Origin: a virus | Taxonomy: Duplodnaviria > Caudoviricetes | Length of the DNA stretch: 60,003 nucleotides | IMG/VR virus record: IMGVR_UViG_3300037408_000429 | Span: 1-60,003 of that record | Direction: 5' to 3' (one strand) | Shown here: positions 1 through 60,003 of the stretch, one piece after another | How the letters are laid out: each line of letters opens with the position of its first letter | Position numbering within the stretch: position 1 is the first letter of the stretch | The notes under the pieces: model-generated | The model's input: the letters and a program-made list of their open reading frames with translations, nothing else | The model's database searches: none | Told to the model about the DNA's origin: nothing | Position numbers and translations under genes: made by a program

Positions 1-12
1 GCCGGCGGGCGC

Positions 13-123
13 TGTCCGTGCAGGCTCCGCGGCGCGTCCAATGGCGGTCGGCGTCCGCCGCGGTCCCAGCTTGCTGCTGCCGCCACCAGAAGCAAGCTGC
101 CGCCGATACCTTGGGCTGGTCCT
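13..123. repeat. Terminal direct repeat, left copy (111 bp)
   Basis: TGTCCGTGCAGG...GGGCTGGTCCT is identical to 59872-59982. Confidence 0.9.
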
Positions 124-861
124 CCCTCCCTCCCTCCCCCCGGGCAACGGATGCCCGGAACCCACCCGACCATGCGAACGATAGGCGAATCCCGGCCACA
201 ATCTGAGCGTGATGATGTAGATATGCTCCGAAATGATGGATAAGTCTTGTGTTTACAGCACATGCCAAGGTTACATAATGGTCATTATCGAAAGCTGGAA
301 ACTGAATGCAAGTGTTGTGCCAAACCCCTAAACCCTGTTAATACTCTGTAAATGGCCCTAGGATCGTTTGGGATGTGCCCGGGCCACTACCGCACCACCC
401 AGGACCAAACGGACGATCCTGGGGCATCCTGGGGCCACAAATCCAGGACAGGCTCTACTTGCGCGGGTGACGCCGAGCCGGGGGTTGGGGCAAAATGCGT
501 CTCTCTCTGTCTACTTTTTAGCCACTCTTGATTATTTCGGCGATGTAATGATAGATATACTGGGCCTTGTGAGTTTTCCCTTGGTCCTGAGGCTTGGGTG
601 TTGAGGATTCTGGGCAATCAGTCCATCAAAAGAGGTAGAGATCCAATCAACAGACAAAATCCAGGACAACAACAAAACAAATAATTAAACAAATCATTTC
701 AATCAATTCATTTCTATACATTCGTGCAATTCTCCCATACGTGTGCAGGTAATCATTTATCTCTATAAAACGCGTATGCGTGCATAGGCATGCCCAGGAC
801 ACGATTGTATGGTTTTGTCCTGATTGGATCCTTAGTCTGAATTATTTTTCAGGTTGGGGTC

Positions 862-889
862 TTGACTTTTGCCTGCACGGCCGTAATTT
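862..889 (+). promoter_or_regulatory. Putative sigma70-like early promoter
   Basis: TTGACT-16 nt-TAATTT downstream of an AT-rich non-coding region and upstream of the first + strand genes. Confidence 0.35.
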
Positions 890-1158
890 GGTATTGCCGA
901 GGGAATCGACCCAACGCCAAAGCGGAGGTATGCCATGAAAGAGCTCGCGTTTGAGCTGATCTGCCTCATCTACTTCCTGGTCACCGGACAGGATGGGTTG
1001 TGATGGGCGGGGTGTGTAATGGATCTTAGCGGCGGAACACAACAGTCATTCCCCTGGGCCGAGTATCAGCCCGAGCTGACAATCCCGGCCGAGAACCAGG
1101 ACAAAGAAATTCCCGCGGAAGAATTCATCCGGCTCTACTTCCCGGCGATGGTGATAAA

Positions 1159-1593
1159 ATGAGCATCGACTGGTGTTTCGGCTCGAAACAGTGGCAGGAG
1201 TATTATCACGGCCGCAACAATGGGCACCGGGCCAAGGGTGATCGTGCTGCGCGGGCCCGGAAGGCATCCCTGGCCGCAATCAGGCCGCGGGCCATGGCAA
1301 CATGGGATGAACAGCGATCAAACGACCTGAGGGCCGAATCTGAGGCCCTGGCCGCCCTGGAAAATGCATGCCTGGACCTGTCCCTGGACCAATGGAACGA
1401 GGATCACGAGACCCCGGCCGCAATGGCCAACGCCATGAGGTGGATGATGAGCGAGAATCTGAACATCGAAGAGCCTGGACAAGACGCCTATGACTACTGG
1501 GCCCTGGTCTGTTTCGAGCTTGCCCTGGAGGACTGCGATATGGAGCTGGCCGACGCCCTGGAGACCCTGGAATCCCTGGAGGTAGCATCATGA
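1159..1593 (+). CDS. Hypothetical early protein (acidic)
   Basis: 144 aa ORF; ATGA overlap with next ORF. Confidence 0.7.
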   Translation: MSIDWCFGSKQWQEYYHGRNNGHRAKGDRAARARKASLAAIRPRAMATWDEQRSNDLRAESEALAALENACLDLSLDQWNEDHETPAAMANAMRWMMSENLNIEEPGQDAYDYWALVCFELALEDCDMELADALETLESLEVAS

Positions 1594-1796
1594 GCGCCAT
1601 GCGACATCTTGGGCAATACATCTGGACGGCACCAGGGAAAGCTCCTCATGCCGTCCATGTCTACTCTCTGGCCGTTCCTGGCACGAGCCAGGACAGGCTT
1701 TACCGCTGGTCGGTCGTCGCCGGGCGCTACTTTCCCCTGAGGCGATCAGTCTTTGAATCCCAGATGGTCCCCGTTGAGGGAGGGGGTAGGCCATGA
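1590..1796 (+). CDS. Hypothetical early protein
   Basis: GGAGG RBS, ATGA coupling on both sides. Confidence 0.6.
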   Translation: MSAMRHLGQYIWTAPGKAPHAVHVYSLAVPGTSQDRLYRWSVVAGRYFPLRRSVFESQMVPVEGGGRP

Positions 1797-2035
1797 GAAC
1801 CTTCAGTCAATTCCTCGAGTCCCAGGGCTTCCAGGCTGACGCATGCGAGGATCTTGAACACCCCGACTTCTATCGACTGGCAGAACGCCTATACCTGACA
1901 TTGGAGAGGATATCGCTCATGGCGTGTCGGTGCGTGGATGATGGTACGCCTTGCAGTGGTTGCACCAAGACAGGCCGTGAGGCGCCCAGGGTGGCTTGGG
2001 CCGCCATCAAGCCGATCCATCCGGAGATCCCATGA
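1793..2035 (+). CDS. Hypothetical early protein (Cys motifs)
   Basis: ATGA coupled; CRC..CSGC. Confidence 0.6.
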   Translation: MRTFSQFLESQGFQADACEDLEHPDFYRLAERLYLTLERISLMACRCVDDGTPCSGCTKTGREAPRVAWAAIKPIHPEIP

Positions 2036-2238
2036 AACTCGCCGAACACAATGCCGCTTTTGGGGCGAAACGTCGCCCGGACGAGATCGTACTGTGTAAC
2101 ACCATGGGCTATGGTGAGATCAGCCAATACGACAGCCGATGTTCCTGGTGCTGGCTTGGGCACGATCACCGCTGGGCAACCCATGACCAGAGCATCAATA
2201 CATTCTGTGCCTGCGAGGCCGACCATGCTGGGAAATGA
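2032..2238 (+). CDS. Hypothetical small Cys/His-rich protein
   Basis: Start MKLAEH coupled to the upstream stop (ATGA), GGAG RBS. Confidence 0.5.
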   Translation: MKLAEHNAAFGAKRRPDEIVLCNTMGYGEISQYDSRCSWCWLGHDHRWATHDQSINTFCACEADHAGK

Positions 2239-2431
2239 GATCATACTCGACACCCCCGCCATCCTTGAGGCCCTGGATGGCCACAACGAAAGCTACAACC
2301 TAGCCGCCCGAATGGCCGCCCGTGACCTGCGAGGCATGCCAGTACGGGCCCTGCCTGTGGTCACCGGCAACGCCTGTCCCCCAAAAATCTTCGTGCTGGT
2401 CCGACTCCGGGCCATGTTGATGAGGTAACCC

Positions 2432-2746
2432 ATGAACAACGTTGCGAACACAATACTGAGTCAACTTGGCGGCGGACGGTTCCGCCTGATGACTGGAGCC
2501 AGGGACTTTGTGGGATCCAACAATAGTTTAGCCTTCGCCCTGCCGCAGGGTTTCGCCAGGGACGGTATCAACCGGGTCCGAATTGTTTTGGACGAAACGG
2601 ACACCTACACAATGCAGGCCCTACACGTCAACATGAAGGGCGCCAGGAAAGGTATCGCGTCCATCGTCCATGAGACATCCGACCTTTACACAGAGGACCT
2701 CCAGCGGATCTTCACGGACTGGACCGGCCTCGATACCCATCTTTGA
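2432..2746 (+). CDS. Conserved phage hypothetical protein
   Basis: ANTILSQLGGGRFRLMTGA...DTYTM...FTDWTGL pattern typical of a widespread phage early-gene family. Confidence 0.7.
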   Translation: MNNVANTILSQLGGGRFRLMTGARDFVGSNNSLAFALPQGFARDGINRVRIVLDETDTYTMQALHVNMKGARKGIASIVHETSDLYTEDLQRIFTDWTGLDTHL

Positions 2747-2758
2747 TATGGAGCCTTC

Positions 2759-3019
2759 ATGCCCGGACGAGCCCATTTCTACGCCCTTGACACCCGCAAC
2801 CACGAGCTTGCGCTCTGGCGGTTCAGATTCCGCCAGGAGCGGGACCGCTGGGTGCAGGACGACACGCGCAGACACGCCCTCCACCAGGACATAGCCAAAG
2901 CCTGGCAGACGCGGATCGAAAAACTGCATGCCGCCGTGTTCTACTGGCGCCCGTTTATGGTTGATGGTGGGGGCACGGGTGAGCTTTGGCATCCTGCCGC
3001 GCCAAACCACAGGAGCTAA
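2759..3019 (+). CDS. Hypothetical protein
   Basis: GGAG RBS; in early operon. Confidence 0.55.
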   Translation: MPGRAHFYALDTRNHELALWRFRFRQERDRWVQDDTRRHALHQDIAKAWQTRIEKLHAAVFYWRPFMVDGGGTGELWHPAAPNHRS

Positions 3020-3020
3020 C

Positions 3021-3236
3021 ATGCCCAAACGCTGGGGAAAACGCACAGCGAACCTGACGGACGACCGCCTGGAGGAACTCCTGGAGTTCCGGATGCCCGA
3101 TTTCAAGGTCTTGGCGCACCGCTGGGACTGCTCTGCCCGGTATCTGGAGCACGTCTGGCACAGAGAGACGCGGCGGCTCCACAAACGCGAATCACCAAGA
3201 AAGAACAGCTTGGCGATCCTTCGGCGAAAGCCTTGA
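3021..3236 (+). CDS. Hypothetical basic protein, possibly HTH
   Basis: AGGAG RBS before MPKRWGK; 3' part of ORF 2928-3236. Confidence 0.5.
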   Translation: MPKRWGKRTANLTDDRLEELLEFRMPDFKVLAHRWDCSARYLEHVWHRETRRLHKRESPRKNSLAILRRKP

Positions 3237-3261
3237 TTGCAAATCCGTCTCGACTTATCTT
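3233..3261 (+). promoter_or_regulatory. Putative promoter upstream of the cassette arrays
   Basis: TTGATT-17 nt-TATCTT(GG); same -10 context as 12857. Confidence 0.4.
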
Positions 3262-3303
3262 GGGAGTGCAGCAGGAAACGCCGTTTGGCCAAAGAGGGTA
3301 GAA

Positions 3304-3522
3304 ATGATAGATAACTGCATCGCGCATTGGTTCAAAACAACCAGAGTCCCCGGCGGATGCACGGTCAAGCGCATGTTTTTGCGCTTCCGGCATCAACACC
3401 TAGGTGAGCCCGTATCTGAGGCCAAAATCGAACGGATCATGAAGGATCTTGAGGCCCGCGGCGAGGCCGAGCGCTACGGCGCCTATTGGTGGCCGATCAA
3501 GCTAACCGGCGCTGCCGCGTGA
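3304..3522 (+). CDS. Hypothetical protein
   Basis: 72 aa ORF ending inside the first partial attC-like site. Confidence 0.5.
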   Translation: MIDNCIAHWFKTTRVPGGCTVKRMFLRFRHQHLGEPVSEAKIERIMKDLEARGEAERYGAYWWPIKLTGAAA

Positions 3523-3580
3523 AAGGAGAAACATGAAAAACGAGCAGGCCCTTGGGTCCGAGTGCAGCGCCGGGTTAGGC
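3498..3580 (-). mobile_element. Partial attC-like site #0 (left core box lost)
   Basis: CAAGCTAACCGG...GGTCCGAGTGCAGCGCCGGGTTAGGC; 29 bp identical to the right arm of site #1. Confidence 0.7.
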
Positions 3581-3604
3581 GGTGCCGAATGATGAGGAGA
3601 GAGT

Positions 3605-3793
3605 ATGAAAGTGATGATTGATGACGTTGAGTACATACCGGCAGAGCCCGCGCTCGACCTGTTTGGAGACGGGGTGAAACACGCCTGCAAGATGCTAGTG
3701 AGATACATGGAACGCGAGAATGTGGACCTGTTGGACATGGGAGCCGTTGAACTAACGGCGATTGTTAGAGCAGAAATGAAACGTGACGCCTAA
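3605..3793 (+). CDS. Cassette-borne hypothetical protein
   Basis: GAGGAG RBS; stop TAA lies in GCCTAAC of site #1. Confidence 0.7.
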   Translation: MKVMIDDVEYIPAEPALDLFGDGVKHACKMLVRYMERENVDLLDMGAVELTAIVRAEMKRDA

Positions 3794-3916
3794 CGGCTCA
3801 AGCTCACCGGCCCAGCCGCCAGCGAATAGATAAAAGGAGATGAGATGAACGAACCTGTAAGCAAAACTGATGAGTTGCCAGTCACGGCTGGGTCCGAGTG
3901 CAGCGCCGGGTTAGGC
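3788..3916 (-). mobile_element. attC-like site #1 (129 bp)
   Basis: GCCTAAC...GCTCACCGGCCCAGCCG / CGGCTGGG-T-CCG-A-GTG-C-AGC...GTTAGGC imperfect palindrome. Confidence 0.85.
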
Positions 3917-4093
3917 GCGTGCTGCTTTGTGGATGGGAAATTGACCGACGATCCATACCCCACAGCCGAACAATGCACCTGTGGCGGGAATCTCGAATTT
4001 GAGTATGGGTTTTGCCGACACGGGCTCGGGGTTTTCGAACGGTGCGTGGATTGTGGCACGGTCTTTAACTTTCACAAGGACACGGGCGGATGA
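3845..4093 (+). CDS. Cassette-borne Zn-ribbon-like protein starting inside attC #1
   Basis: AAGGAG RBS and ATG in the hairpin loop; CTCG and CVDCG motifs. Confidence 0.65.
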   Translation: MNEPVSKTDELPVTAGSECSAGLGACCFVDGKLTDDPYPTAEQCTCGGNLEFEYGFCRHGLGVFERCVDCGTVFNFHKDTGG

Positions 4094-4094
4094 C

Positions 4095-4115
4095 GCCTAA
4101 CGACTGAGTTGATTC
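4095..4115 (-). mobile_element. Lone core site / possible attI-like end of first sub-array
   Basis: GCCTAAC right after an ORF stop with no matching right arm; minus strand GAATCAACTCAGTCGTTAGGC. Confidence 0.45.
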
Positions 4116-4133
4116 TGTCCAGAAAGGTGAGCC

Positions 4134-4307
4134 ATGTCTTACAATCCAAAATGGTGGCGCATCTGGAAACGTGCCGCCGTGAGCAAAAACTCCCGCACCA
4201 CGAAAGCATCAGAACGTCGCCTTCGCTGGCAGTGGCGGCACGCCGCGAAGCGCGGGCGCTGGATAGCTGACGTGATATACGGCGGAATCCGTCATCCCAG
4301 GCACTGA
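4134..4307 (+). CDS. Small basic Trp/Arg-rich protein (57 aa, not in ORF track)
   Basis: AAAGGTGA RBS; MSYNPKWWRIWKRAAV...HPRH*. Confidence 0.55.
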   Translation: MSYNPKWWRIWKRAAVSKNSRTTKASERRLRWQWRHAAKRGRWIADVIYGGIRHPRH

Positions 4308-4323
4308 TGTCCAGGAGCAAGCC

Positions 4324-4605
4324 ATGAGCCTCGTGCCTATTCCACCACCTGGAGATATAGAGATTGAAATTAACGCTCTCCGAGCCCGCGTCGCAGAACG
4401 GGAGGCATTAATGAAATGTAAAAGGCACATAACAGTGAATGGCAGGTGCCCCGAGTGCCTGGAAGCCCGTGTAGTGGAACTGCTGGAAACGTTAGACCGC
4501 TACCGCAATGCACTGGAAGAACTCTACGGGGCGTCCATTGCCATGAACGAAGTTAATCTTCGCGGGTTCATTCGTGAAACCGTGAAAAACAGCATTGACA
4601 CCTAA
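4324..4605 (+). CDS. Hypothetical coiled-coil protein
   Basis: AGGAG RBS; stop TAA in ACCTAAC of site #2. Confidence 0.7.
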   Translation: MSLVPIPPPGDIEIEINALRARVAEREALMKCKRHITVNGRCPECLEARVVELLETLDRYRNALEELYGASIAMNEVNLRGFIRETVKNSIDT

Positions 4606-4695
4606 CGAAAGAGCTTAACTGGCGCTGGGGTTCGGCGCCTTGGAGGAACCGACCGGACGCAGAGCCCAGCGTCCGGGTAGAACGAGAGGTTAAGC
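4600..4695 (-). mobile_element. attC-like site #2 (96 bp)
   Basis: ACCTAAC...TGGCGCTGGG / CCCAGCG-T-CCGG...GTTAAGC. Confidence 0.8.
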
Positions 4696-4697
4696 GC

Positions 4698-4850
4698 ATG
4701 TGGAAGGTGTCTTGGCTTTGGACATTCTGGGCCATCGGTATTGTTTGGGATGCCCCGCACTACTGGAGGCATTGGGGGAAGTTCATCGGCCTCCATTTGG
4801 GGCCATTATGGATCGCGTATCACTCGGAACGAGACTATTTCGACACCTAA
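4698..4850 (+). CDS. Cassette-borne Trp-rich 50-aa protein (not in ORF track)
   Basis: MWKVSWLWTFWAIGIVWDAPHYWRHWGKFIGLHLGPLWIAYHSERDYFDT*; fills the space between two attC-like sites exactly, stop in ACCTAAC. Confidence 0.65.
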   Translation: MWKVSWLWTFWAIGIVWDAPHYWRHWGKFIGLHLGPLWIAYHSERDYFDT

Positions 4851-4905
4851 CGATTGGCATAACCGGCACGTGGAACACGTGTCCGTGTTCAAGGAGTGGT
4901 TAGAC
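4845..4905 (-). mobile_element. attC-like site #3 (61 bp)
   Basis: ACCTAAC...AACCGGCACGTG-GAA-CACGTG-T-CCG-T-GTT...GTTAGAC. Confidence 0.8.
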
Positions 4906-4921
4906 CGATTGGGAGAAATCT

Positions 4922-5380
4922 ATGGGACTTACTCTTGCGCCAACGACCTATGAAGAAGCCTGTCATTTCGTTGGTTTGCATCACCGGCACCATACCCCGC
5001 CGCAGGGCTGGAAATTTGGCATTGCTGCCTGTCTTGACGGAAAGGTCGTCGGAGTAGTGATGGTTGGCCGCCCCGTTGCCCGCCATGCCGATGACGGCTG
5101 GACGCTGGAGGTTACTCGATGCTGCACCGATGGGACCCAAAACGCATGTTCGACGCTTTACGCAGCTGCTTGGCGAGCTGCGAGGGCACTTGGATACCAC
5201 AGGCTTATCACGTTCACCCTGCCACAAGAAGGAGGCGCAAGCCTTCGTGCCTCGGGTTGGCGGGAACTTTACCGAACGAAGGGCGGGTCTTGGGACCGCG
5301 AAGACCGGCCCAGGGTAGACAAACATCCGACCCAGCCAAAAACACTTTGGGAAATTACGGATCATAAGGAATCGGCCTAA
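4922..5380 (+). CDS. XF1762-family protein (GNAT/Mom-like fold), cassette-borne
   Basis: HHRHH..P.G.KF, GRPVAR..DDG.TLEVTR.CTDGT.NACS.LY, E.GASLRASGW motifs; stop in GCCTAAC. Confidence 0.75.
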   Translation: MGLTLAPTTYEEACHFVGLHHRHHTPPQGWKFGIAACLDGKVVGVVMVGRPVARHADDGWTLEVTRCCTDGTQNACSTLYAAAWRAARALGYHRLITFTLPQEGGASLRASGWRELYRTKGGSWDREDRPRVDKHPTQPKTLWEITDHKESA

Positions 5381-5471
5381 CGTATGGAGTTAACCGGCGC
5401 TTGGGCTGCCGGACCTAGAAACTTGCCGGACGCCACAAGCCCAAGCGTCCGGGTTGAACGCCTGGTTAGGC
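5375..5471 (-). mobile_element. attC-like site #4 (97 bp)
   Basis: GCCTAAC...GTTAACCGGCGCTTGGGCT / AGCCCAAGCG-T-CCGGGTT-G-AAC...GTTAGGC. Confidence 0.85.
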
Positions 5472-5485
5472 GTGTGGAGAACAAA

Positions 5486-5629
5486 ATGGATTTTGATCGA
5501 TTTGAACGGAACCACAACCGCGCGATGCGCTTCGGTTTCTTGGCAGTGATCGTGAACGCTGCACTTGGTCTTGGACTTTTGGGAACAATCATCTGGGTTG
5601 CCGCGCATTTCTTGAAGAAGATTTGGTGA
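5486..5629 (+). CDS. Cassette-borne small membrane protein (47 aa)
   Basis: GGAG RBS, MDFDRFERN..., one hydrophobic helix. Confidence 0.7.
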   Translation: MDFDRFERNHNRAMRFGFLAVIVNAALGLGLLGTIIWVAAHFLKKIW

Positions 5630-5630
5630 A

Positions 5631-5717
5631 GCCTAACGCCCGGAGATAACCGGCGCGGGACGGACGAATGGATGAGCTGGCGGTCAAATCCGCGTCCGGT
5701 TCATCGACTGGTTAGGC
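5631..5717 (-). mobile_element. attC-like site #5 (87 bp)
   Basis: GCCTAAC...GATAACCGGCGCGG / CCGCG-T-CCGGTT-C-ATC...GTTAGGC. Confidence 0.85.
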
Positions 5718-5762
5718 CGCACGGGACGAGATGTTAAGAAATCCTTTACAACTGGAGGAACG

Positions 5763-6002
5763 ATGGGAGCGAAGATTAGCGATGTTCTAAGGAAAGAAGG
5801 GCATCCTGGTTATGCCATTGATGTAGCCGCTCTTGAGAATTTGGTGGTGAAACTACGGAATGACCTTGAAGCCATGACCGCCCGTGCCGCCATCAACGGC
5901 AAGATTGCGATGCGCTATCAAGACGCCCTGGAATACGTTAGGGACTACAGCAATGACCCCGGTGTTGTTCAACGTGCCAAGGATGAACTGGGTGCGGCCT
6001 AA
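5763..6002 (+). CDS. Cassette-borne hypothetical protein
   Basis: GGAGG RBS; stop in GCCTAAC. Confidence 0.7.
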   Translation: MGAKISDVLRKEGHPGYAIDVAALENLVVKLRNDLEAMTARAAINGKIAMRYQDALEYVRDYSNDPGVVQRAKDELGAA

Positions 6003-6120
6003 CGCCCCAAGCTAACCGGGGCAACAGCCAGCACCAGCTTGCGGGGAGATTGGAAGGACGAATGCATGAAGGAGGAATCCTGTAAGTGGCTGTTGGCTCC
6101 GGTTGAGCGTGAGGTTAGGC
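5997..6120 (-). mobile_element. attC-like site #6 (124 bp)
   Basis: GCCTAAC...GCTAACCGGGGCAACAGCCA / TGGCTGTTGGC-T-CCGGTT-G-AGC...GTTAGGC. Confidence 0.85.
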
Positions 6121-6147
6121 GGGGACGAAAACTTGAGGAGAAGGACC

Positions 6148-6336
6148 ATGGATGAAACCCAAACCATTGAAGTGAGGACATCGGATGACTACTACCGGCT
6201 GAAAATGTTGGTAGCAGAACGGGACAAATACAAGAAAGCATTAGTGAGGATCCAGGATGTGTGTTTTGGATCCAGTTCCCAATCGGAAGTTGAACATTTT
6301 GCCTATAACACGTCGAAGGCTGCATTGGACGCCTAA
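6148..6336 (+). CDS. Cassette-borne hypothetical protein
   Basis: GAGGAG RBS, MDETQT...; stop in GCCTAAC. Confidence 0.7.
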   Translation: MDETQTIEVRTSDDYYRLKMLVAERDKYKKALVRIQDVCFGSSSQSEVEHFAYNTSKAALDA

Positions 6337-6388
6337 CGAACCAAGCTAACCGGCGCCGAAGGCGTCCGGTTGAGCGCGAAGGTTAGGC
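6331..6388 (-). mobile_element. attC-like site #7 (58 bp, minimal 59-be-like)
   Basis: GCCTAAC GAACCAA GCT AACCGG CGCC GAA GGCG T CCGGTT G AGC GCGAAG GTTAGGC. Confidence 0.9.
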
Positions 6389-6400
6389 GGGCCAGCACAA

Positions 6401-6751
6401 ATGAAAGGAAATTCGATGACGATTGACGAACTGAAAGCACTGGAACGGAAGGCAACTCCTGGACCATGGGACAATCCAGAATGGGATGCCGTAGAGCGTT
6501 TCTATGACGTTTGCGCGGGAATTGGTAGTGAACAGCATCAAGTATTTGTCACTCAAGATATTTGCAGCAAGAATGCAGGAGAAAACGCCAGGTTTATCGT
6601 GTCTATCCGCAATCTTGTGCCCGAGTTCCTGGCGCTGTGGGAAGCCTGCAACGAACCTGCGCCCAGAGCGGATAGAGGCGCTGAATGGATGGAACGGATC
6701 GTCCATGCTCGGAATGACCTGAATTTTAAGGCAGCAAACATGGACGCCTAA
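6401..6751 (+). CDS. Cassette-borne Ead/Ea22-like phage protein
   Basis: ELKALERKATPGPW...NARFI...RN motif; stop in GCCTAAC. Confidence 0.65.
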   Translation: MKGNSMTIDELKALERKATPGPWDNPEWDAVERFYDVCAGIGSEQHQVFVTQDICSKNAGENARFIVSIRNLVPEFLALWEACNEPAPRADRGAEWMERIVHARNDLNFKAANMDA

Positions 6752-6772
6752 CTTTGAATTAGGCGAACTGGA
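6746..6772 (-). mobile_element. attI-like site at the array end
   Basis: Minus strand CAGTTC-GCCTAAT-TCAAA-GTTAGGC: L box, 5-nt spacer, GTTRRRY; resembles the class 1 attI core CAGTCG-CCCTAAA-ACAAA-GTT. Confidence 0.65.
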
Positions 6773-6874
6773 CGCGCTCCTAAATTAGAGCAAACACATA
6801 CTGCGTCTCAACACAAACCCAACAAAATCAACACGGAACCGCCGTAAAAACAGGTAAATGAGACCGGATGGAAT

Positions 6875-7075
6875 ATGAGCAAAATAAGCAACGCCAGAGC
6901 GGCGAAGGTGCTGGACAAGCGCCTGGAATTCCTCGAAGAATACATCCGCAGCTATGAGTCTGAAACCGGGAACGCCTGCGGGTTTGCCCGAGAGGAATTC
7001 AGGGCACTGACCCAGGCCACGGTGAGCTTGGGGCACCCCACGGAACGCACCGTTCCCAAATTGGAGAGACCATGA
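6875..7075 (+). CDS. Hypothetical protein
   Basis: ORF coupled to next. Confidence 0.6.
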   Translation: MSKISNARAAKVLDKRLEFLEEYIRSYESETGNACGFAREEFRALTQATVSLGHPTERTVPKLERP

Positions 7076-7299
7076 GCGAACAACAAAGCATCGACCTGAG
7101 TCTTCAGGCCGAATCCCTGCGAAACAAGGGGGCGGCCATCCTGGGCAAGATGATTCCAGACGCGGACAAGGGCATGATTATGGAATTCATGCACTGCGCC
7201 ATAGGGTCCGCGCTGCTTGAGATCATGTCTATCCAGGCGTTATACCAAGAACCAGTGCCCGAAGAAGATCCTGCCGAAGGACTTGGCGGGACGGACTAG
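7072..7299 (+). CDS. Hypothetical protein
   Basis: GGAG RBS, ATGA overlap. Confidence 0.6.
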   Translation: MSEQQSIDLSLQAESLRNKGAAILGKMIPDADKGMIMEFMHCAIGSALLEIMSIQALYQEPVPEEDPAEGLGGTD

Positions 7300-7459
7300 G
7301 AGCGAATCGTGTCCACAAAATGTTGCCTGCTCACCAAGAATGGCCCCAGGTTTTTCGACCGGCTCCAGGATCTCGAAGCCTACGCCAAGGAACATGGGCT
7401 ATGGGACGAAGAGAACTGGCGCGAGTCCATGAACGCACTACTCGAAAAGGAGAAACAAA

Positions 7460-7945
7460 ATGTCAACAACGCCTGAAATCAAGATCCCGTGTTTCCACCC
7501 AGGAGTCTTCGCCATCGCCCTGGCGCTTCAAAACACCTTCAACACCCAGGAAGGTTTCGACTTCGTACCTGAAAAGGTCATGAAGGACACCCTGGAAGGG
7601 AGACCCGTGCTCGACTTGGTCAAGGGGTATGAGCTGGCGCAGTGGTGGGATCTCATGGCGCGGGCCTACCCAGAGACCAACAAACTCAAAATCACCACCG
7701 TGATGGCCTGCGAAGGCGCCGTGATGGCCAAGCCTGTAACCGAATCCTTTCTGCATTTCCAGGTAGCCGTGGATCCGGTGAACATGGTGGATCAACTGTG
7801 CCAGAAGTCCGTCGGGTATCTGTGCAAAGCATGGCCCGACTTTTTTAAGGCCGCTTCCAGCACGAGGGAACATCGGATTGCATCTGAAGCCACGGCTGGC
7901 GACAACATCTCGCCATTGCTTCGCGGAAGCGAGGAGGTTCAATGA
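7460..7945 (+). CDS. Hypothetical protein
   Basis: AAGGAG RBS, 161 aa. Confidence 0.7.
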   Translation: MSTTPEIKIPCFHPGVFAIALALQNTFNTQEGFDFVPEKVMKDTLEGRPVLDLVKGYELAQWWDLMARAYPETNKLKITTVMACEGAVMAKPVTESFLHFQVAVDPVNMVDQLCQKSVGYLCKAWPDFFKAASSTREHRIASEATAGDNISPLLRGSEEVQ

Positions 7946-8445
7946 GGATCTTCACAAGCATGGGCGAGATGCAGGTCCAGCTTCAACGTCTGCACGATCT
8001 GACCAGTAGGCCATGCTGGGGCGCAGATGGAACACCTTTCCCGGAACACTTGCCCATGGACAAGATCGTGGAGCGGTGCGCGATCAATCTGGAATCACAA
8101 TACGAAAATGCCGGTGAGAACCTTGTTCGACGATTAGACGACATGGCGACCACGATTTCCACCGGGCTTATGAAGATGGTCCACGCCATGCCTGGGACAT
8201 CAAGCACGGACAATAACACGAGAGCATTCTACGTATTCTTTGGTGCCTTCTGCTTCGCCGAACTGCCTACCCAAGAAGAGGCCGACCAGTGGATAGAGGA
8301 ACTATTAGATACCATCAAACAGTTCGCCATGGCCCAGGTCCACGAATCCTTTTCTGCCGCCTTAGACAATCGCCCCGCCAACTACATCGACCCCATGACC
8401 ATGACTATCGGAGGAATCTATGAGGATTCTGAAACTACAGGCTGA
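7942..8445 (+). CDS. Hypothetical protein
   Basis: GAGGAGG RBS, ATGA overlap. Confidence 0.7.
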   Translation: MRIFTSMGEMQVQLQRLHDLTSRPCWGADGTPFPEHLPMDKIVERCAINLESQYENAGENLVRRLDDMATTISTGLMKMVHAMPGTSSTDNNTRAFYVFFGAFCFAELPTQEEADQWIEELLDTIKQFAMAQVHESFSAALDNRPANYIDPMTMTIGGIYEDSETTG

Positions 8446-9784
8446 CAACTTCAAACGACTGAAGGCCGTTGACATCACCCCGAAGGGGGCCATTGTCCCG
8501 ATCACCGGCAAGAACGCGAACGGGAAGACCAGTGTCCTGGATGCGATCTGGGCGGCCCTGGGTGGGGCATCTCACATCCAGTCCGAGCCTATCCGGAAGG
8601 GCCATAACAAGGCCAAGATTCGCCTGGACCTGGGTGAGATCGTCGTCACACGGTCCTTCACCAAGGGCGGGACAACCCTGGCGGTCGAGAACAGCGAGGG
8701 TCTGCCCTACAAGAGCCCCCAGAAGATGCTCGATGATCTAGTGGGGGCACTGAGCTTCGACCCTCTGGAATTCACCCGGATGAAGCCGCGGGACCAGTAC
8801 GACACCCTGCGGGCCCTGGCCAAGGTGGAGATCGACATCGACAAACTGGATGCCCAGAACCGGGCGGACTACCAGCGTCGAACCGACATCAACAGGGATG
8901 CCAAGCTGCTTCGAGCCCAGGCCTTCGGGATCCCCACCGTGGAGGATCCCGGTCCCGCCGAGGACAGCGTGGAAGTGTCCGATGCGCTGCGGGCCCTTCG
9001 TGAGGCCAAGGACGAGGCCCGGGCCCAGAATGACAATCGCGCCGAACTGGAATGCACCATCGAGGCCAAGCGGGCCATCTTCACCCAGAAGCGGCAAGAG
9101 CTGGTCGAACTGAAGGAGTCCATCTCTGCGCTTGAGGACACCCTGTCTTCCATCCCGGTGACCGCAGACACCATGGCGCTCGACAGCCGGATCCTAGAAT
9201 TGGAGACCACCCTTGCCCAGGCCAGCGCCCGAGCAGAGGCCAGGAATGCCCACCTTTTGACGATCCAACGCAAGAAGGACCTGGAGACCGCGGCCGAAAC
9301 CAAGGAAAAGGAATCCGAAGACCTTACTGCGGCCATGGAAGCGCGAGAGAAGGCCAAGCAGGACGCCATCGCCAGGGCCGACATGCCCATTCCTGGTCTG
9401 TCGTTCGGGGAAGGCATGGTCCTATTCAATGGCGTGCCCTTCGATCAGGCATCCAGCGCAGAACGACTCAGGGTTTCCACGTCCATCGCCATGGCGGCCA
9501 ACCCAAAGCTGCGGGTGATTCGCATTGAGGATGGGTCCCTGCTGGACAGCGACTCGATGGATCTGCTCACCCAGCTCGCCACCGAACACGACTTCCAGGT
9601 GTGGATTGAGGTTGTGGACGGTTCTGGCAAAGTCGGCGTCTTCATCGAGGATGGGGAGGTCAAAGCCGACAACCAGGACGCGGCAGAGAAGGACGCCCCG
9701 CCCGAGACCGAACGGACGTTGAACGAAACAGAACTGCCGTCAACGAACGTTGAACGGACGTTGAACGATCTCGACATTCCCTGA
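8420..9784 (+). CDS. SMC/RecF-like AAA ATPase with coiled coil
   Basis: NFKRLK, Walker A GKNANGKTS, long coiled coil, ASSAE signature-like and IEDGSLLD Walker B-like. Confidence 0.85.
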   Translation: MRILKLQADNFKRLKAVDITPKGAIVPITGKNANGKTSVLDAIWAALGGASHIQSEPIRKGHNKAKIRLDLGEIVVTRSFTKGGTTLAVENSEGLPYKSPQKMLDDLVGALSFDPLEFTRMKPRDQYDTLRALAKVEIDIDKLDAQNRADYQRRTDINRDAKLLRAQAFGIPTVEDPGPAEDSVEVSDALRALREAKDEARAQNDNRAELECTIEAKRAIFTQKRQELVELKESISALEDTLSSIPVTADTMALDSRILELETTLAQASARAEARNAHLLTIQRKKDLETAAETKEKESEDLTAAMEAREKAKQDAIARADMPIPGLSFGEGMVLFNGVPFDQASSAERLRVSTSIAMAANPKLRVIRIEDGSLLDSDSMDLLTQLATEHDFQVWIEVVDGSGKVGVFIEDGEVKADNQDAAEKDAPPETERTLNETELPSTNVERTLNDLDIP

Positions 9785-9804
9785 ACGACCGTTGAACGTA
9801 CGTT
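9710..9804. repeat. GAACGNNCGTT 11-bp repeat cluster
   Basis: 17-bp exact repeat GAACGGACGTTGAACGA at 9710 and 9752; variants at 9783 and 9794. Confidence 0.7.
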
Positions 9805-9834
9805 AAAAAAAGGGGCCCGATTGGCCCCCTTTTT
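9805..9834. terminator. Bidirectional rho-independent terminator
   Basis: A7-GGGGCC-loop-GGCCCC-T-tract between convergent transcription units. Confidence 0.8.
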
Positions 9835-9969
9835 AATGCCTTCTGTGTAGCAACCATTCAGACCACCAGTAATGCGTTACCGCCATCAGCCAGATGGCCA
9901 CAATCAGTAGGGCGACAACGAGTTCCATGGCAGACTCCATGAGGGCACCGCTGGCAAGATTGGCCAGGG

Positions 9970-10395
9970 TTATTTCGGCATGGTTGGGTAGGTGGGTTCA
10001 GCCTCGGCCGCCTGGATCAGGAACCCAGGGCAAGGGAAGTCATCATTGCAGTAACGCTTACGAACTGATCCGGTCACGATCCTGGAGTCATCCGCCCAGA
10101 GGATCCCATTGAGAGCGTCGCACACCAGCTTGCCGTAGTTGTCCCAGTCCGGGCGGCCCGTGGGCACCGGGAACTTGATGGCAGAGGCCTTGGTCTTGGG
10201 GCGAAGCACGAAAACCCAGATGAGCACATTGAGGGCGCAGTCCAAGGGAGGGTTGCGCCACTGTGATCCCACTACCTGCTGGACCAGGGTTTCCGCGGTG
10301 GCTGTCTTCTTGGGCGTGAAGGAGTGGCCGACCTTGGTGACCCGAGCCCTGCCCTTGGGGACCGGAGTCATGTGAACAAAGAATTCAGCTATCAT
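9970..10395 (-). CDS. rusA: RusA-family Holliday junction resolvase
   Basis: PVPKGRAR, RPDWDNYGKLVCDALNGILWADDSRIV. Confidence 0.9.
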   Translation of the reverse strand: MIAEFFVHMTPVPKGRARVTKVGHSFTPKKTATAETLVQQVVGSQWRNPPLDCALNVLIWVFVLRPKTKASAIKFPVPTGRPDWDNYGKLVCDALNGILWADDSRIVTGSVRKRYCNDDFPCPGFLIQAAEAEPTYPTMPK

Positions 10396-10604
10396 TTACC
10401 GACCCCCATTCGGACGACCCACCGGATGCACACGGAAGGGATGTAGTGTTTTCGGGCGAGACCGGGCGCCGTCACATAGGGCATACCCATGTCCACCCAT
10501 TTCTGGAGAGTCTTGTAGCAGGGTGGGGACGAACAGCACCCGGCCGGCCCCGCCATGATGATGGCCAGGGCGCGGCCTGTTACTGGACGTTCTCTTCTGG
10601 CCAT
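10392..10604 (-). CDS. Small DNA-binding protein (HTH/Xis-like)
   Basis: YKTLQKWVDMGMP...Y...CIRW pattern. Confidence 0.45.
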   Translation of the reverse strand: MARRERPVTGRALAIIMAGPAGCCSSPPCYKTLQKWVDMGMPYVTAPGLARKHYIPSVCIRWVVRMGVGK

Positions 10605-10606
10605 GT

Positions 10607-11701
10607 TCACTCCATCGGGATATCAAGAGTCCCGCGGGCGCCAGCCTTCTGGATCGCATCGCCCGTTTTCGAGGCCTGGGCTTTCGCGCGTTCTGCGGGG
10701 CTGGCTTGCTCCAGGTTTGTTTTGGGGTTACCGCCCTGGGCAGCATCCGAAGACGGCATAGCGGCGGAATCCTGCGAAGCGGCCGCGGGTTTCTTGGACT
10801 GCTTCTCGGAGGCCTTGGCGGCGGATGCCTTCATGGCGGATTCCCGATCCTCCTCCACAGCCCGAAGAACCTCGGACCAGGAAGCATCGCCTTCTCGCAC
10901 GGCGGTATAGACCCCGCGGAGAGACTGAAGTTCGGCTGGGGTCACCGTGGAAATTTCGTGGCCCAGGTACTTCTCGATCTGGTCGGGCATGATGTTCTGT
11001 TCCTGGAACGCATCCAGAACCCTCTTCAAGGCAGCCTTGGGGTCCGCACTGTCCCGGCTGTCCAAGGTTTTCTTGATCTGCTGGATGGCATCTTCCTTGA
11101 TGTCGGACGGGAACAGACGCATGATCGCATCGCGTCGGGCCTTGGCCACCATGGCGGCCTGCTTCGCCTGGAGATCGTCGTCCGTGGCCTGGACCAGGTA
11201 GACAACCTTCCCGTTGGAGTTCATGCGCTGGCTCAGGACAGTCTGGCCATCCTTGGGCTTGGAGCGTTCGACAGTCTTGGGGACCACGATGATCGAGGAA
11301 TCCGTGTTGTTGCTCTCCAGGTCCATCAAGGCGAACTGGACCACGCGCTTGTCGTCGTTCTCGAAGACCACCTTGACCTCGCTCAGGGTGTTCTTCATGG
11401 CCCGGACAGCCTCTTCGGCGAACCGAATGGATGGGCCCTCGGCGTAGTTCTGGACCCACTGGCCGTTGACCTCCTTCTTCCCCACGGGCTTGCGGTAGAG
11501 GGCCTGTTCGGCAAAAGTGGTGCGCTTGCATGCCTCCAGGATGACGGCTCGGGTTTGGTGCAGATTCCTTGGCAGCTTCATAGCCAGGAGACATCGGGCT
11601 TCCACCATGGCTCTGGCCTCGGCTTCCTGGGCGCGTTCCGCGGCGTTGACCTGGTGCGTCTGCAAGGTATTGATTTGGGTCACTTCCAACTGATCGTTCA
11701 C
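10607..11701 (-). CDS. Putative ssDNA annealing/recombination protein partnered with YqaJ
   Basis: ALYRKPVG, EGPSIRFAE family pattern; directly downstream of the exonuclease. Confidence 0.55.
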   Translation of the reverse strand: MNDQLEVTQINTLQTHQVNAAERAQEAEARAMVEARCLLAMKLPRNLHQTRAVILEACKRTTFAEQALYRKPVGKKEVNGQWVQNYAEGPSIRFAEEAVRAMKNTLSEVKVVFENDDKRVVQFALMDLESNNTDSSIIVVPKTVERSKPKDGQTVLSQRMNSNGKVVYLVQATDDDLQAKQAAMVAKARRDAIMRLFPSDIKEDAIQQIKKTLDSRDSADPKAALKRVLDAFQEQNIMPDQIEKYLGHEISTVTPAELQSLRGVYTAVREGDASWSEVLRAVEEDRESAMKASAAKASEKQSKKPAAASQDSAAMPSSDAAQGGNPKTNLEQASPAERAKAQASKTGDAIQKAGARGTLDIPME

Positions 11702-11710
11702 ATTTAGCTC

Positions 11711-12739
11711 CTATCGCCAGTAAGGGTGTAGCCGCGGAGTCGCGGGCTCGGGTTTGACGGTCGTGGTGTACTTGGCCTTGATTTCCTGGGCCAAGCGGAT
11801 GAAGTCCGACATCACCCCATCGGGAAGCCGGAGATTGGGGACCTTGGTGAGCAGGTCGAACCAGGCGGGCTCGGCGGCAAACTCGTCATGCTCGGGCTTC
11901 TCTTCGGGCTTCTGGTAGGTGAAGGAACCCTTGGCATGCACCACCTTGGTAGCCTGGTTTCCGGCAATCCAGCTGGCAATCTTCCCCGCCAGCTGACGCT
12001 TCAGGGCGTCCATGCCGTTGATCTTGTCGCTCAGTTCTTTGTATTCCTCGGCCCATCGCTCAAGCATCGGATCGGCCTCGACCGCGATACCCTTCTTCCC
12101 GCCATGGGCCATGGCCTGATCCGCGACGGCCTTCATAACCATCTCGGGGCTGAAGAATTCAATCGGAGGCTGGAGCTTGGGCTCGATGAAGTTCTGCCAA
12201 AAGTTGATCCCGTTCTGGCGCATCATCCCGAAGAGCTCTGGGTCGAAAGTGATGGGGTAGTCCCTCTGGATCCGGTTCTTGCCCAGGAATAAGCAGCTCA
12301 GGACACCATCATCGAAACCCAGGGTGCCGATGTAGTGGTTCACTTGACCCAGGTAGTAGATGGGCACAGAATTGGGCTCGCAGTCTTCTCCCCATTCCGT
12401 GTCGTGACGATACAGCTGCTCCTCTCCGGCGGTCTTGCACTCCAGGACACGCTTCTGGTTGGCGTAGAGCCTGTCTGGATTGGCAGCGATGAAGTCAAAC
12501 TCAGGGTCAAACACGGGGTCCGGGTGCTCGACAAGCTGGGCAGAGAACCGGCGAGCATGGCGCATGGCCACCACCGGCTCGAGATCCCGCCCCATTTCCA
12601 TGGCCGGATTGTCCTCGGTCGTGTTCCCTTTGACCTTCTCCAGCCACACATCCCCGGGCTTCTTCCACTTCGAGAACCCGGAGATCGCTACCAGGTCGGT
12701 TCCCCCCAGGTAGGTTTGACGCAACTTCAGATCAAGCAT
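11711..12739 (-). CDS. YqaJ-like viral recombinase exonuclease
   Basis: RQTYLGGTD, G.DLEP, ANPDR...LECKT, Y.GQVNHY; start MLDLK with AGGAGG RBS. Confidence 0.9.
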   Translation of the reverse strand: MLDLKLRQTYLGGTDLVAISGFSKWKKPGDVWLEKVKGNTTEDNPAMEMGRDLEPVVAMRHARRFSAQLVEHPDPVFDPEFDFIAANPDRLYANQKRVLECKTAGEEQLYRHDTEWGEDCEPNSVPIYYLGQVNHYIGTLGFDDGVLSCLFLGKNRIQRDYPITFDPELFGMMRQNGINFWQNFIEPKLQPPIEFFSPEMVMKAVADQAMAHGGKKGIAVEADPMLERWAEEYKELSDKINGMDALKRQLAGKIASWIAGNQATKVVHAKGSFTYQKPEEKPEHDEFAAEPAWFDLLTKVPNLRLPDGVMSDFIRLAQEIKAKYTTTVKPEPATPRLHPYWR

Positions 12740-12762
12740 GTCTCCTCCTTGGTGACAACTCC

Positions 12763-12862
12763 AGCATAGGCACGTCCGGTGGATAGTCAAGCAGGTTCGA
12801 TTTGTTTCGATTTGATTCGATTTCATCTCAATGCTTGACACATGGTAAAGTAGTCCTATCTT
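12763..12862. promoter_or_regulatory. Divergent promoters flanking three 10-bp-phased TTCGATTT boxes
   Basis: Minus: TTGACT-16-TATGCT; plus: TTGACA-16-TATCTT; boxes at 12796, 12806, 12816. Confidence 0.6.
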
Positions 12863-12892
12863 GGAATATGCGCTAAGGTTAGCCTCGGAGGT

Positions 12893-15031
12893 ATGATGGA
12901 AGATCATGAACCAAGCCTGAACCCGAGGGCCGAACTTGAGCATGTCGCATCCCTGGCCCCCGAGCAAAGGCCAGAGAGACTCACTCTCTTGAGCCAGGAC
13001 GACAGCATGCTCTGTGCTTTTGGGAAATGGTACTTGGAGGATTCAGTAGGGTTCTCGACGGCCATCGCTCGCATTTCTCAGCTGAAGCCCAGGCTGCCCA
13101 ATCGAATCCTGGACGCCTTTACCCGCGCCGTCGAATCGGCATCCCTGGGTCTTGGCCGCAAGGTAGGCACACACCCTGTTCCCCTGGGTTCGCTTCTCCC
13201 CCACGCGCAGGGGGATGACCTTCTCGTGCCGGCCGGGTACACCCTGGAGACCACGGGGACCTACCGGGTGGACAGGCGCAGGGGCAAGGAACTGATCGCT
13301 CATTATCCCATCATCCTGGAAGGCTACGTTCGAGACGTTGAGCAGTCGGCGAGTCTGGTGGTGGTGGCCTGGAGGGCCGGAACCGAGTGGCGCCGAATGG
13401 CCATTACCCGGGAGACCATGGGAGTATCTCCGGACCTGGCTCGCGTGGCCGGACAGTTCGGAGCCCCCATTCATTCAGGGAATGCGACATCCCTGGTGGC
13501 CTACTTCAGCGCCTTCGAGGCCCTAAATCTGGCGAAGTTCGAGGAGACCAAGGGCATGTCCAGGATGGGGTGGACGCCGGAGCTCGACGCATTCCTGGTC
13601 GGGTCCAGGCTTATCACCCAGAGCGGGGAAGAGACTATTCAGAGCCCCTCTACCCTGAAAGAGGGATGGGGCAAAATCCAGCGAGTATTCGTGCCCAGCG
13701 GGAACGAGGTAGGGAAGATCCTGTCCGGGTACCACAGGAAGGGAACCCTGGAACACTGGCAGGAGGCCCTGGACATCGCCAAGGAACATCCGCTCGCGCT
13801 CACCGGCATCTATCTTTCCCTGCTCCCCCCCCTCATGCAAATCTTGAGCGCCGACAACCTGGTGTTCGAGTGGTCTGGCCGGTCATCTGTCGGCAAGAGC
13901 ACGGCCCTGTCTCTGGCCGCAAGTGTGTGGGGTCAGCCCAGATTGAACCTGGACCCATCCATCGTTTCTTCCTGGCGCGTGACAGATGTCTATGTGGAGC
14001 GCCTGCTTGCCACCATCGGAGACCTTCCTATCTTCCTGGACGACACCAGAACGGCGATAACCTCGCGCAAGAACGGCATTGATCCCGTCCAGGTCGTCTA
14101 TGACGTGGTGGCCGGCACCACCAAGGGCCGCGGGACCATCGACGGAACCGAGCAGAAGAGGGCCTGGAGAACCGTGCTTCTATCGACGGGAGAGGACCCC
14201 ATCACCGGCAACAGCACCAAGGGGGGCGTGTTTGCCCGGTCCTGGGCCATCAACGCATGGCCCTTTGGGGAGGTCAGTCCTAATTCTGCGGCTCGAGTAC
14301 TGCGAATCGAAACCGTCATCGGGTCGAACTATGGGCACCTGGGCCCGATTTTTGTCCAGAAGCTCATGCGGCAACGGAAGGTCTGGCCCAAGTGGAAGGC
14401 CATCTATCAGGATCTCCGGGACAACTACGGGACCAAGGGTGTAGCAGGGGACATGGGGGGCATCACTGGGCGACTCGGGAAGAACCTGGCAGCCATTGAA
14501 CTTTGCGCCAACATTTGTCGATCCGTCCTCCCGGAGATCTTTGCAGACGTAGAATTCAAGAACACCATCGCCGAATTGTGGCGGTGGGCTCAGGTTGAGG
14601 GCGCCGGAATCGACACCTACCAAGAAGCGGCCTTGTCCCTCCGGAATCATGTGGCCAGCAACCAGTCCAAGTTCTACTTCCGCGGGCGCGAAGAACCCAA
14701 GGACAAGTCAGGATGGTGGGGAGTGTGGCCGCTTCCTTCTCCAGGAAACATGGCGCCCTCAGTCTTCATCAAACCCGACATCGTGTTTGGACGCCTGAAG
14801 GCGGATGGCCACAGCAATCCCATGGCGGTGCTTTCAGAGTGGGAAAAGATGGGGATCGTAAAGCCATCCACGGACAGGGCCGGCAAGAAGGCCTATCCGC
14901 GCAAGCGCATCAAGATCGGCAATTCAACCATTTCGGCTATCGAGCTGGTTCTTCCGGCCGAGAACGCAGAGATTCTTGAAGCCTATGAGCGTCTGGCCGA
15001 GAACGCAGACGCAGCAGTCCGCGGGCCTTAG
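12893..15031 (+). CDS. DUF927 (Cch-like) replicative helicase/ATPase
   Basis: SRMGW, Walker A GRSSVGKST..LAASVWG.P, LPIFLDD, GKGRG-like, WRTVLLSTGE, NYGHLG. Confidence 0.85.
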   Translation: MMEDHEPSLNPRAELEHVASLAPEQRPERLTLLSQDDSMLCAFGKWYLEDSVGFSTAIARISQLKPRLPNRILDAFTRAVESASLGLGRKVGTHPVPLGSLLPHAQGDDLLVPAGYTLETTGTYRVDRRRGKELIAHYPIILEGYVRDVEQSASLVVVAWRAGTEWRRMAITRETMGVSPDLARVAGQFGAPIHSGNATSLVAYFSAFEALNLAKFEETKGMSRMGWTPELDAFLVGSRLITQSGEETIQSPSTLKEGWGKIQRVFVPSGNEVGKILSGYHRKGTLEHWQEALDIAKEHPLALTGIYLSLLPPLMQILSADNLVFEWSGRSSVGKSTALSLAASVWGQPRLNLDPSIVSSWRVTDVYVERLLATIGDLPIFLDDTRTAITSRKNGIDPVQVVYDVVAGTTKGRGTIDGTEQKRAWRTVLLSTGEDPITGNSTKGGVFARSWAINAWPFGEVSPNSAARVLRIETVIGSNYGHLGPIFVQKLMRQRKVWPKWKAIYQDLRDNYGTKGVAGDMGGITGRLGKNLAAIELCANICRSVLPEIFADVEFKNTIAELWRWAQVEGAGIDTYQEAALSLRNHVASNQSKFYFRGREEPKDKSGWWGVWPLPSPGNMAPSVFIKPDIVFGRLKADGHSNPMAVLSEWEKMGIVKPSTDRAGKKAYPRKRIKIGNSTISAIELVLPAENAEILEAYERLAENADAAVRGP

Positions 15032-15035
15032 CCAC

Positions 15036-15270
15036 GGCTAGGAGGGGCGAGACGCGGTAAGGCATGGCAGGACCGGTGATGTATGGCTTAGCTGGGCGTG
15101 ATGAACTTTGGCAGGAATGGCCTGGACGTGTCCGGCATGAAAAGGCGCGGCTGGGAAAGGCAGGCGTGGCTAGGACGGACAAGACAAGGCGGGATGGGGC
15201 TATGATTGGCGCGGCAGGAAGAAGGGGCAGGGCGTGGTGCGGTGTGGGTGGGAGTGGCTAGGCAGGAACG
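15036..15270 (+). ncRNA. GG(Y)NN pentamer array delimited by GGCA, putative guide-RNA array
   Basis: GGCAGG at 15066, 15110, 15159, 15213, 15261; units of 44/49/54/48 nt = GGCA + 8-10 pentamers. Confidence 0.65.
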
Positions 15271-15306
15271 CATTGGCAAACAAAACAACAACCTACAGGA
15301 GATAAC

Positions 15307-15927
15307 ATGGCAAAGAAGAGCGACATCAACCAGGCAACAGTCGGAATTAAGACCCTCACCCTCACGCTCCGGGGGCGCAAGGGATCGCCCCTGGTAATCC
15401 ATGCCTTCGCGGAAAAGGCGAAGGAGGAGATCAGACAGAAGCAGGCGAAGGCTGTCAAGAAGGCCAAGGAGGCGCGGGACACGAACGCCGAATTCCTGGC
15501 GGCACGATACGTGGATAGCCAGGGCCGCGAGTGTGCCCCCATCACAGCCCTCAAGAAATCCATCATATCGGCGGCAACAGCATTCGACGACCTTACCAAG
15601 GTGGGCCTACGGCAAGCCCTCTTTGTGGACAGCGTTGCAAACCCTGGTTCCCCACTGGTCCCCATCGAAAAGCATGACGGTTCTCCCGCAGTTGGAGTCA
15701 TGCGCGAGGATGCTGTGACCATCGGGATCAACACCCGGGGCCTCACCTACCGCCCCGAATACCCAGAATGGCAACTTCGGATCAGCATCGAATTCAACCC
15801 CCGACTGGTTTCCGAAGAACAGCTTCTCGCCTTGGTCGATCGGGCTGGATGGGGAGTTGGCATCTGCGAGGGGCGCCCCGAGAAGTCTTCCGCCCTGGGC
15901 TGGGGGCGCTTTGAGCGCGTGGTGTAG
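15307..15927 (+). CDS. Standalone RAMP/Cas7-like phage protein (Vipr-like)
   Basis: N-terminal LTLRG..SPLVIH strand, P.TALKK, YRPEY..W, C-terminal Gly-rich loop AGWGVGICEGRP...GWGRF. Confidence 0.65.
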   Translation: MAKKSDINQATVGIKTLTLTLRGRKGSPLVIHAFAEKAKEEIRQKQAKAVKKAKEARDTNAEFLAARYVDSQGRECAPITALKKSIISAATAFDDLTKVGLRQALFVDSVANPGSPLVPIEKHDGSPAVGVMREDAVTIGINTRGLTYRPEYPEWQLRISIEFNPRLVSEEQLLALVDRAGWGVGICEGRPEKSSALGWGRFERVV

Positions 15928-15929
15928 CC

Positions 15930-16265
15930 ATGTGGGTCGCAGATCAACCAGCAGGGCCCGTGGATCAAAGGATGGACCCCAAGCCATACCAGCCCAACGA
16001 CGCCCAGACATGGGCCCTGGCTGCTTTTCTGTGCCTGCTGGCCACCGTCATCACATGGGACTCTTGTGACGCAAGAGCGAAGGCCAAGGAGGAAAGAATG
16101 CGGTATCTGGACGAGACAAAACGACTACAGGCCGAACAGGACAAGATTTTCATTCAAGCCAAGATCGACGCGCTTCGTGCCGCTGGAATTGATAGGCTCA
16201 AGTTTGAAGAGATATTGGCCAAAGAGAAGGCGCGAAAGGCGAAAGCCAAGGAGAAGTCACGTTGA
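15930..16265 (+). CDS. Hypothetical membrane-anchored protein
   Basis: One TM helix plus coiled coil; start may be 15972. Confidence 0.55.
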   Translation: MWVADQPAGPVDQRMDPKPYQPNDAQTWALAAFLCLLATVITWDSCDARAKAKEERMRYLDETKRLQAEQDKIFIQAKIDALRAAGIDRLKFEEILAKEKARKAKAKEKSR

Positions 16266-16669
16266 CCGTCCACCTTTCCAAGCAGCGATCCTACAACGCC
16301 AAGCGGTATCGCGCATGGCGCAAGATAGGCCTCTGTGGTTACTGCGGCAAACACCATGCCCGCGAGGGTTATTCGACATGTCAGGCCTGCGGAGACCGCA
16401 ACTCCAAAGCCAACCGGGAGCGCCGGAAGAACCTAAAGAAGCACTGGAAGACATTAGGGATTTGCCAGACATGCGGGTGCCGATCCGTTATTTCTGGTCT
16501 GACTTGGTGCGCCGTGTGCGCGGAAGATCACACCGAGCATAGCAGAAACCGCTACCGCAAGAATCGGTCGGCAGGACTGTGCCCGACATGCGGCAAGACA
16601 CCTGACGAACCAGGATTTATTCAGTGTCTATCATGCAGGACCAAGCGCAGGTTGCGTAGTAAGGAGTGA
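16262..16669 (+). CDS. Basic protein with three CxxC...CxxC repeats
   Basis: GLCGYCG..CQAC, GICQTCG..CAVC, GLCPTCG..CLSC. Confidence 0.75.
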   Translation: MTVHLSKQRSYNAKRYRAWRKIGLCGYCGKHHAREGYSTCQACGDRNSKANRERRKNLKKHWKTLGICQTCGCRSVISGLTWCAVCAEDHTEHSRNRYRKNRSAGLCPTCGKTPDEPGFIQCLSCRTKRRLRSKE

Positions 16670-16675
16670 TGATCT

Positions 16676-16933
16676 ATGGCCTATTTCTCGAACGGATGTG
16701 AAGGCGAGGACTACGCCCAACGCTATTGCCGAAGGTGTGTCCATTCCAAACTGGAAGAGGCGCCGGGCGTTCATTGCCCCGTGATGGACGCGCACTGGCT
16801 ATGGGCGTACGAACTTGCAAATGAGCACGAAACCCATGGGAAGAAGATCCTGGACATGCTCATTCCGATGAACGAACGGAATTACCCTGCCAGGTGTGCG
16901 ATGTTCCATGAGAAACGAGGATCCAAGAGTTGA
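16676..16933 (+). CDS. Conserved phage Cys-rich hypothetical protein
   Basis: MAYFSNG.EG..Y...YC.RC.H...CPV. Confidence 0.7.
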   Translation: MAYFSNGCEGEDYAQRYCRRCVHSKLEEAPGVHCPVMDAHWLWAYELANEHETHGKKILDMLIPMNERNYPARCAMFHEKRGSKS

Positions 16934-17053
16934 ACGCGATCCTGGAACCCCTCGGCCTACTCGGACTTTCGGCCATCCTTTACTTTTGGGTGGCCGGAAT
17001 CCTTGCTTTGCAGGATGAGCGCAGCGAAGAGAAGAGACGGCGCCGGGCGCACC

Positions 17054-17734
17054 TTACCTCTTCGAAAGCACCTTGGTCAAGACCCACACTCCGCCCGTGG
17101 TTCCTGCTCCTTCGATTCTACCGAGCCATCGCTGGGACCTGTTGGCGGCCTTCTGTGCCTCCAGTGCGATCTGAAGAAGATTAGCCCGGGAGTCCGCGTC
17201 CCGTGCCGCCTTCTTCCAATACTCCTCACTGATTTCCTTGCTCTTTAAGGCCTGTTCGAAGTCTGAGATGGCCTTGTTCTTGTCGTCTATGGTCCGGTCC
17301 TTGTCCAGGATGGTGACCTCGGCGGCCTTCACCAGGCCCTCGCAATCAGCAAGGCGCTTTTCGAGCACTGCCACGCGCTCCACCAGTGGGGCGCACGCCT
17401 CAGGGAACGGGCCCAGAGGAGGGAGTGGCGGCAATGATCCTTCGTACTTGGCTTTGAGCTTCCAATACTTCTGGTCGCTTTCCTTGGCCCGCTGTTCGGA
17501 CTCATTGGCCTTGCCCTTGGATTCGATGGCAGCCTGCTTCTCCTCCTTGGCAATCTGTTCCCATTCCTGCGCCTTGGCCACGGCGGCCAAGTAGTCCTTC
17601 TCTTTCTGCTTGGCTTCCTGTTCGTACCTCAAGGATTCCTTGGCCTTGTAGCAGGAGTGGGAAAAGAACCCCGTCCAGAAGACCAGGGCCAGCAATAGGA
17701 GATAAGTGACAACTTTTTTTAACACATCGCTCAT
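17054..17734 (-). CDS. Spanin-like TM/coiled-coil protein
   Basis: N-terminal TM, long coiled coil, lysis-cassette position; start MSDVLKK. Confidence 0.5.
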   Translation of the reverse strand: MSDVLKKVVTYLLLLALVFWTGFFSHSCYKAKESLRYEQEAKQKEKDYLAAVAKAQEWEQIAKEEKQAAIESKGKANESEQRAKESDQKYWKLKAKYEGSLPPLPPLGPFPEACAPLVERVAVLEKRLADCEGLVKAAEVTILDKDRTIDDKNKAISDFEQALKSKEISEEYWKKAARDADSRANLLQIALEAQKAANRSQRWLGRIEGAGTTGGVWVLTKVLSKR

Positions 17735-17985
17735 GATTTGGCCTCCGGAGGAACAGAATCGCCTTGGTTGTGGAAGCCGGCCAGGCCCCCTAGCACGCCC
17801 GCAGAGAACACGAAGGCTGTCACCAGCCCCGAGGGGACACCGGACCCAAAACAAGCGGTCCAGATGACGGCCAGGGCTAGCCCGAAGGTCACGGCAGCCA
17901 GGACCACAGCACTCTGCCACAGGATCAGGGCCTTGGGACTCTCTGGCCTAGTGGTATCGAGGTAGGGTTTCAGCCATTCGGGCAT
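17731..17985 (-). CDS. Holin-like two-TM protein
   Basis: MPEWLKPY..., two hydrophobic helices near the endolysin. Confidence 0.5.
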   Translation of the reverse strand: MPEWLKPYLDTTRPESPKALILWQSAVVLAAVTFGLALAVIWTACFGSGVPSGLVTAFVFSAGVLGGLAGFHNQGDSVPPEAKS

Positions 17986-18251
17986 CACAACCTCCACGCA
18001 ATGAGCCATGCAGTCAGGGTGCCCAAGATAGAGGCCGCCGCATCCCAGGCTTCCCAGCGCCCAAACAGACGCCACTGGACGTACTCCCAGGCACAAGCCA
18101 CAAGGGTGCCAAACAGGATGCCCAGGACGTAGGGGTGCCAGTGCTTGAACGCGACGGCCGCCACGACAAAGAGCACCTGGCCGCCGACGAAGTGCAGGAG
18201 CTTGTCCCTCTGGGGGAGCCAAACAGCGAGAGACTTCAGGAAGCGTACCAT
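17985..18251 (-). CDS. Small membrane protein (VanZ-like DKxxH motif)
   Basis: DKLLHF...WEYVQ...WDAAASILG. Confidence 0.55.
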   Translation of the reverse strand: MVRFLKSLAVWLPQRDKLLHFVGGQVLFVVAAVAFKHWHPYVLGILFGTLVACAWEYVQWRLFGRWEAWDAAASILGTLTAWLIAWRL

Positions 18252-18252
18252 G

Positions 18253-18777
18253 TCATCCCTCCACCACAACGATTCCCGGGAATGGATCAATGAACCCGAC
18301 GAGCTGCATGGTCCCGTGGGTCTTGAGGTAGCGGGTCTTTCGATAGACACCATCGCCATTTCGATCAACAGAACTTGAATCAGACGTGTTTCCCTCAACA
18401 GTCGCGAAGCGATCTGCATCCAAGACCTCAGTGACAATGCCCGTGTGCCCATTGCTCGTGGCCTTGCCGAACTCATCGTAGTGCTGCCAGATGGCGATAT
18501 AGCCTGGGGCGGGATGTGCGCGGTGCAGATCGTGGATTGTGTTGCGCCACACGGTCAGACAGTGTTCGGAGTTGAACACATTGGAGCGTATTCCTAACTG
18601 CTGCTCGACTTGGTGAATGCAATACTGCACAAAACACATACACCAGCTCTCTTTGCTCGCCTTACCGTCCACGGCACGCTGGAACATCTCCACGTCCGGC
18701 CCCTGGTTAGGACCAGTCTCCTTCACCCCCACGTATTCCGATGCTTCCTTGACCAGATATTCATTGGCTGTAGACAT
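18253..18777 (-). CDS. CHAP-domain endolysin
   Basis: VGVKE.GPNQG, WCMCFV, GHTGIV, TVEGNT. Confidence 0.85.
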   Translation of the reverse strand: MSTANEYLVKEASEYVGVKETGPNQGPDVEMFQRAVDGKASKESWCMCFVQYCIHQVEQQLGIRSNVFNSEHCLTVWRNTIHDLHRAHPAPGYIAIWQHYDEFGKATSNGHTGIVTEVLDADRFATVEGNTSDSSSVDRNGDGVYRKTRYLKTHGTMQLVGFIDPFPGIVVVEG

Positions 18778-18848
18778 GCTCCCTCCATGGGATAAATATA
18801 GCCCGGAACCCTTTCGGATGCCGGGCCATATTGCAATGCGACCTGAAC

Positions 18849-20048
18849 TTATGGGGCAGTGGCGATGCCGCCAGCACCAGAAGCAACAGCGTGAGAATTG
18901 GCGATCCATACTGTGTCATTGCCGCCAACTGAATCCCAAACAGCCCAGCCCAACAGGGAGCAGGAGTCGATCAGGATTTGGCCGGAGTTGGGCTTCGTAC
19001 CGATGAATGCAGAGGTCAAAGACCCCATGCCGTTCGGCTTCCATGCGATGAAGCGGCAGCGCGTGAAGATATGGACACCCGACATGGCCGTGGCGTCGTA
19101 ACTCTTGATGGCGCCGTGACCCGCGGTCTCCGAGTAGCTAATGAAGTCGCAGTCAATGAATCGACTGCGCCAGGCACCGCCGTCGAACACCACGTTCGCG
19201 TTGGCAGCGGCCCGCAGGACGGTGTCCGTGCCAAAGATGCAGCGTTCAAACACGTTTTCCTGACCCTCGTCCTGGATATCGTAGGCCGTGGCCACAGCGC
19301 CAGGAGTGGCATGACCGGCACCAACCATGTGGCAATTCCCGAAGTAGTTCCGGTTTCCGGTAACCTTCACGCCACCAAGAGCGAGCGCGTGGCTGGACCA
19401 GTTGCCGATGTTCACGTTCAGGAATGCGTTGTTGTGACCAGAGACCAGGATGATCTCGGGGCAGTAGCTCGTAAGAGTGGTGCTGATGGTCTGCGCTTTG
19501 CTCTGGACATTCAGGGTTTCAGAGACCGTCAGGGTCAGGGCCGCGACTTCGGTCACGGTGAAAGTAGAGCCATTATTGGAGCCGCTATCCACGATCTTTC
19601 CGGTCATGCCAACTACCCAGCCGTCAGTGATAAAGCTTCCGGCTTCACGGGTGATCGTGCTGGCCGTCTGAGCGCAGGTTGTGAGGCTGCTGGTAGCCAC
19701 TTCCACATTGGCTACACGAGCTCGACCGTACATGCCCACGGGTGCGGCAACACCGACAACAGTGATGCCGGACTTCGTCCAAGCCAGCGAATGCTTCATG
19801 TAACTGGTAGTATCGGCCGCGGTCGTGCTGCCACGGGATAACAAGATGATGCCATCGCCAGCGCCATCGGTGCAAAGACCATAGGCCGTTTCGATGTCAG
19901 CAACAGCCTCGGAAATGTTCTCTCCGGAATACAGGTTGTTTCCGCTCTTGGGATCCACGTAGTACCAGGTCCCGCGAATGAAGGGGAGGCGAACGCCTTC
20001 AACAATCCCGCTTTCCGCGGGGTAGCCTCCAGAACCGTATCGGAACAT
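18849..20048 (-). CDS. Virion protein with beta-helix-like region
   Basis: YYVDP..GNN..SG motif followed by Gly/Asn-rich beta repeats. Confidence 0.55.
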   Translation of the reverse strand: MFRYGSGGYPAESGIVEGVRLPFIRGTWYYVDPKSGNNLYSGENISEAVADIETAYGLCTDGAGDGIILLSRGSTTAADTTSYMKHSLAWTKSGITVVGVAAPVGMYGRARVANVEVATSSLTTCAQTASTITREAGSFITDGWVVGMTGKIVDSGSNNGSTFTVTEVAALTLTVSETLNVQSKAQTISTTLTSYCPEIILVSGHNNAFLNVNIGNWSSHALALGGVKVTGNRNYFGNCHMVGAGHATPGAVATAYDIQDEGQENVFERCIFGTDTVLRAAANANVVFDGGAWRSRFIDCDFISYSETAGHGAIKSYDATAMSGVHIFTRCRFIAWKPNGMGSLTSAFIGTKPNSGQILIDSCSLLGWAVWDSVGGNDTVWIANSHAVASGAGGIATAP

Positions 20049-20049
20049 A

Positions 20050-20352
20050 TTAGTACCTCACTTTCCCGTTCACAGCAGCACTGGTGCCACTGATCGCGTT
20101 CACGTACAGCCGGATGTCTCCGGGGGCCATATTGAAGGTGGCCAGATCCTTATCCAGGGCACCAGAAAGAGCGAAGGTGCCGATATTATGGTAGGAATCC
20201 CCTCCGTCACAGGTCCACTGGACATAGACGGTGGCTTCCGGGGTTGTCGTGTCGTCAAGGTCGCACTGGACCGAGAAGACGTTTTTGTTGACGGTGAACC
20301 ACGAACCGGCTCCGGTCGTGAGTTTCCCGTCAAGCAAGGTCTTGGTGCTCAT
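20050..20352 (-). CDS. Small beta-rich virion protein
   Basis: Position in late operon; AAGG RBS. Confidence 0.55.
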   Translation of the reverse strand: MSTKTLLDGKLTTGAGSWFTVNKNVFSVQCDLDDTTTPEATVYVQWTCDGGDSYHNIGTFALSGALDKDLATFNMAPGDIRLYVNAISGTSAAVNGKVRY

Positions 20353-20461
20353 TGCCTTCCCCTTTCAGGAAGCCCGCGGATCGCCGCGGGATGGTTGTTG
20401 TCCCCTTCAGGCTTTGTTCTGGTTCGCGTCGAGGGGCCGCGAATCGCCCACTTGGTTGGCG

Positions 20462-20779
20462 CTATTTGACGTGTTTTTCAATCAGAAAATCCACCTTCTT
20501 TTCAATCCTGTTTTGACATTCAGCAGACGAGGTTTTGATTTCGCTCAATTCTGCCCTGATGTCCTTGGCCTCTGCCTCCTGAAGTGCCATCCGCTTCTCG
20601 GTAACCGAAATCCACCAGAATCCAGACCCTAAAATAGACAGGATCAGAATGATGGTGGGCAAGTCCACTGACCTGTTTATGTGCCAGCGCCGCCGATCAC
20701 TGTTGTCAGTTTTCTCGGCGGCGCGGTGCTTGTGAAGCGGGATTGGTTCGTGGACTTGTGCGTGGGATGTGGGCGGCAT
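20462..20779 (-). CDS. TM + coiled-coil protein (holin/antiholin-like)
   Basis: DRRR, one TM helix, KKVDFLIE tail. Confidence 0.5.
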   Translation of the reverse strand: MPPTSHAQVHEPIPLHKHRAAEKTDNSDRRRWHINRSVDLPTIILILSILGSGFWWISVTEKRMALQEAEAKDIRAELSEIKTSSAECQNRIEKKVDFLIEKHVK

Positions 20780-20859
20780 AATCGGATTCCTTGTTGGGGA
20801 ATGGGTTATGTGTGGGCCGCCCTCCGGGTATGCTCCACGAACGATCTATATCACATATC

Positions 20860-21192
20860 TTACTTGCAATCCTTCTTTTCGCCAGATTTTTTGGGAAGTT
20901 CACCTTCAAGGGCCTTCCAGGCCACATAAACCAAGGCCGGATTTGTGAAGAGTTTGGCCACCCTGTCTTTGATCTTGGAGACCTGCTCGGTAGCCAAGGT
21001 CATTTTGTCCCTGGCCAGGAAGGCGATCTCTCCCAGGCCATACTTTTCCATGGGGGACATGGACTCATCGCCCTGGAGCGGGATCGTGCAGGCCATGATT
21101 ATGGCTGTTTGCAGGGTCAAGGGTTTTCCCTTGTCGTTCTGGAAGGGATCTCCCCCCACGTCGATCAAGATTGTGTCGTAGGCGATGTTCAT
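20860..21192 (-). CDS. Tail-fibre-associated hypothetical protein
   Basis: GGAGG RBS before MNIAYD; downstream of fibre genes. Confidence 0.55.
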   Translation of the reverse strand: MNIAYDTILIDVGGDPFQNDKGKPLTLQTAIIMACTIPLQGDESMSPMEKYGLGEIAFLARDKMTLATEQVSKIKDRVAKLFTNPALVYVAWKALEGELPKKSGEKKDCK

Positions 21193-21262
21193 GTATTCCT
21201 CCGGAATGAGTTGCCAGCAATTAATTGTATGGCGATATTGCCTATCGTCAATCTCTCCGTTT

Positions 21263-21556
21263 CTATGGATCTGTTTCACCGCTCAGCAGTCCCTTGTCTG
21301 CCTGTACCCAGGAAACAAAATTGTCTCTAAGCACATTCTTTATAGCATTCGATCCATCTTTGGTTTCTATAGAAACATAGTGTTTACATGACCTTAGCCC
21401 AAGGTGTATCTGTTGGCCATCCATCCTGTCATACAAATTGTAGTTAAGGGTGAAGACGTGCTGATAACCACCCTCTTCCTTGAGTGTGTTCACTTCTGCC
21501 GTGAAGCCCGCAAGAACAGCATTGACTACCGTGGCTGTCGAGAATGGCTTACTCAT
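21263..21556 (-). CDS. Hypothetical protein (lower GC)
   Basis: GGAGGG RBS, 97 aa. Confidence 0.55.
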   Translation of the reverse strand: MSKPFSTATVVNAVLAGFTAEVNTLKEEGGYQHVFTLNYNLYDRMDGQQIHLGLRSCKHYVSIETKDGSNAIKNVLRDNFVSWVQADKGLLSGETDP

Positions 21557-21572
21557 GATTCCCTCCTTCCCA

Positions 21573-22466
21573 CTAGGCTAGAGTTTCTACGATCAGATTC
21601 GTGCATGTGGCCGTGTTGCTTGCGTTGGCAGTGGCCCACTGAAGCGTAAGATCAAGCGCCAATGTCCCGGTGGTATTCGCCGCCGAGGTTGCAGACGCCC
21701 GCGCCTCCAAGGCCGTGTGAGCCGTGGCCGACGTGTGGATATGAAGCGCTGATGATTGTGCCCACACTGTCCCGCCCGAGCCCGTGGTGTAGCAGGTCAC
21801 GACCGCGTCAATGTCCCACCCTCTAGCAGTGGTACCCACGGTTACCGTGCCCGTTGCTGTTAGAAGCGTCACGCCACCCAGCTTCAGTCTCCACGTCTGA
21901 GCGCCTGGGCTGGATGCCAACGACGTGATATATCCGGATGCCCGGATTCGCAGGGTCTTGCCTGCCACTAGGTAGTTTGCTGGCAACGTCAACGTGCCGA
22001 CCCCCGTGTTCGTCAGGGTTGTCTCAACATTCGTGTTGCCGACTGTTTTTATGGTTGTTTGCGAAAAGATCGCCGATGACGAGAACCGTTTGATACTCTG
22101 GATGTAGTCACACAACACCTTCTGTGTAGAATCGCTCCACACGTCTCCCGCTGTGGTGAGTGCGGACACCTGGGCAAAGTTGAGGTTGCTGGCGATTCCA
22201 ACGGCACCAGTCAACGATGGAGATGCCAACGGAGCCTTGGCGTTGAGCGCATTGTTCAAATCTGTCTGAGAAGGCAAAGCCCCGCTGATATCGCCCCACG
22301 AGGTTGCCCCGGGTGCGCCCTGAAGACCCACAAAAGAAGTCCCGTGTAGAATATAGGCCTTCTGGGTATCCTTACAGTACGTAAGTGAGAATTGTGGCCA
22401 CTCCGTAGATCGTTCGCTTTCGCTGTCAACAACGAAACGGGGTTGAACTGTCGTCACTATAGTCAT
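21573..22466 (-). CDS. Tail fibre/accessory structural protein
   Basis: Start MTIVTT; WGDISG.L..QTDL..AL.AKAPLASP fibre motif; Thr/Ala-rich. Confidence 0.7.
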   Translation of the reverse strand: MTIVTTVQPRFVVDSESERSTEWPQFSLTYCKDTQKAYILHGTSFVGLQGAPGATSWGDISGALPSQTDLNNALNAKAPLASPSLTGAVGIASNLNFAQVSALTTAGDVWSDSTQKVLCDYIQSIKRFSSSAIFSQTTIKTVGNTNVETTLTNTGVGTLTLPANYLVAGKTLRIRASGYITSLASSPGAQTWRLKLGGVTLLTATGTVTVGTTARGWDIDAVVTCYTTGSGGTVWAQSSALHIHTSATAHTALEARASATSAANTTGTLALDLTLQWATANASNTATCTNLIVETLA

Positions 22467-22468
22467 CG

Positions 22469-25400
22469 CTAATACTCCAGGATCGCCCAGACTACGTTTC
22501 GGGTGTCTAAAACGTTCGAACTTCCAATAGTGAACGAAGCCCCCACCGAGCGACCCGTTACAGAGACATGTCCAACGTTGGTCGTTCCGTCCTGAGCGGT
22601 AACAACAATTTTGGACGTAGCGGTTATGTTCGTATCGGATACCGTGACCGTCCCTGCTGCCATGGTAGCCACGCCGAACTTTCCGCAAGCACGGAGATCC
22701 CACCCATCGGTATCTGAAGCAGGGGCGCTTTCTTTCTGGTAAAGCCTTCCGCCAGACGTGGTCCAAATATGTGAGGCCGCAATCTGCGGATGTGCCCCGT
22801 TGTATAGGCCCAGGGCAACCAAACTTCCATTCACATAGAGATACTGGTTGGCGACTGCTGCATCAAAGATCCCGTAAATCAGTGCTTTGGTGCGTGCATC
22901 TGCTTCCGAGGCTCGCTTGGCGTTGTCGATGAACAGCTTGCTCGACCCCGTTTCGTAGTACCCTGCCTGATATCCGATCCCAACATTACCTGTTCCGGTC
23001 GTCTGGGAGTAAAGCGCTGAACAACCAATGGCCGTATTGTTGTCCCCATTCGTGTTGCTTGCAAGCGAACTCACGCCAATGGCGACGTTCAACGTCCCCC
23101 AGAGGTTGTTGACCATGCTGTTGTAACCGATAGCACTGTTGTTGCTGGCGTGTGATGCTGATAGCGCGTTGACGCCAATACCTATGTTTTGAGTGGCCGT
23201 AGTGATGTAGCCGAGAGCGTTGGACCCAATGGCTACGTTATTGCTTCCGGTCGTCAATCGCACGAGAGCCTGGGAGCCCATGGCCAGGTTGGTCGCGCCG
23301 GTCGTGACGCGGTACAGCGCAAGGTACCCAATACCCACGTTGCTACCGCCTGTGGTGTTGTAGAACCCGGGCCCATTGCCTACAAAAGTATTGTTGCGCC
23401 CAGACCCGCCAGCCCTCAAAACAAATCCTGTGGTTCCATCTGAATTCTTCAGGGTCAGTGCGGCGGTGGTGGTTGTGATCTGTTTCAAGGAGATATTGTC
23501 GATGCTCCCGGCCCAGGATGCGTCCGGAGTGAAGGTGATGGCACCACCAGCGGCACCGCATGAGATGATTTGTGTGTAGGCAGTAACAGTCCCAACCGGG
23601 AGTGTCAGTGCGATGCCATTGTTCGCACCTAAAGAAGGTGTCAGAACACCCGCCGTAGTGGTCACGACCGTGAAAACAAGCACGTAGGACGAGTATGCCG
23701 AGCCACTGGTGCTCGCCAGGGAGGTAGCATTTGCACCCGCCGCGTGTTGCCATGTGGCACTCACGAGGGACCATGTTCCTGATCCGGTTGTCCAATCTGG
23801 GGCAGACGTAAACTCTCGGTTCTTTTGGTCCGTGATGAGCTCGGACCCGAGTGTTCCAGATGTCGTGGTCCCAGTGATGGATGAATCGGCTCCAATGTTT
23901 GCAGCACCAGCAATACCGACTCCACCGCTGAAAATCCCGCTACCCGTGGCGGTAGTTGTGCTGGCCGTGGTGGAACTCACGGTCAAGGCGCCGTTCACGG
24001 TAAGGTACTGGTTCGCCACCGCTGAGGCGAAAATGCCGTAGATCAGGGCTTTGGTGCGTGCATCCGCTTCGCTGCTTCTCGTGGCGTTGTCGATGAATAG
24101 CTTCGAGTCGCCCGTCTCGTGGTACCCTGCGTTGGATCCGATGAACACGTTACCCGTTGAAGTTGCAGCGGTGTACCCGGCCTGATAGCCAAGTGCCGTA
24201 TTAGATCCACTGCCAGACCGTAGCGCTCCAAGCGTCTTGTATCCAATGGCCGTATTGCTGCTTGAAGTCAAATTCACCGAAAGGGATTGAGCCCCAATCG
24301 CAGTGTTTTGGCCACCAGAGGACACGATTTGCAGGGATCTGTAACCAAAGGCCGTGTTGTAACTACTGCCGCTGGTAGCATAGCCCATGGCCTCATAGCC
24401 CATGGCCGTAGCGTAATTGGGCACATTGGCATGGAAGACGTGATACCCCAACCCTACAGAGTAAGAGTTACCCCTGATTTCGCCAATCAGAGACCCGGAA
24501 CTGTTGTAGAAGCTGTAAGCTGCGGAATAGTTCGTCACCTTCTTGATGGAGATGTTGTCGATGTAACCGGCCCATGCCACAGAAGGGGTAAAGATCAGGG
24601 CGTTCGTGTTCGCCGCAGTTATATAGAAGCCATAAGAGGTCGTTCCTGCGCTTTGTCCGACTTGTGGGAGGCTTGCCCCGCCAAAACTGGGAGTCAAAGT
24701 CCCGGCAACGGACGTTGAGACCGTGAAGGCAAGATAGTAAGTAGTCCCTGCTACCGGAGATTCAGACAGGTAAGTGTTGGCCAGTGTGGTTCCATCGGCA
24801 GCTCCAGCAGGTGTGTATTTCCATGTCGCAGCATTGAGCGCCCATCCGCTCGCGCCATACACATTCCCATAGATGCCACTGCCTTCCGTGTTGTCTTCGT
24901 CCACCATCCCTGTGGCGCCTGCAAACACGGCAGTGTAATCATCGTCGAAACTGGTAATCGTGAAGGTGCCATTGTTGCCAGAGTTTAGAAAACCACCGAA
25001 CACCAGAATCATGCCGACCGTAATTCCGCAGTCAGCGTAGGTAACATCCGTGAATTGAATGGTCTTGTTTGTAGCATTGACGATGACTTCGGCTTCGGAA
25101 TAGATCTGGTATTGGACCCATGGGACGCCAGCCCAATCCGGCGCAGTGGAGAAGTCCCGATTCTTCTGGGCCGAGATCATCTCGGTTCCTAGGCTGGATG
25201 CAGCATTGGTCTGGGAAGCGTAGACATCCTTCCCGAAGAATCCAACACCAGCATTGGACAGTCCGCCCAAATTAATGAGCGAACCAGTTCCAGATCCCGT
25301 GCAAGCCGTGCTCGCATTGATCGTCACAGATCCCGTGGTAGCGTCGGCCACGTTGGGCTGGATCGTGAGTCCCTGGGTCGTCAGGGTGCCGCCATAGATG

Positions 25401-26104
25401 GTCTGACCACCCGCCTTGCCGGTGGAGATGTCCGCCGTGATCGTGTTGGTGCTGCGAGTTAATCCCGTTGAAAATGTGAGTGGGACTTCGGCCCCCACGT
25501 CCGAAGCTGTCAGCCCGTGAGCAGCAAAGCCAAACGTGGTGGGCGTGAGGGCTTTCAAGAAGTGTCCAGCCGTAAGCCCTGAAACCGTGTGCAGAGCCCC
25601 GTCTAATTGATGTGCGGCTGGAGCCGCTCCGGCAACAGCATAGTAACTCCCATGCTGGCCGTCCAGCTTGTCGGAATCTACAGCCGTTCCATCTACAGGT
25701 AGAGCGCCCACATCAGATGCCGTCGGAGTTGACCAAGCGTAGGTATCTGTAACCGCATCCCTGTGCAGCCAACCGGTAGCACCAGATACCCCGACCATGT
25801 AGGGAAGACCGTTCTCGTCGCTCCTCACAATGCCGCTTGCCACCAGGCTTGTTGATTCGAGCGCACCATCCACGAGATACGGAAGGCCTGTATCCGTGAT
25901 GAAGTCCAACCCTCCGTCATCCCCAAATACGGCCACCTGACGACTGAACAGATGCTCAAACTCGGGGTAGGACGCCGGCAGTCTAGGGTCGTTGTCCTCC
26001 ACTGCCACGGGATTGGCAGCCTCGTCCGGGATTGTTGCCAAGCTCACCAGGCCTACCCTGGTTCTCCGTGCGACTCTTGCAAGTGTGACGAGCGGGGATC
26101 CCAC
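22469..26104 (-). CDS. Long tail fibre / adhesin with Gly-Asn repeats
   Basis: DSDKLDGQHGSYY, TASDVGA, NTAIG..AL repeats, internal duplication; start approximate. Confidence 0.8.
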   Translation of the reverse strand: MGSPLVTLARVARRTRVGLVSLATIPDEAANPVAVEDNDPRLPASYPEFEHLFSRQVAVFGDDGGLDFITDTGLPYLVDGALESTSLVASGIVRSDENGLPYMVGVSGATGWLHRDAVTDTYAWSTPTASDVGALPVDGTAVDSDKLDGQHGSYYAVAGAAPAAHQLDGALHTVSGLTAGHFLKALTPTTFGFAAHGLTASDVGAEVPLTFSTGLTRSTNTITADISTGKAGGQTIYGGTLTTQGLTIQPNVADATTGSVTINASTACTGSGTGSLINLGGLSNAGVGFFGKDVYASQTNAASSLGTEMISAQKNRDFSTAPDWAGVPWVQYQIYSEAEVIVNATNKTIQFTDVTYADCGITVGMILVFGGFLNSGNNGTFTITSFDDDYTAVFAGATGMVDEDNTEGSGIYGNVYGASGWALNAATWKYTPAGAADGTTLANTYLSESPVAGTTYYLAFTVSTSVAGTLTPSFGGASLPQVGQSAGTTSYGFYITAANTNALIFTPSVAWAGYIDNISIKKVTNYSAAYSFYNSSGSLIGEIRGNSYSVGLGYHVFHANVPNYATAMGYEAMGYATSGSSYNTAFGYRSLQIVSSGGQNTAIGAQSLSVNLTSSSNTAIGYKTLGALRSGSGSNTALGYQAGYTAATSTGNVFIGSNAGYHETGDSKLFIDNATRSSEADARTKALIYGIFASAVANQYLTVNGALTVSSTTASTTTATGSGIFSGGVGIAGAANIGADSSITGTTTSGTLGSELITDQKNREFTSAPDWTTGSGTWSLVSATWQHAAGANATSLASTSGSAYSSYVLVFTVVTTTAGVLTPSLGANNGIALTLPVGTVTAYTQIISCGAAGGAITFTPDASWAGSIDNISLKQITTTTAALTLKNSDGTTGFVLRAGGSGRNNTFVGNGPGFYNTTGGSNVGIGYLALYRVTTGATNLAMGSQALVRLTTGSNNVAIGSNALGYITTATQNIGIGVNALSASHASNNSAIGYNSMVNNLWGTLNVAIGVSSLASNTNGDNNTAIGCSALYSQTTGTGNVGIGYQAGYYETGSSKLFIDNAKRASEADARTKALIYGIFDAAVANQYLYVNGSLVALGLYNGAHPQIAASHIWTTSGGRLYQKESAPASDTDGWDLRACGKFGVATMAAGTVTVSDTNITATSKIVVTAQDGTTNVGHVSVTGRSVGASFTIGSSNVLDTRNVVWAILEY

Positions 26105-26106
26105 GT

Positions 26107-29100
26107 CTACTCCTGTCCGCCTTCTTCCTTCTCGTCCGCGAGATGCCTGCGAACGGTCTTGGAAGCCGTGTTTAGTTTGGAGTACCATGCTATGGCGTCA
26201 TCAACGAGTTCTCGATCATCCTTGTTTAGAGAGTTGAGAAACTGTCTACGCCATTTCAACGGCACAGATCCCAGTGGATGTGCGGCCTTGACCGATTGAC
26301 GAATGGACGAAGGCTTGCCGCCCAGTCTGTAATACTCTTCGAGCCAGTGTTTTGATTTTTCTTCGTCACCCCATTGTGCTGCTCGCTTGTGATAGTAGAG
26401 AGCATTGCCCTTCTCCGTTGAATTTCCGCTGTATTCGAATTCTCTGTGCTTGGAATTCTTTAGCCACGTTACCGCCAGATCCCTTGTCAGATAGTAGGAC
26501 GCTTCCCCGGGGTCCGTTGAATAGATCACGAGCGCATCCATGAGAGATTCCGCAGTGCCGGCCTTTCTGGCGGGTTTGTCGGTGACCTTGTTCCAAAGCT
26601 TGTCCAGGGGAGCTACGTTTCTGGCCAGGTAGGCGACTCTGTCTCGAATAGGTTGCCCTCCAGGCTGTAAGCTGGCTCCTTTTTTCCATATAGAAGGATA
26701 GGCAGATCTTCCAAGCGTGATCTCAAAGATAGTCTTGCTTACCGGTTCCCACCCTTGCAGGATACGCTCTACAGGGGCTTTGGCCGCATTGGCAGCTATG
26801 TCCTTGACGGTTGTTTGACCCTTGTTTAGATCCTTCATTTGAGAAGTGAAGTCGCTCAAGTTGAACCAGTCCAGGGCGTCCACCAGTGCGCCGTCCATGC
26901 GGATGTAGCGAATGGATCCGTCAGGACGACGCCCCAGAACCAGGAAGTTCTTCACTCTGGTTGTCCGGCGTAGCAATTCTGTTTCCTTTGGATACCGCTT
27001 GTTGTTCCACATCCACATGAGCGCCAGAAGCAGGTTGATCTTCAAGGCGAACAAGGCATACCTGGTTCCGATCCTGAGACCCAGAGAAGCCGCTGTTCTT
27101 CCTATGCGAGCCGACCTGCTTCCGTCCTCGTAGGCCGTGTTCTTGAAAAGGCGCATGTAGCGGGGCGCGTTGATTTCTGTCCAACTATGGAACGGACGAA
27201 GGTGCCGGCGAATCCACATGCCAGCCAAACTCACGTTCCCATAGTCTCCAATGAGCTCTCTTGATAATTTGGCCGCTTTGTCATCCCGTGTCTTCAGGGC
27301 ATCAATCTCATTGCGCTTGGATGCCGCATACATCGTCTTGCCTTTGGCGAGTTCATTCTGGAAGAACCGATAGGCTGCAAGGCGCAGAATGTTTTCTCGC
27401 CATGACGTAAATGCCTTTAGCCCTCCCCATACCTTCTGGATAGCGTTCCCGTTGGGGCGGTCGCTGGTCAGAAGCCTGAATGCTCCTTCCTTGTCGATGT
27501 CGGGAATTTCGGTAATCGTTAGCCCGGATTCTACGACACCGACTTTGACCGCATGTTGCATTTCAGCCTGCATGCCTTCTGGGGCGTCGTGTGTAACCTG
27601 GTAGCTCCATAGGTCGCTGGCTGCCTTCATGAAGTAGCTAAGTATCCTGGGATCATAGGCCAGTGCGATGTCAAGATCTCCGCTTAGGTTGTTCATGTTG
27701 TAGCGCAGGACCCGCATTGGACTGATTAGCTGCCACTGCTTCCAGGTGCTTTGGGCACCCACCCAGAAGCGTTCTACCGCGTTGCGATCCTGGCTCTTGA
27801 AGTTGTTGAGTTGAGCAGCCAAATTGCTAGGAATGACCCATTCTGTTTTCTTTGAGCCCAGGGCCAGAAGGGTCCGAATGTCTTCCTTCTCCAGCTGCTT
27901 ATTCCCGGACATGACTTTGTCCAGCACACTTTCCTCGACGGTCATAGCAGGGAAGAAGTGGCTCCCTTTCTCTGGCTGCCAGATGGTGTAGTCTTCTGGA
28001 ACCATGTCTTTCCAGGTGGTGAACTGATCCCCAAGGATTTCCCTGATCTCGGACGCGCTGTAATCATCCGGATTCATGCCCCTGTCGATCATGGCCTGTT
28101 CGTTCACATCCTTCGCTATTTGCTTCAACTGGGGCTTGATGTTGGACGATTGGTCCAATCGGTCCAGGGTTTCCTTTTTGATTAGGATAGCCATGGCGTC
28201 GGAAAGCCACTCGAACTCGGCCTGTTTGTAGTCCGTGTTGAAGTCGTGGGCCCCGCCCTTGCGCCCGATCTGGAATCCCTTCTTGTGCGCGTGGAGGTCT
28301 GATCCAACGGCCCCGGGAAAGCTTTCTCTGTCTCTCAGGTAGTCCATGACCTGGCGGTGGTAGTAACTCTCCACGTTCTCCAGTGTCTCACTTGGTAACA
28401 GTCCATTCATCACCAGGGATTCAACCACCGACCGGGACTGATCGTTCCTGATTTTCAAGGCATCTGCTATGGCCTTGTTGGCTGGGTCATTCAGGATTTT
28501 CTCAAACTTGTCCAGGTCTTGACGGGCATGGTCTACGCTCTTATATCCGAATGGCAGTTCGCCCGTTCCATCGTCTATCCCTTCATCGACGTTACGAATG
28601 ATATCCCGAGTGATTATGACCCGGTTCATCAAGTCCTGCTGTGCTGGAGACATCTTCCTCACTACGTTGGCTACCATGTCATGGGCCACCGTCTTGGCGT
28701 AGTTTGCTCCGGCCTCATACTGGCGCAGGTAATCCTGAACGAGCGCCATCTGTGCGCTGTCATTGGGATTTATATACTCGAAGTGCCGCAAGAATGCCTC
28801 CTTTACTCCGCGCAGGCCTTCTCCAACCCTCTTCCATGTTGATTCGGACACGACTCCCTTGTTGGCCTGGTATCTTTTCTCTACTTCTGCAAAGTCAGAT
28901 GCAACAATCACTGCCCCATTGTTTTGGCGCTTACCAAACAGGTCATACAAGAACTTTGACAGAGGGCTCGTAAAGCCATAGGCCATCTCTGCTTCTTGCT
29001 CCTGGTCTCGCTTGGAATCAAGATAGGCCGCAATCGCTTCCTGATAGGCTTCCCCGTGGCGTTCGTACCATTGTGGAGACAGCATGTCATCGAACCAGCG

Positions 29101-32100
29101 ATTGAACTCTTCTTTGGTGTCTCCTGTAAATCTCTTTTCATTTGTGAGACCTTCTGCCGCCATATCCGTGTACAGCATGTCTTCTAGAATCTTCAGCAGG
29201 TTCAATTCTTTCTCAGAGTCCCCCTCTGCCTTGGCGTCATCCGCCTTGGACAACGGCCCTGCGTACTGCTCAAGATCGTATCCGGCGAGTTCCAGACGCC
29301 TGAGCCGGAACTGGATGGTCTTCCTGACATCGGACGACTGGCCCTCATCAATAGCCTTCTTGATTTCTTCCAGCTGCTTTTGCGTCTCTTGAAGCTTGGC
29401 TTCGCCGTGATACTTGGCTTCAACCATTGCCTGGTGCTTGGCCAGGAGTTTTTTGCCCTCTTCCAACTGCTCGGAGGCCCATCCCTGGATCTGGGGGATT
29501 TTCTTCACGCCATTCTCAAGGGACATCTTGAGACCGGCTAGGGTTCTAGCATCGCCTGATGCCACCTGGACGCCATCAAGCGAGATAGACCAGGACTCGC
29601 CGAGTCCTTTCTGTTCTCCGCGTCGATCTGTTATCTGGAACCCATACCCTCCGGGCAGTTTGAGCAACCCGGTGTTCAGCAATTCTACGACATCTCCCTT
29701 TTCGCTCTTCTCTTTGAGTGTCAGTTTCTCTTGGACAGTCTTGAGGATCTTGGGGATTGCCTCCTCCATAGCCTTGATTTCGACCGAATCCAGGACCTTC
29801 TTTCGTTTCTCTCGATAGGCAATGGTCCCCCACTTGTAGGGATCGCGTATCAACAAATCGGCCGCGTCCCTTATGGCCCATCGCTGCGCCGCGAAGAATG
29901 AGTCTTTCTCGGATTGCAGCATGTTGACCTGATTCTGGAGTGATATTTTCTTGGCCACCCGCTGGTCGCCAGTGAAGGCGGCCATCATCTCCTCATAGGT
30001 CATTGTGATGTCGCCAGGATCATCGGCCTCGTTGGCGATTTCTGCCCCCAGATCCATCACATCATCAGCAAATCGCTTCTTGTTGTCCAACATCTGGGCG
30101 AAGAATGCGTCTGCGCTTCCCTCTGTCGCGTAGTTGTAGATGTAGATCGGATCAAACAGGTTCCCAGATCTCTCGATGCGCCCATTTCGCTGTTCCTGGT
30201 TGGCCGGCGTCGTGGAGAGCTCCAGGTGGTGGGCTGCTATCAGGCGCTCCTGGATGTTCACACCGACGCCAAGATTCATGGTTCCACCCATAATGACCCG
30301 GACCTCTCCCGCATTCACCTTGGCAAAGATGGCATTCCGCTTCTTCTCGTTGTCAGGAAGGCGGTCAACAATCTCGTCTGCCGGAATGCCGCGCTCAACG
30401 AGCATCCGCTTGATTTCGGCCAGCATGTTGAACCGTGCGGCCTCTGGCATCTTGAAGCATCTTCCGGGCCCGTAGGCGGCGGGGCTCATAAAATGCTCGC
30501 AGAAGACTACCTGGGTCCCCTTCTCTCCCTGGGATTCCTTGTAGTGCTTCATAATGTTGTCGCACAGATCCACAAGCTTCCCTTCCTTGGGCGCCGGCAG
30601 ATATGGGTCCAGCAGGCGGGGGTCCAGCGCCGCCTGGGCGGATCGGGTGTAGGCCGTGATGGGGATATGCCTTGTCTCGACCTTGACCTTGCCGGCCCTG
30701 TCCCATGCCCCAAGAACCGAACGAATGTAGGACACGATCTGCTGGCTGGTTTCATCAGGCTTCACGACACGGAGGATGGGTCCTCCGGAGGCCAAGGATG
30801 GCAGTTTGGTCCTCTTGATCTGCTTGGCCGTGACACGGTGCATCACTTGGCCCAGCATGGAGCGCAGTTCAGGGATGTTAGAGAACCGACGAAGGCGCGT
30901 CACCATCTTGAAGACGCCCGTAGCATCCAGTTCCGGCTTGCTGGATATTTCCCCGAAGGTCTTCACGAAGGCATCAAACTCCGATATTCCAAGGGATTCC
31001 AGAATGTCGGGGCGCAGATAGCGCAGGTTCGTCCAGATCTCAGCCATCGTGTTCGTGATCGGGGTTCCAGTCATGCAGATGAGGCGGCCGTTCCTCTCGT
31101 GGATGGCCTTGGTCTTCAGATAGAAACTCATGGCCCGCTTGGAGGATTGCGAGTCGATACCCTTCAGGCTGGTAAACTGGGTCCAGAAATCCAGCCGCTT
31201 GAAAGTATGGCTCTCGTCAACTATTAGGGCGTCTGCCTGTAGGTCATCCCAGGTCAGAACTCGGTCTGTCTTGCGCTCCAAGAGTTCGTCCAGGGTGGTG
31301 CCGCGGGCATGTTTGGACTTTTCCGCCTGCTTGGCGCGTTTCCGAGCCTGCTTCTCGTCCACCTCCTTGGGCGCCCTGCCTTCCTCGACTGGTGCTGCTT
31401 GAGCCTGGAGTTGGTTCAACCACTCCAGGCGACCGCGAAGTGCCTGGGCGAATAGGTCTCGACTGCCTCTGGAAAGGTCCAGTTTGAGGCCGCGGACCAC
31501 TTCCTCTACCTTGGCCTTTTCGGCTCGGACGAAGGCTTCGGTGCGAATAGGATCGTCAGGGATGGAAGTTAGATCCTCGTGGGTAAGAATTGCCATGTCG
31601 TAGTCCATGGTCGCCAGACGATGTAAAAACGTCTTTCTTGCCTTGGCGCCTCCGGTGGAGGGCCGCACCATGATGCGACTGTTGGGATAAAGCTGCCGGA
31701 CCTGGGCGGCGAACTGCTGGGCCACAGACCGGGTGGTGGAGACGATGACCCGGTTCGCTTTCCCTAGTCGGCGAAGTTCCATGGCGATGGCCCCGCCCGT
31801 AATGGTCTTGCCGGCGCCCACAACATGGGCCAGGAGTGTGTTCTGGATCAGGCCAGAAAAGACACCTTCAATCTGGAACTTCTCCATAGAGAAGGGTTTG
31901 CCGTTGAAAATCGTCGCCTGCCCCGGGAAGCTGGTCACCGGCATGGTAGGCATCTTGGGGTAAACCAGAACATTGAATCTATCGTTGTAGATTCTTTCGA
32001 TTTCTACAGTGTGTTCGTTGTCTTCCTCCCTTAGCCACTCGCTAAAGGCGTGGCGCAATTCCAGCACCTTTTCCCTGGCCATGGATGTCAGAAGCTTGTT

Positions 32101-35100
32101 TTCCTTGTATTGCCCCTGCCCGACAGAATAGCTGACCTTGATTTCTTCCCAGGTAAGTGCCGATTCTAAAATGTTTATAGGACTGGCTTCACCAAGTTGA
32201 TTCGCCATGGACACGTTCCACTTGGATGACTTGGTAGTGTCCAGGCTCTTGACATACTTATCGCTGATCCTGATGGTTCCTGTGATTTCCTCTCTGCTCA
32301 TAGGCACGTCCAGGCCCATGATCTCTCGGGCAAAATCCTGGAATGTCCTAAGCGGTACCCAATCCGCTCCAAACTTGACGGTGATCTGGGAGATGGGCTT
32401 GGGCTTGGGACGGACTTCCTTCAGTTTGTCTACGTTGTGCTGGAAGAAGGGGTCCTTCTGGGCCGCGGCTTCCGCGGTGTCGATCTTCTCTCGAATGTTC
32501 CCAGACAGATACATCCATGCTGGTTCCAACTTATGGGTTGTTGGATCAACAAAGGCAATATCTTCGGAAAGCATCTTGTTCTTGGCGTCCTCGGACGATA
32601 TCCCCAACAGGCTTCCGATGTATTCCGGGTCGATTCGGAACTTTTCCATGATGGATAACGTGGCGGCCTCGTAGATGTCGGCGGCCTTGGTGATTGCCGG
32701 ACGGATGCGCCCTACGCTTCTGGTGAGGATGTCCACTGGTTTGTAAGTCTTGACCTTTTTAGTGGCGCCTTTTTCTTTGACGAAAGTTTCGCTCACGTCT
32801 TCCAGGCTGGCTACCTCAAAGTAGTCTGGATCATCAACAATATGAGGGTTGACCAGTCCGTTGTTGATCGGCTTGTCCACGCCATTCCGGCGGGTGAACC
32901 GCTTGTAGAGCTCCATGGTCCTGGACCGCAGGGCTTCGCGATCTTCAGTTGGGATGTCTTGGAACTCGGCTTCACGGAGGCGCTTGGCAGCCTCTTTCAT
33001 CTCCAGGTAGACCTTGGCGCTCTCGTTGAAATCCTTGGCCCGTTCCGGGCTCAGTGCCTTGGGGGTAGGAGCCTCTTCGCCTTCTAGGACCTGGCTCCTT
33101 ACCGAGACCCATTCTGCCGGTGTGTAGCGTGTCCCCTCGTAGAACACAACCGATTGGCCGTTCTCGTCCAGATAGATAGAACCGTCCAGGCGCTCGTTGC
33201 TATCCAGTGTCCCAACCTTCCGTTTCTCCATGAGATTGGTGGGTACACCATCCTGGGCCCAGCCTTGTGGCAGGTTGTCGATGGCTCTTTGGAGGGCCTT
33301 CTCGAACTCCCCTTGTGTTCCATCCCAGCGGATCGTCATCCCGGATTGGACGTTGTTCATGGTGTTGATGGCGAACTTCCCAAGAATCTGTTCCGGATTT
33401 TTGGCGAAGTACTCGTTCATGTCGTCCGTCTGCTGGTTCCCGTAGCGATCTTCTCCAAGTGCTACTTCAACAGTCCCCCGGAAAGCATTGGACGGGAATG
33501 CCGTCGAATCCTTACGCCGGAAGATGAGGAGATCAGTAGGGACTTCTGTGCCGGCATTCTTTACGAAGGCATTGGACGGGAGTCGGATCGCGCCTACCAG
33601 GTCAGCTATCTTTCCAATGACATCTCTGTGCTTGGGGTTCACGCTGTCCATGGTCCCCAGCGAAGTGATCGCCACCATCATCCCGCCAGGACGAAGCTGC
33701 TGTAGGCCCTTGATGAAGAACCAGTTATGAAGAGAATGCCCATCCTTCCGAATCTCATGGGAGAACGGAACATTGGTAACAATCAGGTCCAGGCTGTTGT
33801 CTTTGATGGGTGCATTCTCGTAGTCCCCTTCAAAGACATCAACTTCAGGGTAGATGGCCTGGGCTATCTTCGCCGTGACGGGGTCCAGCTCTGCGCCCGC
33901 CACGCTCACGTCACCACGGATGTCCCGCGGCATCATGCCGATGAAGTTACCCACTCCCATGCTGGGCTCCAGGACATTCCCACCCTTGAATCCGAAGGCC
34001 TGGATCATGCCCCAGATGGACTTGACCAGGGGCATGGAAGTATAGTGGGCGTTGAGCGTGGAGAACCGGGCGGCGTCTATTTGTTCCGACGTGAGTTCAG
34101 CCAGGATCTCTTCCGTCAGGGCCCGCCAATTCTTGTTCCAGGACTTGAGGTAATCCGGCAGTTCTACCTGGTTCTTTTCGTACGCCCGGACAGACTTCAG
34201 AAGGCCCTCGTCCACGGCATCCTTGAGGGCGCCCCAGCCAATCCACCTTGCCAAGACGGCCTTCTCCTCTGGTGTAGCCTTGTCCGGCCGACCCTCCTCC
34301 TCCAGCTGTTTAAGCAGGCGGATGATGTCCAGATGGGTCCTGGCGGCCTTGACACGCTGGGCCTCGCTGCCCAGGTTCAACTCGCTCAGGTAGGTATCGA
34401 CTCCGGAGCCATCAATCTCGAAGGAACCGGTCAGGGTTTCTACCCGTCCACGTCCTCCCCGATCCTCACGCACCCTAATATCTGCTCGTTGACCCGGTAC
34501 GCCTCCTGTTCCTCCGGGTCGTACGGAAGTATTCCGTCCATTGCCATCTCCTCCGCTTGTGCTTCCGACGCCCCTCGCTTGAGTGCTAGGTTCTTCCTGT
34601 TTTGGAGCCGGGACTGCTTCTTGTCCACCAAGCTTTGGAACAGGTGTGGGTTTTGTAGAATCTGACGCTTTTCCTCCTGGTCCTTCAGTTCCAAGTCCTG
34701 AAGCACTAGGTCTCTGGCTACGCTCGACGGTATCATGGTCTACCTCTTTTCCTTCCAGTGCCTTTGTTACAAACGCATTGGCATCGGCTTCGGTCTTGAA
34801 TTGGAATCCGGGTATTGCACCGAACCCCTTATAGGAAGAATAAGCCCCTCCCATCCTATGTGCCAGTGTTTTGAGGGCTTGGAATCTTGCGTCGTCTACC
34901 CTCTGGTTTAATCGAGCCACCCAGGTATCGCGCCTTTCCTTGGCGTGGTAGCCCTTGACTGTCTCGATCTCTGCCGGTCCCGCGGGCTTGGCACGTTCCT
35001 CCATGGCCTGGATTGCCGGGTTCTTGTGGGCAGGCTGGGGCGGAGAAGGCTTCTCGGCTTCCGGCCTGGGAGCAGTGGCCTCGGGAGCCTTCGGGGTCTC

Positions 35101-38100
35101 TCGGGGCATGCCGGAGGCCTTGGTCTTCATTTGCTCCAAAAGCGCCTTGGTGCCACTGATGGTCCCAGGAAGTTTGGACCTTGTGTGCTTCTCAAACACC
35201 TTCCTGGAATTCCGATTAGCAGGATCCAGTGTGTCGTTGTAGTTGAAGTTGTTGATAGCGTCCTGAAGATGATCCACGTATTTCTGGGTCATCTTTGTAC
35301 CGGTCAGGCGCTCAAGATCCATTCGAATCAGTTCGCTCTGCTGACGCTTGGCGATGTCTTCATTGGCCTTCGGCTGCTCGCCAACATTGTCAGACGACTT
35401 CTCCAGGAAACTCTTGACGTAGTCCCGGGCCTGTTCTTCCGTGGCGAATCCCTTGCCCTCGGGTAGAACTTCCCCGCTCTCCATGTCCTTGAAGGTGACA
35501 GTGAAGAAGTCTTTGCCTTTCCGCTGGCCCTTCGCCAGACGGACGTTCAGGCCGGAGCCAGAATCCCACGTCTCAAGAACCTGGGTTTCCCCGGGCGTGG
35601 CTACTTCTTCTTGGGAATCAGGCTTGGGCGCCTCTACAGGCGCGGCTTGCTCTGTGACTCTTCCACGATCTGCTGGAAGCTCTTTTTGAATTCCTCGCTG
35701 TCGAGAAATTTCCGAAAGCCGTCGTTCGTAGTCTGTGTAGAGTTCGACGGCGTAATCTTCTGCTCCTGTTGCGGCTGCAACGAGGGCGTCAAACTGGTCT
35801 TCGGAAAGATTTTTTTCACCGTGTAACCTCTCTACAGATTCAATATGCTTCTTCATGGCCTGCTTGGCAAGTTCTCGCTTACTTTTCTGTCCGATTTCCT
35901 TGTCAAGCCATTTGATCCCATCTTCAAGGGCGACCTGCTCCAAGCCTTCGTCCATGTTGATTACCACATGGGCAGGTATACCTTCGTTTTGTAGCGTCTT
36001 GAGTGTCTCCCTCGCCAGAATCAGATTCTCCGCCTGGTGCATCGGACTTACAGGACGACCTTCTTTTGTGAATCTGCCCGCATTCCGATCTACCAGTGTG
36101 TCAAGCGGAGCCAGAACCATCGTATAGGTTGGGGTTTTCCCACCAGACTGGATCCGGCTCATCACATTTTTGATCTCTGTGGGATCGAGATTCAGCCCAT
36201 CAAAGACATATCCAGCCCCGTTGTTTTTCAGGATGCTCCTGGATACCGAGGTTTTCCCTGAACCCTGTGGACCACCCACAACGGCAATTATATTGGGTTT
36301 GCCCTCGGGCATGGGCGCCTTGATGGCCTTATCTTCCAGCCTTGCCACAATGGACGATGCTTCTACAGCAGGGGCATGAAGCCACCCAATTACCGGGTCT
36401 TGTTGCACCCCACCAAACAACTTCGCTGCGTGGTCTGCACCAAGGAGATACCCCCCCTCTGTATCCTCTAAAGCTTGGTAGCGCTGTTCCATCTCCCCTG
36501 GATGCGCCACTGCATGTTTCGCCTCTCGCTGGATCCACTCGTTTATAGATTCGTTCGGCATCCGGGCCAAGATTGGAGAAGCCGGGATCTTAGGGGTGGC
36601 ATCTGTACCCAGAACCAATTCATTCTTCGGAGGGACAACAGCATCCTTGTTGGGGACGGGAGGGGCTTCGACGGGCTTGACCTCTGTGGCCTGGTCCGTC
36701 ATTTTGCCGCGCACACGGCGCCCATCATTCAGGGCGATCTGGACCACGCCTGGCAGCGGGAATGCCTGGATCTGGCCCTCTACTGTTTGACCCTTGTAGA
36801 CAGTCCTTACCCTCTGTCCGATGGTGACGTTCGAAGGCACCGCCGGTACATGTGAGGATGCAGCCACCGCTGGAGGAACTTCTACTACCGGCGTCTGTTC
36901 AACAGGAGCAACTACCGGGATTTTTTGGATTTCTTGGGCTTGGCTTGGTCCCAAGACTTGCCCGCCGAGGACAGGGCCGCCGCCACTATCTGGCGTTGGG
37001 CCGCCTTGGGGTTCGGGGGTCGGCTGTTGCCAAAGGTCCCCTTCTGTTTGTATGACTCCAGGCCCTCCTGGATGTTGGAGGAGATTGCTTCCTGGGACTT
37101 GCCCCTGTTCCACGGCATTGGGAACCTCCTTTTGTGCTTGTAGTGCGAATTTCTCCGCGGCAACTTCAAGTATTTTGTTCTGGTTGGATCTGTTCGCCCT
37201 TCTTGTGTCCCTGGCCCCCAGGTGCCGAGCGGCTCCACCCATCACAATGCCAGTGAGACCGCCGATTACACCCTCGTCCCACTGTTTGAGATACTCGTTC
37301 CTCATGTTCTCAAAAGTGAAAGGCTTCCCGGATTTGGATAATTCCGAGATAACGGCCTGGCCCTGCTCCTCGATCAATCCTTCCGTGACAAAATCCTTGG
37401 CTGCTTCCAGTGTGATCTTGGCGCCTTTCTCGGACATTCGCCGGACCAAGCTCTTGGCGATCTCTTCTCTCAATACTTCCTTGGCGCCTTCACGGGCAGC
37501 AATCCGACCCTCACTCTTCATTAGGCCTCGGATAACATCTCCCGTGGGGCCAGTGGTGTTGGTCACGCCCAGTAGAAGGATGTTGCCAAGAAATGTCTTG
37601 TCACCCGCTGTCGAAGCTATCTTGTGGGCTTGTTCGAGCGTGTAGCCCTGGCGAAGCAATTCTGCCTTCTTTTCGCCATACGAATTGCCAGCCTCGATCA
37701 ACGCCTCACTGGTGCTTGCCGCCCCTGTTCCAAGAAAAAACGACAAGGCCTTCATGCCGGCCTCGACACCCTCTGGCCCTCCGGCATTGGCCACACGGAG
37801 CAGTGTTGGAGACTTGCTTATCGCGGATCCAATGGGCCGCAGAAGCTTCGATCCCATGGTGAATCTTCCCACCACGGATGCGGCCCCGCTTCCTGTTGCC
37901 AGATACGGGATGGAAGACATCATACCTGGACCAGCTTGAGCTCCGACACGATCCCACCATGGTAGCTTTTCCCCTGGTTTCAAACCGCTTTCCATTTGCT
38001 CCAAAACCATAGCGTTCGAATGCAACCCGGCTAGACTGGCTTCCAGGTCTGCCGCCCTCTCTGATAGCCCCGGGGCATTGCCTTGCAGGAGCCAATCAAC

Positions 38101-38907
38101 GGAGTACATGGTACTGGGGATTGCCGACAACAATCCTCCAAGGGCGGATTTGGATCCACCGACAAAATATCCCTCTCTGACCGCTTCTTGGCGAAGGTTC
38201 CCATGGATCCGGGCCTTGGCTTCTTCGAGTGCCCTGCGAGCTGCTGCTGGATTGTTGGCGGCGAACCCACGCAACACAGACTCACGCTCTTCTGGCGTGA
38301 GGTCGTATCTGGCCATATCGCCCCGGATGATCTTGTTTAATTTGGATGTTTGCACCACCGGGGCTTCCGGAATGGCGCGGCGCCAAGTCTTCAGCTTGCT
38401 ATCCCATACAGGCTGGTAAGGCTGTCGCGCTTCGGCCTCTTCTCCTTTGGTAGCAGACCTCATTTGTGGAAGTTCAACGACATCCGGCAGCACTTCTCCG
38501 GTTCGCGGATCCACCCACAGGCCGTTAGGCCTGCTTTCGGGCATCTTGAAGCCCTTGGACGAATCAACCCACACGCCTCCGTCTTCCGCTCTCGTTACGG
38601 TCATCATCCCGTTTGGGAGTCGATAGGGCCTCTCTCTTTTTTTATAGGGGGCAGGCTCTCCGTTTTTGATTCTGGCGCCTGCATCAGCCTCGCGTTTGGC
38701 CTGGATCTCTGCCCATCCCGGCATTTGGGGCGCGGCCGTAAGTGGTTGCCCCGTGAGCCTCTGTAATTGATTCCAGCGTTCCTGTTCCTTGGAAACAATT
38801 GTAGAGGGTTCTACCTCCGCCATTCCTTCTGGTATCGGGGGCAGCCCTGTGTCAGATGACACTTCCACAAGGCCTTCCGGGATAGGAGGAATTACGGGTT
38901 CGGGCAT
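26107..38907 (-). CDS. Giant DarB-like polyvalent virion protein (P-loop kinase/zeta-like + N6-adenine MTase + SNF2 helicase + LPD38-like C-terminus)
   Basis: GGPQGSGKTS; VLEPSMGVGNF and NVPF; AHVVGAGKT, IVDESH, TGTPITN, GVNIQ, EQRNGRIER. Confidence 0.85.
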   Translation of the reverse strand: MPEPVIPPIPEGLVEVSSDTGLPPIPEGMAEVEPSTIVSKEQERWNQLQRLTGQPLTAAPQMPGWAEIQAKREADAGARIKNGEPAPYKKRERPYRLPNGMMTVTRAEDGGVWVDSSKGFKMPESRPNGLWVDPRTGEVLPDVVELPQMRSATKGEEAEARQPYQPVWDSKLKTWRRAIPEAPVVQTSKLNKIIRGDMARYDLTPEERESVLRGFAANNPAAARRALEEAKARIHGNLRQEAVREGYFVGGSKSALGGLLSAIPSTMYSVDWLLQGNAPGLSERAADLEASLAGLHSNAMVLEQMESGLKPGEKLPWWDRVGAQAGPGMMSSIPYLATGSGAASVVGRFTMGSKLLRPIGSAISKSPTLLRVANAGGPEGVEAGMKALSFFLGTGAASTSEALIEAGNSYGEKKAELLRQGYTLEQAHKIASTAGDKTFLGNILLLGVTNTTGPTGDVIRGLMKSEGRIAAREGAKEVLREEIAKSLVRRMSEKGAKITLEAAKDFVTEGLIEEQGQAVISELSKSGKPFTFENMRNEYLKQWDEGVIGGLTGIVMGGAARHLGARDTRRANRSNQNKILEVAAEKFALQAQKEVPNAVEQGQVPGSNLLQHPGGPGVIQTEGDLWQQPTPEPQGGPTPDSGGGPVLGGQVLGPSQAQEIQKIPVVAPVEQTPVVEVPPAVAASSHVPAVPSNVTIGQRVRTVYKGQTVEGQIQAFPLPGVVQIALNDGRRVRGKMTDQATEVKPVEAPPVPNKDAVVPPKNELVLGTDATPKIPASPILARMPNESINEWIQREAKHAVAHPGEMEQRYQALEDTEGGYLLGADHAAKLFGGVQQDPVIGWLHAPAVEASSIVARLEDKAIKAPMPEGKPNIIAVVGGPQGSGKTSVSRSILKNNGAGYVFDGLNLDPTEIKNVMSRIQSGGKTPTYTMVLAPLDTLVDRNAGRFTKEGRPVSPMHQAENLILARETLKTLQNEGIPAHVVINMDEGLEQVALEDGIKWLDKEIGQKSKRELAKQAMKKHIESVERLHGEKNLSEDQFDALVAAATGAEDYAVELYTDYERRLSEISRQRGIQKELPADRGRVTEQAAPVEAPKPDSQEEVATPGETQVLETWDSGSGLNVRLAKGQRKGKDFFTVTFKDMESGEVLPEGKGFATEEQARDYVKSFLEKSSDNVGEQPKANEDIAKRQQSELIRMDLERLTGTKMTQKYVDHLQDAINNFNYNDTLDPANRNSRKVFEKHTRSKLPGTISGTKALLEQMKTKASGMPRETPKAPEATAPRPEAEKPSPPQPAHKNPAIQAMEERAKPAGPAEIETVKGYHAKERRDTWVARLNQRVDDARFQALKTLAHRMGGAYSSYKGFGAIPGFQFKTEADANAFVTKALEGKEVDHDTVERSQRPSASGLGTEGPGGKASDSTKPTPVPKLGGQEAVPAPKQEEPSTQARGVGSTSGGDGNGRNTSVRPGGTGGVPGQRADIRVREDRGGRGRVETLTGSFEIDGSGVDTYLSELNLGSEAQRVKAARTHLDIIRLLKQLEEEGRPDKATPEEKAVLARWIGWGALKDAVDEGLLKSVRAYEKNQVELPDYLKSWNKNWRALTEEILAELTSEQIDAARFSTLNAHYTSMPLVKSIWGMIQAFGFKGGNVLEPSMGVGNFIGMMPRDIRGDVSVAGAELDPVTAKIAQAIYPEVDVFEGDYENAPIKDNSLDLIVTNVPFSHEIRKDGHSLHNWFFIKGLQQLRPGGMMVAITSLGTMDSVNPKHRDVIGKIADLVGAIRLPSNAFVKNAGTEVPTDLLIFRRKDSTAFPSNAFRGTVEVALGEDRYGNQQTDDMNEYFAKNPEQILGKFAINTMNNVQSGMTIRWDGTQGEFEKALQRAIDNLPQGWAQDGVPTNLMEKRKVGTLDSNERLDGSIYLDENGQSVVFYEGTRYTPAEWVSVRSQVLEGEEAPTPKALSPERAKDFNESAKVYLEMKEAAKRLREAEFQDIPTEDREALRSRTMELYKRFTRRNGVDKPINNGLVNPHIVDDPDYFEVASLEDVSETFVKEKGATKKVKTYKPVDILTRSVGRIRPAITKAADIYEAATLSIMEKFRIDPEYIGSLLGISSEDAKNKMLSEDIAFVDPTTHKLEPAWMYLSGNIREKIDTAEAAAQKDPFFQHNVDKLKEVRPKPKPISQITVKFGADWVPLRTFQDFAREIMGLDVPMSREEITGTIRISDKYVKSLDTTKSSKWNVSMANQLGEASPINILESALTWEEIKVSYSVGQGQYKENKLLTSMAREKVLELRHAFSEWLREEDNEHTVEIERIYNDRFNVLVYPKMPTMPVTSFPGQATIFNGKPFSMEKFQIEGVFSGLIQNTLLAHVVGAGKTITGGAIAMELRRLGKANRVIVSTTRSVAQQFAAQVRQLYPNSRIMVRPSTGGAKARKTFLHRLATMDYDMAILTHEDLTSIPDDPIRTEAFVRAEKAKVEEVVRGLKLDLSRGSRDLFAQALRGRLEWLNQLQAQAAPVEEGRAPKEVDEKQARKRAKQAEKSKHARGTTLDELLERKTDRVLTWDDLQADALIVDESHTFKRLDFWTQFTSLKGIDSQSSKRAMSFYLKTKAIHERNGRLICMTGTPITNTMAEIWTNLRYLRPDILESLGISEFDAFVKTFGEISSKPELDATGVFKMVTRLRRFSNIPELRSMLGQVMHRVTAKQIKRTKLPSLASGGPILRVVKPDETSQQIVSYIRSVLGAWDRAGKVKVETRHIPITAYTRSAQAALDPRLLDPYLPAPKEGKLVDLCDNIMKHYKESQGEKGTQVVFCEHFMSPAAYGPGRCFKMPEAARFNMLAEIKRMLVERGIPADEIVDRLPDNEKKRNAIFAKVNAGEVRVIMGGTMNLGVGVNIQERLIAAHHLELSTTPANQEQRNGRIERSGNLFDPIYIYNYATEGSADAFFAQMLDNKKRFADDVMDLGAEIANEADDPGDITMTYEEMMAAFTGDQRVAKKISLQNQVNMLQSEKDSFFAAQRWAIRDAADLLIRDPYKWGTIAYREKRKKVLDSVEIKAMEEAIPKILKTVQEKLTLKEKSEKGDVVELLNTGLLKLPGGYGFQITDRRGEQKGLGESWSISLDGVQVASGDARTLAGLKMSLENGVKKIPQIQGWASEQLEEGKKLLAKHQAMVEAKYHGEAKLQETQKQLEEIKKAIDEGQSSDVRKTIQFRLRRLELAGYDLEQYAGPLSKADDAKAEGDSEKELNLLKILEDMLYTDMAAEGLTNEKRFTGDTKEEFNRWFDDMLSPQWYERHGEAYQEAIAAYLDSKRDQEQEAEMAYGFTSPLSKFLYDLFGKRQNNGAVIVASDFAEVEKRYQANKGVVSESTWKRVGEGLRGVKEAFLRHFEYINPNDSAQMALVQDYLRQYEAGANYAKTVAHDMVANVVRKMSPAQQDLMNRVIITRDIIRNVDEGIDDGTGELPFGYKSVDHARQDLDKFEKILNDPANKAIADALKIRNDQSRSVVESLVMNGLLPSETLENVESYYHRQVMDYLRDRESFPGAVGSDLHAHKKGFQIGRKGGAHDFNTDYKQAEFEWLSDAMAILIKKETLDRLDQSSNIKPQLKQIAKDVNEQAMIDRGMNPDDYSASEIREILGDQFTTWKDMVPEDYTIWQPEKGSHFFPAMTVEESVLDKVMSGNKQLEKEDIRTLLALGSKKTEWVIPSNLAAQLNNFKSQDRNAVERFWVGAQSTWKQWQLISPMRVLRYNMNNLSGDLDIALAYDPRILSYFMKAASDLWSYQVTHDAPEGMQAEMQHAVKVGVVESGLTITEIPDIDKEGAFRLLTSDRPNGNAIQKVWGGLKAFTSWRENILRLAAYRFFQNELAKGKTMYAASKRNEIDALKTRDDKAAKLSRELIGDYGNVSLAGMWIRRHLRPFHSWTEINAPRYMRLFKNTAYEDGSRSARIGRTAASLGLRIGTRYALFALKINLLLALMWMWNNKRYPKETELLRRTTRVKNFLVLGRRPDGSIRYIRMDGALVDALDWFNLSDFTSQMKDLNKGQTTVKDIAANAAKAPVERILQGWEPVSKTIFEITLGRSAYPSIWKKGASLQPGGQPIRDRVAYLARNVAPLDKLWNKVTDKPARKAGTAESLMDALVIYSTDPGEASYYLTRDLAVTWLKNSKHREFEYSGNSTEKGNALYYHKRAAQWGDEEKSKHWLEEYYRLGGKPSSIRQSVKAAHPLGSVPLKWRRQFLNSLNKDDRELVDDAIAWYSKLNTASKTVRRHLADEKEEGGQE

Positions 38908-38910
38908 GAT

Positions 38911-40065
38911 CTACTCCTTGACCCACTGGCCGTTCTGAATGATATACCAAGCCTTGTTTCCCTGTTTGTCGGAAAGCTGAATCCCCTGGTTCCCCTTGGG
39001 TGTTGGTCTCAGTGTAGGTGTTTTCTTGGGAGCATTAGCAGCAGCAGGAGCGGGAGCAGCAGGAGCGGGAGCAGCAGGAGCGGGAGCAGCAGGAGCGGGA
39101 GACGGCCATCCGGTCCCGACAACAAGCCTTTTGCGGGTTTTTTCTATGTCCTCTGGTGTTAGCTCGCTCTTGCCCATTTGAATGGCCAGGCGGATTGCAT
39201 CCCAGTACTCACGAGATTGCTTGCGGGTATCGTCCGCCCAGGATACGGCATCTGCCTCTGTTGCGAACATTTTACCATGTCCAACTTGGCTCTTGGCCCA
39301 GTTCACGCGCCATTGGAAGTTTGTAAGTTTGTTGCTATCCCTAGATGCCGTTCTTGCAGCACGGCTTTTTGCTATGTCCTCTATTTCCTTGTTGTGTCTC
39401 GCCTTCTCTTTGTCTGCATCTTCCTTGCGCTTGTGTTCTTCGGTCTGCGCCCATCTCTGGCCGGAGGCCTTGGACGCATACTCAAGCCACTTGGGGACTT
39501 CCTCTGGTTTGGCGGCAGCGATTCCTAACATTTCTTGTGAGACGTGGACATGCTGTTCCTCTCCGGTGGCCGGGTTGATGGAGTAGAACGTCATCAGCCC
39601 CAAGGGATCTTGTTCTCCAGCCTCGTTGGTTGCGCGTTCGATGCGCGTAATTTTGCCAAAAGCTCCGGAGGCGTTCAGGGCTTCTACTGCCACGGGGTAT
39701 TGACCCATCATGGCGGCTTTGGCCCCCTGGGAGATCATCCCGAGTGATTGCGCCTCTTTGGCTTGCTTGGACATCCCGCGGTATTTCCTGGCGAGATCCC
39801 CACGGCCAGCCTGTTCTGCGATGTTAGCCAGGTTTTCAAGACGATCTGCGTCGGTCGCTCCAGGCACGTTGGCCTGGGAGATATCTTGCTCCTGGTTCTG
39901 CTGACTCATTTGCCGCTTGGCTTGGGATCTTTGTAGATCCTGCCAGTCCTGTTCCCGTCTCATCTCCTGACCCTGCACGATGCCCTGGGCACCCTGCACC
40001 AGCGCATTGCCAAGTCCACCCTGCACCAGGGGACTACCTGCCAAAATGTCACTCAGGCTAGCCAT
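38911..40065 (-). CDS. Internal virion/ejection protein
   Basis: Gln/Ala-rich helical protein upstream of the giant gene; start approximate. Confidence 0.6.
   Translation of the reverse strand: MASLSDILAGSPLVQGGLGNALVQGAQGIVQGQEMRREQDWQDLQRSQAKRQMSQQNQEQDISQANVPGATDADRLENLANIAEQAGRGDLARKYRGMSKQAKEAQSLGMISQGAKAAMMGQYPVAVEALNASGAFGKITRIERATNEAGEQDPLGLMTFYSINPATGEEQHVHVSQEMLGIAAAKPEEVPKWLEYASKASGQRWAQTEEHKRKEDADKEKARHNKEIEDIAKSRAARTASRDSNKLTNFQWRVNWAKSQVGHGKMFATEADAVSWADDTRKQSREYWDAIRLAIQMGKSELTPEDIEKTRKRLVVGTGWPSPAPAAPAPAAPAPAAPAPAAANAPKKTPTLRPTPKGNQGIQLSDKQGNKAWYIIQNGQWVKE
39041..39100. repeat. 15-bp tandem repeat x4 (PAPAA linker)
   Basis: GCAGCAGGAGCGGGA repeated four times. Confidence 0.9.
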
Positions 40066-40073
40066 GTCGTCTC

Positions 40074-40931
40074 CTACTGGTTCAGGAAATTGGTTTGCGA
40101 AGTTGGCCACTCGAACATGGGCTGGCCGTTGGCATTTTGTTCGAGCGTGTTCCAGGTATCAGCATAGCCACCGCCAAAAGATGCTTCAGGGGATGGGGAT
40201 ACCATGGGAGATGGGGACACGACTGAAGGAGCGCCTGGGCCATTCGCCCATGGGCCGTTCTGCTGCTCCAGGTTGTTTACGGATTGCTGAACACTACGGT
40301 CCTCCCACTGCTTAGCGACCGAATCACCTTCTGGCTTCATGCTCTTGCCCCAGATTTGGCCCAGTGTGCCAAGACCGGCACCAACACCCTGCCATCCAGC
40401 CGCGGCCGCTCCGGCAGCCTGACCCATGCGCCCACCCCAGAAAGCACCCTGATTGGCATTGCCCTCCATGACAGCACCGGCCTGTTGGGGCATCTGGCGG
40501 CCAATGGCGGCCAGCCGCATGCGTAGATCGTCCCGGCTTTGCAGGCCCTTGGACCAAGCGTCTGCCAGTGATGCCACTCTCCCGCTTTCCAGGGTGGCCC
40601 TGCTGCTTCGATCCAGCCCACTACCAAGATTCCCTGTCTTAGCCATGTAGCGTTCCAGGTTTCTCCCGGCGTCATCGAACCCTGTCTGAATCTTCGCCCA
40701 ATTCGGCCCGATATTCAGAGGGCCTTCGCTTTGGGCTTTCTCTCGAAGGGGTTCTAGCAGGGGCTTGTCGTACATGTTCAGGTAGTCTTGATACTGCTGC
40801 TGCCTGAATGCCATGTCCCGATCCATGGCTTCCTGTTGGCGATTAGCTGCATCTCGTGCGGCGCCCTGGGCCTGATTGGCCTGATAGGCGCTAACTAGAA
40901 TACCCGCTGCTCCTACGGCTGCTGCTGGCAT
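40074..40931 (-). CDS. Internal virion (pilot-like) protein
   Basis: Ala/Gly-rich N-terminus, Gln-rich helices. Confidence 0.6.
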   Translation of the reverse strand: MPAAAVGAAGILVSAYQANQAQGAARDAANRQQEAMDRDMAFRQQQYQDYLNMYDKPLLEPLREKAQSEGPLNIGPNWAKIQTGFDDAGRNLERYMAKTGNLGSGLDRSSRATLESGRVASLADAWSKGLQSRDDLRMRLAAIGRQMPQQAGAVMEGNANQGAFWGGRMGQAAGAAAAGWQGVGAGLGTLGQIWGKSMKPEGDSVAKQWEDRSVQQSVNNLEQQNGPWANGPGAPSVVSPSPMVSPSPEASFGGGYADTWNTLEQNANGQPMFEWPTSQTNFLNQ

Positions 40932-41614
40932 GATAATTTCTCCACTCGTGAACGATCTGGTTCGTCGAAATGGATTATCAGGCCTCCGACCATGATGGAA
41001 TCCGGTCCTACTACATCCATTCTAGGATATCCGTTGAGCCGCGCATGCTTGTTGTAGAAAGCGCAGGCATTCCCAAGAAAACCCTTCATGCCCATCAGAC
41101 ATACCGCGCCGGCCAGGTTTTTGAAATAGGAATCCACCAGAATCTCTTTGAACTCCTCCGGGGCGAACTGGTGCAAGGCATCATCAGCATAGGGCCAGCG
41201 ATCAAGCGTCAACTGGTAGTTCCTTAGAATGTCCCCATCTGAGATACGAACAAACTGCATCTGCCTGGCGAAAAGATCAGAGGCCTTGTCGGTCGTCTGG
41301 ATGCGCGTCAGCACTTCCGAGGCGGCCAGTTCCGCAAAGCAGAACCGGTACATCCGGCGGACGATGTCAACGCTTCCGGCGCCCCTGCATGTCTTTTGGA
41401 GACAGGTGTGGAGCTCGACGGTGAAAACGTCATAGGGGTCAAGAATGAAGCACCCGTCCCCTGATTCCAAGATCAGGACGAAAACCTTGTGGAAGTCTGG
41501 TCCTATGTCCAGCGGGCCAACGTCGAGCCCAAGGGTCGCGCCCGGATAGACGTCCGGGTGGTTGAGAATGGAGTTGATGGTCTGGATGTCTTCTTGTGTG
41601 GCCACTCTAAGCAT
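40913..41614 (-). CDS. GNAT-like protein of the podovirus ejection module
   Basis: NHPDV, ELHT.L...RG motif; conserved position. Confidence 0.55.
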   Translation of the reverse strand: MLRVATQEDIQTINSILNHPDVYPGATLGLDVGPLDIGPDFHKVFVLILESGDGCFILDPYDVFTVELHTCLQKTCRGAGSVDIVRRMYRFCFAELAASEVLTRIQTTDKASDLFARQMQFVRISDGDILRNYQLTLDRWPYADDALHQFAPEEFKEILVDSYFKNLAGAVCLMGMKGFLGNACAFYNKHARLNGYPRMDVVGPDSIMVGGLIIHFDEPDRSRVEKLSCQQQP

Positions 41615-42251
41615 AGTAGGTCACCAATTCTAGGCCTGTCCCAGTGCTGTTGATCTGTAGCCAGGCGAGTTTCCCGCGAGGAATGGCGACCCCTGTGTCT
41701 GCCGGGTCCGCATTCTTGAGCGCGACAGTTACGGTTGCGATCTCGTCAATGCCTTCCGTGTTGTTGAAGAAGACGATCTTCTTTGAACCGAGAACGGTTT
41801 CAAGTCTCCACGGTAGGTCCAGGTCCCCGTAGAGTTCGACATATTGGAAACTTTCGTCGAAGGTATCCTCCGGCATCCAATATGTTGTTCCGCCATTCGT
41901 GGGGCACGATACCAGAATTGCTTCCATGCCTCCAATTTGAACCGGTAGTTCCATCGCGTCAACAACGGCCAGGTCATCGCTGTCGATGGCCGGGAGGCCG
42001 TCCGCGGGGTCTATTTCCAGCCCGACCATTTTGAGCATGCCCACGGAAGATTCTGGATCAACGGGGTCAACCCCGCCGCCAGTCAAACCCGGTGTTGACG
42101 ATTGGGACGAAGCCGAAGACGCGCCTGAAGACCCAGCCGAAGATCCGACAGAGGCCGTGCGCGTCCCCTTTTCGACGCGGTCTATCCTCTGGCTGAGCGC
42201 CAGGAGCACCCGGAACATTTCCTGGAGGTTCATCCCCTGAGGAAGTTGCAT
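41607..42251 (-). CDS. Hypothetical structural protein
   Basis: Coupled in late operon. Confidence 0.6.
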   Translation of the reverse strand: MQLPQGMNLQEMFRVLLALSQRIDRVEKGTRTASVGSSAGSSGASSASSQSSTPGLTGGGVDPVDPESSVGMLKMVGLEIDPADGLPAIDSDDLAVVDAMELPVQIGGMEAILVSCPTNGGTTYWMPEDTFDESFQYVELYGDLDLPWRLETVLGSKKIVFFNNTEGIDEIATVTVALKNADPADTGVAIPRGKLAWLQINSTGTGLELVTYYA

Positions 42252-42682
42252 CAGTCGTCTCCAGATGGAAGACCTTCGCAGAACGCCTTGGCCGCCAAAA
42301 GCTTTCCCTGTATGGCGATGTAAACCAGCAGTTTGTAGCCTGTCCGATATTTCCTGGGCAGATTCAGGCGCCGCGGCCGGGTGGATCCCTTGGCGAGTTC
42401 CAACATTCCGCTTGCCACGAAGCGATCATCCACCCACACCAGCACCATGGCCCGTCCTTCTCCGTGGACTTCAATACACTCCCACACCTTCATGCGAGTG
42501 GGGTCCTCGGCAGTCAGAGGCCCAACCAGAATGGACCCGGGTATCAGGGCCCCCTCTTCGTGACTCATTTCGGCCAGGAAAAGAGAGCCGTACGGACTCA
42601 GGTCCTCAAAATCACCCATGCCATTGTCCGGGTCCAACTGGACTTCGATGATCTTGGGCAGAAGAGAGGGGTCGTAACTCAT
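42251..42682 (-). CDS. Hypothetical structural protein
   Basis: Coupled in late operon. Confidence 0.6.
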   Translation of the reverse strand: MSYDPSLLPKIIEVQLDPDNGMGDFEDLSPYGSLFLAEMSHEEGALIPGSILVGPLTAEDPTRMKVWECIEVHGEGRAMVLVWVDDRFVASGMLELAKGSTRPRRLNLPRKYRTGYKLLVYIAIQGKLLAAKAFCEGLPSGDD

Positions 42683-45600
42683 GGGAGACTCACGAACAAG
42701 TCTATCGTTATGGTCGGATCCCCCATTATGGGGTCGCCCTCACCATCATATCCAACTGGAACTTGTATATATTCTCCGTTTAAGTAAAATTCAAACCTAT
42801 AATAATATGATATTGATTCTGCCCCCAAAACAACGGTGTTGTCTAGTTCTGATCCTAGTTTTTCCCATTGCTTCTTGGTGTAAGTCCCAAGCAATGTTTC
42901 GTTTTCATCTCCATCTTTTTTGTAGTACAGTTTGAAACTGTCGAAAGATGCTGCCGGGTAACAATAGATTGTGTTCAATATATTACCGTGGTGATTACCT
43001 GAATCTATTGTTTGATCCACATCACTGACGCCAGGTAATGCTTCCGTGAGAACATCTATCTTGGCGCCGCCTGTCGGAGTGTAATCTATATGATACACGC
43101 CAAACCCGTTGGTGAATGTTCTTGGATTTTGGAGCAGTAGAAATGCCTGACCCCTCTCGGTCACATGAGCAGCCCTCGGCCTAAACCCAAGGAAGGTGAT
43201 TGGATAGCCGCTTTTTGAGCAATCAACAACCACCATGCCGTGATAACCGTAACGATCTCCGTTAATATAATAAAGATAGTATTTACCCTTCCAATAGAAG
43301 GACCGGATATCTTCAAGCGGACCCACTTGCGTGAGCGTGCTGTCGATATGACGCTCGCCCCGTTCTGGGTCTGCGGCCGGCATGCCTTTGGTGAGCTTGG
43401 CCCAGGCCGCACTCATGCGGGTTGGAACCATCCAGAACGGAAACTCGTCCTGGAAAGAGCTCCCTGCCGTGAGAAGAGAGCTTTCGATCCTTCCCTCGCT
43501 GATGGGAACAGAACCGTTGATCTCTGGTTTCCAGGCCATGAGTCCGCGCTTGGTCAGGTGGATGAGGCCGGCAGGAGTAGGCTGGGGTGTGAATGGACCT
43601 ACCAGGCCATCCTCGGCTAGGGTCTTGTTCGCAGACATGGAGGAGGGGTCCTGCCCGTCCATTCGGTGGGTGCCGTCTGTGCAGTGAACAAGGAGCGTCC
43701 CGGCGTAAGAGGACAGCTGGAGAGGCTCGCTCGGGAAATCCCACCGGTAGGCCTTGGGGAACGCGCCGGGGCGATTGATCGGACTCGCACACACGGTTCG
43801 ATCCACGATGCCCCACAGGCTGTTGTTGTGCAGGGTGAGTCTCCGGAGATTCACCGGGGGAAGATCGTGAACGACGTGGATCTGGACCCCAGAGGCATTG
43901 GTCTCGTAGTAGTCGGTTGAGCAGGTACCGCCAAGCGCGTCCGCAGGCTTCGAATCCAAGACCTCCACCACGGAAAGGTCATATTCCCCTTGTTCCGAAA
44001 AGGAACCGCCAACATCGCCGCGGCTGACATATAGGCGCCATTTTGAAAGGTACTTGGCGGCATCGACGGCGGTCTGGAACACACCCGTAGATGAAGCCGA
44101 AGCTGTGTCGTTCAACTCTGTGAGAACCTTGATTTTGAAAGAATCGGTCGAGGCATCTTCTTCCAGAGTGTAGTACCCGTCCAACTCAAGGAAACTACCC
44201 AGGCGGACAAGGTCACCCTTCTCTAGCACCGTGTCGAACGGGAAGGCAGGGTCGAAGGTGACAACCGTTTCAACAGTTTTGCACAGCCACCCCCAATAAG
44301 GCGTGCCGGATATGGCCTGGGCCTGGGTTGGCCAAGTGATATTGGTGTCCTTCTTGATGGTGAACACATGTGTCTGGCTCGTGTCCGTGGTCGGGATATC
44401 ATGATCCTCGCCAGGAGTGTCGGATCCGAAGTCGAGATAGAAGGTGTCTTTCCCGACTGTGCCCTTCCATTTGTCGTTCAGGTAGACGTGATACCCATCC
44501 GGCTCTCCGGCGCAGCTCCACCGCACAACGGCACGCTTCCCGCCAGCAGTCGTCAGTGTCGATTCATCCGACTTCGTTCCTTCCGCGGGTGCGCCCCCTG
44601 CGATGCCATCGCCATCCGCGAATTCTCCGGTTGGATCCGCATACCCAAGTCCTCGGAACGGGACAATTCTCACGCGCAGAACGGTCCCGACCGTGAACGG
44701 ATCTGGGGTCGTCTCGCTGCTGTCGATGAACGCCGTGATGGTCGGTTTTGAGAGCGCGTCGGCGAAGGTGCTCACGTTGTAGATCTGGTTCTTGGTATTC
44801 GTGTCTGTTCCGGTATCCGCGGCCCCGTGGCGGGCAACGATGCCTACCTCGTCTCCGGTTTCGAGCGAGTGCGCGGTACTTGTGGTGATGACCATGCGGC
44901 CAGACACACGTTGATACCTGCCTGTAATGGTGTCGTCCCGCGTGGTCTGGGAAAGGTCTATGGAAAGAACATCTACCGTGTACTGGGGATAAATTGTCTG
45001 CCCTTTGAACAGGCCGTCAAAGGTCGGATACCTTGTGATCTTCCTGCCCTTGAAGGTGTTCAACGGTCCAAAGGTTGGGCTTGGCCCGCTCTCTTCTTCG
45101 TACCCGTTGACCTTTCTGATGTAAGTGTAGAAATACCAGAAGACATTGTCTTCGTCCAGTTGGTTGGCGAACTGACCAACGGGAGACTTTGATCCTGAAT
45201 CAAGAAATTCGGTCTCGCTCACATCCAGTTCGTCGATGATTTGCTCATGGCCAGAACTGCGTCCGTAGATGACGATCTTGACCACATCCTCAAGGGTGAC
45301 CTTGTTCCACTCCAGCCTCACCGCGCTCTTGTCTTTCGTCGAAATAGTCACCTGGCCGCCCGGCCTCGCAAGCCCCCACTTTGTTCGATACCCAATCCTG
45401 TAGGTTGCGCTTCCAGCAGAAAGACTGCCTGCGTTTTCGACCAGCGTTGCCTCTACCCTGGTGGGGCTCATGGCGTCGGTCTCGGCCACCAGCGGCGCCG
45501 CAATGGGCCGGATGGTCCCCAGCTGGGCCTGAACCCCATCAACGATGATCTGCGGAATCAGGCCCTCTTCCTTGAAGTAGAGTCTTTCCTTTCCGCCCAC

Positions 45601-45852
45601 GTATTCCGCTGCCCAGTCTCTCCGCAGCGATGAGAACCACCAGCGCCCCCTGTACTCGAAGATGTCAACGATTCCATCGTCAACCTCCTGCCGGAACACG
45701 GGGGCCCTGTAGCTCCTGGCGGTGATGCCCTCAAGATCAACGTTGTCAAGGATGACCGCATGCCCTTGCCCGATCAGGCTAGGGTCCGTGACGGCGCTGA
45801 CGCCTTTGGTGAAGTCGATCCTGGGGATGCTAGCCACGACTATCTCCTGCAC
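42679..45852 (-). CDS. Tail nozzle/tubular-B-like stabilisation protein
   Basis: 1057 aa beta-rich; Y.YTY....EESGPSP, S.INRP.AFP motifs; follows adaptors. Confidence 0.7.
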   Translation of the reverse strand: MQEIVVASIPRIDFTKGVSAVTDPSLIGQGHAVILDNVDLEGITARSYRAPVFRQEVDDGIVDIFEYRGRWWFSSLRRDWAAEYVGGKERLYFKEEGLIPQIIVDGVQAQLGTIRPIAAPLVAETDAMSPTRVEATLVENAGSLSAGSATYRIGYRTKWGLARPGGQVTISTKDKSAVRLEWNKVTLEDVVKIVIYGRSSGHEQIIDELDVSETEFLDSGSKSPVGQFANQLDEDNVFWYFYTYIRKVNGYEEESGPSPTFGPLNTFKGRKITRYPTFDGLFKGQTIYPQYTVDVLSIDLSQTTRDDTITGRYQRVSGRMVITTSTAHSLETGDEVGIVARHGAADTGTDTNTKNQIYNVSTFADALSKPTITAFIDSSETTPDPFTVGTVLRVRIVPFRGLGYADPTGEFADGDGIAGGAPAEGTKSDESTLTTAGGKRAVVRWSCAGEPDGYHVYLNDKWKGTVGKDTFYLDFGSDTPGEDHDIPTTDTSQTHVFTIKKDTNITWPTQAQAISGTPYWGWLCKTVETVVTFDPAFPFDTVLEKGDLVRLGSFLELDGYYTLEEDASTDSFKIKVLTELNDTASASSTGVFQTAVDAAKYLSKWRLYVSRGDVGGSFSEQGEYDLSVVEVLDSKPADALGGTCSTDYYETNASGVQIHVVHDLPPVNLRRLTLHNNSLWGIVDRTVCASPINRPGAFPKAYRWDFPSEPLQLSSYAGTLLVHCTDGTHRMDGQDPSSMSANKTLAEDGLVGPFTPQPTPAGLIHLTKRGLMAWKPEINGSVPISEGRIESSLLTAGSSFQDEFPFWMVPTRMSAAWAKLTKGMPAADPERGERHIDSTLTQVGPLEDIRSFYWKGKYYLYYINGDRYGYHGMVVVDCSKSGYPITFLGFRPRAAHVTERGQAFLLLQNPRTFTNGFGVYHIDYTPTGGAKIDVLTEALPGVSDVDQTIDSGNHHGNILNTIYCYPAASFDSFKLYYKKDGDENETLLGTYTKKQWEKLGSELDNTVVLGAESISYYYRFEFYLNGEYIQVPVGYDGEGDPIMGDPTITIDLFVSLP

Positions 45853-46481
45853 TCAATGAGGTAGTTGGCAGTCCCGGCCCTTGCAGGCCAGCGAGAAGAT
45901 TCCGTTCTTACCGTGACCACCAGGGTATCCGGATTGACAGACGCATAGTGATACATCCAGTTTGCCTCGGAACCATCGTAGTGACTGATGTTATTTGCCG
46001 ACACCATCAAAATTTTAACTTCGCTAAGATCGGCTCTCGTTCCATCGGCGTACAGGGGGAGTTCAATGGTCTGGCCATCGGTGATGGTTCCGTAATCCGA
46101 GGCGATATTATTGCTTAGGCTAGAGTTGGACCCGGCCCCAGATACAAGCTCGGTGATGTAGGCCTGAAGACTTGCGTCCCTGTCGTCCAGCTGTTCCGTG
46201 ACCCAGGTCTTCGACGCCATCTCCGCGCCTTCCAAGGTCATGGTCCCTGTGAATGCAGGGTCGTCTACCGGAGCAAGCCCGTGTGCTCCGGCTATGGGCC
46301 CCAGCATGGTTCCGCCCGCCACCGGTAAGAAGCCGTCGTTTTCCTCGGTCCAGGAACCCTTCTCGATCCAATCCCCAGTGGGGCCTCTCTGGGCCTTGGT
46401 CCCGTTGTCCCTCAGCCATGTGGTTCCAGGCGTGGTATCTGATGGCGCATCAGTTTGCTGGTACGTCTTTACTTCGGACAT
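45840..46481 (-). CDS. Short fibre-like structural protein
   Basis: FLPVAGGTMLG, P.FTG motifs; start MSEVKT. Confidence 0.6.
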   Translation of the reverse strand: MSEVKTYQQTDAPSDTTPGTTWLRDNGTKAQRGPTGDWIEKGSWTEENDGFLPVAGGTMLGPIAGAHGLAPVDDPAFTGTMTLEGAEMASKTWVTEQLDDRDASLQAYITELVSGAGSNSSLSNNIASDYGTITDGQTIELPLYADGTRADLSEVKILMVSANNISHYDGSEANWMYHYASVNPDTLVVTVRTESSRWPARAGTANYLIECRR

Positions 46482-46830
46482 GAACGCCTCCAATGAGTTG
46501 ATAGAACTGGGCCATAAACCTGTCTGCCTTCGCCAGATCCTTGCGTGTTCCGTCTTGACTGTAGAGGTAGGCGGCGGCGGCGAACACCAAATGCTCGTGA
46601 TGAGCGGTTGGAATCCTCTCGTCGGGCTCGGTCTCAGCTTCGGCATCCATGGGGCTCGGCTTTTCCAGGATGCCAATGGTCATTTCGGTGCCATAGGTGA
46701 ACGGGTGAACGGCCAGCTTGGTCGTTCCAGACCAGTTCATCCAGTACCGAGATGCGCCATTTGGCCGGTCTCTCCAGAGTGGATCTCGTTCGTCCATCTG
46801 GTCTTTGGTGGTTCGGCGCAGGACTCTCAT
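46450..46830 (-). CDS. Head-tail adaptor, C-terminal half-like
   Basis: MDERDPLWR, IP..HHE.LV..A...LYSQD..A..F...F pattern. Confidence 0.55.
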   Translation of the reverse strand: MRVLRRTTKDQMDERDPLWRDRPNGASRYWMNWSGTTKLAVHPFTYGTEMTIGILEKPSPMDAEAETEPDERIPTAHHEHLVFAAAAYLYSQDGTRKDLAKADRFMAQFYQLIGGVHVRSKDVPAN

Positions 46831-47345
46831 GCTGTCTCCTCCACGTCCACGTAGGATGTTCCGCGCACGGTCTTGCGGTCAAGGGTCACGGCCACCGAAA
46901 GGGTGACTCTGCCGACCGTGGACCTGGTGACGACGATGGAATTGGTCCCCTGCCCGCTGGCGATCACACCGCCGGCCACGGACCACAGGTAGGTAGCCCC
47001 AATCTGCTCATCGACAGAGGCGGTAAACGGGGTGCTGTCCAGGTACCAGGGCCCTACAGAAATGGTTGCTTCAGGGTTGGATTCGTCTTCCGGAGTGATG
47101 ACGCGATCCACATCCAGAACGCCCGAATCGCTAACCGGGTCTGGCCACGTCAGATCGAGATACCCGTTCTCGTCTACATCAACCTGGACCTCGGTGTAGG
47201 TGCAGTGTGTGGCTTCAGTATAGCGATCCTGGGCCCAGTTCAAGGCGTCGATCACCTGGTCCTGGTCCCACCCGTCCGAATTGTCTTCATGCTCAACGTC
47301 CCCAATAAGTTCGCGCAGCCTGGCTTCGAGTGTGGTTAGATTCAT
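46827..47345 (-). CDS. Head-tail adaptor N-terminal half-like with Ig/PKD-like extension
   Basis: RELIGD...W...VIDALNWAQ; TYLWSVAGGVIASGQGTNSIVV. Confidence 0.55.
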   Translation of the reverse strand: MNLTTLEARLRELIGDVEHEDNSDGWDQDQVIDALNWAQDRYTEATHCTYTEVQVDVDENGYLDLTWPDPVSDSGVLDVDRVITPEDESNPEATISVGPWYLDSTPFTASVDEQIGATYLWSVAGGVIASGQGTNSIVVTRSTVGRVTLSVAVTLDRKTVRGTSYVDVEETA

Positions 47346-47349
47346 GGCG

Positions 47350-47997
47350 CTACTCCTGGGGAAGCCAATCGTTCATCATGCGAACAACACCGCTCCCTTC
47401 CATAGCCATGTGGCATAGACCGGGAAGTTCGTTCTTGTAGGAAGCCAGATAGGTTTGAGACTTGGACAGGTTTTGGCCCTTCCCGTCGATTTCGAACAGC
47501 AGGTACTTCGAATAGGCCACCAGGGCATCCTCGAAGCGGTCTGGGAATTCGATTTCATCAGGAACAGACTCTCTCCCTGGAACCCATGTGATGTCCGCCC
47601 TCAGCCCGTATTGGGAATTGGATGGGCACTCGAAGTAAACATAGTTGTCCAGCTTGGAACACCAGACGTAGGGCTCTTGTGTCTCGTTGGTTTCGGGCGC
47701 CTGGGGTTTGGCTTCCTGGTATAGTTTCAGGTCCCTGTCGAGTTTCAGCCACTTCTCTAGGTCTTCCTCCCAAAACCACACAGCCTCGATGCTTCTGATC
47801 TTTCTCCCGGCCGGCAGTTCCAATAGCACATTCCATTCGTTTTCCTGGATGGTGAATGGAATGGTGTCCTTCAGGACTCCTGTGTCCCTTGCGACCTTGA
47901 TGGCTGCCTCCAAAAGAGCGCCCTCCACGGATCCCGGGAGGGCGTCATCTCTCAAGACAGACACACGATGGAAAATTTCGGTGAGTCTCACGGCCAT
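47350..47997 (-). CDS. Head-tail adaptor/tubular-A-like protein
   Basis: Position after capsid genes; FEDALV...LFEIDGK pattern. Confidence 0.55.
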   Translation of the reverse strand: MAVRLTEIFHRVSVLRDDALPGSVEGALLEAAIKVARDTGVLKDTIPFTIQENEWNVLLELPAGRKIRSIEAVWFWEEDLEKWLKLDRDLKLYQEAKPQAPETNETQEPYVWCSKLDNYVYFECPSNSQYGLRADITWVPGRESVPDEIEFPDRFEDALVAYSKYLLFEIDGKGQNLSKSQTYLASYKNELPGLCHMAMEGSGVVRMMNDWLPQE

Positions 47998-48045
47998 GCT
48001 GCTCTCCTTGTTCCGAGTTTAGGGCAGGCCGGGGAGGACTGCACC

Positions 48046-48459
48046 TTAATTGTCTTCGCCTTCGTCTCCATCTTCCGAATCATCCGCGATGCCAAGCTGA
48101 GCCCTGGTGGAGGCTTCACTCTCTCGCTCTGCGGCGATCTGGTCAATCAGGATGGACCTGGACTGACCCTCGTCCCTGATCCCATATTCGGCGGCGATAT
48201 CCATGACACGCTGGCGAGACATGGAGAACATCCTTTTGAGAGGGATCTTGAGCAGGTCGTTCGACTTTTCTTTCTCGCTCACCATTTCCTCGCGTTCCAT
48301 GGTGAAGCTTTTGGGATCTGATTCGGCTGCGTCAATTAAACGCTGCCACAGCGCCCCGGAAACATCCTTGATGCCGATCACACGGGGACGGCCTGTCTTG
48401 GTCTCAACCGACTTGAGACAGACGATGCGGACGACTCGCATTTCTTTGGTTGCCATCAT
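48046..48459 (-). CDS. Hypothetical protein
   Basis: GGAGGG RBS. Confidence 0.6.
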   Translation of the reverse strand: MMATKEMRVVRIVCLKSVETKTGRPRVIGIKDVSGALWQRLIDAAESDPKSFTMEREEMVSEKEKSNDLLKIPLKRMFSMSRQRVMDIAAEYGIRDEGQSRSILIDQIAAERESEASTRAQLGIADDSEDGDEGEDN

Positions 48460-48475
48460 TCCCTCCGGGAAGATG

Positions 48476-48500
48476 CAAGGGGGGCACGAGGCCCCCCTTG
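48476..48500 (-). terminator. GC-rich hairpin after capsid genes
   Basis: CAAGGGGGGC-ACGAG-GCCCCCCTTG; weak U-tract. Confidence 0.55.
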
Positions 48501-48514
48501 TCTAGGTTGTGGGA

Positions 48515-48973
48515 TTAGTAGAAGTTGCAGACCTGACCGACGAGGAAGCCAACGTCGATGACGCCGTCCGTGGGGACAATGGTGCCAGGATTCACGTTGA
48601 TGTCAAGATCGGCCGCCAGGAAAACAGGCATGGCGGCAACATCGAACATATCGCCCGTGGCCTGAACAGCCATGTAACAGGTCCCTTCGGCTGCGGCAGG
48701 GTCGACGGAATTGATGATTTCCTTGGCGCCTCCATCCTGAATGCCGATGTTGGACACGCCGATGGTCGTGCAGCTCTCGATGATCTCGGCACCGGCACCG
48801 AGGACGATCATGCCCTTCTTGAGGGTGCCGATGGTAATGAGATCGCTTCCGGTGTAGGTGGAGTACTTGGCATAGACTTCAGCTGCGTCGAAGCGGAAAA
48901 TGACCGTTCGAGCAGGAAGTCCGCTGACGTTCATCCCGCCAGAATCGCCATGGGTGAAATCGTAAGTCGTCAT
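48515..48973 (-). CDS. Capsid decoration/minor capsid protein
   Basis: Directly after the major capsid gene; strong RBS. Confidence 0.55.
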   Translation of the reverse strand: MTTYDFTHGDSGGMNVSGLPARTVIFRFDAAEVYAKYSTYTGSDLITIGTLKKGMIVLGAGAEIIESCTTIGVSNIGIQDGGAKEIINSVDPAAAEGTCYMAVQATGDMFDVAAMPVFLAADLDINVNPGTIVPTDGVIDVGFLVGQVCNFY

Positions 48974-49028
48974 GTTAGTTCCTTTCTTGGTTTCGGATTA
49001 GGTTTCGTGGACAAGTGAGGCGGTGCGC

Positions 49029-49937
49029 TTAGATCGTGGGCCACTTAACACTGATGCAGATGAGCATCGGGGGCTTGGTGACCTTGTACCCATACAGGCA
49101 CATGCCACGGATGACATCGCCCATTTCGTCGGGGTTGCGGAGGGTTTCGACTTTCTTGTCCATCTGCATTGCCCAAGTAATGGCCCGCTTGTGGCCAACG
49201 AGAATCTGAGTGTAGCCTGCCACTTCGGCGAGTTGGTTGCTGAAGTAGGTCTTGATGCCGCACACGGGACGGGCGACCTTGCCAGTGACGTAGGTGGACT
49301 GGAAGCCGGTCCCCATGTCCTGTGCCTTGGTTTGGGGCCCAATGCCAAGCAGGTACATGGCGTCGTAGGAAGCCACGGACCACAGCTGGTCCATTTCGCC
49401 TTCCACGTCAACCTTGTTCTTGCCGAGCAGCATCAGGGCCTTCATGTAGGCCTGGGCGAATTCCTCGGGGTCGGGGGTGGTGAGTTCAAAGGTTTCTCCG
49501 GCCGACGCATAGACGGTTTGGAGCACATCGGCACTCATGAACACGTCCATATCCTTGCTGGCGCCACTCAGGAAGTCGCGCTGAAGGTTCATGTCGGACT
49601 GAAGTTTCTCAACATCGTCGATGGCAAGATCGAAACCTGCGGTCTTGTCGAGAGCGATGGGGATGCTCGTGTACTTCACACGGTCCCGCTTGCGGGTCTG
49701 GCCAGGCACAACACGGTGAATGGGAATCGTGGGGATCTCGCGCACGTAGATCGTGTCGCCGGGGCCCTTGGCTTCGTTCTCCCAATCGCTGTTCGTGATT
49801 TCTTTCAGGAAGGTTCGGTCGTAGAGATGGACATTGAGCTTGGTGGACCAAATGTCCGGGGTGGTGATGCCTCGATCAAGCTGGCCCGTTCCGGCACCAG
49901 CAAGCGCCGGGGTTTTGTAAAGGGCTTCGTTGGCCAT
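49029..49937 (-). CDS. Major capsid protein
   Basis: PDIWSTKL, ITNSDWE.E...GDTI, IDDVEK.QS, RGM.LYG.KV..P. Confidence 0.9.
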   Translation of the reverse strand: MANEALYKTPALAGAGTGQLDRGITTPDIWSTKLNVHLYDRTFLKEITNSDWENEAKGPGDTIYVREIPTIPIHRVVPGQTRKRDRVKYTSIPIALDKTAGFDLAIDDVEKLQSDMNLQRDFLSGASKDMDVFMSADVLQTVYASAGETFELTTPDPEEFAQAYMKALMLLGKNKVDVEGEMDQLWSVASYDAMYLLGIGPQTKAQDMGTGFQSTYVTGKVARPVCGIKTYFSNQLAEVAGYTQILVGHKRAITWAMQMDKKVETLRNPDEMGDVIRGMCLYGYKVTKPPMLICISVKWPTI

Positions 49938-49952
49938 GACGTTCTCCTGGTA

Positions 49953-51035
49953 TTACTTCAGGGTTTGTAGGGTTGGTATCGCGCCCCTGCCCTCGCTAAT
50001 AGCAGCCACTTCACCCTCGTGGAGTTCGCGCATGAGAGCGTTTATCTCCTCGAGAGAATGGTTGCGCCTGTTGATTGTGAGCTCCCTGTTGATCTCGGCC
50101 AACCGGACTTTGGTCAACGGCACGGGACCGGCGGATACGTTTTTGGGTGACGATGGGATGCGCCTCGGTTCCGTGGACATGAGCCCTGGATCCGGTGTTT
50201 GTGCTTGGGGTGCGGGCGCGGACTGCCGCCTGGAATGGAAATCGTCGAGAAGGTTGATGATTTTTTCTTGGGGATAATTCTCGGGATATTCCAGCATGTC
50301 CAGGACGGTGCTTTGTATGTAGGAAGCCATGGATCCCACAAAGTCTCTAAATTCTGGAGACTGGATGATCGCCCCGGCCTTCGGGTATTTGTCGAAGACT
50401 GGAACCAAGTGTTTGGAACGCTTCTCTTTCAGGGCGTCCTGTTCGGTCTGCGAATCAGCCTGCTTGAGGATGGGATCCAACTTCTTCAATTTCGGCTCTA
50501 CGTGCTGTGCCAGAGACTTCTGGATGAATTTTTCCAGCCCCGGGATCATGTCACCATAAATATCAACAAATGACTTAAAGTCCTCGTCAGACTCAAGATC
50601 CTGCGGAGAGGCTGGCGGTTTGGGTGCTGTTTTCAGTTCATTCAGAAGGGTTGTCAGCTCGTTGATCTGGTTGCGGGCCTCTGCAAGTTCTCGCTGGGTG
50701 GGTGTCACCCTGCCAAGGGCCGCGGACAAATCGTTTTCGAGCTTCTTGATCTGGTCCTTCAGCGTATGGATGTCGTCTCCGGTCGGCGCTTGCGACACTG
50801 GCGCTTGGGGTGCCGCTGGCGCTTCGGACTGATCCGGATTTTCCGGAAGACTGACATCCTTCTTTTCCTCGCCTGCTTCGTCTGCGGTTGTGGGCTGGGC
50901 AGCCCCCGCATCCGGCTGAGACCCGCCCAGGGAAGCCAAGTACGCACGTTGCCTCTCGATGAAGCTGTTGCTCGTAGTTGGCCTAGAGCCCTGCTCCAGG
51001 TCTGTTTCTGCGGCCTCCGGCCTAGGTTTTGACAT
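49953..51035 (-). CDS. Scaffolding protein
   Basis: Low-complexity coiled coil, C-terminal EGR motif, upstream of the capsid gene. Confidence 0.7.
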   Translation of the reverse strand: MSKPRPEAAETDLEQGSRPTTSNSFIERQRAYLASLGGSQPDAGAAQPTTADEAGEEKKDVSLPENPDQSEAPAAPQAPVSQAPTGDDIHTLKDQIKKLENDLSAALGRVTPTQRELAEARNQINELTTLLNELKTAPKPPASPQDLESDEDFKSFVDIYGDMIPGLEKFIQKSLAQHVEPKLKKLDPILKQADSQTEQDALKEKRSKHLVPVFDKYPKAGAIIQSPEFRDFVGSMASYIQSTVLDMLEYPENYPQEKIINLLDDFHSRRQSAPAPQAQTPDPGLMSTEPRRIPSSPKNVSAGPVPLTKVRLAEINRELTINRRNHSLEEINALMRELHEGEVAAISEGRGAIPTLQTLK

Positions 51036-51096
51036 GAGATTTTCTCCTTGGTTGGTGTGGCTACTTTGTAGGCACCCTATAGACTGAAATTATTGC

Positions 51097-51368
51097 CTAA
51101 TCCTGGGTAGGAGCAAGATTTTCTTTGGCGCATTGCCTGGTTTGTACGGTTCCAACCAGCCCAAGCAGGTACCGTATTTCCTTTCTGGCACCCTGGGACG
51201 TGGCCACATCCTCAAAATTCATGGCCCTGTCGTATTTTCTGGCTTCGTTTTCATACCGCAGGTGGTACAGGGCCAGAAGCGCCTGGCCCCCCGGTGTTAC
51301 CAGAAGTCTGGATGCCATTTCCTCCAAGTCCTCCACCGGTCTTGCCAGCAAGCTTTGATCCAGCATTG
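51097..51368 (-). CDS. Small hypothetical protein downstream of portal
   Basis: SQG..KEIR.LL motif; overlaps the portal 3' end. Confidence 0.5.
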
Positions 51369-53569
51369 ATCGCCTCCAAGGTCGCATAATCGCTTTCGGT
51401 TGGGGTTGCGGCTGCGTGTTCTGCGGCATGGCCAAGGATCATGGCCGCGGCCTGATCCGCTTCGTCTCCGGGATTGAACACACCCAGCATGGGACCGACC
51501 TTGCGCCCAACGGCTATCTTCATGGCAAGCGCGGTATCCGGGATTTCTCCGAAGAATTTGAGAGCGGCATCTTTTTCGGACATTTGAGGCTGGTACCGTG
51601 CTTGGGCCTGGGCGATTTGATCCGCCGTCTGGACCTGCATGGCTTGTTCCTGCTCGGCATTGCGCTTCTTTTCTTCGTCGGAGTAGATGAATCCTTCTTC
51701 TTTGAAGCCAAGTTTGTCGAACAGCCACCGGTAGATGCGGCGCTTGTCCATGTCCTTGGCGGCTTCTGGATCCTGGGCGATCTTGCCCAGTGCGTCCACG
51801 ACGCGCTCAGTCATAACCTCATCCGCCATCACGCTTTCTGCGCCCATGGCTACGACTTCAAAGTCTCCCTTGATGGTGTCATCAGTGGCCCATTGCATGT
51901 TCCAGAAGTACATGGATCGGATCAACGGTTCGGTCACATAGCGGTCGATGTTCCTCTGAACATTGCGGGTGGGTGCGTCTGACCAACTCCCAAGCATAGA
52001 CAGTCCGCTGCTCGTCCTGTGAATACCTGATGCCGTTGGAGGCGTCACAGTGTCCGGCATGGATGTGGACTCCTGGATGTTCTTGTTGGCGATCTCGGCG
52101 ATCTGCCGCAGGTAGGGCGTCGTGTTGGGGACACTGAAGAACGACACGGGCGGCAACGTGGACCGTTCCACATCCTCGGACGCGAACATGGTGCCGCCGC
52201 GGAGAATCATGTCCTGGTCCTTCACGCGGCTCTTGTCGTACCAGCCGATGGGAAGCGCAGAAGCGCCCATGTTGTCCATCATGGCGCGGTAGACGGTGTT
52301 CAAAACGGCGGCCCAGTCGGACATCATCCAGGCGATACCCTGCCCGAACAACTTCTTGGGAACCTTTTCGTATGGGGCCACGTAGAACGGGAGCCGTTTG
52401 GGCTGGAGAGGCGCCACGCTTGCCTTGAGAACGGCATTCCCGCACGTCCAAATGTTGGCGATCACGACTTCATCAGGATCGTAATCAACCTCTTCCCATG
52501 CCAGATTGGCCGGATTGAACTTCTTCTTCTTAGGGACGGTTCCGCCGCCCTTTTCAAGCTCGTCAACCGTCATGAAGCCCCACCATTCCAGGAACACCTG
52601 GCGCTTCACCAGGGAAGAGGGGTCCTGCTGGGTGTTGGCGGCCTGGATGCCTTGTTCCCAGGTTTCAGGAACCCACTTGCCTTCCTGGGTCCTGATGACG
52701 CGCATCACGTTTTCCTTGAAGAACCCGGGCTTGTCCAGGTAGTCATAGACTTCGCTGCTGTTGAGAACGTGCCGTGTGATGGCGTAGTCCAGCTTTTCGA
52801 CACACCATGCCCCGGGACTGGGATACCAATCCCAGCACGAGACATGGACAACCTCTGGCCGGTAGGTCACAAGGCCGTCGCTGTCAAAGTAGGACCACAC
52901 CCCACCCCTGCGTGAAAACCTTCCTCCTTTGTGAGACTTGGTCAATGGACCCTTGAAGATCATGGTTCCGTATAGGCAAAACTCAGCAAGGCCTTCGTCA
53001 TGATGGACAGGAAACAACATCTCCTGGAAGTCGTCTTCGATCTTGCCCTTCATTCTCGCGGCGCGGTCAATGGCCAGTTTTTTGACGCTGTCCATCAGGT
53101 CTTCCGCGCTCAATTCTGCGGCGATGATGCTCGCCAATGGTTGATTCCGCATGGAGGCCAGAGTGTCGGAAAGATGGCTCTTCAGTTCTTTTTCGCCGAA
53201 CTCTAACAAGGTGGGCTGCTTGGTGGGCTTCAGGTCCCACTTGAAACCAATCTCCCGGTGTCTGGCCATGGCCGCGGCGACCTTGGTACGCGTGATCTTC
53301 ATGGTCACCTTGGAGCGCAGCGCCATGGCTCTTTCGTTGGCGGGGCGCGGTGCCGTGCCACAGAACTGCTCATGAACTTTTTGCCAGATATCCTCGTCGT
53401 CCCTCCGGTAGTCCCTGGCTGTCCCAAAGTCCGAATTCACCCGAAGCGCAAGGGCGTCTGGAACTGTAGACGCGATTGGCTCCAACAACCCCCCACCCTG
53501 GGGGGTTGAGTATGCGTCAAACTCCTTGGGAGCCACGGCTGGCGTAGAAAGTGCGGTATCAGGTTCCAT
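51251..53569 (-). CDS. Portal protein
   Basis: ITRTKV, YGTMIFKGP, WDWYP.P, PYEKVP...FGQGI, RTSSGLSML, IKGDFEV.A.G. Confidence 0.9.
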   Translation of the reverse strand: MEPDTALSTPAVAPKEFDAYSTPQGGGLLEPIASTVPDALALRVNSDFGTARDYRRDDEDIWQKVHEQFCGTAPRPANERAMALRSKVTMKITRTKVAAAMARHREIGFKWDLKPTKQPTLLEFGEKELKSHLSDTLASMRNQPLASIIAAELSAEDLMDSVKKLAIDRAARMKGKIEDDFQEMLFPVHHDEGLAEFCLYGTMIFKGPLTKSHKGGRFSRRGGVWSYFDSDGLVTYRPEVVHVSCWDWYPSPGAWCVEKLDYAITRHVLNSSEVYDYLDKPGFFKENVMRVIRTQEGKWVPETWEQGIQAANTQQDPSSLVKRQVFLEWWGFMTVDELEKGGGTVPKKKKFNPANLAWEEVDYDPDEVVIANIWTCGNAVLKASVAPLQPKRLPFYVAPYEKVPKKLFGQGIAWMMSDWAAVLNTVYRAMMDNMGASALPIGWYDKSRVKDQDMILRGGTMFASEDVERSTLPPVSFFSVPNTTPYLRQIAEIANKNIQESTSMPDTVTPPTASGIHRTSSGLSMLGSWSDAPTRNVQRNIDRYVTEPLIRSMYFWNMQWATDDTIKGDFEVVAMGAESVMADEVMTERVVDALGKIAQDPEAAKDMDKRRIYRWLFDKLGFKEEGFIYSDEEKKRNAEQEQAMQVQTADQIAQAQARYQPQMSEKDAALKFFGEIPDTALAMKIAVGRKVGPMLGVFNPGDEADQAAAMILGHAAEHAAATPTESDYATLEAINAGSKLAGKTGGGLGGNGIQTSGNTGGPGASGPVPPAV

Positions 53570-53580
53570 TGTGTCTCCCG

Positions 53581-55059
53581 TTAGTATCCCGTGTAGGGGT
53601 CAAGGATGGGTGGCGCAGTGCTCCGCACTTCTCTCTCACGGTAGTCCTTCGGACGGGCCTTGTCGATATCCCAAAAGGCATATCTTGTGGCGTCCATCAG
53701 GTGGTCGTTCTTTTTTCTGGGGACCGGATTCCCGGCTGAATCCACCTTCTTTTCGTCCCAGATGTAGTCCTGCCACTCTTCAACCCAGTGTCGGCAGTTC
53801 TTGAAAACAAAGAATTTCCCTTGCATCATGGCGGTATAGAGCTTGCGTATCCCGTCTTGGACATTGTTGTAGGCAAACTTTATCTCCCAGTTTTCCCCAA
53901 GTCCTTCGCGGTATTCCTTGATGATGGTCCCGTGATCCCGGTCGCTCCGTTTGGAGCTTGGGTCTATCCGGACCGGAAAGCGACCAACCCTGGATCGTAT
54001 GGCCGCACAGGCATTAGGGACCAGGGTCCCAGGAAGCACCAATTCGCGCACGCCGTAGGTGATATCCGCATTCACGTCTCTCATCAACAGCATGCCCGCC
54101 GTAGTTCCGGTCGTCGCTACGTCCCATCCGAGAATTCCAACATCGTATCGCTCAAGTTCAAACGGGTTTATAAGTAGATACTTTTGGTCCACAGGGTAAA
54201 TCATGCCGCTTGCCATGGTTGGCATGCCGGTGGTTCTGGCCTCGACCTCATGTGGAAGTAGGCCGGCAACCAGGTCTTTCTTGTCCTGCTCTGTGAGGTG
54301 GGGGACATCGGCCCATCCGATGATGACCTTTTGGACCACTTCATGGTCCATCTCGTCGAACAGCCACTTCACAAGCTCGGTTCTGCCCTTCAGCGGTGTG
54401 AATGTGATAAGCATAATGCCGGCGGCCTTGTCACCTGTTCCCGCGGTTCGCATCTTGTTCTCAACGAACACATCCCAGTCACATTCTTCGTCGATCCAGA
54501 TCACCTGTTTGGCGTCACCCTGCATGGCCTCGCGGCCCTGAGTGTTCGCCATCATTTCACACACACTCACACCGCCTGTAATATGCTTAACCCATACAGT
54601 AGACACAACATCTGTCATGCCTGGGTGCATAGTGTGGTCCACGATCAGATCCTTTGGAATCATCCCGGTTCCCATGGCAAACCGGATGTCTCCCATCAAT
54701 TCAGCCTGCATGACCTTCCGCAGTTGTTCAAACGACACAGCTACGCATCTGGCCTGAATCGGTCGGAAGAACCGCTTCCCCTTCCACCAGTCCGGATACT
54801 TTCCGGTCAAATGACAGACCAGTTCAAAGGCGGCAGACATGGTCTTCCCAACACGATTAGCACCGAAAAGCGCCTTACATTTGCACTTGAATCCTAGCCA
54901 CAGTGCTTGTTTCTCGTAGGGCTCATAAGTCTCGAACTTCTTGAACGAAAGGCGCCGCTCTTTCTCCTGCATCAAGAGCAAGTATTCTTGCTCTGGTGAT
55001 ATGGACTTGGTTGCTTCGTTGGAGAATTCGACGGAAACCAGGGGATCAACAGGAGACAT
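53581..55059 (-). CDS. terL: Terminase large subunit
   Basis: GANRVGKT, IWIDEE, TFTPLKG, GWD, DHLMDATRY. Confidence 0.95.
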   Translation of the reverse strand: MSPVDPLVSVEFSNEATKSISPEQEYLLLMQEKERRLSFKKFETYEPYEKQALWLGFKCKCKALFGANRVGKTMSAAFELVCHLTGKYPDWWKGKRFFRPIQARCVAVSFEQLRKVMQAELMGDIRFAMGTGMIPKDLIVDHTMHPGMTDVVSTVWVKHITGGVSVCEMMANTQGREAMQGDAKQVIWIDEECDWDVFVENKMRTAGTGDKAAGIMLITFTPLKGRTELVKWLFDEMDHEVVQKVIIGWADVPHLTEQDKKDLVAGLLPHEVEARTTGMPTMASGMIYPVDQKYLLINPFELERYDVGILGWDVATTGTTAGMLLMRDVNADITYGVRELVLPGTLVPNACAAIRSRVGRFPVRIDPSSKRSDRDHGTIIKEYREGLGENWEIKFAYNNVQDGIRKLYTAMMQGKFFVFKNCRHWVEEWQDYIWDEKKVDSAGNPVPRKKNDHLMDATRYAFWDIDKARPKDYREREVRSTAPPILDPYTGY

Positions 55060-55817
55060 TATTTGCTCTCCGGGTCTGGGATTTCTGGCAGAACGTCAAT
55101 ATATTCTTCGCCTGGCCTGATTTCACTCTCTATGACTACTCTGTTCTTGAGTGTTTCCAGTGCCTTTTCTGTGCCCAGATGTTCGACCAGGAATTTTTTC
55201 ACCTTGGGGTTGTGGGCCAATTCCGCTAGGCGGCCATCCAGGGCGTCATCACTCATGCCTCGCGCATCCAGCCCGCCGCCCGTGAAGTTGTGGGTATTGT
55301 TGACATCCACCCGTTCTCTCAAACCCTTGTTGACGATTCTGGGAAGAACCTTGGAGGCAAAGTCTACTTTGACTTTCAGGAGTTTTGGGTCAACACTGTC
55401 CGCCCCCGGGCCAAGCACTTCATGAGTTACACTTTCAAGGAGTTCTAGCTGGTGGGCGTGATTCCACAAGTCCAACAGTTGTCCAAACTGCTGATCGGTC
55501 ACACACCACCGCATGACCTCCATCAAAGAGGGCCACCATGTTGGATCTTCCGGGTGTTCGGCTCTTTTGCTATCAAGGATTTCTACCAGGGTATGACCCT
55601 TTTCAAGCAGGATCTTGATTTCCTGCTTCAGTTCTCCGGTCGTCATGGCACCGTGTTCCCAGAGGACCATGACTCCATCGGTTTCCTGGATCTTCCTTGG
55701 CGCCTTGGGAATCTGTTTGACCCATGGGCGTGTGATCCCGCCTGGGAAAACCGGAGCAGTCGGCGTCAACGCCACGCCAAAATCAGGCAATTTTTGACTA
55801 GAGTCCAATTCACCCAT
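55059..55817 (-). CDS. Putative terminase small subunit
   Basis: Immediately upstream of terL; HTH-like PSL.EV.RW; start MGELDS. Confidence 0.55.
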   Translation of the reverse strand: MGELDSSQKLPDFGVALTPTAPVFPGGITRPWVKQIPKAPRKIQETDGVMVLWEHGAMTTGELKQEIKILLEKGHTLVEILDSKRAEHPEDPTWWPSLMEVMRWCVTDQQFGQLLDLWNHAHQLELLESVTHEVLGPGADSVDPKLLKVKVDFASKVLPRIVNKGLRERVDVNNTHNFTGGGLDARGMSDDALDGRLAELAHNPKVKKFLVEHLGTEKALETLKNRVVIESEIRPGEEYIDVLPEIPDPESK

Positions 55818-55947
55818 GCCCTCATGATACTGCAAAAGATTCCTCAATGCACAACAAAGCCGCCCTTGGGCGGCCAAGTGACGTTTATCCTTGTGTTTGG
55901 GCGGGGTTGATAAACGGCAAAATCGACTACCCCATGGAATCTTTGGT

Positions 55948-56316
55948 CTAGGACTCCATCTCGTCCTGCACAATTTTGGCTAGGACTCTCCCAAGGACCG
56001 CGTAGTCAATTCTTGACCCAGGCTGAGCACCACACAGGTCCGCAAGATATTCACTCACATTGGCATCAGCGAAGGCCCTTAGAAGGTGGGCGAGATTTGA
56101 CCGAGCAGACAAGAGATCGCTGTACTCAAAGGCGGTATTCAAATGCAATTCGGCCTCTTCTGTGGACCACCCCAGGGCAATTCTGGCGTCTTCCATGAAC
56201 ACCGTCATCTCGTCAGGTTTCAGTAGAGCCCTACCCGGATGGAGACTTTGGGGCCTAGTTGGATCGTCGATGGGATCAATCCCGCCACAACCGTCATACA
56301 ACGTCTCTTCTCGCAT
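55948..56316 (-). CDS. Hypothetical protein
   Basis: AAGGAG RBS. Confidence 0.6.
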   Translation of the reverse strand: MREETLYDGCGGIDPIDDPTRPQSLHPGRALLKPDEMTVFMEDARIALGWSTEEAELHLNTAFEYSDLLSARSNLAHLLRAFADANVSEYLADLCGAQPGSRIDYAVLGRVLAKIVQDEMES

Positions 56317-56319
56317 GGG

Positions 56320-56610
56320 CTACTCCTTCACGACGTACCAATCTTCCGCCAGCAAATCGGTCTGGCTGGCCAGCCACGGAACAACGCTCCTGTTGACGGT
56401 GAGCATGTCGATGTGGGCGCAATACCTGACGGTGGATCCTGGCCTGAAGGTGGAAGACAGGGGGCGCCCCTCGACCACAATGATCTGGGCGGCGGGGACC
56501 ATGAAGATGAACATGCCCTTCCCGTTCCACCCGGACCTGGCCACTTTGTCTCCCTTTTTCAGGAGTTCCAGGGCGGAACTGAATCCAAAGAGATGGGTCA
56601 GAAGGTTCAT
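56320..56610 (-). CDS. DUF2829 / Tad2-like protein
   Basis: FSSALELLKKG.KVARSGWNGKGMF...PWLASQTDLLAEDW. Confidence 0.85.
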   Translation of the reverse strand: MNLLTHLFGFSSALELLKKGDKVARSGWNGKGMFIFMVPAAQIIVVEGRPLSSTFRPGSTVRYCAHIDMLTVNRSVVPWLASQTDLLAEDWYVVKE

Positions 56611-56611
56611 G

Positions 56612-56962
56612 TCACTTCCCCAGGGTTTCGTCCAACATTTGCTGGACCAGTTTGCTGATTTTGAACTTGACCGTCCAACGTGCTGGAACATCTGAGTAGG
56701 AATTTGTGGGAGGGATGTAGGCCTTTCGGACTCCTCGATGATGGGGTGAGAAGTTAGCCAGTCCTCGAATTTCAACACGTTTCCCGTTTGTCCAGGCTTC
56801 TGTCATGGATTCAAGAAAGGCTGTGATGGCGCGGTCGGCCTGGTCCAGGGTAAGGCCAAGTTTGGCGGCCACTTCACGGGCAAGATCCTTCCGTCCCAAC
56901 GTCTTGGTATCTGCATATCTTTCTTTGAAGGGCTTGGCGCTTAGGGCTAGTATATTCGACAT
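56612..56962 (-). CDS. HU/IHF-family DNA-binding protein
   Basis: KDLAREVA, G.RVEIRGL..F, VPAR.TVKFKISK. Confidence 0.85.
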   Translation of the reverse strand: MSNILALSAKPFKERYADTKTLGRKDLAREVAAKLGLTLDQADRAITAFLESMTEAWTNGKRVEIRGLANFSPHHRGVRKAYIPPTNSYSDVPARWTVKFKISKLVQQMLDETLGK

Positions 56963-57050
56963 TTTGTGGCTCCTTTGTTTGTGGTGGCTTGATTGCCGTC
57001 CTCGGTACAAGTCTACTTTGTTTTTAGCACACGGCAAGAAGGAACTTCAC

Positions 57051-58460
57051 TTAGACCATGTTGTCGGGGTATTCGATTTCGGTCTGGGTGGGTTTGTACT
57101 CAACCTTGGATTCGTCCGTTTGCTTCTCGATCTCTTTGAAGGTGGTCGTCCCGCCATCCCAGAACAACGGAATCACACCTGTGGGGCCATCACGGTTCTT
57201 GGCGATCAGCAGTTCGGCCAACTTGTCCGGCTCTGCCGAGATGTCCTCGATCTTGGTCTTTCGGGCGATGAACATAACGACATCGGCGTCTTGTTCGATG
57301 GCTCCAGAATCCCTCAGATCGGACAGCTGTGGGCGCCCGTTGTTTCGGTGCTCGACTTCTCGGTTCAGCTGGGACAGAAGGACGATGGGAACACCCTTGT
57401 CTTTCGCCAGGAGCTTGCAGGCTCGGGTGAGTTCCCCGACGCGGACGGCCTCGGACTGCCGGGCTGCCCGGGCGTCGTCGGAGCTTGTGAGCAGCTGGAG
57501 GTAGTCCAGCACGATCAAATCCAGCTTCCCGCGGGACACGGCCATGGCGTGGTCAACCATGGAGTTGACATGGCGCATGGTGATGGATGCCTTGTCGTAG
57601 ATCCAGATGGGCCTTTGGTCAAGTTCGTTCTTGGATTCGATCACCTTGGACAAGCCATGCCTGTCTTTTTTCTGTACCATCTCACGCAAGTTCACCTGGG
57701 AGTGGATGGAAAGCATGCGATTGGTGACCTCACCCTTGCTCATTTCCAGCGAGAAAACGGCCGCGGACTTACCCCTTCCGGTTGATCGAACAACCCAATT
57801 CAGGGCCATGGCGGACTTGCCTATGCCGGGCCTGGCCGCCAGCACGATCAACTGGCCGGGCTTCATGCCACCCAGGATGGCTGAGGTTCGGTCGAAAGAC
57901 GGAATCCAGAGTCCATACTCACGCTTCCCCTCCATCCTTTCACACAGATCGGCGATTGCATCGTCGCTGACGTGGTGGAATCGCTCGATTTTCGAGTTGT
58001 CCCCAGTGGTGACCACCTTGGTCAGGAAGGTGCTTGCCTCGTCGATGATCGCATTCGACGGGGCCGACTCATCCGCAGACTTGGTCGTGATCGCATGTCC
58101 AAGCCTCATGAGCTGGCGCCGGATGCGTTTCTCGCGCAGGATCTTCACCAGAACCATGGGCCGGCCAACCTCTTCGGCACCAAGCAAATCCACCAGGCCA
58201 GGGTATCCGCCCACCTTCTCCAGGGTTCCCTGCTTGGCCAGCACGTCTTTCAGGACCAGGGGGCTCACTTCGTCCTGGGCATCCAGCACGGCCTGTAACG
58301 CGACGAAGACCGATCGGTGCATCGGAGAAGAGAAGTCCTCCTTCTGGAGCGTGATACGGCACTCTTGGGCCGCCAGGTCGTTCCCAGGCGCACACAATGT
58401 TGCCAAGAGGCTTCTCTCGGCCTCGATGTCTTCAGGAAGTTTCAAGTGGTCTTCGCTCAC
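57051..58460 (-). CDS. dnaB: Replicative DNA helicase DnaB
   Basis: LAARPGIGKS, FSLEMS, DYLQL, LSQLNR, SDLRDSGAIEQDAD, AKNRDGPTG. Confidence 0.95.
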   Translation of the reverse strand: MSEDHLKLPEDIEAERSLLATLCAPGNDLAAQECRITLQKEDFSSPMHRSVFVALQAVLDAQDEVSPLVLKDVLAKQGTLEKVGGYPGLVDLLGAEEVGRPMVLVKILREKRIRRQLMRLGHAITTKSADESAPSNAIIDEASTFLTKVVTTGDNSKIERFHHVSDDAIADLCERMEGKREYGLWIPSFDRTSAILGGMKPGQLIVLAARPGIGKSAMALNWVVRSTGRGKSAAVFSLEMSKGEVTNRMLSIHSQVNLREMVQKKDRHGLSKVIESKNELDQRPIWIYDKASITMRHVNSMVDHAMAVSRGKLDLIVLDYLQLLTSSDDARAARQSEAVRVGELTRACKLLAKDKGVPIVLLSQLNREVEHRNNGRPQLSDLRDSGAIEQDADVVMFIARKTKIEDISAEPDKLAELLIAKNRDGPTGVIPLFWDGGTTTFKEIEKQTDESKVEYKPTQTEIEYPDNMV

Positions 58461-59398
58461 TGGACCCCCTGAAGATTGGGTTCCTGCTCAAAGAGCGCCT
58501 TCCGGTTCTGGATGGCCCGGTGAAGACGGACATCTGCCAGATAAGGTGGGGTTCCTCCGGCCTTGCCCTTCCCGAAGTAGTAGCGTGGCTCCTGGTTCAT
58601 CTTGCCGGTTGTGATCCGCTTTATGGCCACGGCTTCCATTTCCTCAAGGGTCGCCGTCTTGGCAGCCAGGATCTCGGTCACACGGTCGCAGAATGGGGCT
58701 ACTTCACACCGGATATGCCGGTGGGCCTCGTCGGAGTTCTCCCGTGTCTTAGGCCAGACATAGACCATACGGACGCACCAGTCCAGAACCTCCGGGGCAT
58801 AGGCATCGGGAGCCCTGGTGACAGCCTTTGGCTTCCTAGGCTTCTTCCCAGCCTCCTTCTTTGGGGGTTCTTCCTTTACTTCAGCCTGGCCTTGGCCTTC
58901 CCCCACGTCAGTGGGGGGTAGGGGGGTACTATCTTTTACTGCTTCTGCTTCTGCTTCTGCCTTGGCGTTATTTTCTGTAACACTGTGTTTCACGGTGTTA
59001 CATTCCGTTACAGAATGTGTTACATCCTTTAAATGCCTAGCCCTGAAGGCTCTCACGCGCTCCCTCGTCTGGTTCCGGATCTCATCCTCCGACCTCTTCT
59101 TCCTGTAGAACCCATGATTCAACAGTGCCCATCCCCCGGGAATGTCCATAATGCGCCGCCCCTCGAAGTCCGGCGTCCTGGAATACTTATCAGGAGATCT
59201 GAACAGTTCAAGGGCGCTTTCGCACTCATCTGTCTCAATGCCGGCCGCCTTGGCCAACCCAGGCAGGGACGCCATCACCCTCCCGTGTTGGTCCGCCATT
59301 GCCAGCATGGTCACCCAGCACACCTTTGTCTCATTACTCGCCTGCCAGATTGTTGAATGGATGATGCTGGAAAACAATTTTGTGTAGTTGTCCGACAT
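58457..59398 (-). CDS. Phage replication initiator-like protein
   Basis: YTKLFSSI..STIW, MLAMAD..G; VT-rich linker and AEAEAEA; upstream of dnaB. Confidence 0.7.
   Translation of the reverse strand: MSDNYTKLFSSIIHSTIWQASNETKVCWVTMLAMADQHGRVMASLPGLAKAAGIETDECESALELFRSPDKYSRTPDFEGRRIMDIPGGWALLNHGFYRKKRSEDEIRNQTRERVRAFRARHLKDVTHSVTECNTVKHSVTENNAKAEAEAEAVKDSTPLPPTDVGEGQGQAEVKEEPPKKEAGKKPRKPKAVTRAPDAYAPEVLDWCVRMVYVWPKTRENSDEAHRHIRCEVAPFCDRVTEILAAKTATLEEMEAVAIKRITTGKMNQEPRYYFGKGKAGGTPPYLADVRLHRAIQNRKALFEQEPNLQGVQ
58966..59025. repeat. Iteron-like GTTACA/TGTAAC repeats, putative origin
   Basis: TGTAACA 58976, TGTTACA 58996, CGTTACA 59006, TGTTACA 59018 inside the initiator gene. Confidence 0.55.
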
Positions 59399-59399
59399 A

Positions 59400-59609
59400 T
59401 CACTTCCCCCGCATCGACGACAGACGCGCTCTGGCCTGCACCAGGGCCCCCAGGCTATCTTCCAGGGCATCACCCTCTCGGACCAGCCTCCTGGCCTCGC
59501 TCGCAAGCCTCAAGGCAGCTGTGACGTAGGCGTAGGCCTTCTCCAGCCGCTCCCGATCCGAAACTTCCTTGCTGTAGCATTCTTGCTCTTGCGCCGTGCT
59601 CCCAGGCAT
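59400..59609 (-). CDS. Hypothetical protein
   Basis: GGAGG RBS before MPGSTA. Confidence 0.5.
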   Translation of the reverse strand: MPGSTAQEQECYSKEVSDRERLEKAYAYVTAALRLASEARRLVREGDALEDSLGALVQARARLSSMRGK

Positions 59610-59871
59610 CTGGCCTCCGAAATAAAATTGGGCCACCCCGCCCGGGCGCAGTCCAGGTGCATCCACAGCGGACCGCTTCCACTGCTGCATCCATGGCCGG
59701 ACGGGGTGATGGTTGATCTCATTAGGCTCCCACGCTGCACTCGCAGGAATCACAGTATCGTCCCAGGCCGAACCTCGCGCAAGAAAAACTCGCATGTGAA
59801 GTGAAAATAAAAGATGGACATAATGAAAATTCACAGACGGCCGGGGGGGGTCGGCCCCCGTGGGGGGGGGG

Positions 59872-59982
59872 TGTCCGTGCAGGCTCCGCGGCGCGTCCAA
59901 TGGCGGTCGGCGTCCGCCGCGGTCCCAGCTTGCTGCTGCCGCCACCAGAAGCAAGCTGCCGCCGATACCTTGGGCTGGTCCT
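59872..59982. repeat. Terminal direct repeat, right copy
   Basis: Identical to 13-123. Confidence 0.9.
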
Positions 59983-60003
59983 GCCACCCAACCCCCCCCC
60001 CGG

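Follow-up and report, generated by a model that had tools for sequence, protein, structure and literature searches.

In our study, the region 3498-6765 of a phage genome, examined within a window of 60,003 nucleotides (the whole stretch of DNA analysed, virus record IMGVR_UViG_3300037408_000429), is interpreted with a probability of about 0.76 as an integron-type cassette platform, assembled by a host-supplied integron integrase (IntI) and carrying its genes in mirrored orientation. Integrons are known as bacterial devices. The platform would comprise nine attC sites, of which seven are intact and two decayed, and would terminate on one side in an attI1-like core; its units would have been assembled by exchange of the IntI type at the R box.

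The record was found to close on itself at 59,859 bp and hence represents the complete genome of a podovirus-like phage of 59.9 kb. The array is located in a rightward (+ strand) block of small genes. Profile searches with PF00589, TIGR02249 and PF00239 over the whole closed record gave no match to a tyrosine or serine recombinase, in agreement with the initial annotation, which had seen no tyrosine recombinase. Five further viral records with such arrays, three of which are 92-100% complete, likewise lack an integrase. The search for a close relative of the phage found none, the best match being a neighbouring gene at 47-49% protein identity.

Both strands of the whole window were scanned for RYYTAAC...GTTARRY pairs at a spacing of 40-160 nt, which yielded seven distinct sites and an alternative pairing (4613-4695) nested within the second of them. 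All seven lie on the + strand and are confined to 2.6 kb of the 60 kb, with no others on either strand; the scan thus reproduced both the coordinates and the size range of 58-129 nt reported for them initially (Table 1). The partial site suspected at 3498 proved to be real, though without its 5' box: it retains an L box, a loop and a 3' arm, but its 5' R box is short by about 4 nt, and because of this loss ORF 3304-3522 runs into the site. The inventory was extended by a lone 5' box at 4095-4101 and by a short element at the end of the array (6745-6765). The lone box is followed by ORFs 4134-4307 and 4324-4605. As two sites (3498 and 4095) have decayed, the array has lost its mobility at least in part. 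A covariance model built from nine phage sites only (R1) gave no further match elsewhere in the window and none in 317 kb plus 257 kb of control DNA from other phages and metagenomes. For the site at 6331 it scored 75.4 bits on the + strand versus 16.0 on the - strand, and in the minimum free energy fold of this site an R box of 7 bp is separated by an unpaired spacer from an L box in which a G and a T bulge out.

Table 1. Sites and open reading frames of the array, in window coordinates
Feature	Position	Strand	Score or match
Degenerate distal attC	3498..3583	+	R1 16.6 bits, E 0.065; fold z -2.49
Cassette ORF, 62 aa; stop is TAA of next 5' box	3605..3793	+	
attC, bottom strand on +, 129 nt	3788..3916	+	R1 46.6 bits, E 1e-9; fold z -2.64
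Cassette ORF, 82 aa, Cys-rich	3845..4093	+	Weak SWIM match, E 0.035, below cut-off
Lone 5' R box GCCTAAC, remainder of attC gone	4095..4101	+	No R1 match here
ORF, 93 aa; stop is TAA of 5' box of site 4600	4324..4605	+	
attC, 96 nt, weakest of seven	4600..4695	+	R1 28.8 bits, E 4.5e-5; fold z -2.42
Cassette ORF, 50 aa, hydrophobic	4698..4850	+	
attC, 61 nt, 3 unpaired bases on 3' arm	4845..4905	+	R1 52.8 bits
Cassette ORF, 152 aa, Mom-like acetyltransferase	4922..5380	+	phrog_1384, E 5.2e-37
attC, 97 nt, 3 extrahelical bases	5375..5471	+	R1 55.8 bits; fold z -4.16
Cassette ORF, 47 aa from ATG with RBS, hydrophobic	5486..5629	+	
attC, 87 nt	5631..5717	+	R1 59.7 bits
Cassette ORF, 79 aa	5763..6002	+	
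attC, 124 nt	5997..6120	+	R1 57.4 bits; fold z -3.77
Cassette ORF, 62 aa	6148..6336	+	
attC, 58 nt, best of set	6331..6388	+	R1 75.4 bits; fold z -3.49
Last cassette ORF, 116 aa	6401..6751	+	Weak P22 Y8K6 / Ead-Ea22-like leads
attI-like core, 21 nt	6745..6765	-	Hairpin fold z -3.84

Structural analysis has shown that all seven sites carry inverted R boxes (5'-RYYYAAC ... GTTRRRY-3'), and in the consensus fold the R box forms 7 bp and the L helix 13 bp, with an unpaired spacer between them. The site lengths fall inside the attC range of 57-141 nt. On the 3' arm, G at 16 and T at 23 from the 3' end remain unpaired with six pairs between them, or alternatively three bases are extrahelical at 16/20/24. 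These are the positions described for the attC bottom strand, on the arm facing the AAC triplet, namely G 16, T 23/24, a 6-bp stem and an optional third base at 20 (Nivina 2016, PMC5027507), and the extrahelical columns also align to the bottom strand of the aadA1 attC. Terminal loops vary from 3 to about 70 nt, as expected from the initial description of conserved, bulged arms with variable loops, and folding of the seven sites as single-stranded DNA gave z values of -1.7 to -4.2 against shuffles. Among 38 phage sites, 91.6% of the cells were found to be paired in comparison to 78.0 +/- 0.9 in shuffles, in an alignment fitted to the model and hence biased in its favour. In the same set, cells changed on both sides numbered 94 versus 30.3 +/- 4.2 (none of 500 shuffles reached 94), 8 of the 13 pairs of the L helix were altered on both sides, and slid controls were only 22-46% paired.

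R1 also recovered 233 sites (E <= 1e-6) in 80 bacterial loci. In two genomes with an intI gene over the TIGR02249 cut-off, its matches begin at a distance of 380-450 bp from this gene and are all on the same strand as it, and in a class 1 integron it recovered the aadA1 attC with 46.9 bits on the strand antisense to aadA1. Over its first 25 nt, the site at 6331 has 96-100% identity to attC sites from integrons of betaproteobacteria. The attC (59-be) reading proposed at the outset therefore held in every structural feature tested and in the R1 matches beside bacterial intI; judged from their sequences, the window sites appear to be genuine attC sites of the same family as those beside bacterial intI. 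A close counterpart among the chromosomal integrons of Betaproteobacteria is that of a Casimicrobiaceae MAG (L161), whose IntI has 61.5% identity to IntI1. R1 scores 24.6-62.4 bits on 28 of its sites, the 25-nt arm of the window is 96-100% identical to them, and the chimeric R boxes described below are common to both. Such a shared attC type could serve as a host-prediction marker for uncultured phages.

The pairing of the R boxes carries a signature of exchange. The 3' box of a site pairs better with the 5' box of the following site (8.00/10) than with its own (7.23/10), and pairing within a site is no better than random (7.23 vs 7.28). For next-site pairing, the five phage arrays pooled gave 240 versus 218.4 +/- 4.4 (0/5000 permutations) and two bacterial integrons gave 355 versus 322.9 +/- 4.9 (0/5000), with a modest effect in the window alone (48 vs 43.9 +/- 1.9, p 0.029). 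Since the 3' boxes pair best with the next 5' box, as in real integrons, the units have been exchanged at the R box, and these permutations on chimeric boxes bore out the earlier prediction that exchange takes place at the core box. The variant boxes at 4600 and 4845 fit neither their own nor the neighbouring site.

At its right end the array terminates in a core on the - strand, CCTAA-NN-CAAAG|TTA, with spacing as in attI1 and in the position where an attI would fall given the attC polarity. It is also kept in G001 and G003, so that the right end is common to three unrelated phages, with a weaker similarity extending to about 6860. About 13/15 positions agree with attI1, several of which are common to any R-box-like element, and the attI sites of two betaproteobacterial genomes (G006 and G009) look different from the phage core. 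This element may act as attI, and an array ending in an attI1-like core appears to be new. It had escaped the initial annotation, which classed the array as a CALIN. That reading stands as far as at least two attC sites of one polarity without intI are concerned, but owing to its attI1-like end the array is more than a plain CALIN.

Each unit begins at the C of a 5' box, finishes with the AA of the following 5' box and contains, along the gene direction, an attC, a ribosome-binding site and one small gene, with the stop codon as its final bases. At seven of nine boxes (3788, 4600, 4845, 5375, 5997, 6331 and 6746) the upstream ORF uses the TAA of the box as its stop, which is in line with the earlier remark that stops mostly fall within the core box; at the other two (4095 and 5631) a TGA lies just upstream. 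The loop of the site at 3788 contains the ribosome-binding site and start codon of ORF 3845, whose frame crosses the 3' arm of that site, and ORF 5486..5629 has an open frame from 5384 and a TGA 2 nt ahead of the box. Regarding the cargo, no family was found for ORF 3605..3793 by profile searches including Pfam and PHROGs. ORF 4922..5380 has phage relatives, matches the Pfam Mom family below the cut-off (E 1.2e-4) and, by its family annotation, is a putative DNA modification enzyme protecting against restriction. The last cassette ORF has no Pfam match and a 30%-identical relative within the G001 array; its Atlas comparison gave a feature score of 0.87 and a TM of 0.61, both under the bars of that resource. 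The original view that the cargo is not composed of resistance genes was supported, and the Ead/Ea22-like assignment of 6401-6751 is reduced to a weak lead. A comparison with 944 kb of bacterial integron loci gave no relative for any of the 11 cassette ORFs of the window.

In classical cassettes the gene lies on the attC top strand and is read from the attI/Pc side, and this polarity was not found in the window. An ORF on the bottom strand ends at the 5' box in 39 of 44 viral sites, including 7/7 in the window. Where only one strand has an ORF, the viral sites divide into 26 bottom versus 2 top, and the bacterial and control sites into 12 bottom versus 34 top. Bacterial intervals favour the strand of the attC in 11 cases and the opposite strand in 60, with 22 ties; aadA1, the bacterial arrays and the Tetrasphaera phage TJE1 controls all show the classical orientation, opposite to that of the window. 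This reversal of the classical cassette was a feature overlooked at first. As the genes are on the recombining strand, it is the rightward transcription of the phage itself that reads them, rather than transcription coming from the attI side, and this may be the reason for the mirror orientation. A cassette moved from the phage into a bacterial integron, or in the opposite direction, would be antisense in its new place. No promoter excess was seen in the window array. Gene direction reversed relative to attC is also described for inverted cassettes of sedentary chromosomal integrons, which encode toxin-antitoxin systems and bring a promoter along (Richard et al. 2024, PMC13108822). By the interval counts above such cassettes are a minority in bacteria, whereas every unit of the window array is reversed. 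In comparison to betaproteobacterial and class 1 integrons, the phage array lacks intI and Pc, has its genes on the bottom strand reading towards the attI-like end, and carries phage-like cargo with nothing in common with the 944 kb of bacterial arrays sampled; the core of attI1 in the class 1 integron resembles its terminal element.

Similar arrays are present in about ten other, unrelated viral contigs, of which L002 has 13 attC sites and has arm and loop sequence at 7199-7301 in common with the window site at 5997. The cargo is almost wholly different between these arrays, and the sites and the attI-like core are common to them. No match to this attC type was obtained by blastn (E <= 1) among 50,697 deposited phage records. 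Four public runs were studied as contigs only, which cannot show excision joints; assemblies break inside attC sites, and in run X1 a copy of the site at 5375 (at least 90% likeness) has unrelated flanks on both sides, with loose ends at 5375 and 5471.

In T4-type phages, repeated intergenic stem-loops associated with promoters mediate the shuffling of modules via homologous recombination. The window repeats likewise lie between small early genes and could promote gene exchange; unlike those stem-loops, they are attC sites with an R-box exchange signature.

Clusters of attC sites in virulent phages have already been published (Qi et al. 2023, PMC9892861), a precedent which the initial annotation did not mention. 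In that work, the sites lie between small ORFs of phages without IntI, DNA-modification genes occur among the cargo, and IntI1 recombined 5/6 of the phage attC sites tested. The clusters described in its legends and Table 2 are small, that of TJE1 having three attC sites and four ORFs, in contrast to seven sites in the window and 13 in L002. R1 matches in TJE1 run opposite to the annotated genes (the classical arrangement), whereas those of the window are on the gene strand. The same legends and table report no attI-like end for virulent phages, and the window has one. Compared on this basis, the all-bottom-strand gene orientation appears to be new, with a mirrored case possible among the 17 CALINs of Qi et al. 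2023.

Other explanations of the array have been considered. An attC array may have entered an ancestor of the phage and ceased to recombine, its hairpins now being stabilisers, attenuators or processing sites of the early mRNA, or simply decaying. The two decayed sites (3498-3583 without its 5' box, and the lone box at 4095) fit such a relic; the sites fold well on the transcribed strand between genes, some ORFs start within loops, and no joint was seen, in contigs that cannot show excision joints. However, 38 sites from phages unrelated to one another have kept DNA features of use to IntI only (extrahelical G/T, 6-bp spacing, AAC), the R boxes are chimeric, and cargo differs almost completely between arrays which share their sites and attI-like core. 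Moreover, no site was called terminator-like: none of nine calls of this kind (a GC-rich stem with a T run behind it) in positions 1-9000 coincides with a site, and their count equals that of shuffles. A relic is hence unlikely.

Still less probable is that genes are shuffled by the usual homologous recombination of phage or host, for which the repeats would be portable stretches of homology, with no integron integrase involved. The arms are near-identical between sites over 25-30 nt and assemblies break and branch within sites, as this would predict, but with crossovers scattered along the repeat the 5' box and the 3' arm of a site would stay together, and the own-site and next-site pairing values given above point instead to exchange at the R box; the conserved bulges and the attI-like core would also be left unexplained. 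The least credible possibility, and one that is already largely refuted, is an artefact, either a chimeric assembly of phage and bacterial integron or regulatory hairpins resembling attC by chance. The sequence is a metagenomic contig, and Logan contigs break at 5631-5660 (X1) and 6079-6108 (X2); yet the X1 and X2 contigs each bridge the break of the other at an equal depth of about 15-17, and the genes differ from those of bacterial cassettes in being phage-like and mirrored. Chance resemblance is excluded by the 25-nt identity to bacterial attC sites and the 46.9 bits to the aadA1 attC.

The cassette platform assembled by a host-supplied IntI thus remains the preferred reading. Lacking an integrase, the phage would have to draw on the IntI of a host that carries an integron, as the initial annotation had proposed; going by the attC type, a betaproteobacterium whose IntI is class-1-like is the probable host. 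In the course of infection the + strand of the sites would fold once single-stranded, and the host IntI would then excise, insert and reorder cassettes among replicating or co-infecting phage genomes; the array may be recombining at present in this manner.

It can tentatively be speculated, at somewhat less than even odds, that virulent phages infecting soil and wetland bacteria with integrons maintain a mirror-image integron devoid of an integrase and use the host IntI to trade early and counter-defence genes with one another, the reversed polarity turning these cassettes into a phage-only pool. If so, phage cassettes would be silent when captured by a bacterial integron, and bacterial cassettes, including those for defence, would be silent when captured by a phage. 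Integron cassettes are described as storing anti-phage defence systems in recent work, including the Darracq preprint. The phage counterpart would combine an attI-like site with as many as 13 attC cassettes, a Mom-like DNA-modification gene in the cargo and reversed polarity, so that both sides of the phage-bacterium conflict would use the same recombination machinery, and this would explain in concrete terms how the early regions of virulent phages come to be mosaic and to change fast.

The seven attC-like hairpins proposed in the initial annotation were recovered at the same sites and with the same lengths by a box scan of both strands of the window (RYYTAAC...GTTARRY, spacing 40-160 nt), which found seven distinct sites from 3788 to 6388. 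Two decayed sites are also present in the array. Each interval contains one to three short ORFs on the + strand with a GGAG-like motif ahead of each, and the TAA of the box doubles as the stop codon at 7 of the 9 boxes, in agreement with the earlier reading that the stop lies inside the core box in most cases. At the sites 3788 and 3498 a start codon is located within the attC loop and the frame crosses the 3' arm; therefore, the gene is tied to the attC upstream of it. The two frames which begin in these loops share one encoded nine-residue stretch because both of them traverse near-identical 3' arms.

Positions of the array features and other elements in the window
Feature	Position	Strand	Basis or remark
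End repeat, left copy	13-123		exact, 111 nt
Sigma-70-like promoter match	252-279		
Partial site	3498-3583	+	sequence reading; R1 16.6 bits
19-codon mini-ORF	3534-3593		begins in attC loop
attC site	3788-3916	+	box scan, R1
Frame	3845-3916		begins in attC loop
Lone 5' box	4095-4101		sequence reading
attC site	4600-4695	+	box scan, R1
attC site	4845-4905	+	box scan, R1
Mom-like acetyltransferase ORF	4922-5380	+	E 5e-37
attC site	5375-5471	+	box scan, R1
attC site	5631-5717	+	box scan, R1
attC site	5997-6120	+	box scan, R1
attC site	6331-6388	+	box scan, R1
21-nt terminal element	6745-6765		sequence reading
Imperfect 16-nt palindrome	6783-6798		CCTAA/TTAG motifs
Single 4,266-aa ORF	26107-38907	-	followed by a 1,239-aa ORF matching virion-structural and tail-spike proteins
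End repeat, right copy	59872-59982		exact, 111 nt

The window hairpins are attC sites, since their fold features match exactly those given for the recombining bottom strand in the available text of Nivina 2016 (PMC5027507), namely a 5' box containing the AAC triplet, extrahelical bases (G16 and T23/24) across from it on the other arm, a 6-bp stem between the G and the T, a spacer of 5-6 nt and a length of 57-141 nt. The consensus fold, drawn from nine short sites of three viral contigs, has an R box of 7 bp, a spacer whose two arms stay unpaired over about 7 and 5 nt, and an interrupted L helix, which carries two unpaired 3'-arm bases, G16 and T23 from the 3' end, six pairs apart; in some sites the unpaired bases number three (16, 20 and 24). 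Across 38 viral sites, 91.6% of the cells were found to be paired against 78.0 +/- 0.9 after shuffling, and cells changed on both sides numbered 94 against 30.3 +/- 4.2 (0 of 500 shuffles as high), figures which are favoured by the alignment having been fitted to the model. Pairing falls to 22-46% when the partner columns are slid. The single-stranded DNA folds of the seven window sites beat their shuffles (z -1.7 to -4.2), and the minimum-energy fold of site 6331 has the textbook attC shape. The covariance model R1 was trained on nine phage sites and no bacterial sequence. Within the window, its only matches are the seven sites (28.8-75.4 bits, each on the + strand), the partial site and, on the reverse strand, far lower-scoring echoes of two of the seven. 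The attC identity suggested initially is thus borne out by the consensus fold, the covariation and the R1 matches at bacterial integrons. Rfam is not known to include an attC family.

The phage sites and the bacterial attC sites belong to one family. A pattern derived from the sites matches at least 120 bacterial genome segments, and on 80 of these loci R1 has identified 233 sites (E <= 1e-6), arranged in single-polarity arrays with a spacing of a few hundred bases. The integron integrase scored above the curated cut-off in four of five such genomes examined (447-488 bits), and the fifth holds a broken copy. The Casimicrobiaceae MAG, whose IntI is 61.5% identical to IntI1, has 28 R1 matches, the first lying 450 bp from intI and every one on the intI strand; likewise, Simplicispira psychrophila has three, starting 380 bp from intI and all on its strand. 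In the Sulfomarinibacteraceae MAG, intI faces its array and not away from it, with 23 R1 matches within the next 16 kb. For the aadA1 attC in the class 1 integron of E. coli plasmid p23, the R1 score was 46.9 bits on the antisense strand and 11.5 bits on the sense one, and the bulged G and T of this site align with the bulge columns of R1. At 96-100% identity, the first 25 nt of site 6331 match numerous attC sites in the Casimicrobiaceae array and in three 'beta proteobacterium' MAGs; the best five subjects of the short-query blastn were these betaproteobacterial ones. Very large arrays of this attC type were also seen in several Acidobacteriota MAGs. None of the 11 window cassette ORFs matches the bacterial arrays (132 loci). 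Against deposited phages, the 3.7-kb region matched through the Mom-like gene alone, and the best window attC (site 6331) gave no match.

The phage genome is complete, contrary to the catalogue entry (linear, 84% complete), because the end repeat, bordered by poly-G/C runs, closes the assembly on a 59,859-bp unit and Logan contigs from two runs agree with this closure, one of them extending leftward past position 13 by about 20.8 kb. It encodes a terminase, portal/adaptor, internal virion protein, tail-spike-like proteins, a primase-helicase and a 4,266-aa ORF. Genes run rightward over about 1-16.6 kb and leftward across most of the remainder, and the array is located at 3.5-6.8 kb within the rightward block of small genes. 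The closest cultured relatives by portal are the HMO-2011, CRP and Rhizobium RHph podoviruses (25-31% identity). An N4-like phage with hairpin promoters, which the 4,266-aa ORF had suggested, was dropped because the portal relatives are of the HMO-2011/CRP/Rhizobium type and N4-type hairpin promoters are much shorter than the attC sites here. Relatives found through the neighbouring 454-aa protein (18 viral and 41 metagenome loci, at most 47-62% identity) have no R1 match, with 37 of the 41 metagenome loci scanned and the other four omitted as duplicates of viral loci already scanned; R1 was without a match both in the 317 kb surrounding distant relatives of the neighbouring gene and in metagenome loci totalling 257 kb. 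In line with the initial statement that the phage is without a tyrosine recombinase, profile searches for tyrosine recombinase, integron integrase and serine recombinase matched nothing in the whole closed genome.

Pattern scans and R1 have revealed the same array type in about ten more IMG/VR contigs, with 13 sites in L002, eight in G003 (locus L148), four in G001 (across both contig ends), four in L145, three in L147, two each in L143 and L144 (these last four at E <= 1e-3) and one each in L150 and L151; L146 duplicates L145 and L152 duplicates L150. These contigs have almost nothing in common with the window or with each other beyond the sites and four distantly related cassette ORFs. Between arrays, four pairs of related ORFs have 30-75% identity, a divergence too great for breakpoint placement. 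The L145/L143 ORF match extends across the downstream attC, which may just be general attC similarity. No tyrosine recombinase was found in five of these viral records, three of them 92-100% complete. On the G003 contig (55,216 bp), loci L148 and L149 repeat the same sites with identical scores about 35 kb apart, which suggests that a genome of roughly 35 kb is present about 1.5 times on this contig. In L002, a 132-nt site at 7787-7918 was found by the box scan and missed by R1, and the last site (8086-8163) has its 3' half swapped for unrelated sequence. In the wetland sequencing run X1, which contains phage contigs, a second copy of the attC at 5375 occurs in the same sample. It has at least 90% likeness, a shorter loop and flanks unrelated to those of the window copy; the 30-nt arm 5631-5660 is shared by a further contig. 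A 42-nt skip at 5401-5444 was rejected as an excision joint, since it belongs to the other attC copy with other flanks. Four wetland runs were examined as assembled contigs, and no excision joint appeared in them, although contigs are a form unable to reveal such joints.

In integron arrays an attC is a chimera because the crossover takes place within the R box, and the outer six bases of the 5' box move with the preceding unit. Ten positions (the box and three flanking bases) at the 3' end of each site were compared with the next, its own or any other 5' end. In five phage arrays, pairing per ten positions was 8.00 with the next site, 7.23 with its own end and 7.28 with any other, and when 5' ends were shuffled within arrays the observed value was 240 against 218.4 +/- 4.4 (0 of 5000); the same test on two bacterial integrons gave 355 against 322.9 +/- 4.9. 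The window by itself gave a modest signal owed to the flanking base (48 against 43.9 +/- 1.9, p 0.029), and the variant boxes of sites 4600 and 4845 match neither their own nor the next partner. The rule is visible in single variant boxes of L148 and L002, where the 3' box complements the 5' box of the next site, itself a variant, but not that of its own site. The phage units were exchanged at the R box, because this next-site pairing is the pattern predicted by such site-specific exchange. Homologous recombination along the repeats could be another source of unit exchange, but its crossovers would be scattered over the repeat and would not yield the next-site pattern. For exchange at the R box, host IntI supplied in trans would be the simplest source of the signature, since the complete phage genome is without a recombinase, and it is this enzyme that would perform the cassette exchange. 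IntI is able to insert cassettes at simple genomic sites (Loot et al. preprint), and the phage array may have been founded by such an insertion.

Past the last cassette, what comes after the 5' box is a short stretch in place of an attC body. The core of this terminal element on the - strand, CCTAA-NN-CAAAG|TTAGGC, has spacing identical to that of attI1 on plasmid p23 (CCTAA-NN-CAAAG|TTA), and it is placed at the array end required of attI by attC polarity. The G001 and G003 arrays close with the same core, with a weaker similarity among the three phages for about 70 nt beyond, and a wider scan for the core has found these two only. The attI regions of two betaproteobacterial integrons are unlike the phage core, and the element could alternatively be a collapsed attC; judged from its core and placement, it may well be an attI site. 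About 20 nt past this core lies the imperfect palindrome, which could be a further protein-binding site.

Clusters of attC sites in phages without an integrase are already published: the available text of Qi et al. 2023 (PMC9892861) describes 17 CALINs from deposited phage genomes, with isolated virulent phages accounting for three, and shows five of six phage attC sites recombining with attI1 under IntI1. From the CALINs as described in that text, the present arrays differ in their size and homogeneity, their recurrence across unrelated uncultured phages, their putative attI-like end and their reversed gene polarity. Literature searches on attC in phage genomes, CALIN, IntegronFinder and anti-defence found no paper on phage-borne arrays beyond Qi et al. 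2023.

The strand modelled by R1 is the bottom strand, as judged by the intI-linked arrays and aadA1. In 14 bacterial arrays the longer inter-site ORF lies on the opposite strand in 60 intervals and on the same strand in 11, with 22 ties; viral arrays, that of the window included, all carry their genes on the R1 strand. Of 44 viral sites, 39 have a bottom-strand ORF (40 aa or longer) that ends at the 5' box, including 7 of 7 in the window, and where only one strand has such an ORF the ratio of bottom to top is 26:2 for viral sites and 12:34 for bacterial/control sites (106 sites). The Mom-like acetyltransferase anchors the + strand gene reading in the window. Unlike the window, the published CALIN of Tetrasphaera phage TJE1 has the classical orientation, its R1 matches (31.1 and 16.1 bits) lying on the strand opposite the annotated genes. 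In the sense of the gene, the phage unit thus consists of the C of the box, attC, ribosome-binding site, gene and a stop codon within the final six bases. According to the available text of Richard et al. 2024 (PMC13108822), attC sites fold and recombine best with the bottom strand as the lagging-strand template. Genes on the bottom strand, with the fork running along with transcription, would place the sites in this favoured configuration, a possible reason for the mirror polarity. This polarity would separate the phage from the bacterial cassette pools as regards expression.

Follow-up and report, generated by a model that had tools for sequence, protein, structure and literature searches.

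In the phage record IMGVR_UViG_3300037408_000429:1-60003 of IMG/VR, the whole 60,003 nt of which we refer to as the window, small genes on the + strand alternate with attC-type hairpins between 3492 and 6764. The locus raises the question of which strand of these hairpins an integron integrase would recombine, and which gene would move with which hairpin. An earlier note on the same DNA had proposed that the attC polarity is inverted relative to the genes, each cassette consisting of an attC and the gene downstream of it.

The hairpin array and its genes

The earlier note had placed the array at 4600-6388. The hairpin array itself was recovered, while its start had to be moved: it begins at about 3492, comprises eight attC-type hairpins and closes with a 19-nt mini-palindrome, an attI-like site, at 6746-6764. 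GCCTAAC or ACCTAAC boxes start at 3788, 4095, 4600, 4845, 5375, 5631, 5997, 6331 and 6746, nine of the 11 CCTAAC occurrences in the 60 kb, and seven of these left boxes have a matching GTTAGGC-type box 58-129 nt to the 3' side, giving sites 58 to 129 nt long with terminal loops of very different length.

All features up to the attI-like site are on the + strand. The first site (3492-3580) is weak or partial, a proper left box being absent although L arms and a right box are present (19.7 bits, E 0.0068, with the covariance model R1 described below). A 19-codon ORF begins within its loop, and its right arm (3553-3585) recurs at 3889-3922. The following 62-aa cassette ORF (3605-3793), without Pfam or PHROG family match, has its stop codon supplied by the GCCTAAC box at 3788, as TAA, where the first of the folded sites starts (3788-3916; R1 42.1 bits, E 2e-8). 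The variable loop of the latter holds the ribosome-binding site and ATG (3845) of an 82-aa cassette ORF (3845-4093), the first approximately 24 codons of which are attC loop and right arm (..GSECSAGLG..); a related viral locus, L042, has a similar attC-encoded N-terminus. Next come an orphan left box, GCCTAAC at 4095-4101 with no hairpin 3' of it, and a 57-aa ORF (4134-4307) with no box at its 3' end.

A 93-aa cassette ORF (4324-4605) takes its stop codon, TAA, from the ACCTAAC box at 4600, the start of a degenerate but folded site (4600-4697; R1 22.8 bits, E 0.0012), and a 50-aa cassette ORF (4698-4850) stops within the box at 4845, leading into a folded site, the + strand loop of which is GAA (4845-4905; R1 48.7 bits). 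The 152-aa cassette ORF at 4922-5380, with its stop within the box at 5375, encodes a Mom-like DNA modification protein (phrog_1384, E 5.2e-37; Pfam Mom 22.3 bits, under the 27.1 cut-off). It is followed by the site at 5375-5471 (R1 57.5 bits, E 3e-12; fold z-score -4.16), in the loop of which other contigs of wetland-metagenome runs have a 42-nt skip. A 47-aa cassette ORF with a hydrophobic stretch (5486-5629) has its TGA stop 1 nt 5' of the box at 5631 and precedes the folded site at 5631-5717 (R1 56.3 bits). The 79-aa cassette ORF at 5763-6002 stops within the box at 5997 and has a codon score of +17.3, the same score finding no rival frame on the - strand; the folded site thereafter (5997-6120; R1 44.2 bits) has a long variable loop. 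Finally, a 62-aa cassette ORF (6148-6336) stops within the box at 6331, the start of a minimal site with a GAA loop (6331-6388, site #7 of the earlier note; R1 53.6 bits), and the last cassette ORF (6416-6751; 111 aa counted from its ATG, in a frame open from 6401) stops within the box at 6746.

Upon DNA folding, each of seven sites formed a stem of the R boxes and an L stem, separated by an unpaired spacer. The + strand of 6331-6388 folds as (((((((.......(((((((((((((...)))).)))))).)))......))))))), with spacers of 7 and 6 nt, and its 3' arm has a T and a G as single-base bulges, just as drawn in the earlier note. The same right-arm layout, also described there for sites #4 to #6, was observed at 5375 (T,G,G), 5631 (T,C) and 5997 (T,G), the extrahelical bases of the + strand 3' arm coming after stem positions 17 and 23, approximately. 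The window sites thus combine pairing R boxes (RYYYAAC...GTTRRRY), an imperfect L stem, fixed bulges, a spacer and a variable loop, as attC sites do. A MAFFT alignment of long sites (A1) set the right arms in two registers, with 11 pairs by RNAalifold, and was replaced by one of 30 related short sites (A2). In the latter, 88.4% of the cells are paired (97.1% in the R helix), and 65 cells have changed on both sides compared to 20.9 ± 4.1 upon shuffling, with none of 500 shuffles reaching 65. The covariation score is 0.300, versus at most 0.08 with slid partners, and nine of the 11 L-stem pairs have changed on both sides.

An Rfam scan of the window returned no family at gathering score, and an attC model seems to be missing from Rfam. 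Comparison of 3000-9000 by blastn to named phages covered only 2-4% (the Mom-like gene and one short unrelated stretch), and promoters and terminators in 1-9000 were at chance level. Homologues of a neighbouring 454-aa phage protein (38-47% identity) were found at 16 distinct loci with 0 R1 matches, and the array is therefore not an old, conserved trait of that phage lineage.

Strand polarity in viral and bacterial arrays

According to Nivina et al. 2016 (PMC5027507), the bottom strand is the one with 5'-AAC-3' in R', and the extrahelical bases (G16 and T23 in attCaadA7) sit on the arm opposite the AAC triplet. The rule that the earlier note had stated, with extrahelical G and T on the bottom strand of a canonical attC, agrees with this and with the aadA1 attC of In2 on plasmid R100 (NC_002134.1). 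The aadA1 site resembles those of the window in its R boxes, two-bulge L stem, short loop and a spacer that is one base longer on one side. Its extra bases are however in the left, 5' arm of the gene-sense strand, whereas every folded window site has them on the gene-sense 3' arm, opposite the 5' AAC.

Folding of both strands pointed in the same direction, the + strand being more stable at seven of seven sites, by a mean of approximately 2.0 kcal/mol. Plain-regex and fold-based site finders missed many sites, and we instead used R1, a covariance model of this strand. Over the whole window, R1 yielded eight + strand matches, all within 3492-6388 (E 3e-12 to 7e-3), and a single match on the - strand, site 6331-6388 with 19 bits versus 53.6 bits on the + strand. 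In three intI-anchored bacterial integrons, 64 of 64 R1 matches lie opposite the cassette genes, on the bottom strand, and the modelled strand is thereby the bottom one. Bulges, stability and strand-specific scores, the latter two named as checks in the earlier note, consequently agree in marking + as the bottom strand, in line with its claim of inverted polarity. As part of the explanation that we favour below, the coding strand of the phage genes is probably also the recombinogenic strand.

The three bacterial arrays (L271-L273) are sedentary chromosomal integrons of Betaproteobacteria, Holophaga and others, with full-length intI (466-488 bits versus the 265-bit cut-off). They have the same attC family (R1 25-63 bits), GCCTAAC/GTTAGGC boxes, cassette-sized spacing and an attI core of the same kind, GCCTAA-N6-G|TTAGGC. 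Their genes, in contrast to those of the window, lie on the top strand (37 antisense versus nine weak sense calls, the latter in L273), and each ORF starts behind the attC of the cassette before it and extends to its own attC.

Is this opposition general? ORF length is an ambiguous guide to the coding strand in this G+C-rich DNA, and a codon log-odds score was used in its place. Viral inter-attC intervals were called sense in 230 cases, antisense in 13 and ambiguous in 32 of 275; bacterial intervals gave 14, 123 and 45 of 182, respectively. Strict thresholds left 161/1/112 for the viral and 6/81/91 for the bacterial set. Counted per locus, the sense to antisense ratio is 62:1 against 1:30 (Fisher 2.9e-22), in a sample that was fetched by a pattern from this window and therefore covers one attC type only, with 80 of the 120 bacterial loci searched. 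Hence, ORFs are on the bottom strand at 62 of 63 decided viral loci and one of 31 bacterial loci, as opposed to a canonical cassette, where the ORF lies opposite that strand. The reversal is systematic across about 80 viral loci. Bacterial arrays share the attC type with the window and with many further viral contigs but have the opposite gene polarity, and the inversion tracks the origin of the contig rather than the attC type.

Some cassettes of bacterial integrons are reverse-oriented as well, for example those encoding toxin-antitoxin systems with their own promoters. That a few cassettes carry promoters is stated in PMC5027507. Such cassettes share with the phage units an ORF on the bottom strand of their own attC. 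They are however exceptions within an array, whereas the whole window array and nearly all sampled viral arrays are reversed, and the phage arrays would be read by phage transcription from outside.

Cassette unit, end site and competing readings

Window cassettes have almost no DNA or protein in common with other array loci, and unit junctions were for this reason mapped in relatives; the neighbour-gene loci, being devoid of R1 matches, could not serve. L042 contains an exact 367-nt duplication running from one GCCTAAC to the next, and L111 and L119 share a 343-nt unit (96.8% identity), all four ends of which are left boxes. No shared or duplicated unit runs from right box to right box, compared to these two that run from left to left, and among 77 shared segments the 3' end is on a left box in both loci four times and on a right box zero times. 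The junctions thus lie at the left-hand RYYYAA|C and not at the right-hand G|TT, congruent with the crossover at CCTAA|C, right after the stop codon, that the earlier note had predicted. Indeed, the next left box supplies the TAA stop codon in seven of ten window genes and 69 of 228 viral cassettes. Units bounded by left boxes, and gene starts overlapping an attC, also bear out its proposal that a cassette is an attC with its downstream gene.

The closing end of the array is informative too. Read on the - strand, 6746-6764 is CGCCTAATTCAAAG|TTAGGC, in the form GCCTAA-TTCAAA-G|TTAGGC, and can be compared to the attI of the three bacterial integrons (CGCCTAATACTTAG|TTAGGC, GCCCTAGTTTTAG|TTAGGC and GCTCAATTTTTAG|TTAGGC) and to attI1 of the R100 class 1 integron (GCCCTAAAACAAAG|TTAAAC), the core of which it resembles. 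This putative attI-like site is positioned as attI is in a canonical integron read on the top strand. In gene sense, 11 of 61 viral arrays have a site of this kind behind their last attC, and none of 65 has one ahead of its first. The - strand accordingly reads as an attI-like site and then cassettes of TTAGGC, content, attC and G, which is the canonical layout except that every ORF is reversed; in gene orientation the unit therefore becomes C, attC, downstream ORF and RYYYAA. Shine-Dalgarno motifs and start codons are found just 3' of the hairpin or in its loop, the TAA stop often coming from the next box.

With eight R1 matches within 2.9 kb and no intI in the record, the array falls among CALINs, clusters of at least two attC sites that lack an integron integrase, and no intI adjoins it as in a complete integron. 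Integron integrases above cut-off are also absent from five related viral records, of which three are 100% complete. The tyrosine recombinases of two related viral records score 59 bits, 38 bits or nothing on the integron-integrase model, against the 265-bit cut-off, and were set aside as ordinary phage integrases. Taken together, the best explanation of these sequence features, and one that we consider likely, is that 3492-6764 constitutes a phage-borne integron-type cassette array without integrase, a CALIN that has kept an attI-like end site, built of units of attC and downstream gene. In the same explanation, its attC sites are of the type often found in the chromosomal integrons of Betaproteobacteria and of some other bacteria from soil and freshwater.

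It is conceivable, albeit unlikely in our judgment, that the hairpins are attC relics or have taken on another role, as early-mRNA hairpins tuning translation or stability or as hot spots of homologous exchange, and are no longer substrates of IntI. Congruent with this, TIGR02249 (integron integrase) and PF00589 have no match in the 60-kb record, which is 84% complete by CheckV and may thus have an integrase in its missing part. Contigs of four wetland-metagenome runs containing the stretch, two of them possibly its source, likewise lack attC-attC joints, but break inside attC arms and are thereby uninformative on excision; look-alike attCs with other flanks are seen in these contigs. Furthermore, the hairpin strand is the mRNA strand, many loops hold a Shine-Dalgarno motif and ATG, the sites at 3492-3580 and 4600-4697 are degenerate and the box at 4095 is orphaned. 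A 64-nt attC core recurs in ten loci with half-boxes and genes differing on both sides, an arrangement that is uninformative on the side of the cut, and such identical cores could spread by homologous exchange. A relic or an mRNA element does however not explain why features of use to IntI only (AAC/GTT boxes, fixed bulges and spacer asymmetry) are kept in hundreds of viral sites, why an attI-like site is retained at just one of the two ends and why exact units end at the cleavage box. Moreover, IntI1 recombined other phage attCs in the assays described in the main text of PMC9892861.

We regard it as very improbable that the polarity is canonical after all, with + as the top strand, crossover at the right-hand G|TTAGGC and cassettes of a gene and its downstream attC. 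The + strand order of gene, RYYYAAC .. GTTRRRY and next gene, with stops in or adjoining the first box, does look like a normal array, and three shared segments (L039/L131, L076/L079 and L096/L135) have a right box at their start in both loci, the 5' end expected of a canonical unit. Yet + is identified as the bottom strand by its bulges, its GAA loops, the asymmetry of the spacer and the stability of the fold, the R1 matches that lie on the bottom strand of the intI-anchored arrays lie on + here, the attI-like site would be at the wrong end, and two units are bounded by left boxes, none by right boxes at both ends. A right-box cut would also detach the ribosome-binding site, start codon and N-terminus of the gene that begins within 3788-3916, and likewise affect 46 of 226 related viral cassettes with their start codon within the upstream attC.

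We attach hardly any credence to the idea that the true genes are on the - strand, the + ORFs being spurious and the array a piece of host integron taken up by a phage. Long open - frames, such as 4889-5365 and 5999-6325, occur in this G+C-rich DNA, and the codon score favored - in one interval. That interval is the Mom-like gene, where the PHROG match in frame 4922-5380 (E 5e-37) identifies a miscall, and five of the seven window intervals were scored as +. In addition, Shine-Dalgarno motifs precede + strand starts in the window, the ORF block that flanks the array on both sides (1159-9784) is on +, and the sense orientation prevails at the decided viral loci. The alternative of the earlier note, descent from an 'inverse' integron lineage with the platform itself reversed, has nothing further to commend it than the inversion and is unsupported and most improbable, as bacteria with the same attC type carry ordinary integrons (intI divergent from the cassettes, attI between them, genes on the top strand opposite the attC bottom strands) and the inversion goes with viral or bacterial origin.

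A possible mirror-image cassette pool

Returning to the explanation of a reversed phage CALIN, comparable arrays are known. The main text of Qi et al. 2023 (PMC9892861) describes phage CALINs, the attCs of which recombined with attI1 under IntI1. They resemble the window in having attC arrays among small ORFs in virulent and temperate phages without intI, accessory genes that include DNA-modification enzymes, and inverted GTTRRRY motifs at one CALIN border. In that text the arrays are however presented as typical cassette structure, whereas here they are reversed, with bacterial arrays of the same attC type as contrast. The passages of its main text on these arrays, as distinct from its supplements and figures, make no mention of reversed ORF polarity, ORF starts within attC or an attI-like end site, and within the same limits we found no reversed ORF polarity of phage arrays in the literature on phage attCs and CALINs, including bioRxiv 10.1101/2024.07.02.601686.

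How might such an array operate? In a host making integron integrase, the + strand hairpins would fold while the DNA is single-stranded, and IntI would cut the left box at AA|C. Exchange between two attCs could excise or duplicate units of attC and gene, and exchange between the attI-like site and an attC could add units to the phage operon at its 3' end. Phage transcripts initiated further upstream would then extend through the array, while phage units placed at a bacterial attI would be antisense to Pc. We infer from the sites that host IntI may act on them in the present day, and it is a reasonable supposition that the genes would be silent in a host integron and expressed in the phage.

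More tentatively, and with somewhat less than even confidence, we suggest that phages of integron-bearing bacteria keep a mirror-image cassette pool of their own, using the same attC and the integrase of the host but with genes on the recombined strand. The attC would here serve as 5' leader, ribosome-binding region and sometimes N-terminus, and the IntI of the host could shuffle the units among co-infecting phages, the units staying transcriptionally insulated from host integrons. This insulation, which belongs to the same tentative reading, would be mutual: a phage cassette at a bacterial attI would be antisense from Pc, and a bacterial cassette in a phage would be antisense as well. Another possibility is that, in this orientation, the bottom strand is the non-template strand displaced by heavy transcription of an early operon, which could favor hairpin folding within the short time of infection.

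Integrons are regarded as a bacterial device, and their cassettes were recently shown to store anti-phage defences. If the mirror-image arrangement is true, phages and bacteria draw on one recombination machinery and yet keep separate, oppositely written gene pools. The rule for annotation of viral contigs would change, with attC and downstream gene as the unit, and hundreds of small phage ORFs would be marked as mobile accessory genes. As one of the cassettes here encodes a Mom-like DNA modification enzyme, a role in counter-defence can reasonably be guessed for others. The arrays would furthermore represent a natural test case of which attC features set the choice of strand, and why orientation matters.

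Hairpins of the array and the identity of their recombined strand

Between 3492 and 6764, imperfect palindromes are interspersed with small ORFs on the + strand, with GCCTAAC or ACCTAAC at their 5′ ends and GTTAGGC, GTTAGAC or GTTAAGC at their 3′ ends. Single-stranded DNA folding of seven sites returned a common fold, in which an R stem of 7 bp is followed by an unpaired spacer, then by an L stem bearing one-base bulges and a loop of 3 to ~70 nt. The bulges lie on the 3′ arm of the + strand, as for T and C in site 5631-5717, for T, G and G in site 5375-5471, and for site 6331-6388, where the fold leaves unpaired the same right-arm T and G that the earlier note had picked out. The + strand folds more stably than the − strand in all seven sites (mean gain ~2.0 kcal/mol), and GAA loops are present in sites 4845-4905 and 6331-6388. 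When 30 related short sites are aligned, pairing is found in 88.4% of cells, both-sided changes occupy 65 cells versus 20.9 ± 4.1 in shuffles (0 of 500 as high), and covariation reaches 0.300 versus at most 0.08 with partners slid. R1, the covariance model derived from this alignment, detects eight sites in the window, all on the + strand and inside 3492-6388, the sole − strand match being a weaker echo (19 bits versus 53.6 bits for the same site on +). Thus, the palindromes are real and far above chance.

The available text of Nivina et al. 2016 (PMC5027507) characterizes the recombined bottom strand by 5′-AAC-3′ in R′ (5′-RYYYAAC-3′), extrahelical bases near L″ on the arm facing the AAC triplet, a better fold (by a mean of 2.12 kcal/mol, 263 sites) and often 5′-GAA-3′ loops; the + strand of the window displays all four features (AAC in R′, bulge arm, stability and GAA loops). 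The class 1 integron of plasmid R100 was read as a control for polarity. On the gene-sense strand its aadA1 attC reads GTCTAAC AATTC GTT[C]AAGCCG[A]CGCCGC TTCGC GGCGCGGCTTAAC TCAAGC GTTAGAT, with the extra bases in the 5′ arm, so that G and T bulge from the antisense 3′ arm. Relative to gene sense, the bulge layout of the window is reversed.

We then scanned bacteria, one genome per species, with a left-arm motif from the window. At least 120 stretches were recovered, among the matches listed mostly from Betaproteobacteria (Burkholderiales, Accumulibacter, Zoogloea, Gallionella, Nitrosomonas and others), with some from Gammaproteobacteria, Holophaga and other Acidobacteriota, and Nitrospirota. 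All five motif-bearing genomes tested contain an integron integrase, full length in three (466-488 bits versus a cut-off of 265), and split or at a contig end in the remaining two. The 17 kb beside each full-length intI exhibit the same order: intI is leftmost and lies on the − strand, next comes an attI-type sequence with G|TTAGGC at its end, and then the array. R1 has 64 matches in these three loci, 64 of 64 on the − strand; the position of intI, and not the bulges alone, thus identifies the R1 strand as the bottom strand. The bottom strand in the window is consequently the + strand, which codes for the genes. Bulges, R1 strand and intI-anchored arrays hence agree, confirming the inverted attC polarity proposed in the earlier note.

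Coding polarity in viral and bacterial arrays

Among the matches listed, R1 sites number 432 in 119 viral loci plus the window, and 287 in the first 80 of the 120 bacterial loci fetched; from two of the R1 searches the script received the best 150 matches each. After removal of eight redundant loci, the best ORF on each strand was compared for every interval between neighbouring same-strand sites, using codon log-odds trained on 514 ORFs of at least 350 aa from the same loci. At standard thresholds, 230 viral intervals were called sense to the bottom strand, 13 antisense and 32 ambiguous, versus 14, 123 and 45 for bacterial intervals. Strict thresholds, with identical intervals counted once, yielded 161 sense, 1 antisense and 112 ambiguous viral intervals, and 6, 81 and 91 bacterial ones. 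Per locus, the strict sense:antisense ratio is 62:1 for viral and 1:30 for bacterial arrays (Fisher 2.9e-22), these being statistical strand calls on loci labelled viral or bacterial by their collections. Within the one attC type sampled, via a motif from the window, the observation made on a single window is thus general: viral and bacterial arrays share one attC type, and their coding polarities are opposite.

The intI-anchored arrays gave sense/antisense calls of 0/15, 0/9 and 9/13, where the nine sense calls represent weak frames of 41-71 codons, six of them in copies of a repeated 271-nt cassette. The Holophaga chromosomal integron L273 (G006:C1:742400-759400) has many 271-nt cassette copies, with a convincing ORF on neither strand. 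In the window itself, the codon score called five intervals sense, one ambiguous and one antisense; the latter holds a Mom-like gene whose + frame matches PHROG 1384 (E 5e-37), so the antisense call is a score error. The cassette proteins of 3845-4093 and 4324-4605 are rich in paired cysteines (CC..C.C....C..C and C....C..C), reminiscent of small zinc-binding proteins, and match no family in Pfam or PHROG.

Unit boundaries and the attI-like end

Considering that the window cassettes have no DNA relatives among the sampled loci, junctions were instead mapped in related arrays, using a left box (RYYYAAC) and a right box (GTTRRRY), both in gene orientation. The viral locus L042 contains an exact 367-nt duplication that runs from GCCTAAC to the next GCCTAAC on the gene strand and encloses an attC and a gene, the ATG of which lies in the attC loop; the flanks differ immediately outside. 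Similarly, a 343-nt unit common to the viral loci L111 and L119 (96.8% identity) has left boxes at four of four ends, while the adjoining attCs differ. Both units favour the crossover put forward in the earlier note, at CCTAA|C after the stop codon. Across 77 shared segments (150-2000 nt, identity at least 85%, redundant loci removed), 3′ ends fall on a box in both loci four times for the left and never for the right box, and 5′ ends eight times for the left (four from one tandem array) and three times for the right. The earlier note had set right-hand G|TT junctions against its reading, and none of the 77 segments has right boxes at both ends. These sequence comparisons favour RYYYAA|C of the gene strand as the crossover point. 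A 64-nt attC core recurs with different half-boxes on both sides, and together with the three right-box starts shows that the boundary picture is not clean.

This core (L039 5512-5579, 7938-8005 and 9616-9679; also L131, L094, L132, L086, L064, L067 and L129) occurs at 95-100% identity in eight or more distinct viral contigs, in which the flanking genes are unrelated. It is reminiscent of the uniform attCs within a chromosomal integron, except that it is spread across different phages. A 33-nt direct repeat (97%) at 3553-3585 and 3889-3922 makes up the right arms of two distinct sites; it is in frame in both copies (..GSECSAGLG..), within a 19-codon ORF (3534-3593) and the 82-aa gene 3845-4093, and looks like a remnant of exchange within attC arms. 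At 5401-5444, within site 5375-5471, contigs of two runs have a look-alike of the site with 42 nt of the loop absent and different flanks.

Genes and hairpins overlap. In site 3788-3916, the SD and ATG (3845) lie in the loop, and the first ~24 codons cross the right arm and box, the latter read in frame as G-L-G; an N-terminus encoded in a similar way by an attC is seen for one gene of L042. The first SD-preceded start is inside the upstream attC in 46 of 226 viral sense cassettes, with a median start 24 nt behind it. Seven of ten window genes and 69 of 228 viral cassettes use the TAA of the following left box as their stop, and 74 more of the 228 stop within 30 nt of that box. A cut at AA|C keeps start and stop with the gene; a right-hand G|TT cut would behead the loop-starting genes.

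The last window gene has its stop in the box at 6746, behind which follows TTTGAA-TTAGGC without a hairpin (attI-like site, 6746-6764). On the − strand this array end reads CGCCTAATTCAAAG|TTAGGC, to be compared with attI beside intI in L273 (CGCCTAATACTTAG|TTAGGC), L272 (GCCCTAGTTTTAG|TTAGGC) and L271 (GCTCAATTTTTAG|TTAGGC), and with R100 attI1 (GCCCTAAAACAAAG|TTAAAC). In gene orientation, a site of the pattern GYCTAAC-TTTNNA-TTAGRC is located behind the last attC in 11 of the 61 viral arrays with downstream room, and ahead of the first in 0 of 65. Read on the − strand, the window thus has the full canonical layout, an attI-like site and then cassettes; it differs from a canonical integron in that intI is absent and all ORFs are reversed. 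The stretch behind the attI-like site (6765-6870) shares short motifs with L042 6029-6164 (..AAAACA(A)GGTAA(A)TGAGAC.. before the next gene), the latter being 94% identical to L111 9880-10031, which places the array at a conserved position in these phages at least.

Integrase source and distribution among phages

The window record is linear, with 60,003 bases (84% complete, CheckV), and encodes a terminase, a portal or adaptor protein, internal virion proteins, a DnaB-like helicase and a primase/helicase; no close relative was found among named phages. A single 4266-aa open frame occupies 26107-38907 (− strand) in the structural region, and at 39040-39100 a GCAGGAGCGGGAGCAGCA-type repeat run within a − strand ORF yields a low-complexity stretch of repeated short residues.

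The 84% complete record has no match to the integron-integrase model TIGR02249 or the general tyrosine-recombinase model PF00589, and five related viral records, three complete, have no integron integrase above cut-off. Tyrosine recombinases in two of the related records were rejected as integron integrases, scoring far below the integron cut-off. Since these viral records gave no integron integrase, bacteria with the same attC type possess IntI, and IntI1 recombined other types of phage attC in published assays (available text of PMC9892861), the recombining agent is most likely the integrase of the host. Joints between attCs were absent from array-bearing contigs of four wetland-metagenome runs. 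No attC sites are present in 16 loci that surround homologues of a neighbouring phage gene, hence the arrays are scattered among phages rather than inherited within the lineage of the window.

CALINs of phage genomes have already been described (17 in 10,705 genomes), and the available text of that study (PMC9892861) terms their layout typical and interprets inverted GTTRRRY motifs at one phage CALIN border as a terminator. The text passages covered by our literature search contained no report of reversed ORF polarity in phage arrays, of ORFs that start inside an attC, of an attI-like site at the array end or of a polarity contrast between phage and bacterium. The interpretation of the earlier note, where each unit comprises an attC and its downstream gene with crossover at CCTAA|C, is supported. 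Candidate reasons for the inversion in phages are that it would give insulation from the host Pc, or that the bottom strand would be exposed as the non-template strand of a heavily transcribed early operon.

Follow-up and report, generated by a model that had tools for sequence, protein, structure and literature searches.

A cassette array on a phage genome

The stretch of DNA analyzed here, which we call the window, is a whole IMG/VR virus record of 60,003 bases with a completeness estimate of 84%. Its phage genes include those for a large terminase, a portal/adaptor, an internal virion protein, a DnaB-like helicase, and a primase/helicase. The left end (1–900) is a long non-coding segment with C-rich and A-rich runs and no notable open reading frames (ORFs), and is probably a regulatory or terminal region of the phage genome. 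A 4,266-aa ORF (26107–38907, minus strand) matches a DarB-like antirestriction protein (phrog_10089, 1074 bits) and has methyltransferase and helicase parts; the idea that it is an N4 virion RNA polymerase, and the phage N4-like with hairpin promoters, was dropped on this PHROGs assignment. Neither a tyrosine recombinase (PF00589; zero matches) nor an intI gene (tblastn with the IntI of the host integrons described below) was found in the 60-kb window; the genome is an estimated 84% complete, and the missing part could hold an intI.

The left part of the window carries an array of integron-type attC sites. We built a covariance model, R1, from 15 aligned attC sites taken only from three host loci (L187, L198, and L194), including both the R and the L pairs, and searched the window with filters off. 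R1 finds eight attC sites, all on the plus strand between 3481 and 6388 (E values from 1.9e-18 to 7e-5; Table 1), and the next-best match in the window has an E value of 0.48. The model is strand-selective: at 6331–6388 the plus strand scores 50.1 bits versus 10.7 bits for the minus strand. These intergenic elements have the layout R′ (GCCTAAC), 7 nt, L′, stem plus variable loop, L″, 5–6 nt, R″ (GTTAGGC), with one extra G and one extra T in the 3′ arm, so that the R′/R″ and L′/L″ pairs, central spacer, extrahelical bases on one strand, and variable loop of attC sites are all present; the real aadA1 attC has this layout on its bottom strand. Motif counts follow the array, with 10 of 12 plus-strand occurrences of RYYTAAC lying between 3788 and 6746, and nine of 12 GTTARRY ahead of position 9000. 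A near-identical attC to A6 is present in another viral locus (L074, 7202–7298).

Table 1. Features of the cassette array and of the site at its end (window coordinates)
Feature	Position	Strand	Description
attC A0, leftmost	3481–3580	+	R1 24.4 bits, E 3.7e-5; degenerate R′ (GCCTATT), longer 5′ spacer
Cassette genes	3605–6751	+ (attC bottom strand)	3605–3793, 3845–4093, 4134–4307, 4324–4605, 4698–4850, 4922–5380 (Mom-like), 5486–5629, 5763–6002, 6148–6336, 6416–6751
attC A1	3788–3916	+	R1 62.7 bits; long loop holds ribosome-binding site and start of gene 3845–4093
Orphan R′ box GCCTAAC	4095–4101	+	No attC hairpin behind; no R1 match
attC A2	4600–4695	+	R1 32.9 bits
attC A3, short	4845–4905	+	R1 23.6 bits, E 7e-5; GAA triloop
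attC A4	5375–5471	+	R1 66 bits, E 1.9e-18
attC A5	5631–5717	+	R1 53.1 bits
attC A6	5997–6120	+	R1 52.9 bits
attC A7, nearest the site	6331–6388	+	58 nt, GAA triloop; R1 50.1 bits, E 2.4e-13
R box of attI-type simple site	6746–6752	+	GCCTAAC; minus strand GTTAGGC
Spacer, 5 nt	6753–6757	+	TTTGA; minus strand TCAAA
L box and conserved G	6758–6765	+	ATTAGGC; inverted partner of R box, 6/7 complementary
Possible accessory box	6777–6791	+	CTCCTAAATTAGAGC; weak third CCTAA/TTAG motif
Non-coding leader, site to next backbone gene (6875–7075)	6766–6874	+	Partly alignable with leaders in L028, L059, and L165, e.g. ...AAAACAGGTAAATGAGAC...

The array reads as nine cassettes from 3481 to 6751, with all genes on the plus strand, and in seven of the nine the closing gene stops on the TAA of an R′ box. 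The orphan R′ box is probably a decayed attC, in which case 4102–4605 is a two-gene cassette. Complementarity between a cassette's own R′ and R″ was uninformative as a boundary test, nearly all of the boxes being identical. The Mom-like gene matches a DNA modification protein family (phrog_1384, E 5e-37), and this cassette together with the DarB-like protein points to heavy investment in counter-defence by the phage. The initial annotation had taken the empty form of the locus to be gene 4324–4605 joined directly to the terminal site, which is wrong, as attC sites and cassette genes run left to 3481. At that far end gene 3304–3522 extends into attC A0, and because this leftmost attC has no intact R′ box, the boundary is not the clean attI-derived junction that a simple model predicts.

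In several attC sites the loop supplies both a ribosome-binding site and a start codon (window 3533–3592 and 3845–4093, and also L028, L021, and L074), and such an ORF would be translated through the attC 3′ arm. The peptide ...GSECSAGLG... is common to both window copies, and the 19-aa ORF at 3533–3592 may be a remnant. Homologues of the Mom-like gene (56% identity) and of the attI-proximal gene 6416–6751 (30% identity) lie beside attC sites in other viral contigs (L066 924–1265; L032 99–341).

An attI-type simple site ends the array

The plus strand at 6746–6772 reads GCCTAAC TTTGA ATTAGGC GAACTGGA, and its minus strand, CAGTTC GCCTAAT TCAAA GTTAGGC, is exactly as first described. The segment has inverted L and R boxes, a short spacer, and GTT at the crossover point, which is predicted to lie between A6751 and C6752 (minus strand G|TT), and the R box contains the TAA stop of the last cassette gene, 6416–6751. 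It stands at the array end where the attC bottom strands end, joined to the first cassette at G|TT, and the host-derived attC model gives no match after 6388; with no long hairpin behind the site either, the earlier description of a core box without an attC hairpin stands. The motif YCTAACNNNNNATTAGRC, allowing at most one mismatch, has two matches in the window versus 0.09 expected; none of 100 shuffles reached two, and 6747–6764 is the sole exact match. Contigs from three runs span the joint between cassette, site, and backbone (X1 record 4, X2 record 15, and X4 record 30).

Two features set the terminal site apart from the attC sites. Its L box always begins with A or AA, while attC R″ boxes instead read GGTTAGGC, which makes it a distinct type of site, and the spacer begins with TTT in nine of 10 viral terminal sites (the window counted) and in every host site seen. 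Past the L box, at a distance of 12–34 nt, hosts and several phages carry a clear CGCCTAAT/A copy as a third box, often hairpin-paired with the L box; the corresponding window match is imperfect (CTCCTAAAT at 6777–6785) and absent from the minimum-energy fold.

No intI remnant is found by tblastn in the window leader (E ≤ 1). In three other viral loci (L028, L059, and L165) a non-coding leader of ~120–155 nt begins exactly at the terminal R box; L028 and L059 are 94% identical here, and identity to L165 is 74%, with different cassettes on one side and different genes on the other. The window leader has parts in common with these. Such a leader could be a promoter/leader or an extended attI.

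The attI1 core of In2/Tn21 from plasmid R100 reads CAGTCGCCCTAAAACAAAG|TT, and the window minus strand matches it ungapped at 16 of 21 positions, so that the count previously made by eye is borne out by the R100 record. In the same orientation attI1 reads ...AAC TTTGT TTTAGGGCGACTG, with TTTGT as its spacer, and the window ...AAC TTTGA ATTAGGCGAACTG. The two share their build, with the L box inverted, an A-rich spacer of few bases, and the G|TT crossover in the R box, and they have the same position and polarity relative to the attC bottom strands. The accessory repeats DR1 and DR2 of attI1 are not recognizable in the window, and unlike attI1 the window site has no neighboring intI and no Pc promoter context, is carried by a phage, and has cassette genes that read towards it rather than away. 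With five of 21 core positions differing and the related host IntI only 59% identical to IntI1, this is not a class 1 integron; nor is it a complete integron (intI, attI, and at least one attC), as intI is absent from the window. It is a CALIN that kept its attI.

The same site adjoins integrase genes in Holophagaceae and Geothrix

To look for bacterial counterparts, we scanned GCCTAACTTTNNATTAGGCG against one genome per species (185,579 species). The 17 matches are, by an arithmetic estimate, about the number expected by chance, and the signal lies only in their array context and taxonomic clustering. Nine of them are in Acidobacteriota: four Holophagaceae contigs (from two MAGs), three Geothrix, one 'Acidobacteria bacterium', and one Blastocatellia. 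Seven of the 17 matches lie at the 3′ end of same-strand attC arrays, and all seven belong to the Holophagae class; R1 matches occur upstream of the site and on its strand in L184, L186, L187, L189, L193, L194, and L198, of which L186 and L189 took no part in training the model. Another six of the 17 (L182, L185, L191, L192, L196, and L197) are hairpin-like matches in AT-rich genomes without arrays.

A true integron integrase is encoded in all five genomes tested (TIGR02249, 454–478 bits versus a cut-off of 265). In L187 and L198 the site starts 134 nt ahead of the start codon of intI and is flanked by the attC array on the far side, and L201 and L203 have the variants CCCTAAC TTTGA ATTGGAC and ACCTAAC TTTGA ATTAGAC ~258 nt ahead of intI. 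Host sites thus lie 134 to about 260 nt upstream of intI, between the integrase gene and the first cassette and with window-like polarity towards the attC sites, which is the canonical order of intI, attI, and cassettes. Their consensus is RYCTAAC-TTTNN-ATTRGRC, and the 20 nt of the window site fit RYCTAAC-TTTNN-ATTRGRC-G exactly. Polarity also agrees with what had been predicted from the attC sites, since all eight window attC sites are on the plus strand with the site 3′ of them, as in L187 and L198, and the attC family is the same. The host sites differ in having a clear CGCCTAAT/A box or hairpin next to them, an adjacent intI in the main integron (L187, L198, L201, and L203; none in the 60-kb window), and cassette genes on the attC top strand, the window's being on the bottom strand. 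In keeping with the similar attI sites, the host IntI and R100 IntI1 share 59% identity. On this sequence and context evidence we regard window 6746–6765 as a true homologue of the integron attI, of the Holophagaceae/Geothrix (Acidobacteriota) type and related to attI1; the comparison with a candidate host, proposed at the outset, thus yielded the same simple site.

Further attC arrays of the same Holophagaceae and Geothrix genomes (L184, L193, L194, and L189) end in an attI-type site without a neighboring intI and are followed by ordinary genes, such as those for an ABC transporter ATPase and an amidohydrolase, so that several attI-ended arrays are possible in one genome.

Site-ended arrays recur in unrelated phages

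A pattern for the attC 5′ arm, which excludes the terminal site, matched 63 viral stretches, and R1 gave 97 matches in 64 viral loci, on one strand only in each locus with multiple matches. Eleven viral arrays have three or more attC sites and sufficient sequence downstream, and the terminal site lies within 800 nt of the array end in eight of them (L081, with a variant site, L028, L035, L059, L067, L069, L020, with AATAGGC, and L032), compared with a chance expectation of ~0.002 per array by an arithmetic estimate. The conservation that was asked of the site is therefore seen, in phage contigs that are otherwise unrelated. The site was not seen after the three remaining arrays of the 11 (L060, L074, and L061), nor after three arrays with two attC sites (L065, L076, and L066); L165 has a single attC and the terminal site.

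No homologue of the window terminase (TerL) was found in 10 array-bearing viral records tested, and four of five tested encode another TerL; two have direct terminal repeats. The presence of arrays on phages with unrelated TerL proteins suggests that the platform follows host type rather than phage lineage. A wider pattern, CTAACTTTNNATTAGNCG, proved of little use, as its 102 viral stretches are nearly all chance matches in AT-rich contigs, the real ones being only L028, L032, L035, L059, L069, L083 (part of G003, described below), and L165.

Phage and host cassettes differ in coding strand

We compared coding strands by cutting arrays into crude segments between R′ boxes, giving 46 viral segments (window included) and 24 host segments from five arrays, one of the 24 being a 22-nt artefact. 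The longest forward ORF stops on the R′-box TAA in 28 of the 46 viral segments versus two of the 24 host segments, and the forward ORF is longer than the reverse one in 30/46 and 0/24, respectively. Of 30 host-array ORFs that reach 100 aa, 25 run along the opposite strand, and Pfam supports two of the 10 host cassette ORFs tested (DUF4304 and DUF4747). The host cassettes thus follow the canonical arrangement, and those of phages point at the site, codirectional with the neighboring phage genes.

Footprints of cassette movement

One other viral record, G003 (67.9 kb, estimated to be complete), carries a perfect cassette duplication, with 367/367 nt identical. The repeat starts and ends at GCCTAAC, which is the type of R box present in the window site, and the second copy stops exactly at the GCCTAAC of the G003 terminal site, running straight into TTTCA ATTAGGCG. 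As only 7–8 bases are common at this joint, site-specific exchange at the R box is its simplest cause. L059 and L069 have a cassette in common (96.8% identity over 343 nt), with R′ boxes at its borders and different neighbors in each contig. G003 and G015, from one sample, share a pre-array segment at 99.5% identity and one cassette at 95%, and their other cassettes differ; the orders, X-C′-E-F-site in G003 versus X-P-Q-S-C-D-C-site in G015, are compatible with entry at the site, and are not decisive.

The prediction that variability should be concentrated at the site end is borne out in part, by the single G003 duplication in another phage; for the window phage itself no close relative was found by megablast against phages. 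Its 161-aa flank protein has no match in viral contigs, a 23-nt flank pattern has none in metagenome contigs, and the only relatives of its 454-aa ATPase are at most 49% identical over the full length; R1 finds no attC in 32 loci (523 kb) around these distant ATPase relatives. Four wetland runs contain the region, two of them being its possible source; over the parts that they cover, their contigs, an assembly product that drops rare variants, show no variant joint at the terminal site. Run contigs break at attC sites, and short contigs show window attC sites in other contexts.

Alternative origins of the terminal site

The alternative that survives best, which we still think unlikely, is that the array is a relic, a piece of a host integron or CALIN comprising cassettes and attI that was captured by illegitimate recombination and is now a non-working passenger. 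In its favor are the lack of an intI in the phage, the eroded left end, and the absence of the array from the 32 loci of distant backbone relatives; host chromosomes also contain capturable pieces of this kind, attI-ended arrays without an adjacent intI by housekeeping genes (L184 and L193). However, phage cassette genes lie on the strand opposite to the host's (R′-box stops in 28/46 versus 2/24 segments), so phage arrays do not simply copy those of hosts. At least nine other viral contigs with differing cassettes also keep the site, and in G003 a perfect cassette copy abuts it.

We think it quite improbable that cassettes are moved by a different enzyme, either a phage-encoded or other tyrosine recombinase or a single-strand transposase, with the site as its target. 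G003 does encode two tyrosine recombinases by the site, one with an Arm DNA-binding domain, and ~16% of the window's genome is unseen. The G003 enzymes are not IntI, with TIGR02249 scores of 38 and 59 bits, far under the cut-off of 265. A PF00589 gene is nevertheless present in only one of five array-bearing viral records, and is missing from one with an estimated completeness of 100%, while the sites match those of IntI-encoding host integrons in sequence, structure, and polarity.

It is very improbable that the site is what an internal deletion left of the last attC, with only its R′ and R″ remaining. TTAGGCG is also the usual end of attC sites in this family (GGTTAGGCG), and the R′ and L box can form a 6-bp stem, but independent arrays and hosts conserve features of the site's own, with A or AA rather than GG before TTAGGC and a 5-nt spacer led by TTT, and in hosts it adjoins intI; a random deletion would not recur in this way. 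Least credible is that the inverted repeat arose by chance or forms a small terminator hairpin behind the last gene, for although six of the 17 genome matches look like ordinary hairpins without arrays in AT-rich genomes, and Qi et al. 2023 (PMC9892861) describe, at the edge of a phage CALIN, a predicted terminator whose GTTRRRY boxes are inverted, only 0.09 matches are expected per window, there is no T-run, the L-box region folds weakly, and the site recurs at array ends and adjoins intI in hosts.

A proposed phage cassette platform served by host IntI

The window carries an attI homologue on an integrase-less phage cassette platform that is probably served in trans by host IntI. The best-supported reading of the terminal site, and a probable one, is that it acts as the cassette entry point in the window phage, its function being assigned by homology. 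A phage-borne attI at the array end had been proposed from the window alone, and the idea gains support from the intI-adjacent site of hosts, the shared attC family, recurrence in phages, and the G003 duplication. The computation shows the sequence, homology, and polarity of the site, its recurrence, its host context, and the junction footprints; catalysis by host IntI, present-day activity of the window site, and the identity of the host are inferred, and the cognate enzyme is probably the host IntI that is 59% identical to IntI1. PMC2095811 describes attI sites as recognized only by their cognate integrase, attC sites being shared.

In the mechanism that we propose, the phage infects a host expressing IntI, which would bind the R and L boxes of the phage site in double-stranded form and, on a free cassette circle, the folded attC bottom strand. 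Strand exchange would take place at ...GCCTAA|C (other strand G|TT), and since this lies in the R box of the site, new cassettes would enter beside the site; excision would occur by attC × attC recombination. The orientation of insertion would be fixed by attC polarity, and transcription would come from upstream phage promoters, so only cassettes with a gene on the attC bottom strand would be expressed. Such selective expression would account for a pool of 'reversed' cassettes, including the Mom-like one, that is specific to phages and occurs in unrelated ones. More broadly, phages of Holophagae-type hosts might keep a host-type attI as a dock, use host IntI, and trade a pool of bottom-strand cassettes among unrelated lineages, with the stop codon in the R box so that phage transcription reads the genes, a generalization on which we are evenly divided.

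Integrons are regarded as bacterial devices, and conserved attI sites on phages, at the ends of phage-oriented cassette arrays, would mean that the same enzyme is exploited to build phage gene collections. Integron cassettes store anti-phage defences according to two preprints (10.1101/2024.07.02.601686, 10.1101/2024.07.02.601719), and the platform proposed here, if real, would be the phage-side counterpart of such bacterial integrons. The 20-nt site, the attC sites, and the candidate cognate IntI form a defined, testable substrate; attC and attI type may offer a route to host assignment of uncultivated phages; and the stop codon, and often the start codon, built into attC bear on the origin of cassettes.

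Qi et al. 2023 (PMC9892861) report attC clusters (CALINs) without intI in both virulent and temperate phages, a CALIN of the cryptic Shewanella prophage M16-3 that starts with a host-type attI, inverted GTTRRRY boxes at CALIN boundaries together with the predicted terminator at one phage CALIN, and recombination of phage attC sites by IntI1. Sections 3.1, 3.3, and 3.4 of that study contain neither attI-ended arrays recurring across many unrelated uncultivated phages, nor a reversed coding strand, nor Acidobacteria-type sites. In our literature search, which covered abstracts and main-text sections, no paper turned up that describes attI-ended arrays of reversed cassettes in a range of uncultivated phages, or attI sites of the Holophagae type. 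IntI can also insert cassettes outside attI and attC, at secondary genomic sites termed attG (10.1101/2022.09.11.507474), and insertion there would likewise leave a cassette joined to backbone DNA at GTT; the window site is not an arbitrary GTT of this kind and has the conserved attI type of one integron lineage.

Other loci with related sites

In a Verrucomicrobiae MAG (L183, 3397–4217), an identical simple site, GCCTAACTTTGAATTAGGCG, lies beside broken intI pieces that are 59–80% identical to Holophagaceae IntI, and the locus has no attC of the R1 family. The 14-attC viral array of L074 ends (8174–8600) in an extra gene, possibly for an HNH-type endonuclease, instead of the terminal site; the flank past this gene resembles the window flank (GAACTCACACGCCGCCTAATCTGGAGCAAACAC), and the terminal site of L074 may have been disrupted. 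The record containing L067 and L073 (G005) has two TerL matches separated by 35.3 kb and carries the array twice in identical form; with its 55 kb the contig seems to exceed one unit length of a ~35-kb genome.
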